A stretch of 32,000 bases of DNA from Chlamydiota bacterium (GCA_016196885.1 JACPWU010000011.1:30001-62000); one strand, 5' to 3'. Shown: positions 1 through 32,000, counted from the first letter of the stretch. A program made the numbers and translations. Notes: generated by a model from the sequence alone, not told the origin.

Positions 1-898
<898 letters not shown>

Positions 899-2494
899 TT
901 AAAGAACGACCATCTTTACATCTAAAACATTCTTAACTTTGGACAACTCGGCCAATAAAGGATCCGCAATCGGGCTGTCCACATTCATCACCGTCACTGC
1001 CCGTCCGCCCGCCACATTGCGTCCGACAGTCATCCCTGCGATATTAATATTGTTCTTGCCCAAAAGCGCAGAAACCCCTGCGACCAAACCGGGCTTATCT
1101 TCATTGGATAAAACGAGCAAATAACCTGAGGGAACGGCATCCACATGGTAACCATTCATGCGAACCACACGGGCATCTTTTTTCATACCAAAAAGCGTTC
1201 CCTCGACAGAATACGCTTGTGGCCCTTCCTTTCCGTTGGTCTGGGTTTCAACTTCAATGAGATCCGCAAAATCTTGGGCGACAGAACTCTTGGACTCCAG
1301 AACTTCAATGCCTCGATTTTTCGCCAAGAAAGGCGCGTTCACAAAATTCACAGACTCCTGCATGGCCCGGCCTAAAATTCCCTTGAGAACACTGAGCGTA
1401 ATCGGTTTGACATCCAAATCAGCCACTTGCCCCGCATATCGAATGGAAACCTTCTTCATCGGGGCAGACACCAGTTGTCCCAAAAGAAGTCCCAACTTCT
1501 GTCCCAAATCTAAATAAGGCCCCAATTGTTTCATCACCTCAGGATCCAAAGTGGGTGCGTTTACAGAATTGATGATGACGCCTTTCTTTAAAGCGTGAAT
1601 CACCTGATGCGCCACCTCAAGTGCCACATTCACCTGGGCCTCTTCTGTCGCCGCCCCCAAATGAGGTGTCGCAATCACACGGTCCAATTCCAAAAGCTTG
1701 CAATCCTTGGGAGGTTCTTCCTCGAAAACATCCAAGGCTGCCCCCGCTACCTTTCCAGACTTGATAAATTCACACAAGGCGGCTTCATCCACCACGCCCC
1801 CTCTGGCACAATTAATGACTCTCACCCCTTTTTTCATTTTTTCAAAAGCGGCGGTACTAACTAATTTTTCTGTCTCCCGCGTGAGAGGGACATGAACCGT
1901 AATATAATCGGCCCGGCGGTAAAGCGTATCTAAATCCACCGCCTCGATATCGTACTTGGCTATTTTTTCCGTAGAAATAAAAGGGTCATAAGCAATCACC
2001 TTCATGTTAAAGGCCAACGCCCTCTTAGAAACTTCTAAACCAATTCGACCCAATCCAACAACCCCCAATGTTTTTCCACACAGTTCAACCCCTGTAAATT
2101 TCTTCCGATCCCATTCTCCCTTTTTCACAGACACGTTGGCTTGAGGAATGTTTCTGGAAAGGGCCATCATCATGGAAAAGGTATGCTCACAAGTTGAAAT
2201 GGTATTCCCGCCCGGCGTATTCATCACCACAATGCCACGCTTTGTCGCAGCCTCCACATCCACATTGTCCACCCCCACACCCGCTCGGGCAATCACCTTT
2301 AGACGAGTGCCTTCCTGAATAATTTTTGCGCTCACGTCCGTCTGACTTCGGACAATGATCGCATCATAATCCTTGATGATCTTGCAAATCTCTTCCTCAG
2401 GAAGTCCCACTTTCACATCCACCTGAAAGTCAGATTCGGCTTTTAAAATATCCAGGCCTTTTGAAGACAAAGAATCTGAGATTAGAATTTTCAT
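899..2494 (-). CDS. serA: D-3-phosphoglycerate dehydrogenase (long form with C-terminal regulatory domain)
   Basis: 531-aa ORF with an ATG start. It has the NAD-binding motif GVVGLGRIG, a 2-hydroxyacid dehydrogenase core, and a C-terminal ACT-like region. Confidence 0.92.
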   Translation of the reverse strand: MKILISDSLSSKGLDILKAESDFQVDVKVGLPEEEICKIIKDYDAIIVRSQTDVSAKIIQEGTRLKVIARAGVGVDNVDVEAATKRGIVVMNTPGGNTISTCEHTFSMMMALSRNIPQANVSVKKGEWDRKKFTGVELCGKTLGVVGLGRIGLEVSKRALAFNMKVIAYDPFISTEKIAKYDIEAVDLDTLYRRADYITVHVPLTRETEKLVSTAAFEKMKKGVRVINCARGGVVDEAALCEFIKSGKVAGAALDVFEEEPPKDCKLLELDRVIATPHLGAATEEAQVNVALEVAHQVIHALKKGVIINSVNAPTLDPEVMKQLGPYLDLGQKLGLLLGQLVSAPMKKVSIRYAGQVADLDVKPITLSVLKGILGRAMQESVNFVNAPFLAKNRGIEVLESKSSVAQDFADLIEVETQTNGKEGPQAYSVEGTLFGMKKDARVVRMNGYHVDAVPSGYLLVLSNEDKPGLVAGVSALLGKNNINIAGMTVGRNVAGGRAVTVMNVDSPIADPLLAELSKVKNVLDVKMVVL

Positions 2495-2512
2495 TTATGA
2501 ATCCCCCTCTAA

Positions 2513-2688
2513 CCCGCATTTCTCATCACATTTCTGCTGCGAGCGTCAAGTCTGCCTCGTCTGCGTCGTCAGACTCGGTCGGCCACGCTCAACATACTGC
2601 AAAGTATGCCTCGCATGGCCTCGGTCGTCTTCCTCGCATCCAAGGCAGACTTGACGCTCTCGCGACGAAATCTGATGAGAAATGCGGG
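2513..2688. repeat. 176-bp imperfect long palindrome with structured centre
   Basis: The left arm (2513-2556, cccgcatttctcatcacatttctgctgcgagcgtcaagtctgcc) pairs with the right arm (2644-2688). There are perfect 16-bp and 14-bp blocks. The centre contains a hairpin catact-GCAA-agtatg at 2593-2608. Confidence 0.75.
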
Positions 2689-2695
2689 CTAAACC

Positions 2696-2830
2696 AAAAA
2701 ATCCGAAGCACGAAATCCTAAATTCGAAACAAATCCAAAAACCCAAATCCGAAATTCTAAACTTTCCGATAATTTAAATATTTGAATTTCGAATTTGTTT
2801 CGGATTTCGAATTTCGTACTTCAAATTTAG
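2696..2830. repeat. ~135-bp palindromic dispersed element (TTCGAAA-word family), copy 1
   Basis: It shares these blocks, in the same order and orientation, with 5995-6128: aaattcgaaacaaat, tctaaac, atatttgaattt, gaatttgtttcg, ttcgaatttcgta. The arms are mutually complementary. Confidence 0.8.
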
Positions 2831-2833
2831 TTT

Positions 2834-3979
2834 TTAATGAGTCGTCTCGAAGGTCTGAAGTGCAGCCTGAAGCGCCTTCCCGGGTTCACAAGAAAAACCC
2901 AAATCGTTCAAAGCCCCTTCCACACTGGACAAGGCCGTCAAGACATCAAAGGTATTACAATACCCCAAATGGGCAATTCTAAAAATCTTACCCTTGAGCG
3001 ACCCCTGTCCTCCTGCCACTGTCACGCCATAGCCTTCTCGCAGCCTCTTGACGAAGAGAGAACCATCTATCCCTTGAGGAATTTTTACAGCCGTCACGGC
3101 ATTGGAGGAAACATCCGGGGCATAAAGTTCTAGCCCTAAAGCTCGCACGCCCTCGCGAGTTCTCCTTGCCAAATCGGCATGACGAGCCACTACTTTATCA
3201 ATCCCCTCTTCCCGAATCATTTTCAAAGTCTCTCTCAAGGCCATTAAGAGAGAAACAGGAGGCGTGAAAGGACTTTCAGAGGCCTCTAAGGCTTTGCGGG
3301 CTAATTGAAAACTAAAATAAAAAACCTTTCTGGGATTGGCTTCGACTGTTTTCCAAGCCTTTGGGCTGAGAGAGGCAAAAGCCAAACCGGGCGGCACCAT
3401 CAAGGCCTTTTGAGACGCCCCGATGGCAATATCCACCTGCCATGCGTCCGTTCTTAATTGATCCGCAGCCAATCCACTGATCGCATCCACCACCAAAATT
3501 GCATTCGTCTCTGCCACCACACGGCCCAAGGCTTCAATGTCATGAACCACCCCCGTGGATGTCTCACACAAGGTGGCATAGACAGCCTTAATCTTATGAC
3601 CCGGTTGAGCCAATCTTTGCTGCACGGCTTGGGCATTCACTGCCGTCCCCCATTTCACAGGGACTTCTACAATTTCAATTCCGTAGGCCTTACAAAGATC
3701 CAGAAATCTTTCACCAAATTTTCCACCATTGATAACCAGAGCTTGATCCCCTGGCCCCAAGACATTGACAATCGAAGCCTCCATCGCACCCGTCCCGCTG
3801 GATCCAAAAATAAGAACCTGGTTTGACGTTTGAAAAACCTCTTTTAAACTCTCAGAAATCTCCTTAAAGATTTCTCTAAATTTACCGGTGCGATGATGCA
3901 AAATGGGCCTTGCCATCGCCTCCAAGGCCTGAGGTGGAACCGGTGTCGGCCCCGGGGCAAAAAGATACTCCTTTTTCAT
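2834..3979 (-). CDS. class-V PLP aminotransferase (AGXT / serine-pyruvate / archaeal-type phosphoserine aminotransferase family)
   Basis: 381-aa ORF with an FAPGPTPVP N-terminus and the PLP-lysine context GASQKALMVPPG. It lies next to serA on the same strand. Confidence 0.85.
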   Translation of the reverse strand: MKKEYLFAPGPTPVPPQALEAMARPILHHRTGKFREIFKEISESLKEVFQTSNQVLIFGSSGTGAMEASIVNVLGPGDQALVINGGKFGERFLDLCKAYGIEIVEVPVKWGTAVNAQAVQQRLAQPGHKIKAVYATLCETSTGVVHDIEALGRVVAETNAILVVDAISGLAADQLRTDAWQVDIAIGASQKALMVPPGLAFASLSPKAWKTVEANPRKVFYFSFQLARKALEASESPFTPPVSLLMALRETLKMIREEGIDKVVARHADLARRTREGVRALGLELYAPDVSSNAVTAVKIPQGIDGSLFVKRLREGYGVTVAGGQGSLKGKIFRIAHLGYCNTFDVLTALSSVEGALNDLGFSCEPGKALQAALQTFETTH

Positions 3980-4000
3980 AAATAACCTTTCGATAAAAAG

Positions 4001-4080
4001 AGCGTTTAGCGTATAGCGTTCAGAGTACAGAAAAACAAATCAATTCCTTATAAAACTGTCCGCTGTACGCTGAACGCTCG
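4001..4080. repeat. AGCGTTC-word palindromic element, copy 1 (terminator-like after clpX)
   Basis: 7-mers agcgttt agcgtat agcgttc agagtac (4001-4028) face ctgtccg ctgtacg ctgaacg (4056-4076). The loop aaatcaattccttataaaactg is the reverse complement of the loop in the 19064-19150 copy. On the gene strand the hairpin is followed by CTTTTTA. Confidence 0.8.
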
Positions 4081-5340
4081 TTAAGCAATTCTCTTGTTCA
4101 ATTCATCGCGGAGGATAAGTGTAGGAGGCCCTTTTTTCAAAATAACATCTTCGGTGACCAAACATTCCGCGATGTCCTGTCTGGAAGGAATTTCAAACAT
4201 CATCTCCAACATAATGTCTTCCAAAATGGCCCGCAGCGCACGAGCCCCCGTCCCCTTTTGAATCGCAACCCTTGCCAAAGCCCTCAACGCCCCATCCGTA
4301 AATCTCAAATCCACTCCCTCTAATTTAAAAAGTTTCTGATACTGCTTGACCAAGGCATTTCTAGGTTCCGTCAAAATCCGAATCAACTCCACCTCACTCA
4401 AACCTTCCAACACACCCACCACGGGTAGGCGCCCCACAAATTCTGGAATAATGCCATACTTAATCAAATCCTCCGGCTCCACCATGGAAAGAATATGGTG
4501 ACGGCGTCTTTCTTCCGAAGATTTAATCTGGGCACCAAAGCCAATCACTTTATTCCCCAGCCTTTTCAAAATAATTTTTTCTAAATCCACAAAGGCCCCA
4601 CCGCAAATAAATAAAATGTGGTCCGTATTGATCTGAATGTATTCTTGGTGTGGGTGTTTGCGACCCCCTTGAGGCGGAACGTTGGCCACCGTCCCTTCCA
4701 AAATCTTGAGAAGCGCCTGCTGAACCCCCTCCCCGCTGACGTCTCGGGTAATCGAAACATTTTCCGTCGTTCGGCGAATCTTATCAATTTCATCAATGTA
4801 AACAATGCCCGTCTCGGCCCTCCCTACGTCAAACTGGGAGGTCATGAGAAGTTTCAATAAAATATTTTCCACATCTTCACCCACATAACCCGCCTCTGTC
4901 AGGGTCGTGGCATCCGCCATGCAAAAGGGAACGTCTAAAATTTTAGCCAGCGTTCGAGCCATCAGGGTTTTCCCGCTCCCCGTAGGTCCTATCAGCAAAA
5001 TATTGCTCTTCTCTAATTCCACATCATCGGCCATTTTTACATGATTGCTATTGATTCTCTTATAATGATTGTGAACAGCCACCGACAAAGCCTTCTTGGC
5101 CCGCTCTTGACCTATAATATATTCATCCAATTTCGTCTTGATAAAAAGAGGACCCGGCACCTTCATTTCCGAATGCTCTCTTTTACGGGCAAAGGTGTTG
5201 TCACGGCCCAAAATATCTTCACAGCGTTTCACACACTCATCACATATATAAACGCCGGGGCCCATGATCAGCTTTCGCACCTCTTCCTGACCCTTGCCGC
5301 AAAACGAGCATTCCGAAAGATCACCACCTGGTTTTTTCAT
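4081..5340 (-). CDS. clpX: ATP-dependent Clp protease ATP-binding subunit ClpX
   Basis: 419 aa. It has an N-terminal C4 zinc finger (CSFCGK...CDEC) and the Walker A motif GPTGSGKT. Confidence 0.95.
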
Positions 5341-5963
5341 GATTTAGAATCTTCCTTGATTCCTTTATGATCCTTGTGATCTAACGAGGTCAGCAAAACC
5401 TTATCCACAAGCCCATAGGCCTTTGCCTCTTCGGCCGACATAAAAAAATCCCGATCCGAATCCTGAACAATTTTTTCCAGAGACTGACCTGTATGGGTGG
5501 AAAGGATTTGATTTAAATCATCTTTCAACCTTAAGATTTCTTTTGCCTGAATGTGAATATCGCTCGCAGCCCCCTGCACCCCTCCCCAAGGCTGATGAAT
5601 CATGATCCGTGCATGGGGAAGCGCATAGCGCTTGCCCTTGGTTCCGGCAGTCAAAAGGACTGCCCCCATGCTGGCCGCCTGCCCCACACAATACGTCGTC
5701 ACGGGACATTTGACAAATCTCATCGTGTCATAAATCGCAAGACCTGCCGTCACAGATCCGCCCGGGCTATTGATGTAAAGATTGATATCTTTATCCGGAT
5801 CCTCCGTCTGCAAAAAAAGCATTTGGGCCACCACCACATTGGACACATTATCATCAATCGGTGTCCCAATAAAAACAATTCGATCCTTCAAAAGCCTCGA
5901 ATAAATATCATAAGCCCTCTCCACACGCCCAGACTGTTCAACCACCATCGGAATCAGCGTCAT
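5337..5963 (-). CDS. clpP: ATP-dependent Clp protease proteolytic subunit
   Basis: 208 aa with the GQAASMGA (Ser) and MIHQP (His) motifs. There is a 4-nt ATGA overlap with clpX. Confidence 0.95.
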
Positions 5964-5994
5964 TGAGCCTCCAATTTTTTAAATACCCGTCAGG

Positions 5995-6128
5995 ATAAAT
6001 TCGAAATTCGAATATCGAAATTCGAAACAAATTCAAAAAACCAAATTGAAAACTCTAAACGTTTTGACTTTTTAGATATTTGAATTTTGAATTTGTTTCG
6101 TGCTTCGAATTTCGTATTTCGTATTTGT
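5995..6128. repeat. ~135-bp palindromic dispersed element (TTCGAAA-word family), copy 2
   Basis: 7-mers aaattcg aaattcg aatatcg aaattcg are present. A 15-bp perfect stem joins cgaaacaaattcaaa and tttgaatttgtttcg. It shares blocks with 2696-2830. Confidence 0.8.
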
Positions 6129-6134
6129 CTCTCC

Positions 6135-7376
6135 TCACGTTTCTTTTATTATAGCATGTTGAAGAATGAAATCTATCACCTTGTCCTGCATCAACCTCGA
6201 GCGAATCCACTCTAGGCGATGTTCTCGTTCAAGACCCGCTCTCAACTCCTCAGGGCTTTTGCCCATCCCCTTTGCGACCCGTGCAATTTCTTGACTCAAC
6301 TCCTCTTGGGTGATGATGAGATTTTCGTCTTGACTGATCTTATGCAAAAGATAGGCCGCCCGAACTCTTCGCATAGCCTCCACCTCGACATCCTTTTGAA
6401 GCTCTGGCTTCTCTAAACTTTTTGCATCTATCAACCCGCGCTTCGCTTGATCAACCATTTCAGAATAGAGATTCTGCATCTCTGGATGGACTTGCGAAAT
6501 AGGTACATCAAACTGAGCAGCCTCTGAAAGATCCCTCATCACCTTATTTCTCAGTGCTTCTCGAGCCGTCTTCTCTTTATAAGCACGAATGTCCTGGCGA
6601 ACTTTCTCTCTTAAGGCCTCCAACGTCTCCATCTGAAATTCTTTAAAAAAATCCTCATCTAACTCCGGAATCTTTTTCTCTTTAATCTCATTCAGGCAAA
6701 CCGTTAAGTCAAGCCGTGGATGATCTTTTCCAGCCTCTAAAGTCACCTGACGTGTCTGACCTACTTGCATCCCCACCAATCGATCACTCAAAGAATTTTT
6801 TTCCCTCTCGTGAATGGAAATCAAAACATTTTTCCTCTCATCCTTTTTTCCTTTTGAATCTAGAGAGGTGTAATCCACCAACGCATAATCCTCATGATTC
6901 AAAGCCCTCCCAGACACAGGCTGGAAAACGGCATGATGTGCACGAAGTTCATTCATCATCTTTTCAATTTCATCTTCGGCCACCGTCACAGCCTGTCTCT
7001 CTAATTTAAGCCCTTTATATTTTGGTAACTCCACAAGGGGCGAAACATCCACAATGGCCTCAAAATGAATCCCCTTCTCCAAGTCGTATTCGATTTTGTC
7101 CACCACAGGATCTGCCACCGCCTGAATTTTTTCTGACTGCACGGCCTCGCGGCAAGCCTTGGGAAGCAACTCCTTCAAAACCTCGGATTTAATTTCACCC
7201 GCAAAATGGGACTCGACCATTTTCATGGGGGCTTTCCCCTGACGAAATCCAGGAATGCGAGAACGCTCCTGAAATTGAAGAGCTATTTTTTGATGCGCCT
7301 CCTTCACAGCATTCGAAGGCAGGGCAATTTTTAAAAACTTCTGACATGGCTTTTGGTCTTGAACTTCTATTTTCAT
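6135..7376 (-). CDS. tig: trigger factor
   Basis: 413 aa with the ribosome-binding signature GFRQGKAP near the N-terminus. It sits in the canonical tig-clpP-clpX order. Confidence 0.9.
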   Translation of the reverse strand: MKIEVQDQKPCQKFLKIALPSNAVKEAHQKIALQFQERSRIPGFRQGKAPMKMVESHFAGEIKSEVLKELLPKACREAVQSEKIQAVADPVVDKIEYDLEKGIHFEAIVDVSPLVELPKYKGLKLERQAVTVAEDEIEKMMNELRAHHAVFQPVSGRALNHEDYALVDYTSLDSKGKKDERKNVLISIHEREKNSLSDRLVGMQVGQTRQVTLEAGKDHPRLDLTVCLNEIKEKKIPELDEDFFKEFQMETLEALREKVRQDIRAYKEKTAREALRNKVMRDLSEAAQFDVPISQVHPEMQNLYSEMVDQAKRGLIDAKSLEKPELQKDVEVEAMRRVRAAYLLHKISQDENLIITQEELSQEIARVAKGMGKSPEELRAGLEREHRLEWIRSRLMQDKVIDFILQHAIIKET

Positions 7377-7400
7377 TGCTACGACATCCCGTTTTAAAAA

Positions 7401-7763
7401 TTAACTCCCCCAACCCAGCAAGGGAGGCCGCATTGCCAGTGGCAATGCAAAGCCGACCGCGGTAGTAGATGTTTTTTTACATTTCAGGCTGTCCGAAAAC
7501 CAAACAATTCCCCTCCCTCGAAGGGAGGAAACTTTTCGGATAGCCTGAGCTGCCCTCCCCTTTAGTTTAATTTCAATAACCCTTTTGGGGGTCATCGTGT
7601 ACAATGAAAGCCCCGCCCGCCTCTACCTCACCTCGCCTCCCTTATTTTGTAGTCGCCCCATTTATGGGGCTGCCCGATGAATCGGGCGACTACACAAGCT
7701 TGAACGAGAGAAAGGAATCCATCATCCACTTTCATAACAAAGGGGAGACGGAGGGGTTATTAA
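7401..7763. repeat. composite non-coding element bounded by TAACTCCCCC-family termini
   Basis: The left end (ttaactcccccaaccc, 7401-7416) and right end (ggggagacggaggggttattaa, 7742-7763) match the two termini of the compact copies at 21364-21462 and 27749-27819. The interior carries extra hairpins and a nested GTAG element. Confidence 0.55.
7648..7694 (+). repeat. 47-bp GTAG-headed Y-shaped palindromic element (REP-like), copy 1
   Basis: The sequence is tgtagtcgccccatttatggggctgcccgatgaatcgggcgactaca. It has an outer 9-bp stem GTAGTCGCC/GGCGACTAC and two internal 5-bp hairpins. It is the exact reverse complement of 12760-12806. Confidence 0.85.
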
Positions 7764-7787
7764 ATGCTCTTAAAGCCTGTGACCTTC

Positions 7788-7822
7788 CCTTACTTCCAAT
7801 TTGGAGCGGCGGATGGGACTTG
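7788..7822 (-). other. 35-bp duplicate of the tRNA-Gly 3' end plus its downstream flank
   Basis: The sequence ccttacttccaatttggagcggcggatgggacttg is identical at 7788-7822 and 7984-8018. It covers 21 nt of the tRNA 3' end (including CCA) and 14 nt of flank. Confidence 0.85.
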
Positions 7823-7885
7823 GCGCCTACGGGACTCGGCCTTGAGGCCTCGCCCTCCGGTCGGCCACCCGGCCCTCTCAAGGAA

Positions 7886-7914
7886 TAGCTAATCTGCCAC
7901 CGGCAGATTAGCTA
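7886..7914 (+). terminator. perfect 13-bp stem hairpin followed by ATATTTT (plus-strand orientation)
   Basis: The hairpin is tagctaatctgcc-acc-ggcagattagcta, followed by atattttg. No convincing plus-strand gene lies upstream, so its function is uncertain. Confidence 0.3.
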
Positions 7915-7997
7915 ATATTTTGTCGGGCCTCCCTTCAAGTCCTTGCATGCCCACTCAAAGTAAGCGAGCTCCCTCCACATAAGCCTTACTTCCAATT

Positions 7998-8072
7998 TGG
8001 AGCGGCGGATGGGACTTGAACCCACGACATCCTGCTTGGCAAGCAGGCATTCTACCACTGAATTACCGCCGC
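7998..8072 (-). tRNA. tRNA-Gly (anticodon GCC), CCA encoded
   Basis: The reverse complement is GCGGCGGTAATTCAGTGGTAGAATGCCTGCTTGCCAAGCAGGATGTCGTGGGTTCAAGTCCCATCCGCCGCTCCA. It folds as a cloverleaf with anticodon loop TTGCCAA. Confidence 0.93.
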
Positions 8073-8078
8073 GTATCA

Positions 8079-8153
8079 ATTTCGGATTTTAGATTGCGGA
8101 TTTTGGATTTAGGGATCCAAAAAATCTAAAATCCGCAATCTAAAATCCGAAAT
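8079..8153. repeat. perfect 26-bp inverted repeat between tRNA-Gly and tRNA-Lys
   Basis: atttcggattttagattgcggatttt (8079-8104) is exactly complementary to aaaatccgcaatctaaaatccgaaat (8128-8153). The arms are made of 7-mers: atttcgg attttag attgcgg attttgg. Confidence 0.9.
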
Positions 8154-8158
8154 AACTT

Positions 8159-8231
8159 TGCGCCATGTAGGGATCGAACCTACGACCCACTGATTAAGAG
8201 TCAGTTGCTCTACCAACTGAGCTAATGGCGC
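8159..8231 (-). tRNA. tRNA-Lys (anticodon CTT)
   Basis: The reverse complement is GCGCCATTAGCTCAGTTGGTAGAGCAACTGACTCTTAATCAGTGGGTCGTAGGTTCGATCCCTACATGGCGCA. The anticodon loop is CTCTTAA. No CCA is encoded. Confidence 0.93.
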
Positions 8232-8357
8232 TTGTCATTGCCTATGTCAAAGTAAACGGGAAATCACGTTTGAGCAAGGTGAAGATGATATCAAGCCCGT
8301 ATTAAAAAGGGTAGTTGAAATTTTAGTCCTAATTCTTTTATGATGGTTAGACATGAT

Positions 8358-8439
8358 GCCGCGGTGGCGGAATTGGCAGACGCGTAGGATTTAGGATCCT
8401 ATACCGCAAGGTGTGGGGGTTCAAGTCCCTCCCGCGGCA
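8358..8439 (+). tRNA. tRNA-Leu (anticodon TAG), long variable arm
   Basis: The sequence is GCCGCGGTGGCGGAATTGGCAGACGCGTAGGATTTAGGATCCTATACCGCAAGGTGTGGGGGTTCAAGTCCCTCCCGCGGCA. The anticodon loop is TTTAGGA, and it has a class II variable arm. Confidence 0.92.
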
Positions 8440-8687
8440 ATTTCGAAGCCAGGCTTAAAGATTGCGAAAGACTATTTTTCTTTAAGGTGCTTTCACATAA
8501 GAGAAGGACTTGAAAGGAGGCCCGCATCCATTAGCAAGTATGCCGGTGGTAGATTTGCAAGTATAGCGGTAAACGGATCGGATGAATCTGACCCGTATCC
8601 TATTGTAAGGGTTACACCCCAAAATGCTCATTTGTGTTTTCGGCGATTTTGCTCCTCACCGTACGGGTGATATACGGTAAAATCTTG

Positions 8688-9053
8688 TTAAGCCGCCAAG
8701 TTAAATTCTACTGTATCGTATTCCACCACTGGCATTTTCACTGTTCTACCCGACACCTTTGACGTTTTCACTTTAAGGGCACCTGCCTCTTCAAGGAAGA
8801 GAATTACTTTGTTCAGATTCGATACGTCCATTCCGGTAATTTTTGCCAACTCATATACGGATTTCGGTTTGAAGACTAAAACATATTTTAAAATAGGCAA
8901 GTTCAGAACAAAACGGTCAAAATCTTTCTTATTGTCAAAGCTGATTTCAAAATGATGAGTTTTGAATTTAGCTTTTTTTGCATTGCCAAGTGCCTTTTTG
9001 AAATCATCGAGGATTTCATCTGATGTCTTAAAAGATACGATTAGATGTTTCAT
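8688..9053 (-). CDS. putative antitoxin / winged-helix DNA-binding protein (TumA / HVO_A0114-like)
   Basis: 121 aa with a C-terminal HTH-like segment SVYELAKITGMDVSNLNKVILFLEEAGALKV. It has a 4-nt ATGA overlap with the upstream small ORF. The family assignment is from memory. Confidence 0.55.
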   Translation of the reverse strand: MKHLIVSFKTSDEILDDFKKALGNAKKAKFKTHHFEISFDNKKDFDRFVLNLPILKYVLVFKPKSVYELAKITGMDVSNLNKVILFLEEAGALKVKTSKVSGRTVKMPVVEYDTVEFNLAA

Positions 9054-9340
9054 AATTTTACTCCCAAATGTTCTAAAACTAAGGATTTGAAATCTTGAAT
9101 CAGTTTTTCCTCATCGAAATATTCATAAGAAATTTCTCTACTATCTAAATGAACATGGGGTCCCTTGGGATGGTGATTATCCATTAAAACCCGCTTGCCA
9201 CTTTTTGTGTCCGTAAGGATCAAGCCGTATTTAACTCCATCTTTGTATTGAGTTGATTTGCCAACCTGATAAATCTCCATTTCAAGAACATACCGACCCT
9301 GGAGACGAGCCTTATGCCAATAAACCAAGGTGGCTTTCAT
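9050..9340 (-). CDS. putative toxin, TumE (DUF6516)-like
   Basis: 96 aa. The His-rich core DNHHPKGPHVHLD, followed by the tail ..YEY...EKLIQDF, resembles TumE-family proteins as I recall them. It is translationally coupled to the HTH gene. Confidence 0.5.
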   Translation of the reverse strand: MKATLVYWHKARLQGRYVLEMEIYQVGKSTQYKDGVKYGLILTDTKSGKRVLMDNHHPKGPHVHLDSREISYEYFDEEKLIQDFKSLVLEHLGVKL

Positions 9341-9394
9341 ATTGGTTTAATAATACCTATATTAATGGACAATGTCAAACATTAATTTGGACCG

Positions 9395-9411
9395 ATTTAG
9401 AAAATCTAAAT
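9395..9411. promoter_or_regulatory. 7-3-7 palindrome upstream of the TA pair (possible operator)
   Basis: atttaga-aaa-tctaaat lies 55-71 nt upstream of the TumE-like ATG. The words also resemble the attttag/aaaatct repeat words at 8079-8153, so it could be repeat-derived instead. Confidence 0.25.
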
Positions 9412-9443
9412 TGGGGAAGGTATTATTTTAACAACTGTCTTTC

Positions 9444-9968
9444 TCACTCCCAATTATTCACATCATCCCCATCCCCATTTTCGTTCACCCCATTGGGGCC
9501 TTGAGAATATAAATCATAGGTGTTCAAATTATTCACAGGAGGATATGCATAGTGATAAGCACTTTCCCAAGGGTCTAAAATTTCCTTCAAATCGTCATCC
9601 AAAGAACCCTCTCCATCAAAATCGCAAGCTGTTAAAACAGTCAGGCCAAGCTCCGCGCCCTGAAATTTCATATAAGGCCCTGCACTCCGAGAAGCATTGA
9701 CCCCTTTTACAAACGTGGCCCCCAAATAATAATAAAGGCATTCTGCACTGGATCGAGGGATACCCAAAATCTCATCGCTTGGGGGATACGCTCCAAAATC
9801 ATCTTCATACATTCTTAATGCAGCCCCGATAGAATCCATCATCAAATGAGCCCTAGAAAGATGCACCTTTTGCCGAGCCTTTAAAACCGCATTCAAAAGA
9901 AAGGCCATCACCACCCCCATGATAGACATCACAATCAAAACCTCTACGAGGGTATAAGCCTTCTTCAT
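9444..9968 (-). CDS. GspG-like pseudopilin (prepilin-type N-terminal cleavage/methylation domain)
   Basis: I chose the ATG at 9968, giving MKKAYTLVEVLIVMSIMGVV (the ORF-track start at 9983 is a TTG). It has a class III signal with the conserved Glu. The C-terminal ..DPWESAYHY...YSQGPNG..DDVNNW is GspG-like. There is an ATGA overlap with the upstream pseudopilin gene. Confidence 0.8.
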   Translation of the reverse strand: MKKAYTLVEVLIVMSIMGVVMAFLLNAVLKARQKVHLSRAHLMMDSIGAALRMYEDDFGAYPPSDEILGIPRSSAECLYYYLGATFVKGVNASRSAGPYMKFQGAELGLTVLTACDFDGEGSLDDDLKEILDPWESAYHYAYPPVNNLNTYDLYSQGPNGVNENGDGDDVNNWE

Positions 9969-10462
9969 CTTTTCCGACTCCAATTGTTGATATTGTCATC
10001 ATTCTCATCGCTGGGATCAGACGCACCATAAATATTTTCATCCAATTTCCAATTGGCATTGATCAAACGATCGGGTCCCGCCGAAGCCATATCCACAAAA
10101 TCCGGATGATTGAGACCCGGCTCGGCATAGTAATAAGGAATATTCCAGGGATCATAAAAAATATTCGATATCACACGCTTGCCAGGGAAAGCCATAAATT
10201 CCAAGAGTTGAGAAACCGGAACCAATTCTGTGAAACCGGAGGCCGCATAGGAATTGGGATATTCTCCATACTTTGCCTGATAACCTTCTAAAGCCAATTC
10301 TAATTTTGCAAGATCCGTTTGGGCCTCATGAATTCTCATCTTTTCAAAAGCCGTTTTTCCAACCGGAAGGAGAATGCCTAAAATGACAGCGATAATCATC
10401 ACGACCACCAACAACTCGATCACTGTAAAAGCGTTCTTGTGAAAACGACGGCTCTCGTCCAT
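9965..10462 (-). CDS. GspG-like pseudopilin
   Basis: 165 aa. The class III signal is MDESRRFHKNAFTVIELLVVVMIIAV. It also has ..YDPWNIPYYY...SAGPD...DDNINNW. Confidence 0.8.
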   Translation of the reverse strand: MDESRRFHKNAFTVIELLVVVMIIAVILGILLPVGKTAFEKMRIHEAQTDLAKLELALEGYQAKYGEYPNSYAASGFTELVPVSQLLEFMAFPGKRVISNIFYDPWNIPYYYAEPGLNHPDFVDMASAGPDRLINANWKLDENIYGASDPSDENDDNINNWSRKR

Positions 10463-10548
10463 ATATAAGAAGATCTCCGTATAGCCCTTCTTATATTTTA
10501 GCTGAAAAATGTTCTGGGGGTGAAAAAAAGGTGAGTTAACAACTTGGT

Positions 10549-11004
10549 TTACTTAACATTCACCAACTTAGAGGAACCCACGAAAAGGGTCAGTTCACCT
10601 AAGTCCAGCGTTTTGAAGGAATTAAAATCAGAATAGGATGCAATCACATATCCCGCAATGTCCTTCACGCTCACATCTTCAAGACTTGCAAGTTTTAAAA
10701 AACCTCTTAAACGCTCATCTTGGCCGCTAGCCCCTTCTAAAAGCTCCTCAGCAGTCTTTTCTTGATCATCGAGTGACAAGGCCTGAAACTTGCGAATTTG
10801 TTCATCAATATGAAATATAGTCTGAATAAAGGCCTGAAATCTCCCAACTTCTTTATTACCAACAGGTTGAGAAACTACAGAGAGAAAAGAACTCAGACTG
10901 TTTTCATCCACGTTAGAAGCTTGGGCTTCACAGCAAAACTGAAATCCAATCAAACTCACGATTAACCACAAATACCTTAAACCTTTGAGTACTTTTGTGC
11001 TCAT
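10549..11004 (-). CDS. hypothetical exported protein
   Basis: 151 aa with an ATG start and the signal-peptide-like N-terminus MSTKVLKGLRYLWLIVSLIGFQFCCEAQA. I recognise no motif. Confidence 0.6.
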   Translation of the reverse strand: MSTKVLKGLRYLWLIVSLIGFQFCCEAQASNVDENSLSSFLSVVSQPVGNKEVGRFQAFIQTIFHIDEQIRKFQALSLDDQEKTAEELLEGASGQDERLRGFLKLASLEDVSVKDIAGYVIASYSDFNSFKTLDLGELTLFVGSSKLVNVK

Positions 11005-11075
11005 CCTCGTTCAATCTCCTTTGCATATATAGACCCCTCTGGACTCGAAAAGATTAAATAAAAAATGAAAAATTT

Positions 11076-11100
11076 TAACTCATTCTATTAGAATGAGTTA
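11076..11100. promoter_or_regulatory. perfect 25-bp palindrome, operator-like (TAACTCATTCT-N3-AGAATGAGTTA)
   Basis: taactcattct-att-agaatgagtta lies 72-96 nt upstream of the ATG at 11004. The same half-site and spacing recur at 17714-17738. Confidence 0.45.
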
Positions 11101-11114
11101 TGTATAAAAAATTT

Positions 11115-11252
11115 GGCATATGCACTTGATTCCCCTTAGATAGCAAGCGCCATGGCAAGAAGTTGTAGTCGCCCCATTCATGGGGCTGTGCCCCTTGCAT
11201 GGGTTTGCCCGATGAATCGGGCGACTACAAAGGAGAATCAAGTGCATATGCC
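11115..11252. repeat. nested palindrome: 18-bp outer inverted repeat enclosing an expanded GTAG element (11163-11230)
   Basis: The outer arms are ggcatatgcacttgattc (11115-11132) and gaatcaagtgcatatgcc (11235-11252). The inner element is ttgtagtcgccccattcatggggctgtgccccttgcatgggtttgcccgatgaatcgggcgactacaa. That equals copy 1 with one substitution and an extra ~20-bp hairpin. Confidence 0.85.
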
Positions 11253-11333
11253 TATAAAAAATGAACGTCATCTGGAGAAAAAGCTCTGATGAAAATCAAG
11301 AGAAGAAGATCTAATCCTTAAACACTCACGCAC

Positions 11334-12662
11334 TTAGAAATACGCCTTTAACCCCCAACGAACAATGTGATCTTGCAAATCCTCGCTTGGGAAATCCGTA
11401 TCACGCTCCTGAAAGCTATACCCTGCCTCAACACTCAGCCAACTGAAAATAATTCTCCTCACATCCAGCGACGCATTGTAAAGCTCCGTGTCCTGATCCT
11501 CTGTGATGGAAGAGAGCAAAACATTGCTTTTATCAAAAGATTGGAGTTCATAACTCCCCTTCAAAATCAGAACCGTTTTCTTCGTCAAATAATGCTGAAA
11601 CACAAGAGAGAAACGGGTGGAGTTGTATTGCGTAAATTCAGAGCGTGAAGAATCCTGAAGTGACGAGCTGGCTGTAAAAATAAAAGTAGTATAGCGCGAA
11701 AAAGTAGAGGTAAGGCCCCCTACAATATCCAGATGATTGTCATCTGGAGAAGGGAGCGAACAGTTACATTCATCAAAGTCTTTCTCATCATAAGTGAATT
11801 TCAAATCGGCATTGAAAAGGTTGGGAAATTTTTTCTTAAAGCCCCCCGAATATAAATTGCTGAAAGAATCCTTCTCCTCAACTTCTGGAAAATTCATCTC
11901 CCTCAGGGCATATCCGCCGGTGAGAAAAAGGGTTGGGTTTATTTCAAATTCAAGATTTGAGATAAATCCATGAGCCTCTCGATCCACAGGATCATCCAAA
12001 TCTTTATCATCCACATCAATCTGATCATACTGATAAGAGAACTCTGAGACCCACCTCTGGGCAAGTTGCATTTTAACTTGGGGTTGAACGGAGATGATGT
12101 CATAGCCCAGCTGCAAAATCCGATCCCCAAAAAAAGTGGCAACTTTGCTTTCCTCCGTCACATCCCAACTGGCACGGCTCCCCACCGCAAAACGGGCATT
12201 GGGAGTCAAAAAGGCCAATCCTGAAAGGCTGTTAGATTGAACAATTTCATCTGAAGACGCATAATAGGCGTAGCGGCCAATCCACTCTGATTCGATATAA
12301 CCTAGATCCCCTCCAAAATGAAGATTGACATCGGGATTTAGCAGCGTCACAAAATCATTTTCTTCTTCATCTTCATCCAGAAAAATATTGCTGTCCCAAT
12401 ATTCGGAAACTCCCAGGACGGTACTGAAATGATCCTTGTAAAATTTTTTAAGACTCATGGGAGCCCGGGAAGGCTTTTCTTTTTTCTCTCCCGGAACAGG
12501 TTTCTCCTCAGGCTCTCCAACCGATTCTTGCTCCAAATCTTCAGAACTCCCAGAAAGAGTTTCGCTGGGTAAATCCTGCCTTTTTAAATCGGTGGCTCGA
12601 GAAGATGTGATGGAAAGTAAAAGAAAGGAGAGCAAAATCGCAAAAGTTTTCTCCCCCCGCAT
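11334..12662 (-). CDS. outer-membrane beta-barrel protein (family unknown)
   Basis: 442 aa. It has the signal peptide MRGEKTFAILLSFLLLSITSSRA, an acidic low-complexity linker, an alternating hydrophobic strand pattern, and a terminal ...GLKAYF with a C-terminal Phe typical of BAM substrates. Confidence 0.7.
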   Translation of the reverse strand: MRGEKTFAILLSFLLLSITSSRATDLKRQDLPSETLSGSSEDLEQESVGEPEEKPVPGEKKEKPSRAPMSLKKFYKDHFSTVLGVSEYWDSNIFLDEDEEENDFVTLLNPDVNLHFGGDLGYIESEWIGRYAYYASSDEIVQSNSLSGLAFLTPNARFAVGSRASWDVTEESKVATFFGDRILQLGYDIISVQPQVKMQLAQRWVSEFSYQYDQIDVDDKDLDDPVDREAHGFISNLEFEINPTLFLTGGYALREMNFPEVEEKDSFSNLYSGGFKKKFPNLFNADLKFTYDEKDFDECNCSLPSPDDNHLDIVGGLTSTFSRYTTFIFTASSSLQDSSRSEFTQYNSTRFSLVFQHYLTKKTVLILKGSYELQSFDKSNVLLSSITEDQDTELYNASLDVRRIIFSWLSVEAGYSFQERDTDFPSEDLQDHIVRWGLKAYF

Positions 12663-12759
12663 GAATCCCCCCTTTTTTGAAGTCAGAAGGATAATATCAA
12701 TTTCAATGATCCTTCGAGATCATCGTGTGTGATGAAAGTTCTCCCCATCATGCTTTTTC

Positions 12760-12806
12760 TGTAGTCGCCCGATTCATCGGGCAGCCCCATAAATGGGGCG
12801 ACTACA
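12760..12806 (-). repeat. 47-bp GTAG-headed Y-shaped element, copy 3 (inverted)
   Basis: tgtagtcgcccgattcatcgggcagccccataaatggggcgactaca is the exact reverse complement of 7648-7694. Confidence 0.9.
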
Positions 12807-12876
12807 GAATGAGCTTCACTTTCATAGCAAGATAATATCAAAAATTACTTTTCTTGAGAAAGAATAAATTTAAAAC

Positions 12877-13641
12877 TTATCCTTTATTCTTAGGCGAGGG
12901 AAGTGACGGACCTGAACCTGAAGGACCCCCCGAACCACTTCCAGCATTGCTCCCTATGCCTGAAGAAGAGGAGGAGGAATCAGAGGAAGATAACGGCCCA
13001 GAAGATGATGAGGAACCTTCCCCTATGTTCGAACCCAAACCAGAAGAGCCCCTAGAGGAGGAGGATCCCCCACTTCCAGAACCACCACTGGACGAGCTGA
13101 TAGATTCTCCTAAATCACGAATGGCAGAGGTGAGACTTCCCTCTGAACTATTTGAGGCAATACCTTCCAAACGGCTTCGAATGACGCCCGGTTCAAAACT
13201 GCCTAACACAGTCCCGCTTCCCTTGAAATTTTCAACCACACCCAATGTTGAAAAAGTCGAAACATACTGAATGCTGAAATTCTCTCCATCAAAAAGAAGG
13301 AGGGCCTGAACCTTGGGGACAGCGACAAGATCCCCGGCTACAGAACTAAAATCGCCTGTAAGGGGCATCAAATTAGGATTGGTAAGATTTAAGACAGCTT
13401 GCTTCACAATGTCCTTAAAATCATCTTTTAATATTTGAGCTTCCTGTCGAGAAAGATAAACATACGACCCTAAATCACGAATCGCAGCTCTCAAATGGAT
13501 GGCGGGAAGAATCTTTGCAATCTCTGGGTTAGCCTTCAAACTATCTTTAAAACTTCCCACGGACTCCTCCCTGGCCCAGGCCCCTGAATAAATCATGAAC
13601 CCACTCAAGATCACTGATAGCATTTTTAAGGTTGCTTTCAT
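12877..13641 (-). CDS. hypothetical exported protein with Ser/Gly-rich C-terminal tail
   Basis: 254 aa with the signal peptide MKATLKMLSVILSGFMIYSGAWA. A ~170-aa domain is followed by a ~70-aa S/G low-complexity tail. The motif AIRDLG occurs twice. Confidence 0.65.
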   Translation of the reverse strand: MKATLKMLSVILSGFMIYSGAWAREESVGSFKDSLKANPEIAKILPAIHLRAAIRDLGSYVYLSRQEAQILKDDFKDIVKQAVLNLTNPNLMPLTGDFSSVAGDLVAVPKVQALLLFDGENFSIQYVSTFSTLGVVENFKGSGTVLGSFEPGVIRSRLEGIASNSSEGSLTSAIRDLGESISSSSGGSGSGGSSSSRGSSGLGSNIGEGSSSSSGPLSSSDSSSSSSGIGSNAGSGSGGPSGSGPSLPSPKNKG

Positions 13642-13671
13642 AATTTTGATCCCTTCTTGTCCTCGTCCTCT

Positions 13672-14214
13672 TTATTTTCCAAATCTGAGCGAGGTCAGAA
13701 ATTCCTGAATATGCACATGCCCACTCACCCGGTGTTCTCCCCGCTTCACTCGATAATGAAAACCAAACGGACATTGGGGAATCTCCCCGGCGAAGAATCT
13801 TGGATCTCGAAAAAGCTCGTCTAAAGTCTCCCAGCGCCCATCCTTTTCATATTGATCTTGCCAGGCCTCATGGATGACCCTGATCACCTTGTGACAAAAA
13901 CCAACCCCTGTTTTATAAACTTCTTTTTCCTGCCCGGAAAGTTTGGACATGATGACAATGTAATCTTCTTCTGTCAAACCCGCACGAGCTTGCCAACCTT
14001 TCAAAGGACTGATTCCAAAAAGCTCTAAGGTATTAATGTAATCCTTCGTCAACGGGGCAGGTGGCAAATAACTCTGAAGGTTTAAAACATTGATCAATTG
14101 AACAGCAAATTCTCCCTGACTGATCCCATAGCCTGATTCTTCAGATGAAGCAGGAAGAACAGCCACTAGAAAAAAAACAAACATTAAAAGAGACCCTATG
14201 AACCCCCTCATCAT
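13672..14214 (-). CDS. hypothetical exported protein
   Basis: 180 aa with the signal peptide MMRGFIGSLLMFVFFLVAVLPASS. A strong AAGGAGG sits 5 nt upstream of the ATG. Confidence 0.65.
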   Translation of the reverse strand: MMRGFIGSLLMFVFFLVAVLPASSEESGYGISQGEFAVQLINVLNLQSYLPPAPLTKDYINTLELFGISPLKGWQARAGLTEEDYIVIMSKLSGQEKEVYKTGVGFCHKVIRVIHEAWQDQYEKDGRWETLDELFRDPRFFAGEIPQCPFGFHYRVKRGEHRVSGHVHIQEFLTSLRFGK

Positions 14215-14230
14215 TCTCCTCCTTTTTTAG

Positions 14231-14280
14231 AGCGTTCAGAGGACAAAAAAATATTTCTTATCATCCATACGCTGAACGCT
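14231..14280. repeat. short AGCGTTCAG / CTGAACGCT hairpin (same words as 4001-4080 and 19064-19150)
   Basis: A 9-bp stem joins agcgttcag (14231-14239) and ctgaacgct (14272-14280). It lies between the 730-aa and 180-aa genes. Confidence 0.7.
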
Positions 14281-14287
14281 TCATCCA

Positions 14288-16480
14288 TCATTTTGCCCCG
14301 CCCTGCCCAGAAGACCCAGAGGCATCTGCTGGATGTTCCATCGGTTCCCTAGAGGGAGCTACCTGAACAGGCGCATTCGAATTTAAAAGCCCTTGATTCA
14401 TCAAATCTTCCATGGGTAAAAACTTGGGTTCTTGCGAGAGGATAATCGGATGAACATCTTTCAACGTTAATTGATTTCCCGGAATCCTCTGGGCCAAATC
14501 ACTCAATTTTTGAAAAGTCTTTTCCTCAAAACGAGGAACCTCCTGTCTGGCCTTATCTTTTAACATATTGACGTCTACTTCAGGATACAAACTTTTCAAT
14601 TTTTGAAAAGTTCTCACCCATTTTTGAACAGCAACAGCCCTCTCGGTGTATTCTTCCAGTGTAGGCTCTCGGGACGCAGGCTTAGACAAAATAGACATTT
14701 GGCGAGACAACTGATTTTTGAGATCGTTAAGCCCTGAGGGAATCATACCTCTGTGGAATTTTTCAGCGGATAAAATATTTTCTCTTGCAAAAATTTGAAT
14801 GCTAAAAGATCGAAGGATTTTTTCAACTCCTCCAAAGGAATTTCGATAAATTTTCCAAGCCTGCGAAAAAGGCAAAGGCACTTTTGTTTGAATCACCCAT
14901 TTTTCTTCTCCTATTATTTTGGAAACTTTTCCCTTCAACGGCAGAATTCCCTCAAAAAGTGTATACGAAGGCTGACGAGAGATCAACTGCGTTCGCATCT
15001 GTGTTCCATAAGATTCATGCTGGAGCACTTTCCAATAAAGGTTGCTCTCCATCCAAAGATCGAAGAAAAACGCTTTAATAGATTCTCCACCCACTTCAAA
15101 ACGATCAAACACCCGAGAAGGTAAAGGAATAAAGGCAGGCTCGATTTTTGCCCTCTTCCCCTTCTTTGCTTGGATCGGACGTTGCAAGGGGACCCCTTCT
15201 AATTCTCCTAACCGCCTTTCCTCATGCATGCCTAAAATCACGACTCTCAGATGTGAAAGAATGTCATAATAAAATTCTCGATATTCATAAATGGCCCTTT
15301 CTGGAAATTGAACGGCGTGATATTCTTCAAGAGGTCGTCTGAAAATATCTTTTCCAAAGGGAACTGTCTCCTCATAGCGAGTCACATCCTCCCGCAAAGA
15401 GCTAGAAATAGTAGGCAAGGCCTCTCGTTTGAATGAGTCAGGAAGGCTCGCCTGGCTGATGGGGGTGTTGCCCTGCGAGGTGTAATGGATCCCCGTCACA
15501 TTTTCAAAGGGCTTCAATTCAAGTTCTAGTCCCAAGGTGCGTGCATTGGAATTTAAAACCCCGGCCAAGCCAAAGGCATCCCCTGTTAAGAATGAAAGGG
15601 CATGAATCCCAACGCTGCGATCAAACTCATGAATCATCTGGGCATATTTATTCGGTAACAAATCCTCAAGGTCTGTCACGGTGTGATCTAGGGTGCGAAC
15701 CGTCGTCCCCGTCACATCGCCCGTCGTAATATTGAAAGGTGTGGTGGTCTCTTCAAGCGTCCAACCCAGAGGTCGGCGCTGCTGGATGTCATTCGTGATG
15801 TCTTGAATGACACTGATCTTCTGATGCGTCTTCGTGGAAGACGTCTCTACGATCTCGTCCGTCACCTCTTCAAAATGAACGAGAAGGCCGTGAACGTCCA
15901 GTGTTTGCGTAGTCACAACGGTTTGAGTCGTGGTTTTACCCGGCTCTTCCTTCACAATTACATCGGTAAATTTAAGAGGAATGTTAAAATCAAAATCCAT
16001 TTCTTGAGTCGTCCTTATAATGGTTTCGATGAGGGTAATAATGCTTCCATCGTCTTGGACCTCTTTGTATTGAACCTTCTCTGTAAAATCCATTAGAACC
16101 CACGGACGATCTAGATCAAAACGATTGGCTGTGAAATTCGTCTGGGAACATCCGGGAAATCCCTCCACGCAAGTCGTCTCTTGGAAACTTTGGACGCGGT
16201 CTAGAATGTCGTATTGAAGGGTGCGGTCTTGCGTGTATTTCATCAGGCCACCATCTTGAGTGGTCAGCGTGTGATTTTCATCAAAGTGAACGTATCGGCC
16301 CAAAATATCGATATCCCCCGGGCGACTGGCATTGAATTCAAAAATATCGCGAACCCCATGAGGGGTCCGGTCGAAGGTGTATTTCGTCAATGTCTCCGAG
16401 TCGTCATACTCCATGTCGAAGGCCCGCTCGGTAAAGCGCTCCGAACTCTTCCCTTGAAAAGACTCTGGGAGACGACCCAA
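14288..16480 (-). CDS. large hypothetical protein, probably the C-terminal ~730 aa of a split ~1,080-aa gene
   Basis: This long ORF has no motif I recognise and no signal peptide. The ORF-track start is a TTG at 16480, preceded by AGGTGA. The first ATG is at 16414. The frame opens only at 16498, inside the end of the upstream ORF. Confidence 0.65.
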   Translation of the reverse strand: MGRLPESFQGKSSERFTERAFDMEYDDSETLTKYTFDRTPHGVRDIFEFNASRPGDIDILGRYVHFDENHTLTTQDGGLMKYTQDRTLQYDILDRVQSFQETTCVEGFPGCSQTNFTANRFDLDRPWVLMDFTEKVQYKEVQDDGSIITLIETIIRTTQEMDFDFNIPLKFTDVIVKEEPGKTTTQTVVTTQTLDVHGLLVHFEEVTDEIVETSSTKTHQKISVIQDITNDIQQRRPLGWTLEETTTPFNITTGDVTGTTVRTLDHTVTDLEDLLPNKYAQMIHEFDRSVGIHALSFLTGDAFGLAGVLNSNARTLGLELELKPFENVTGIHYTSQGNTPISQASLPDSFKREALPTISSSLREDVTRYEETVPFGKDIFRRPLEEYHAVQFPERAIYEYREFYYDILSHLRVVILGMHEERRLGELEGVPLQRPIQAKKGKRAKIEPAFIPLPSRVFDRFEVGGESIKAFFFDLWMESNLYWKVLQHESYGTQMRTQLISRQPSYTLFEGILPLKGKVSKIIGEEKWVIQTKVPLPFSQAWKIYRNSFGGVEKILRSFSIQIFARENILSAEKFHRGMIPSGLNDLKNQLSRQMSILSKPASREPTLEEYTERAVAVQKWVRTFQKLKSLYPEVDVNMLKDKARQEVPRFEEKTFQKLSDLAQRIPGNQLTLKDVHPIILSQEPKFLPMEDLMNQGLLNSNAPVQVAPSREPMEHPADASGSSGQGGAK

Positions 16481-17517
16481 ATCAAAATCACCTGTCCTTT
16501 AAACTCTCCTTCGGTGAAATATTGGATGTTGGAAACTTCTTCTCTTGCTATTTTGCCACTGGGCTCTGTCACTTCCTCGAAATAAGAACTGTAGTGATTG
16601 GCAAGACACTCCGGGCACTCCGTCCCCTCATAAAGCCCATGCGCCTGAAAATGTGTCAGGGTCTTGACGTCCTCTCCCTGTGACTGGGGAACTTCTTGAT
16701 CTAAAAGATCCCTCAATTCAGCCGTTCGATATTCATGGAGGACATATTCCTTCACGGTTTGAGGTGTGGGGGTCTCATTTGCCACCACATCCTCAATAAA
16801 ATAATCCATGAACCCGGCCTGAAAGGTTTTGATGCCGGCCTCTTTGGCCACACGATCTATGTCCTTTTGAAGGGAACCCTCAAGGTCCTTTAAATAGGGG
16901 TTGGTCCCTTGCATTCCCACCTGAAAATCTAAAAGGAGCGGGCTTTCCATTCTTTTCGTTTGGTCTGGAAATCCAACCCGAGCCACAGGGGCCCCCATAA
17001 AGTAATAGGTCGTGGGAACCACATCTCTGCCGTCCACTTTTTGCGTCTTCTCGTGAACATAGAAAAGACCGGCAGCAGAAATGCGAGCCATTTCCGTCTG
17101 AGAAGCTTTCTCTAGAGAAGCATGCGTTTTGGCCAGGTTGTATTGATTCATCAGGGTGGCCTGCTTTAAAGCAATGGAAGCGGTTTCACCTGAAGTAGAG
17201 GAAGAGGTGTTGGCTTTTTGTCCCAGGCGTTTCACCGATGAATCCAACGGATTCTGACGATTTCTTAAAATTTCCTGTCGAGTGAAATCCTCTCTCAGTT
17301 TTTCTTCGTAAGCAGTCTGGCGACGGGCTTGTGCAAGGGATTTTCCCTCTGAAGAAAGCCTGTTACGAGCGCCGTAGGATAGGAGATCATCCGAAGAAGA
17401 TTGATTGTAAGCAAGGTCAAGATCAGCGCCCCAGCCGATTTGAGCAAAAATAAAAAAAAGCGCACAGGTTAACTTTAGCGTTTCCTTCTTTCTCTTCCCA
17501 GCAGCTAAAAACTTCAT
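16387..17517 (-). CDS. hypothetical exported protein, probably the N-terminal part of the same split gene
   Basis: I chose the ATG at 17517 (MKFLAAGKRKKETLKLTCALFFIFAQIGWGADL, signal-like). The ORF-track start at 17529 is a TTG. The last ~30 residues (VILIWVVSQSLFKGRVRSALPSGPSTWSMTTRRH) look out of frame. Confidence 0.6.
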   Translation of the reverse strand: MKFLAAGKRKKETLKLTCALFFIFAQIGWGADLDLAYNQSSSDDLLSYGARNRLSSEGKSLAQARRQTAYEEKLREDFTRQEILRNRQNPLDSSVKRLGQKANTSSSTSGETASIALKQATLMNQYNLAKTHASLEKASQTEMARISAAGLFYVHEKTQKVDGRDVVPTTYYFMGAPVARVGFPDQTKRMESPLLLDFQVGMQGTNPYLKDLEGSLQKDIDRVAKEAGIKTFQAGFMDYFIEDVVANETPTPQTVKEYVLHEYRTAELRDLLDQEVPQSQGEDVKTLTHFQAHGLYEGTECPECLANHYSSYFEEVTEPSGKIAREEVSNIQYFTEGEFKGQVILIWVVSQSLFKGRVRSALPSGPSTWSMTTRRH

Positions 17518-17713
17518 TGAAGGCCTCAATGGTTTTCACCCAAGAAGCATTTGCTTTTCAGGTACCCGCCGACATGAATAAAAATAAATGAACGGCTGAG
17601 TAACTACTTCCTCGTTCCCACTCACGAAGAGAAAACTCTAAAGGATGTATCCCTTTTAATTTAACACCTAGAGGGGGGTGTGTCAAGAAAGGGGGGGATG
17701 AAATTTAAATCTT

Positions 17714-17738
17714 TAACTCATTCTGAAAGAACAAGTTA
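17714..17738. promoter_or_regulatory. second copy of the TAACTCATTCT-N3-AGAAnnAGTTA site
   Basis: taactcattct-gaa-agaacaagtta. The left half is identical to 11076-11086, the right half matches 9 of 11, and the spacing is the same. It lies ~180-200 nt upstream of the first gene of the block. Confidence 0.4.
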
Positions 17739-17747
17739 AGAGTTTTA

Positions 17748-17860
17748 AATGACAAATGACCCATAAGAAATGACAAATTAATTTACAATGATCCAATGTC
17801 CAATTGGAAATTTGTCATGGGTCATTCATTTGGCATTGGAAATCGGACATTTGTCATTTA
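17748..17860. repeat. AAATGAC-word nested palindrome downstream of nadX
   Basis: aaatgac aaatgac ccataag aaatgac faces atttgtc atgggtc. aaatgacaaatg (17748-17759) is exactly complementary to catttgtcattt (17849-17860). Confidence 0.75.
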
Positions 17861-17863
17861 GCT

Positions 17864-18679
17864 TCACGTCCCAATCTCAAGCCCAAAAAGTGCTTTTTCA
17901 AGCGTGGCGATAGCGGAAAAAGCCGCTAAAAGGCTGGTTTTAGGATTTTTATGGGAGGGTTCGTTTTCAATGACAAAAGAGGCTCGGCCAAACTCCCCTT
18001 CAATGACAATCTCATGAACATTTTTCTTGAGATGTCGGGAAGTCATCATTTTGACCCTTGTGCGGTCAGCTCCAATCCCAACGAGGCTTAGAGTCGCAGC
18101 GACATTCACATTTTGAGGAAATGCTCGAATCGCTTCTGATGCCTTGCCCTCAAAAATAAGTTTTTCTCCCAGGACTGAATCTAAATCAATCTTGGCTTGA
18201 ATAACATAAGGAGCCTCTCTCAAGGCCTCTACCGGTTTTTTGGTCGTGAGTTCGACAGAATAAATTTTTCCGACATGAGCCGACTTAAGAAGATCCACAC
18301 CTCCAATAGCACCTGAGGGAATTAAAATTCGAACTCTTTTTGAACGGACCTCTTCTAAAAGCGAGGGATCGAGTAAAAGTCCACCCACGCTCATGACCAA
18401 GAGATCTCGATTGAGAAGCATGACCTGTCTCAACAAATCCGGCACGACCTCTTGACAGGCTGCCTCAATTACGAGATCTGAAGATTCGACGCACTCTAAA
18501 AGAGTTCGAAGAGGGACATCAAAACCCAATTGCTGATCAAAAATTTCTTTTTTCTCGGAGTGAATTTCACAAACGGCAACCAGCTCAGCTACAGGACGGA
18601 AACGGTCCTTGATGGCCAAGGCCACTTGAGTTCCAATCGAGCCACAACCAATGATGGAAATACGCTTTTTAGCACTCAT
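17864..18679 (-). CDS. nadX: L-aspartate dehydrogenase-like protein
   Basis: 271 aa with the N-terminal Rossmann motif ISIIGCGSIG. The size and layout match TM1643-type aspartate dehydrogenase. There is an ATGA overlap with panD. Confidence 0.72.
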   Translation of the reverse strand: MSAKKRISIIGCGSIGTQVALAIKDRFRPVAELVAVCEIHSEKKEIFDQQLGFDVPLRTLLECVESSDLVIEAACQEVVPDLLRQVMLLNRDLLVMSVGGLLLDPSLLEEVRSKRVRILIPSGAIGGVDLLKSAHVGKIYSVELTTKKPVEALREAPYVIQAKIDLDSVLGEKLIFEGKASEAIRAFPQNVNVAATLSLVGIGADRTRVKMMTSRHLKKNVHEIVIEGEFGRASFVIENEPSHKNPKTSLLAAFSAIATLEKALFGLEIGT

Positions 18680-19044
18680 CCAATGCGTTTCACCTTGCCT
18701 TTGATCCGATTCTTCTCATTTACAAAAACAACTTTTGGACGATGCATTTTTGCCTTGGCCTCTTCGATCTGACCGTACGAAATGATTAGAACTTTATCGC
18801 CCACCAACCCCCATCGGGCCATGCCACCATTCATTCCAATGATTCCGGATCCCCTAGGCCCCCGCATGGCATAAGTTTCCATCCGGGCGCCATTGTTTAA
18901 ATTTACCACCTGGACCTTTTCAAAAGGAAGAATCCTAGAGGCTTCGAGAAGATTTTCATCAATGGTGATGCTCCCCTGATAATGAAGGTTGCTCTCGGTC
19001 ACTGTGGCACCGTGAATTTTAGATTTTAAGATACAGATGAGCAT
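18676..19044 (-). CDS. panD: aspartate 1-decarboxylase
   Basis: 122 aa. It contains KSKIHGATVTE and the self-processing site HYQGSITID. Confidence 0.92.
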   Translation of the reverse strand: MLICILKSKIHGATVTESNLHYQGSITIDENLLEASRILPFEKVQVVNLNNGARMETYAMRGPRGSGIIGMNGGMARWGLVGDKVLIISYGQIEEAKAKMHRPKVVFVNEKNRIKGKVKRIG

Positions 19045-19063
19045 AAAAATCTCCTGAAAAACA

Positions 19064-19150
19064 AGCGTTCAGCGTATAGCGTACAGCGGACAGTTTATAA
19101 GGAATTGATTTTTTTCTGTACGCTGAACGCTATACGCTGTACGCTATTTT
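19064..19150. repeat. AGCGTTC-word palindromic element, copy 2 (inverted relative to 4001-4080)
   Basis: agcgttc agcgtat agcgtac agcggac faces ctgtacg ctgaacg ctatacg ctgtacg. The loop cagtttataaggaattgattt is the reverse complement of the loop in copy 1. On the gene strand the hairpin is followed by T5, then AGGAG and the panD ATG. Confidence 0.85.
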
Positions 19151-19998
19151 TATTTCACTTCCATTATCAGATTGTCAATGAGACGAATTTTGTCTATATA
19201 GACAGCAATGGCAATTAAAATTTTCCCTTTTAAGATTTTGAATTTTTCAAGCGTTTCGCCGTTGACAATCTCAACATAATCTATTTTGACCCCTTTTCGG
19301 GCCATGATCATTTTTTTCATTTTTTGAGTGATTCGCGCGGGCCGCCTCTCCCCTGCAGAAATCATCACCTTGGCCATGAAAAGCACTTCGTTTAAACACA
19401 GGGCCTCTTCTCTCTCCTGGGCTGAAAGAAGCGCATTTCGAGAACTATGGGCCAGACCCTCATGATCCCGAACGGTAGGGACCACCTCTATTTGAATATC
19501 CCACGAAAGGTCTTTCACCATACGCTGAATCACGATGGCTTGCTGCGCATCTTTTTGCCCGAATAAAGCCACATGGGGTTTCACAAGGTTGAAAAGCTTG
19601 GCCACAACAGTGGTGACACCTCGAAAATGTCCAGGTCGTGATTGACCGCAAAGAACCTTGGATAAGTTTTCTTCCACCACATACGTGGAGAATCCCTCAG
19701 GGTATATTTGCTTGGCTGTCGGACAAAAAACAACATCCACATGATGACCTTGGGCGTAGTGAAGATCGCGCCTGAGAGGTTTGGGATAGGTTTTTAGGTC
19801 TTCCGGATCTGAAAATTGAATGGGATTTAAAAAAATGCTCAAGATCACCACATCCCCCCATTTATGGGCCTTCCTCAAAAGGCCCAAATGGCCTTCATGA
19901 AGAGCACCCATTGTGGGAACAAAGGCGATTTTCTTTCCGTCCAAGCGAAACCTTTCGGCTATTGCCTGCATTTCTCGCAAATCACGAATGACTTTCAT
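19150..19998 (-). CDS. panC: pantoate--beta-alanine ligase
   Basis: 282 aa with the PTMGALHEGH motif. There is an ATGA overlap with panB. Confidence 0.92.
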   Translation of the reverse strand: MKVIRDLREMQAIAERFRLDGKKIAFVPTMGALHEGHLGLLRKAHKWGDVVILSIFLNPIQFSDPEDLKTYPKPLRRDLHYAQGHHVDVVFCPTAKQIYPEGFSTYVVEENLSKVLCGQSRPGHFRGVTTVVAKLFNLVKPHVALFGQKDAQQAIVIQRMVKDLSWDIQIEVVPTVRDHEGLAHSSRNALLSAQEREEALCLNEVLFMAKVMISAGERRPARITQKMKKMIMARKGVKIDYVEIVNGETLEKFKILKGKILIAIAVYIDKIRLIDNLIMEVK

Positions 19999-20804
19999 GA
20001 GTAGATATGTTCCTTCGATGGAAATTTTCCTTTTTTCACGTCGTCCGCATAACTCTTAAAGGCCTCTCTCATCGTTTGCGCCAAATGCGCATATTGTTTT
20101 ACAAATTTTGGCTTCATTCCCTCGTAAAGCCCCAAAAGATCATGACTCACCAAAATTTGTCCATCACAATCGCTCCCCGCACCAATGCCGAGGGTGGGTA
20201 TTTCCAATTTTTCTGTGATCTCTCGAGCTAAAGTTGTGGGCACACATTCTAAGACAAGGCCAAAAACTCCAGCGTCTTGAAGAACCAGAGCATCTTCTAT
20301 CATTTCTTTTTGCTGACGTACATCTCTTCCCTGAACATGATAGCCGCTCTGGGCAATCACATGGGTGGGAAGCATACCCAGATGGCCCAGGACGGGAATT
20401 CCCACAGAAACCATTTTTTGAATCACATCCGCCAGGGTTCTACCGCCCTCTAATTTGACCGCTTGTGCATGAGCCTCTTGAATGAAACGAGCCGCATTGC
20501 GCAAGGTGTCTTCATGGGAAATTCCATAAGATGAAAAAGGCATGTCGGCTACAAGCAGGCTTTTTCGAACGCCCCGAGCCACGGCACGCGTGTGATGAAT
20601 CATGTCATCCAGGGTCACAGGCAAAGTGCTGGAATAACCCAAGACCACCATCCCCAGAGAATCTCCCACCAAAATAAGATCCGTCCCCACTTCATCTAGG
20701 ATTTTGGCCGTTCCATAATCGTAAGCCGTTAAGGCCACGATTTTTTCGTGCGCCTTTTTTTTCAGCTTCAAGATTTCCAATGTGACTTTCGTTTTTAGGC
20801 TCAT
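19995..20804 (-). CDS. panB: 3-methyl-2-oxobutanoate hydroxymethyltransferase
   Basis: 269 aa containing LTAYDY and VGDSLGMV. Confidence 0.92.
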   Translation of the reverse strand: MSLKTKVTLEILKLKKKAHEKIVALTAYDYGTAKILDEVGTDLILVGDSLGMVVLGYSSTLPVTLDDMIHHTRAVARGVRKSLLVADMPFSSYGISHEDTLRNAARFIQEAHAQAVKLEGGRTLADVIQKMVSVGIPVLGHLGMLPTHVIAQSGYHVQGRDVRQQKEMIEDALVLQDAGVFGLVLECVPTTLAREITEKLEIPTLGIGAGSDCDGQILVSHDLLGLYEGMKPKFVKQYAHLAQTMREAFKSYADDVKKGKFPSKEHIYS

Positions 20805-20807
20805 CCT

Positions 20808-21314
20808 TTACTCCAAGGGCAACAGCTCAAAAATGGGAACCGCTTTCTTGACACTCCATTTATCTCTCAGATTCTTCAAGAGATTTCCCACGGTCTCCTG
20901 AAAACCAGGATGAATCAAATGCTCATCCAATTCCGAAAGGGGTTCTAAGACAAATCGCCTTTCATGAAGTCGCGGGTGAGGAAGTGTCAATGCCTCATTT
21001 TCCATCATGTGAGACTCATAAAAAAGCAAATCCAAGTCGATGGATCGAGAAATATTTTTCCCCGAGCGGACCCGGCCCAATGCAGCCTCGATTTTAAGAA
21101 GACGATCAAGTAAACCGAGAGGTTCCTCTACAGTTTCAATTTCTAAAACTGCATTGTAAAACCACAAGCCTTCGCAATGTACAGGCTCTGTCTCATAAAC
21201 ACTGGAAAGGCGCAAAATTAAAATGCTGTGTGTGTCTCCAATGAGAGAAATCGCCTTTTTCAAAAATGTCAGGCGATCTCCTACATTAGATCCTAAACCG
21301 ATGTATGCTTTCAT
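20808..21314 (-). CDS. folK: 2-amino-4-hydroxy-6-hydroxymethyldihydropteridine diphosphokinase
   Basis: 168 aa containing AYIGLGSNVGD and SIDLDLL. folK-panB-panC adjacency is also seen in E. coli. Confidence 0.85.
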   Translation of the reverse strand: MKAYIGLGSNVGDRLTFLKKAISLIGDTHSILILRLSSVYETEPVHCEGLWFYNAVLEIETVEEPLGLLDRLLKIEAALGRVRSGKNISRSIDLDLLFYESHMMENEALTLPHPRLHERRFVLEPLSELDEHLIHPGFQETVGNLLKNLRDKWSVKKAVPIFELLPLE

Positions 21315-21363
21315 GAAAGTATCTACGTTGTTATTTTTTCGATTGAATGTTTGTCAGTATGAA

Positions 21364-21462
21364 TTAACTCCCCCAACCCCTCTTTCCCATGGGGACTATA
21401 ACCTCTTAAAATAAGAGGGGAGTCTGTCCTCCCCTTATTTAAGGGGAGTTAGAGGGGTTAAA
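21364..21462. repeat. TAACTCCCCC-family structured repeat, copy (99 bp)
   Basis: The sequence runs ttaactcccccaacccctct...cctcttaaaataagagg...ctccccttatttaaggggagttagaggggttaa. It has two internal hairpins and complementary termini. Confidence 0.8.
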
Positions 21463-21485
21463 TATTCTATTCTTCGTGAGTCCTT

Positions 21486-22664
21486 CTAAACCAACGCCAC
21501 TTTTTTCAAACGCAACACGGCTTCTCGAATTCTTGCCACGGGAACGGTGATGGAAAAACGAATATAGCCCTCGCCGCTCACGCCAAAGCCAACGCCCGGG
21601 GTTGCAACAATCCCCGTCTCTGAAAGCAGACGCAAAGCCATGGCCTTTGAAGACGTGCCCTCGGGCAAAGAGGCCCAGATATAAAAAGAGGCCTTTGGCG
21701 CCTTCACCTTCCAGCCTGCTTCTTTTAAACCAGCCATTAAAACATCCCGTCTCTCTCGATACGTTTTGAGAAGCTCCTCTCGATCCCGATCGGAGAAAGA
21801 AAGCGCCCGAATGCCCGCCCATTGAATCGCTTGAAAAATGCCAGAGTCTACATTGGATTTGACCTTGGCCAGCCCTTGAATGACTGGGGCATGCCCTACG
21901 GCAAAACCGATTCTCCAGCCCGTCATGTTATAGGTTTTGGAAAGAGAATGAAACTCAATTCCTATTTCCTTGGCTCCCTCAGCCTCCAAAAAACTGTGCG
22001 GTTTTTCCTCGTAATAAACCTCGGTATAAGCGGCATCATGACAAACGAGGATGTTGTTTTTTTTCGCAAATTGAACCGCTTCTTTAAAAAAATCTAAAGA
22101 GGCCGTGGCTCCGGTCGGATTGTTCGGGTAGTTGATAAACATCATTTTTGCCTTTGTAAGATCTTTTTGGGAAAGACCTGCCAAACAGGGGAGAAAGTTA
22201 TTTTTCTCGAGCAAACTCATGTAAACAGGTTCTCCCCCCGCAAACCAAGTTCCCGACTGATAGACAGGGTAGCCTGGCTCAGGCACAAGCACACGATCCC
22301 CCGGATTGATAAAAGCCAGGGGAATATGTCCAATCCCCTCTTTGGAACCAATCAAAGGAAGAATTTCTGTGTCAGCTTTAAGACTAACCCCAAACCGCCT
22401 GGCGTACCACTGAGCAATAGCCTTTCTAAATTCTGCCAGGCCCGCATCCAAGGAATAGCGATGATTCTTAGGGTCCCGAGCCGCTCGATAAAGCTCTTCA
22501 ATAATCGGCTGCGGTGTTGGAAGATCCGGATCTCCAACCCCTAAATCAATAATGTCTTTCCCTTCAGAAAGGGCCTTCCTCCTTGCCCGGTCTATTTCGA
22601 TAAATAAATAGGGCGGAAGTTTTTTGATACGATCTGCAAATTCGAAATTCATGCCACTCATCAT
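21486..22664 (-). CDS. dapL: LL-diaminopimelate aminotransferase
   Basis: 392 aa. It contains KKLPPYLFIEIDR, LGVGDPDLPTPQ, NYPNNPTGA and FHSLSKTYNMTGWRIG, which match the DapL family as I recall it. It lies next to dapB and dapA. Confidence 0.8.
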   Translation of the reverse strand: MMSGMNFEFADRIKKLPPYLFIEIDRARRKALSEGKDIIDLGVGDPDLPTPQPIIEELYRAARDPKNHRYSLDAGLAEFRKAIAQWYARRFGVSLKADTEILPLIGSKEGIGHIPLAFINPGDRVLVPEPGYPVYQSGTWFAGGEPVYMSLLEKNNFLPCLAGLSQKDLTKAKMMFINYPNNPTGATASLDFFKEAVQFAKKNNILVCHDAAYTEVYYEEKPHSFLEAEGAKEIGIEFHSLSKTYNMTGWRIGFAVGHAPVIQGLAKVKSNVDSGIFQAIQWAGIRALSFSDRDREELLKTYRERRDVLMAGLKEAGWKVKAPKASFYIWASLPEGTSSKAMALRLLSETGIVATPGVGFGVSGEGYIRFSITVPVARIREAVLRLKKVALV

Positions 22665-22682
22665 TTTTTAATCTTTGAACTT

Positions 22683-23513
22683 TTAAACTTTTGAACTTTC
22701 CATGTAAATACCTAACACGTCCCTCATATCGTACAACCCCGTCTTTGCTTTCACCACAAACTTGGCCGCTCTTAACGCCCCACGGGCAAAAGGCTCACGG
22801 CTATGGGCGCGATGAATCAGCTCCACACGTTCCGAGGCCCCCGCAAACAAAACTGTGTGGTCCCCCACAATGTCTCCCGCCCGAACGGCAAAAACACCGA
22901 TTTCTTTGGTTTTACGCTCTCCCACCATTCCCTTTCGTCCGTAGACAATATCTTCTTTCAAATCTCGGTGAAGGGTTTCAGCTAAGACTCGAACAATTTG
23001 ATGGGCAGTTCCACTGGGGGCATCTTTCTTTAAACGATGATGGGCTTCCACCACCTCGACATCATAGGACTCACCCAAAACTCGAGCAGCTTCTTCCACT
23101 AATTTAAAAAGTAAATTAATACCTACACTCATGTTGGGAGATTTCACACACGAAATTTTTAAGCCTGCCTGTTGATACATCTTATTTTGCTCTTCGGTAA
23201 AACCGGTCGTTCCGACCACCAAAGGAATTTTTTTCTGAGTCGCAACTTGTAAAAGAGTTATTGAAGCTTCGGGTTGGGAAAAATCAATGATGGCTTGAGC
23301 TTTTTCAAGCGCTTCATTCAAATCAGAAGTCACCTTCACTTTGAGAGAAGAAATGCCAACCAAGGCACCCACCTCCTGCCCTAAATAGGAAGACTTCGAA
23401 TGTTCGACAGCCCCGACGATTTCAAAAGAGGGTTCATTCAGGGCGCATTGAATAATCTGCCTCCCCATTTTTCCGCAAGCACCATGGACAACAATCTTTA
23501 TTTTTTCTGGCAT
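22683..23513 (-). CDS. dapB: 4-hydroxy-tetrahydrodipicolinate reductase
   Basis: 276 aa with GACGKMGR and the EAHHRLKKDAPSGTA motif. Confidence 0.93.
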   Translation of the reverse strand: MPEKIKIVVHGACGKMGRQIIQCALNEPSFEIVGAVEHSKSSYLGQEVGALVGISSLKVKVTSDLNEALEKAQAIIDFSQPEASITLLQVATQKKIPLVVGTTGFTEEQNKMYQQAGLKISCVKSPNMSVGINLLFKLVEEAARVLGESYDVEVVEAHHRLKKDAPSGTAHQIVRVLAETLHRDLKEDIVYGRKGMVGERKTKEIGVFAVRAGDIVGDHTVLFAGASERVELIHRAHSREPFARGALRAAKFVVKAKTGLYDMRDVLGIYMESSKV

Positions 23514-23534
23514 CTTTTGAACCTTTGAACTTTA

Positions 23535-24401
23535 TTATACGAGTTTTAGTTTCTTTAACTCCTTCTCTAAAACCTTCCGATTCTCTTCTCCCATTTTAAC
23601 AAGAGGAAGTCTTAATTCTTCCGTGATGAGTCCCATCATGGCCATGGCTGTTTTAATGGGGGTGGGATTCGTTTCAATGAAAAGAGCCTTCGTCAAAGAA
23701 AAAATTTCGAAATGAATCTGTTGGGCCAAATGAATTTGCCCACGATCCCATGCCTCAATCATGTCTTGAACCTTGCGCGGTAAAATATTGGCTGCGACCG
23801 AGATGACGCCGACGCCTCCAATTGAAAGGATGGGCAGCGTGAGAGAATCGTCTCCAGAAATGAGAGCCATGTCACATAAAGAAGCGATTTGAGACATTTG
23901 ATCCAAACTGCCACTGGCCTCTTTGACTGCTACAATATTTTTAATCTTACTAAGACGCGCCATGGTTTCAGGAAGCACATTCACCCCTGTGCGACCTGGA
24001 ATATTGTAAAGAATAATAGGAATATTCACGTTCTTGGCAATGGCTGCAAAATGTTCATACAACCCATTCTGCGTGGGACGATTGTAATACGGTGCAATGA
24101 GAAGGGCTGCATCAGCTCCAACACTTTCTGCATAGTGCGTCAGTTCAATCGCCTCATCTGTTGAATTAGATCCTGTTCCCGCAATCACAGGAACTCGACG
24201 AGCACTTGCCTCAATAACAATTTCTATCACACGCTTGTGTTCTTCGTGAGAAAGCGTGGGCGATTCTCCTGTCGTTCCACAAGGCACCAGAGCCTTGGTT
24301 CCCTCTTTTACATGAAACTCGACCAGCTTTACCAAAGCCTCTTCGTCTACTTTCCCCTTTTTAAAAGGGGTAACCAATGCGACCATCGAACCACGAAACA
24401 T
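23535..24401 (-). CDS. dapA: 4-hydroxy-tetrahydrodipicolinate synthase
   Basis: 288 aa with GTTGES and the active-site lysine context VAVKEASG. Confidence 0.93.
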   Translation of the reverse strand: MFRGSMVALVTPFKKGKVDEEALVKLVEFHVKEGTKALVPCGTTGESPTLSHEEHKRVIEIVIEASARRVPVIAGTGSNSTDEAIELTHYAESVGADAALLIAPYYNRPTQNGLYEHFAAIAKNVNIPIILYNIPGRTGVNVLPETMARLSKIKNIVAVKEASGSLDQMSQIASLCDMALISGDDSLTLPILSIGGVGVISVAANILPRKVQDMIEAWDRGQIHLAQQIHFEIFSLTKALFIETNPTPIKTAMAMMGLITEELRLPLVKMGEENRKVLEKELKKLKLV

Positions 24402-24482
24402 AAAAACCTCTCCTTATAGAGCGCAAAACGGGATGCATTATAACTGATCACCACATCCAAAACAACGATTCACAGAACTAAA

Positions 24483-24707
24483 TTATCTCTTCAATAAAAG
24501 GTCGTACGAAGAGTGAGAACCGATCCAGAACCATGTGATTTCTTTTTCTTGAAGAACACCTACAGCACGGTAAGCTCTCGTAATGCGAATAGAGAAAATG
24601 GGACGGGTAGAATGAACTTGTTTATAAGCCTCTTTTGCTCGTCTTTTAATTTCGAGGGGAAGTCGTTCGTAACATTTCCAAAACCGTTCAGACGTTTTTG
24701 ACTTCAC
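24483..24707 (-). CDS. small RelE/ParE-superfamily-like toxin, possibly internally shortened
   Basis: 74 aa with a GTG start that overlaps the upstream stop (GTGA). The tail SIRITRAYRAVGVLQEKEITWFWIGSHSSYDLLL matches a widespread small-toxin family ending WFWIGsHxxYD. The segment normally holding ..NPxHPSLxFK.. appears to be missing. Confidence 0.5.
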   Translation of the reverse strand: MKSKTSERFWKCYERLPLEIKRRAKEAYKQVHSTRPIFSIRITRAYRAVGVLQEKEITWFWIGSHSSYDLLLKR

Positions 24708-24922
24708 AAGCGATTAAAATCCAGAGATTTCACTTTTCCTTTTTTTCGTTCTTCAAGCGCTTCATCGGCCATATCATCAAGAAGATATTCTGAATCCGCA
24801 AAAACCTCTTCCCATTTCCGATCAGATTTCAATTCTTCAAGCAACCATTTTGCTAATATGTTCTGATCGAGAACAGGCAGTTTTGATGCTGTTTTAAAAG
24901 CTTTCTCCATGAGTTTTGTCAT
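24704..24922 (-). CDS. cognate antitoxin-like protein
   Basis: 72 aa. MTKLMEKAFKTASKLPVLDQNILAKWLLEELKSDRKWEEVF..DEALEE..GKVKSLDFNRL matches the usual partner pattern of that toxin family, as I recall it from memory. Confidence 0.5.
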   Translation of the reverse strand: MTKLMEKAFKTASKLPVLDQNILAKWLLEELKSDRKWEEVFADSEYLLDDMADEALEERKKGKVKSLDFNRL

Positions 24923-24967
24923 GACTTATTTTCTTCCTTACAAGCATAGGTTATATCACAACATAGC

Positions 24968-26218
24968 TTAAACTTCGCCAACTTTTTCTCCGCGAATCAA
25001 ATCTTCCAATTTTTCTCTCTCGCGAATCACTTGAAATTGATTTCCTCTGACCATGACCTCAGCGACTCTCGGGCGAGAATTATAATGAGAAGCCATGGAA
25101 AATCCATAAGCCCCTGCGGACATAATCGCCAAAATATCTCCAGGCTCTACCGACGGAAGCGAACGGTCCTTGGCAAAAAAATCCCCCGACTCACAAATAG
25201 GTCCCACCACATCGGACACGACTTTTCCAATGCGATGGTTGACCACGGGCAAAATCCCGTGATAAGCCCCATATAAACTGGGTCGAATTAAATCATTCAT
25301 CCCTGCATCCACAATCACAAAATTTTTTACAGGGCTGGTTTTTAAGTATAACACCTTTGTCAGAAGAACACCCGCATTACCCGCAACGAAACGACCGGGT
25401 TCAATTAAAATTTTAAGCCCAAGGTCTCGAATCAAGGGTAGAACAGCTCGGGCAAAAGCCTCAGCGGTCGAGGGCGTTTCTTCTTTATAAACAATCCCCA
25501 AACCCCCTCCAATATCCAGCGTCTCTAAAGGAACGCCCACCTTTTTTAAACGTTGAATCAGGGGAATAATTTTTTTTACTGCTTCTTGATAGGGCTCAGT
25601 ATCTACAATTTGAGAACCGATGTGCATGTGAAGCGCGGTCGCCCTCATTCCCTTTAAAGTCAGCGCCTTACGATAAGCCTCTACAGAAGCCTCCATGTCC
25701 AGACCAAATTTATTTTCAGCCTTTCCCGTCGAGGTGTATTGATGCGTCTTAGGATCCACATCGGGATTGACGCGAATGGCAATCTGAGCCGTCTTCCCAA
25801 GACGTCTCGCAACAGCATCTATCTCTTCTAATTCGGGAAAAGACTCCACCGTAAAAAAAAGAATGTTTTCTTTCAAGGCAAACTCAATTTCATCGGCTGT
25901 TTTTCCGACACCCGCAAAAACAATTTTTCGAGGGTCGGCCCCCGCCTTCAAAGCCCGAAAAAGTTCCCCTCCCGAGACAATGTCAAAACCAGAGCCCAAA
26001 TTTTTGAGGAGGGAGAGAACAGCCAGATTTGAATTCGACTTCACAGAATAACAAATCAAATGCTCCACGCTCGAAAACGCACGGTCTAATTTTTGAAAGT
26101 GATCGGTGAGAGTTTTTGAGCTATAGACATAGAGAGGGGTCCCCACCGCTTGGGCCATTTTCCCCAAGGGAACGTCTTCACAAAATAAAATGTCATCTTT
26201 GTAATGAAAGTCGTGCAT
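24968..26218 (-). CDS. lysA: diaminopimelate decarboxylase
   Basis: 416 aa with the PLP-lysine context YSVKSNSN, plus DIGGGLG and CESGD. Confidence 0.93.
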   Translation of the reverse strand: MHDFHYKDDILFCEDVPLGKMAQAVGTPLYVYSSKTLTDHFQKLDRAFSSVEHLICYSVKSNSNLAVLSLLKNLGSGFDIVSGGELFRALKAGADPRKIVFAGVGKTADEIEFALKENILFFTVESFPELEEIDAVARRLGKTAQIAIRVNPDVDPKTHQYTSTGKAENKFGLDMEASVEAYRKALTLKGMRATALHMHIGSQIVDTEPYQEAVKKIIPLIQRLKKVGVPLETLDIGGGLGIVYKEETPSTAEAFARAVLPLIRDLGLKILIEPGRFVAGNAGVLLTKVLYLKTSPVKNFVIVDAGMNDLIRPSLYGAYHGILPVVNHRIGKVVSDVVGPICESGDFFAKDRSLPSVEPGDILAIMSAGAYGFSMASHYNSRPRVAEVMVRGNQFQVIREREKLEDLIRGEKVGEV

Positions 26219-26228
26219 AAAAGGACCG

Positions 26229-26314
26229 AAGTCAGAAGTCAGAATTCAGAATAAAAACAAATAATACCCTCCTTATTTATTCTGTCTTCTGTCTTCTGTA
26301 TTCTGTATTCTTCT
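26229..26314. repeat. GAAGTCA / TTCTGTC heptamer-word imperfect palindrome spanning the argH stop
   Basis: gaagtca gaagtca gaattca gaataaa (26229-26256) faces ttctgtc ttctgtc ttctgta ttctgta ttcttct (26280-26314). The argH stop codon at 26273 lies in the loop just before the right arm. Confidence 0.75.
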
Positions 26315-27658
26315 TTCCCATTTCTCTATTTCTTTTTTGACCAACTTTGGATTTGTGCTCCCCTGAGATACTTTTGAATTTACAGAAGCGTTCCATCCTA
26401 AACAGTTTTTGAAATCACTTTCAAAATATTTTGAAAATTTTTGGACTTCAATTAAAATTAAATCCTTTAAAGTTTTATTTTGATCCAAGCAATAAGAAAC
26501 CGCTTCTCCTACCACTGCATGAGCCTGTCGAAAAGGGACTCCCTTTTTGACCAGGTATTCAGCCATGTCTAGAGCTGAGGAAAAATCTTCTTCCTCTTTT
26601 AAAGCTTCTGGACGAAATTGAATGAGAGGCAAAAGATAGATTAAAATGGAAAGAGAGGCTTTCACGGTATCAATCGAATCAAAAATCGCTTCTTTGTCTT
26701 CCTGTAAATCTCGATTATACGCCAAGGGTAATCCTTTTAACATCACTAGCAGTCGAGAAAGATTTCCAATGAGTCGACCCGATTTGCCGCGAATGAGTTC
26801 AAAAACATCTGGGTTCTTCTTCTGAGGCATGGCGCTCGAACCTGTTGTGAAGGCATCTGGCAATTCAATCCATCCAAAGTCGAAACTGGACCAGAGAATC
26901 ATTTCTTCCGAAAGTCTGGATAAATGAACTCCTAAAATGGCGAGCGCTGAAGCAACTTCAATCACAAAATCTCGATCGCTCACCGCATCCATGCTGTTTT
27001 CCAAAATTCTGGAAAAACCCAATTTTTTAGCCACAAATGAACGATCAATTTTGAATGAAGTCCCCGCCAAAGCACAAGCCCCTAAAGGAAGCGCGTCCAA
27101 ACGACGCAATGCATCCTGCAGTCTTTCCCCGTCTCTTTGAAGCATCTCTACATAAGCCAAGAGATGATGGGCCAAGAGAACCGGCTGGGCTCTTTGAAGA
27201 TGGGTGAAGCCCGGAATAATAAGGTCGTCATTGTTAGAAGCAAGGGTCAAAAAGGCTTTTTGAAATTGCTGAATCAAGGAAACGATTTTAGAAATTTCAT
27301 CTTTGAGATACATTCTCAAATCGAGCACCACTTGATCATTGCGACTTCGAGCAGTATGAAGACGATCCGCAATGTCACCGATTTTTTCCCGCAAAGCAGA
27401 TTCAATGTGGGTGTGAACATCTTCTAACCTTCCACTCCAAACAAACTCTCCTTTTCCAATGGAGGCAAGAATTTCTTTCAAACCCTTCACCATTTTTTCC
27501 GAATCAGATTTGGAAAGAATTCCACAATGCGCGAGCATCTGGGCATGGGCGATAGAGCCCTGAATATCATAAGAGGCCAGTCGCCGATCAAATTGAATCG
27601 AAGCGCCAAAACTTTCCATCAAAGGATGAGCCTTGGTCTTGAATCGGCCACCCCACAT
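26273..27658 (-). CDS. argH: argininosuccinate lyase
   Basis: I chose the start at the ATG at 27658 (MWGGRF, the canonical ArgH N-terminus). The GSSAMPQKKNPD signature is present. The ORF-track start at 27718 adds 20 residues encoded by a tandem repeat. Confidence 0.92.
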   Translation of the reverse strand: MWGGRFKTKAHPLMESFGASIQFDRRLASYDIQGSIAHAQMLAHCGILSKSDSEKMVKGLKEILASIGKGEFVWSGRLEDVHTHIESALREKIGDIADRLHTARSRNDQVVLDLRMYLKDEISKIVSLIQQFQKAFLTLASNNDDLIIPGFTHLQRAQPVLLAHHLLAYVEMLQRDGERLQDALRRLDALPLGACALAGTSFKIDRSFVAKKLGFSRILENSMDAVSDRDFVIEVASALAILGVHLSRLSEEMILWSSFDFGWIELPDAFTTGSSAMPQKKNPDVFELIRGKSGRLIGNLSRLLVMLKGLPLAYNRDLQEDKEAIFDSIDTVKASLSILIYLLPLIQFRPEALKEEEDFSSALDMAEYLVKKGVPFRQAHAVVGEAVSYCLDQNKTLKDLILIEVQKFSKYFESDFKNCLGWNASVNSKVSQGSTNPKLVKKEIEKWERRIQNTEDRRQNK

Positions 27659-27663
27659 TTTTT

Positions 27664-27691
27664 GTCGTGAGTCGTGAGTCGTGAGTCGTGA
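27664..27691. repeat. tandem (GTCGTGA)x4 directly upstream of the argH start
   Basis: Four exact 7-mers occupy 27664-27691 and end 5 nt upstream of the ATG at 27658. I found no inverted partner nearby. Confidence 0.9.
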
Positions 27692-27748
27692 GTTACTGGA
27701 ATTTTTTGAGTTTTTCATAGTTAACGATAAAAAAGTTTACCCATCTCC

Positions 27749-27819
27749 ATAACTCCCCCAACCCCTCTTACCTTAAGAGGGGGGCCCTCCCCTTATTTAA
27801 GGGGAGCTGGAGGGGTTAT
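27749..27819. repeat. TAACTCCCCC-family structured repeat, compact copy (71 bp)
   Basis: The sequence is ataactcccccaacccctcttaccttaagaggggggccctccccttatttaaggggagctggaggggttat. It forms hairpins cccctctta-cct-taagagggg and ctcccctt-attt-aaggggag inside the ataac/gttat termini. Confidence 0.85.
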
Positions 27820-27861
27820 TTTCATCCGCTCAAGTGAATGGAAATTCAATAATGACAAAAA

Positions 27862-29067
27862 CTAGTCTTTAACTTTTTTCCTTAAAGCATCTAACTTTAA
27901 TCTCAACGCATTCAGCCGAATAAAACCGGTTGCATCCTTTTGATCGTAGAGTGAGCCACCCTCGAAGGTTGCGAGGTCCTTCAAATAAAGAGAATTCGGG
28001 GACTTTCGGCCCATCACCCTTGCACTTCCTTTATAGAGCTTTAAGCGAACCACCCCCGTCACATCTTTCTGAGTATCCTCCATCGTTCGATTCAAAAGTC
28101 GCATCTCAGGAGAAAACCAAAATCCATAATACACGAGTTCCGCATAACGTGTGATCAAACTGTCTTTAAAATGCATAACTTCTCGATCGAGCGTCAAACT
28201 TTCCAAAGCCCGATGGGCCATGAGAAGCAACGTGCCACCCGGTGTCTCATAGACTCCGCGAGATTTCATTCCGACAAAGCGATTCTCCACCACGTCCACC
28301 CTGCCCACCCCGTTTCGTCCGGCAAGTTCATTCAAAGTTTTTAAAAGCTCATGAGGTTTCAGAGATTTCCCATTCACTTTAACAGGAGATCCTTGCTTAA
28401 ATTCAATGTCCACCAGCTCTGGTTTATTGGGAGCCTTTTCAGGACTCACCGTCAGTTTAAACATATCTTCCGGCGGACTGGCCCAAGGATCTTCTAAAAT
28501 CCCACCCTCAAAACTGATGTGATACAAATTGCGATCGCTGGAATAGGGCTTCGATTTTGTGACTGGAACCGGGATGCGATGCCTTTGGGCATATTCGATC
28601 AAGTCCGTCCGAGATCTAAAATCCCATTCTCGCCACGGGGCAATGATTTTTAAATTGGGAGAGAGCGCCATGTAAGTGAGTTCAAAGCGCACCTGATCGT
28701 TGCCCTTCCCTGTAGAGCCATGCGCCACATACTGCGCCTTTTCCTTCTTAGCAATTTCGACTTGCTTTTCGGCAATGATCGGTCTTGCAATCGAAGTCCC
28801 CAAAAGATATTGCCCTTCATAAATGGCATTCGCCTTAATCATGGGAAAAATAAATTCTCGAACGAATTCCTCTCTCAGGTCTGAGACAAAAACCTTGCTT
28901 GCCCCTGCCTTAAGCGCCCGCTCTTGGATATTTCCCAATTCATCACCGCCCTGTCCCAGATCGGCAACATAGGCAATGACATTCAGACCTTTTTGATATT
29001 TAAGCCAATGTAGAATAACGGATGTGTCTAAACCTCCAGAATAAGCCAACACTACCTTTTCTGACAT
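27862..29067 (-). CDS. argG: argininosuccinate synthase
   Basis: 401 aa with the AYSGGLDTS motif. It is a full-length type I ArgG. Confidence 0.95.
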
Positions 29068-29086
29068 ACATGCTCCTCTATTAGTA

Positions 29087-29158
29087 CAGAATCCAGAATT
29101 CAGGAGTCAGAATAAATAAGGAACCTTATTCATTCTGACTCCTGAATTCTGGATTCTG
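29087..29158. repeat. perfect 27-bp inverted repeat (near-perfect 35-bp palindrome) in the argF-argG junction
   Basis: cagaatccagaattcaggagtcagaat (29087-29113) is exactly complementary to 29132-29158. An inner pair aataagg/ccttatt extends the stem. The arms are built from 7-mers cagaatc cagaatt caggagt cagaata. Confidence 0.92.
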
Positions 29159-30095
29159 GATTCTGGCTTCTGTTTTCCATTAATTTCACCATCAATGCCT
29201 TTTGAGTATGCAAACGGTTCTCTGCCTGATCGAAAATAATCGAGTGATCGGCGTCCATCACACCCGCGCTGATTTCTTCGCCGCGATGCGCAGGAAGACA
29301 ATGCATCACCAAAACCTCTCTGGGTGCAGCTTTTACCAATGCCTCATTCACCTGATAGCCCGCCAAATCTTTTAAGCGCTTTTCTTTCTCCTTCTCTTGC
29401 CCCATGCTCACCCACACATCGGTATAAATCACATCTGCATCCCGAACTGCAGAAACGGCGTCTTGGGTCGCCTCAAAAAAGCGAGGACCTTCGCAAGAAA
29501 GCTTAACGGCGCTACGAACAGCCTCAGACTTTGGCCAATAGGCAGGAGGCGCCGCAACACTCAATTTCATCCCCATCAGAGCTGCTCCAAAAAGCCACGT
29601 CTGCGCCACATTGTTTGCTCCGTCCCCCACATAAACAACTTTCAATCCCTTCAACTGCTGACGCCTTTCAAAAATCGTAAAAAGATCGCAAATCATTTGA
29701 CAGGGGTGAGTTTCATCGGTGAGGCCATTGATGACGGGAATGGTCGCATGACGGGCAAACTCCTCGACCTCGCGGTGTTCATACGTGCGAATCACCAGGC
29801 TATCTAAATAACGAGAAAGCACCCTGGCCGTATCCTCAAGGGACTCTCCTCTTCCCAATTGAAGATCATCTTCAGAAAGAAAAATGGAACTTCCCCCCAA
29901 CTGTGAAATCCCAACCTCGAAAGAAACCCGCGTGCGCGTCGAAGATTTCTTAAAAATCATTCCCAGCGTTTTTCCAATTAAGAGAGGCTGAATAGGACGC
30001 GCTTTCAACCTCCCAGATAATTCCAGAAGCTCAAGAATCTCTTTCTCGTTCCAGTCTTGAATATCAATAAAATCTTTTTTAACTTGCATCAACAT
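29130..30095 (-). CDS. argF: ornithine carbamoyltransferase
   Basis: 321 aa containing STRTRVSFE, HPCQ and HCLPAHRGEE. The last ~14 codons are encoded by the palindrome arm. Confidence 0.92.
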   Translation of the reverse strand: MLMQVKKDFIDIQDWNEKEILELLELSGRLKARPIQPLLIGKTLGMIFKKSSTRTRVSFEVGISQLGGSSIFLSEDDLQLGRGESLEDTARVLSRYLDSLVIRTYEHREVEEFARHATIPVINGLTDETHPCQMICDLFTIFERRQQLKGLKVVYVGDGANNVAQTWLFGAALMGMKLSVAAPPAYWPKSEAVRSAVKLSCEGPRFFEATQDAVSAVRDADVIYTDVWVSMGQEKEKEKRLKDLAGYQVNEALVKAAPREVLVMHCLPAHRGEEISAGVMDADHSIIFDQAENRLHTQKALMVKLMENRSQNPESRIQESE

Positions 30096-30111
30096 TTTTC
30101 ACTTTTCATTT

Positions 30112-31308
30112 TTAATTCTTCACTGCTTTTCTAAAAACCTTCCTCAAAATCTCCACCGCCTGATGAAGCTCCTTTTCAGTCACTGTCATTGAGGGCATGA
30201 AGCGGATCACATTGCCTTGCGTACAATTAATCAGAAGCCCCTGGGCTAAACATTGCTTCACAAACTCCACGCCATCTATAGAAAGCTGAAGGGCCATCAT
30301 CAAGCCCATCCCCCGAATTTCTGTCACAAAACTAAATTCTTTTTTAAGCGTCTCCAATTCCTTCCGTAAAAACTTCTCCATCTTTTGAGATCGCCTTGCC
30401 AACCCTTCTTTTCGAATCACATGAAAAGAGGCCAGCGCCGCTCGACAAGCCAAGGGATTTCCGCCAAATGTGGTCGCGTGCGTCGCAGGCTGCAGCACAT
30501 CGCCAAATTTGCGTTGGGCAATCATGGCCCCCACCGCCACCCCCCCTCCTAGAGTCTTGGCCAAAGTCATGATGTCCGGGAGAAGATCATAATGTTGATA
30601 GGCAAAGATTTTTCCGGTACGGCCCATCCCCGTCTGAACCTCATCCAAAATCAAAAGGGCATCCTTCTGTGTGCATAAGTGCCGCGCCTCTTTTAGAAAC
30701 TCGGGAGTCGCCACATGAACGCCTCCCTCTCCTTGTACCACTTCCAAAAGCACCGCACACACTTCACCATCAAAGGCCTTTCGCAAGGCCTCTACATCAT
30801 TGAAGGGAATATGGATAAATCCGGGAACCAAGGGATCGAAGCCCTGCTGATATTTAGGTTGACCCGTCGCCGTAATCATGGCCAGCGTTCGGCCATGGAA
30901 AGAACTCATGGCTGCAATGATTTTAAATTTTCCTTTGTCATGCCCGTATTTGCGAGCAAGTTTAATGGCCCCTTCATTGGCCTCCGCTCCACTGTTCGAG
31001 AAAAAACATTTTCCATCAAAAGAATTTTTAGAAATTTCTTTCGCCAGCTCACCTTGCACCTCGTTGTAATAATTGTTTGAAATGTGCAAGAGTCGGCCGG
31101 CTTGCCCGCGCACGGCCTTCACCACCTCCGGATGACAGTGGCCAAACCCGCTCACCCCCCAGCCCGGAAAACAATCCAGGTATTTTCGCCCCTGGGCATC
31201 CCAAATATATGAACCCTTCGCCCGAACAAACACGACAGGATTCTTTCGATAAGTCGGCATCACATATTGATCATACATTTGTATAATTCTTTTTGTCTTC
31301 TGACTCAT
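30112..31308 (-). CDS. argD: acetylornithine aminotransferase
   Basis: 398 aa, a class-III aminotransferase, with DEVQTGMGRTGK. Confidence 0.9.
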   Translation of the reverse strand: MSQKTKRIIQMYDQYVMPTYRKNPVVFVRAKGSYIWDAQGRKYLDCFPGWGVSGFGHCHPEVVKAVRGQAGRLLHISNNYYNEVQGELAKEISKNSFDGKCFFSNSGAEANEGAIKLARKYGHDKGKFKIIAAMSSFHGRTLAMITATGQPKYQQGFDPLVPGFIHIPFNDVEALRKAFDGEVCAVLLEVVQGEGGVHVATPEFLKEARHLCTQKDALLILDEVQTGMGRTGKIFAYQHYDLLPDIMTLAKTLGGGVAVGAMIAQRKFGDVLQPATHATTFGGNPLACRAALASFHVIRKEGLARRSQKMEKFLRKELETLKKEFSFVTEIRGMGLMMALQLSIDGVEFVKQCLAQGLLINCTQGNVIRFMPSMTVTEKELHQAVEILRKVFRKAVKN

Positions 31309-31417
31309 TTTTGAATTTTCTCTCCATGAATGATAAAATCAAAATGCAAAATGACAGATCAAAATTTAAAATGTATCTATGTCTAGTCTTGTGAAAAATT
31401 TTGATATTTAATTTAAC

Positions 31418-32000
31418 TTACAAGTTCTTCGAGAAAGGAAGCACCTGGGCCTCCGCTGAGCCTTCTCTAAAAATTTCTGTCCCAATTCCTTTGTCCGTAA
31501 AAATTTCCAACAAAAGAGAATGCAGGACGCGGCCGTCAATGATGTGTGTTTTCTGGACCCCTGCCTCGACGGCCCGAATACAAGATTTCACCTTGGGAAG
31601 CATTCCACCTGTTATCACACCCGTCTCAATCAAATGTTTTAATTCATGAACACCAAGGGTCGAAAATAAACTGTTGGGATCTTTGGGATCGCTCATCACA
31701 CCATTCACATCCGAAAGATAGACCAGCTTTTCTGCCTTGAGGGCCCCCGAAAGCTGGCTCGCCACATGATCGCCATTAATGTTATAAGCATTCCCCTCTA
31801 AATCAACACCGATGGGAGTCACGACGGCCACCGATTGTTTTTGAATCGCCTTACGAATCGGTTCCGCATTAACCAGTTTCACCTCCCCCACAAAACCAAT
31901 GTCCACCGCCTCGACCGTTCCATCCGCTCGCCGCGTCTCAACGAGAGGATGCTGGGTCACCAAAATCATATTCTCTGTTCGGCCTGAAATCCCCTTGGCC
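31418..32000 (-). CDS. argB: acetylglutamate kinase, C-terminal ~194 aa (5' end beyond window)
   Basis: The frame stays open upstream of the ORF-track Met to the window end (..AKGISGRTEN-MILV..). It contains AYNINGDHVA and ITGGMLPKV. Confidence 0.88.
   Translation of the reverse strand, partial: AKGISGRTENMILVTQHPLVETRRADGTVEAVDIGFVGEVKLVNAEPIRKAIQKQSVAVVTPIGVDLEGNAYNINGDHVASQLSGALKAEKLVYLSDVNGVMSDPKDPNSLFSTLGVHELKHLIETGVITGGMLPKVKSCIRAVEAGVQKTHIIDGRVLHSLLLEIFTDKGIGTEIFREGSAEAQVLPFSKNL

Follow-up and report, generated by a model that had tools for sequence, protein, structure and literature searches.

Organisation of the locus

The window (the whole 32,000-nt stretch of Chlamydiota DNA analysed here) holds on its minus strand a block of genes flanked by the nadX-pan genes and by a toxin-antitoxin-like pair with tRNAs (Table 1). 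All eight open reading frames (ORFs) that a preliminary description had placed in the block are present on that strand with the boundaries listed, but the gene count comes down to seven: the 380-aa and 730-aa ORFs belong to a single gene, intact in a sibling contig, for a protein of 1144 aa, as that description had guessed of the pair. Sec-type signal peptides are plausible in the translations of all five non-pilin products, which were read directly by eye, and the view that the block encodes exported proteins stands, apart from its total of eight. Public annotation lists the products as hypothetical except for an 'outer membrane beta-barrel protein' and a 'GspG', and an orthologous block is present in a second MAG, which bears out the description of the locus as a conserved, uncharacterised envelope gene cluster. 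In the literature we found no description of the family to which the 180-aa protein (p180 hereafter) belongs, nor of this combination of genes.

The 20 flanking ORFs (899 to 31308, nearly all of at least 100 aa) are housekeeping or biosynthetic in a Pfam scan, and Rfam returned three tRNAs only for the window. A horizontally acquired island was considered but found no support: the GC content of the block (0.41-0.48) matches that of its flanks, and the same position relative to nadX-panD is occupied in diverged relatives. The gene for the 1144-aa 'giant' protein is separated from nadX by 346 nt, within which a promoter-like site is, judged by its pattern, a candidate promoter for the block. A gap of 329 nt separates the barrel and 151-aa genes, and a perfect hairpin there may serve as an internal terminator or attenuator.

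Table 1. Features of the block, with positions counted from the first letter of the window.
Feature	Position	Strand	Remarks
380-aa ORF	16387-17529	minus	ORF confirmed
Giant gene, 5′ fragment, HYZ67_01865 (376 aa) in the source MAG	16387..17517	minus	Frame lost past the deletion
Junction of the 205-nt deletion, TGA microhomology	16488..16490	minus	blastn and direct reading against L001
Giant gene, 3′ fragment, HYZ67_01860 (730-aa ORF)	14288..16480	minus	ORF confirmed; intact counterpart HYS08_04830
180-aa ORF (p180)	13672-14214	minus	ORF confirmed
254-aa ORF, Ser/Gly tail	12877-13641	minus	ORF confirmed
442-aa ORF (barrel)	11334-12662	minus	ORF confirmed; ends ...KAYF
151-aa ORF	10549-11004	minus	ORF confirmed
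Pseudopilin A, GspG-like, 165 aa	9965-10462	minus	ORF confirmed; Pfam
Pseudopilin B, GspG-like, 179-aa ORF	9444-9983	minus	Pfam; 174 aa as 9444..9968 from ATG 9968
Promoter-like site TTGACA, 17-nt spacer, TAAATT, with TG	17658..17686	minus	Consensus scan, 10/12 matches; pattern only
Perfect 11-bp hairpin	11076..11100	minus	Pattern match only

A deletion disrupts the giant gene in this assembly

The sibling contig (L001, GCA_016178005.1) is 99.98-100% identical to the window and encodes the intact giant protein (HYS08_04830). Comparison of the two by blastn and by direct reading shows that the 205 nt missing from the window correspond to L001 positions 5971-6172. The loss takes out approximately 68 residues of the protein (about 344-411), which are conserved in an orthologue of 40% identity (P0002), and shifts the reading frame. 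The giant gene is disrupted in the window genome while the remaining genes of the block are intact, and it should be annotated as one gene that is broken in this assembly. The 5′ fragment carries a Sec-type signal (MKFLAAGKRKKETLKLTCALFFIFAQIGWGA), and the start of the gene is likely the ATG at 17517. No match to the giant protein was found in Pfam, NCBIfam or PDB sequence searches.

The 442-aa protein is a BBP2_2-type outer-membrane barrel

The 442-aa product had been described as a beta-barrel outer-membrane protein, and several lines of evidence confirm this. It matches Pfam BBP2_2 (PF10082) at 25.1 bits against a cut-off of 23.7, with residues 317-440 only being aligned, and precomputed PF10082 matches exist for eight of nine barrel homologues. 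Its AlphaFold model has 18 strands, with pLDDT values of 70-90 within the barrel, and a Foldseek search with this model gave 308 PDB matches at E <= 0.001, of which all those listed are outer-membrane barrels; the best TM-score (~0.5) is to 18-strand OccK porins. The terminal Phe is the aromatic signature of outer-membrane barrels, and a disordered N-terminal extension (~residues 20-70), acidic and rich in Pro, contains a conserved EEKPxPGE motif. On the basis of profile and predicted fold, then, the protein is an 18-strand relative of the BBP2_2 / PEP-CTERM-associated outer-membrane proteins. The preliminary description had recognised none of the six non-pilin proteins. This needs amending for the barrel, which belongs to a named family, but it remains the case that the giant, p180, 254-aa and 151-aa proteins have no significant direct family match.

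The relationship to this family raises the possibility, which we consider very unlikely, that the barrel is a remnant of a PEP-CTERM / EpsL-type exopolysaccharide (EPS) locus and still takes part in polymer export or anchoring, with the Ser/Gly-rich protein as a glycosylated matrix component. The barrel matches BBP2_2, TIGR03016 and EpsL, its distant relatives L010 and L011 lie in classical EPS loci (sugar transferase, EpsD-like PPIase, Poly_export, Wzz-kinase), and a further related locus, L009, keeps the family's usual partner, a PEP-CTERM-associated ExeA-like ATPase (TIGR03015), beside its barrel. The window barrel nevertheless scores far below the NCBIfam cut-offs (TIGR03016, 26.2 bits against 90.85; TIGR03014, 14 bits against 275), and it is paired with p180 and pseudopilins, with no genes for EPS, exosortase or PEP-CTERM functions nearby. 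Moreover, neither the window nor the called genes of the clade loci include a glycosyltransferase, Wza/Wzc or exosortase, and the C-termini of the window proteins, those of the giant and 254-aa proteins among them, show no PEP-CTERM-type sorting tail when read by eye.

p180, a probable partner of the barrel, defines a protein family

No Pfam or NCBIfam match was obtained for p180, and a direct search of PDB sequences gave nothing significant. It defines a protein family outside both collections, represented by ~100 clusters (50% identity) in the library of representatives that was searched. Four representative proteins contain p180 and barrel in one chain (49-105 bits for the p180 profile and 82-227 bits for the barrel profile), and gene fusion thereby links the family to the widespread, functionally uncharacterised BBP2_2 / PEP-CTERM-associated barrels. 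The window protein has a Sec-type signal (MMRGFIGSLLMFVFFLVAVLPASS) and no N_methyl match, and so lacks the class III signal and hydrophobic helix of a pilin. We infer that it is a Sec-exported periplasmic partner of the barrel which may also bind the cell wall. Its mature part can be divided into an SLH-like domain (residues ~30-95) and a pilin-head-like domain (~95-170).

The N-terminal half is probably a distant S-layer-homology (SLH) domain. When a 38-sequence profile of this half was compared with PDB sequences, the six best matches were all SLH proteins: Sap (3pyw, 6bt4) at E 1.8e-4, a value that is the sum over two short segments, followed by 9g93 (E 0.01) and SpaA (6cwc, 6cwm, 6cwr; E ~0.02). 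In these alignments the G...TRAE and TRAEFAxxLV motifs fall in register. This search is the sole source of the SLH link because the Pfam SLH model does not detect the domain in the window p180, in the family consensus, in a triple-consensus construct or in 100 of 101 family members; the single match has an E-value of 0.004. The TRAE ligand-binding motif itself is not conserved: the window reads LTEEDY and the family LT(K/N/R/E)xD, and the Arg is not kept (TEED in the window).

The C-terminal half is, by profile comparison, homologous to the head of short genuine prepilins. Its profile scores 93, 70, 68 and 58 bits against P0061, P0107, P0101 and P0114 respectively, all of them short proteins above the Pfam N_methyl cut-off, whereas a comparison with PDB sequences returned no solved pilin and only insignificant zinc-finger-like matches. 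The half contains a co-varying set of residues, C106, C147, H165 and H167, which is complete in 25 family members and probably constitutes a metal site. A plain disulfide between the two conserved Cys was also considered; it was dropped in favour of a four-residue site because the H-x-H pair co-varies with both Cys, being absent from all six members that lack the two. The AlphaFold model of p180, built with seven homologues, has a pLDDT of 52; it was unusable and was left out of the fold search, and neither half therefore has structural support.

Two GspG-like pseudopilins without assembly machinery in the window

The presence of two translationally coupled GspG-like pseudopilins was confirmed. 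Products A and B exceed the cut-offs for T2SSG (PF08334; 41.9 and 40.1 bits against 21) and N_methyl (29.0 and 22.3 bits against 21.2), and the start of B overlaps the stop of A in a 4-nt ATGA. In common with GspG (TIGR01710 / PF08334) they have a T2SSG domain, a class III signal with Glu5 (...KNA↓FTVIE in A and ...KKA↓YTLVE in B) and the C-terminal motif DPW...Y.Y...D.NNW, which in A reads DPWNIPYYY...DDNINNW. They differ from GspG in scoring under the equivalog cut-off of TIGR01710 (55.5 and 60.9 bits against 88.85), in having Ala at position -1, where most orthologues have Gly, and, for B, in an insertion that lies after the N-terminal helix and before the C-terminal sheet. Their neighbours are the barrel and p180, with no gspC-F or gspH-O nearby. 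The label 'GspG', which public annotation gives to B, is not secure for either protein.

Pfam searches of 28 window ORFs found no assembly ATPase, platform protein, secretin, prepilin peptidase or minor pseudopilin, and none is present among the called genes of the clade loci. The preliminary description was thus right that the window lacks a secretion ATPase, platform protein, secretin and prepilin peptidase, and that the block does not match a canonical type II secretion (T2SS) or type IV pilus (T4P) operon.

A conserved core with variable neighbours

To define what is conserved, the block was compared with nine related loci from a clade of uncultured Chlamydiota. The closest other genome (locus L002) has an orthologous block in the same order with 40-71% protein identity, and to this extent the conserved gene order proposed earlier is real. 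The eight genes do not form one conserved unit, however, because homologues of the giant and 151-aa proteins occur only in that genome and the 254-aa protein has a positional counterpart only. The latter two are both exported. The 254-aa protein, with its Ser/Gly tail of ~70 aa, is lineage-specific, its L002 counterpart having the same position and architecture but no BLASTP similarity; the 151-aa protein is shared with L002 only, at 40% identity. Neither gave anything significant in Pfam, NCBIfam or PDB sequence searches. All three proteins are thus confined to the two closest genomes, and may be regarded as lineage-specific exported accessories.

What is conserved more widely is a core of p180 and the barrel, in most cases with GspG-like pseudopilins behind it. 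Upstream of the barrel, six of the nine clade loci have a confirmed p180 homologue, which is immediately next to it in three loci and one small gene away in three; a seventh has a putative gene of 179 aa at the p180 position, and two clade contigs start at the barrel. A GspG-like gene lies 3′ of the barrel in seven of the nine, and one of the remaining two contributes no call. In the distant relatives L013 and L015 the p180 and barrel genes are 1-3 nt apart, in either order, and have no pilin neighbour. The pseudopilins are an addition to the p180-barrel core in this Chlamydiota clade. Searches for further loci yielded little: a profile search of genome contigs returned nothing with the p180 alignment and only distant EPS-locus relatives with the barrel alignment, and a metagenome scan with a narrower alignment (A5) gave three short contigs.

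Around this core the neighbourhood varies. L004 and L006 have an extra DUF1559/H-X9-DG pilin gene upstream, whereas L009 has an ExeA-like AAA_22 ATPase (TIGR03015, 319 bits) and a T2SSB-like protein instead of pseudopilins. The succession in L009 of a p180-barrel pair, an AAA_22 ATPase and a T2SSB-domain protein resembles the GspA/GspB (ExeA/ExeB) pair and the PEP-CTERM-associated ATPase, with the difference that the pair is absent from the window and stands in L009 in place of pseudopilins; the barrel family is therefore again tied to components of type II secretion origin. In L004, L006 and L009 the core also has large neighbours, but these show no homology to the window's giant protein, and a SecA-like identity for the one in L009 was rejected (BLASTP E 0.06).

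These comparisons bear on the earlier idea of an export or display module, here taken to mean that a pseudopilus acting as a piston drives the giant protein, and perhaps the Ser/Gly-tailed one, out through the barrel to the cell surface as a fibre or adhesin. Such a module would account for seven co-oriented genes whose products are all exported and which have one promoter-like site upstream, for the retention of block order in L002 and for a giant protein with a signal peptide and no known domain. It is harder to reconcile with a core pair that occurs without such cargo, with accessory genes restricted as described above, with large neighbours elsewhere that are unrelated, and with a giant gene that is disrupted here in an otherwise intact block. 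There is no secretin, ATPase or platform gene in the window, and, if the OccK porins are a guide, a folded protein of 1144 aa would probably not fit through the barrel. We regard this reading as improbable, and export of the giant protein is probably not the dedicated role of the block.

Another view is that p180 and the barrel form an ordinary porin or tether and that the pseudopilins are the normal T2SS pseudopilins of the genome, the two being neighbours through inherited gene order with no functional link. The synteny is in part historical, since nadX-panD adjacency is also kept at the same clade loci; p180-barrel pairs do exist without pilins in L009, L013 and L015, and the 174-aa protein is publicly annotated as GspG. 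However, the stretch from nadX to the pseudopilins has undergone repeated remodelling, and yet the order of p180, barrel and pseudopilin persists, while every gene inserted there encodes an exported or pilin-like product. Type IV filament parts were also added twice, independently: a DUF1559 pilin in L004 and L006, and the ExeA-like and T2SSB-like genes in L009. That p180 itself has a pilin-head domain, and that the pseudopilins fall short of the GspG equivalog cut-off, also argue against this view, which we consider rather unlikely.

A putative two-part envelope anchor

Our preferred explanation, put forward tentatively from evidence that is computational throughout, is that p180 and the barrel constitute a two-part, OmpM-like anchor between the outer membrane and the wall, onto which a pseudopilus can dock. 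If so, it most likely represents a type of envelope anchor that has so far gone undescribed. The core of the block would be a two-part outer-membrane protein, with the 18-strand barrel sitting in the outer membrane and p180 as its periplasmic partner, which in other lineages forms an N-terminal domain on the barrel chain itself. Of the two halves of p180, the N-terminal one resembles a wall-binding SLH motif, and the C-terminal one would be the globular head known from a family of short type IV pilins, minus their hydrophobic helix and with a probable Cys2His2 metal site. In the manner of OmpM and SlpA, the pair could tie the outer membrane to the wall layer. In the Chlamydiota clade it would be coupled to the two GspG-like pseudopilins, whose assembly would depend on a type II secretion or type IV pilus machine with genes at another place in the genome, and contact with the pseudopilus would probably be made through p180's pilin-like head. 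The assembled parts would span the envelope as a strut or docking site that links the inner membrane, across the wall, with the outer membrane. The homologies, the pairing and fusion of p180 with the barrel, the barrel fold and the neighbourhood across the clade are shown by the analysis, whereas binding to the wall, binding of metal, the p180-pseudopilus contact and the overall function are inferred. Of the surface fibre, adhesin or export module suggested earlier, the envelope gene cluster remains, and the combined SLH-like and pilin-head-like content of p180 would point to anchoring or docking instead.

Several observations weigh against an anchor. The SLH link is weak, and the adjacency of barrel and pseudopilins could be inherited synteny, as nadX-panD is kept too. 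The pairs in L013 and L015 have no pilin neighbour, the window contains no assembly machinery, and position -1 of the pseudopilins is Ala.

The closest known parallels are the OmpM, SlpA and Slp tethers of diderm Terrabacteria, which likewise combine an SLH or SLH-like periplasmic module with an outer-membrane barrel (PMC10628300; bioRxiv 10.1101/2021.05.31.446380). On both sides there is about one SLH-type motif per chain, and the four fused p180-barrel relatives are single polypeptides with the same N-to-C order as OmpM and SlpA. In contrast, the window splits module and barrel into two genes, and its barrel is of the 18-strand BBP2_2 type as opposed to the 16-strand porin of OmpM and the 30-strand barrel of SlpA. 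In place of OmpM's coiled-coil stalk p180 has the pilin-head-like domain with its Cys2His2 set, and in the four fused relatives too the linker is this pilin-head-like domain and no recognised coiled coil. The window p180 further differs from OmpM and SlpA in that the TRAE Arg is unconserved and Pfam SLH misses the domain. The host is also different. In the published picture OmpM-type tethers are confined to Terrabacteria and Pal/OmpA/Lpp to Gracilicutes. In the latter, which include the Chlamydiota, a survey found OmpM to be absent and SLH/CsaB practically absent (PMC10628300; bioRxiv 10.1101/2021.05.31.446380). The window host, a member of the Chlamydiota, falls within Gracilicutes. If the N-half of p180 is a true SLH relative, the SLH-plus-barrel architecture is present in the PVC group.

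A bolder form of the anchor proposal, which we think unlikely, is that an OmpM-like tether (SLH-type module plus barrel) has in Chlamydiota been wired to parts of type IV filaments, so that a short pseudopilus is capped or docked by the pilin-mimic head, a single strut of pseudopilins, SLH-like adaptor and BBP2_2 barrel joins both membranes and the wall, and BBP2_2 / PEP-CTERM-type barrels more generally are outer-membrane partners of machinery derived from type II secretion. A helix-less pilin head that is fused to or paired with a barrel, and encoded beside pseudopilins, does suggest a contact between pseudopilus and outer membrane other than the secretin.

Gene content of the block and its disrupted first gene

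The preliminary description of these minus-strand genes proposed an uncharacterised eight-gene cell-surface system, and each of its eight ORFs was recovered on that strand with the boundaries originally assigned. The two terminal products are GspG-like pseudopilins, as first read: both exceed the Pfam cut-offs for the prepilin N-methylation motif and the T2SSG domain, and score 55-61 bits with the GspG equivalog model, under its cut-off of 88.85. An ATGA overlap joins their genes, and the second, starting at ATG 9968, encodes 174 aa. The 442-aa product (the barrel), likewise predicted to be a beta-barrel, scores 25.1 bits with Pfam BBP2_2, over its cut-off of 23.7. Direct reading of the sequences makes Sec-type signal peptides plausible on the five non-pilin products. 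GC content is alike in the block and its flanks, where Pfam assigned 20 ORFs exclusively to housekeeping and biosynthetic genes: serA, an aminotransferase gene, clpX, clpP and tig; nadX (aspartate dehydrogenase, grouped with panB/C/D), panD, panC, panB and folK; dapB, dapA and lysA; and argH, argG, argF and argD. This biosynthetic gene density, high for a Chlamydiae-labelled MAG, suggests an organism less host-dependent than classical chlamydiae.

The first two ORFs (380 and 730 aa) had been suspected of encoding one protein, and this proved to be so. A related contig (L001, JACOUD010000035.1 of GCA_016178005.1, 'Chlamydiae bacterium' in its source record) is 99.98-100% identical to window 8171-22457 and carries 205 additional nucleotides within them. 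There the giant gene is a single ORF of 1144 aa (HYS08_04830), split in the window by the corresponding deletion; the window's own MAG annotates two proteins, HYZ67_01865 (376 aa) and HYZ67_01860 (730 aa). Given this intact ORF, and given that the ~68 residues lost are conserved in an orthologue at 40% identity (P0002), the window holds a disrupted copy, produced either by a real deletion (a population variant) or by an assembly error. Merging the two ORFs reduces the block to seven genes.

Positions of features in the window and in related loci
Feature	Position	Remarks
Biosynthetic genes	899-31308	serA, argD/F/G/H, dapA/B, lysA, panB/C/D, nadX, folK
Three tRNA genes	7998-8440	
tRNA-Lys	8159-8231	L001 match ends inside, at 8171; divergence at L001:14432-14579
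Toxin-antitoxin-like pair	8688-9340	96 aa (no family match); 121 aa, HVO_A0114-type winged helix
Strong promoter-like site	9378-9350	11/12; of the toxin-antitoxin-like pair; weak evidence
Block	9444-17529 (-)	
Perfect 11-bp hairpin	11100-11076	between barrel and 151-aa genes; weak evidence
Barrel	11334-12662 (-)	442 aa
CNCSLP insertion	11739-11756	six residues, barrel ~303-308
Antisense ORF	12854-13270 (+)	138 aa, Glu/Pro-rich
p180	13672-14214 (-)	co-varying C106, C147, H165, H167 in 39 aligned members and related prepilins
205-nt deletion	16488-16490	L001:5971-6172; TGA microhomology
Promoter-like site	17686-17658	upstream of giant gene; weak evidence
Very large protein	L004:5568-10880	>1771 aa; internal repeats; 3' of pseudopilins
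Very large protein	L006:4145-7627	>1161 aa; internal repeats; 3' of pseudopilins
ATPase, T2SSB-domain protein, SecA	L009:7528-9682	
Gene just upstream of barrel relative	L010:2081-3347 (with its neighbouring gene)	181 aa
Gene just upstream of barrel relative	L011:8550-9851 (with its neighbouring gene)	180 aa

p180 and the barrel

A word-indexed search with the 180-aa exported protein (p180) returned only seven relatives, from Chlamydiota wherever the source was named; when 1.84 billion representative proteins were searched with a profile, 102 passed E <= 1e-3, 33 of them at E <= 1e-10. Four of the latter search's relatives (P0036, P0038, P0060 and P0029; 514-593 aa) are fusions with an N-terminal p180 domain and a full C-terminal barrel, scoring 227, 145, 86 and 82 bits, respectively, with the barrel profile. 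At two distant metagenomic loci (L013 and L015) the p180 and barrel genes lie 1-3 nt apart, in either order. Of the nine Chlamydiota loci compared, six have a confirmed p180 homologue upstream of the barrel, with no gene between the two in three loci and one small gene in the other three; of the remainder, the P0017 locus has a putative 179-aa counterpart there, and the L016 and P0015 contigs start at the barrel. It is well supported and, in our judgement, highly probable that p180 functions together with the barrel as a single unit.

An AlphaFold model of the barrel (nine homologues) has 18 strands with pLDDT 70-90 within the barrel, preceded by a disordered, acidic, Pro-rich extension of ~50 aa with a conserved EEKPxPGE motif. 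The Foldseek matches listed were all generic outer-membrane barrels (top TM-score ~0.5, 18-strand OccK porins), and the nearest named families, TIGR03016 and EpsL, score well under cut-off. More distant barrel relatives in a UBP3 MAG (L010) and another MAG (L011) lie within classical exopolysaccharide loci encoding a sugar transferase, an EpsD-like PPIase, Poly_export and a Wzz-kinase; that the barrel is an exopolysaccharide-locus remnant is very improbable. The 181/180-aa proteins encoded just upstream of these barrels have a faint motif like that of the p180 N-half (14 bits in L010), and the 212/221-aa neighbours of the 181/180-aa genes encode a metalloprotease-like HEMGH motif; none of these proteins matched Pfam. 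The CNCSLP insertion of the window's barrel is missing from all eight aligned homologues.

Two modules within p180

Residues ~30-95 of p180 form an unnamed module of ~65 aa (xTxGEFAxxLVxxLxL ... GIxPLxGW ... LTxxDxxVI), which some proteins carry as tandem copies and which 8 of 101 members combine with FecR domains. When a profile of 38 sequences was compared with all PDB sequences, the best six matches were S-layer homology (SLH) proteins, namely B. anthracis Sap (3pyw, 6bt4; E 1.8e-4, 24.3 bits), 9g93 (E 0.01) and P. alvei SpaA (6cwc, 6cwm, 6cwr; E ~0.02), with canonical SLH elements in register. The Pfam SLH model does not detect the module, and the Arg of the SLH TRAE motif is not conserved in it. 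In our view the module is probably related, distantly, to SLH.

Residues ~95-170 carry the motif C..N..IN..W...G.W..L..LL.D..YFP.G.P.CPxG..Y.D..GDH.V..H.H and match four short proteins (P0061, P0107, P0101 and P0114) at 58-93 bits, all four being above the Pfam N_methyl cut-off and, judged from sequence, genuine prepilins. This match identifies the C-half as a predicted pilin head that lacks the membrane helix of pilins. Both Cys and the H-x-H pair are jointly present in 25 of 39 aligned members, and all six members that have neither Cys also lack the pair; this joint presence and loss suggests that the Cys are more than a disulfide and belong to a candidate periplasmic Cys2His2 metal site. 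Sequence comparison of the C-half with solved structures gave no match, and the AlphaFold model of p180 (pLDDT 52) is too poor for use.

Conservation and a possible coupling to a pseudopilus

A second MAG (L002, GCA_016196915.1) keeps the gene order beside nadX: giant protein (1232 aa), 179, 258, 428 (barrel), 158 and 166 aa (pseudopilin). The giant protein and the counterpart of the 151-aa protein are each 40% identical to those of the window, p180 is 71% identical, the barrel 62% and the pseudopilin 50%; the 254-aa protein has a counterpart by position and architecture only. As a fixed set the eight genes do not hold up, since more diverged loci lack the giant, 254-aa and 151-aa genes, and we think it improbable that the block is an export module for the giant protein. 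L004/L005 and L006 have nadX, a DUF1559/H-X9-DG-type pilin, p180, barrel, two pseudopilins and a giant protein; the very large proteins of L004 and L006 are related mutually, unrelated to the window's, and without an NCBIfam match. L007 has a 126-aa protein, p180, barrel and pseudopilin; L016 and the P0015 locus, barrel and T2SSG gene(s); and the P0017 locus, 179 aa, barrel and 160 aa. L009 encodes an unrelated giant protein, p180, a 149-aa Ser/Thr-rich protein and barrel, then a PEP-CTERM-associated ExeA-like ATPase (TIGR03015, 319 bits vs cut-off 324.5), a T2SSB-domain protein with a further weak match to the SctD/CdsD C-terminus, and SecA. Overall, a GspG-like gene follows the barrel in seven of nine loci, with GspA/GspB-like genes instead in one and one uncalled.

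In combining a module of wall-binding type with an adaptor and an outer-membrane barrel, the p180-barrel layout parallels that of OmpM and SlpA, the SLH-plus-barrel tethers by which diderm Terrabacteria hold their outer membrane (PMC10628300). In the Gracilicutes, including the PVC superphylum, OmpM is absent and SLH/CsaB practically absent in a survey (bioRxiv 10.1101/2021.05.31.446380). Tentatively, and on evidence that is all computational, p180 and the barrel would anchor the outer membrane to a wall layer and, in the Chlamydiota clade, the pilin-like p180 head would dock a short pseudopilus of two GspG-like proteins. Coupling to a pseudopilus is supported by type IV filament parts that accompany the barrel in three independent ways (pseudopilins encoded downstream of it, the extra DUF1559-type pilin in L004 and L006, and the GspA/GspB-like genes in L009) and by the pilin-head domain inside p180. 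Against it, nadX-panD is likewise kept in those loci, the distant p180-barrel pairs of L013 and L015 have no pilin genes nearby, and the window, as first noted, has no genes for a secretion ATPase, platform protein, secretin or prepilin peptidase. The first two points would fit an ordinary outer-membrane protein with pseudopilins beside it by coincidence, which we consider unlikely. Pseudopilins, a BBP2_2 barrel and an SLH-like module are known kinds of component. Literature searches found no description of the p180 family or of the block's gene combination; what is new is this family, the fact that it is fused to or paired with the barrel, the pilin-head module, and the pseudopilin association in Chlamydiota.

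Neighbouring features

The antisense ORF mirrors the Ser/Gly tail of the 254-aa gene and is almost certainly no gene. L002 has a PIN + MazE pair in place of the window's toxin-antitoxin-like pair, which indicates that the slot separating the pseudopilins from the tRNAs is variable in its toxin-antitoxin genes. Where L001 diverges, its T-arm and acceptor 3' end differ from those of the window's tRNA-Lys, and ARAGORN called no tRNA-Lys at that point; the contig end may be chimeric, or the tRNA may mark a site of rearrangement or integration.
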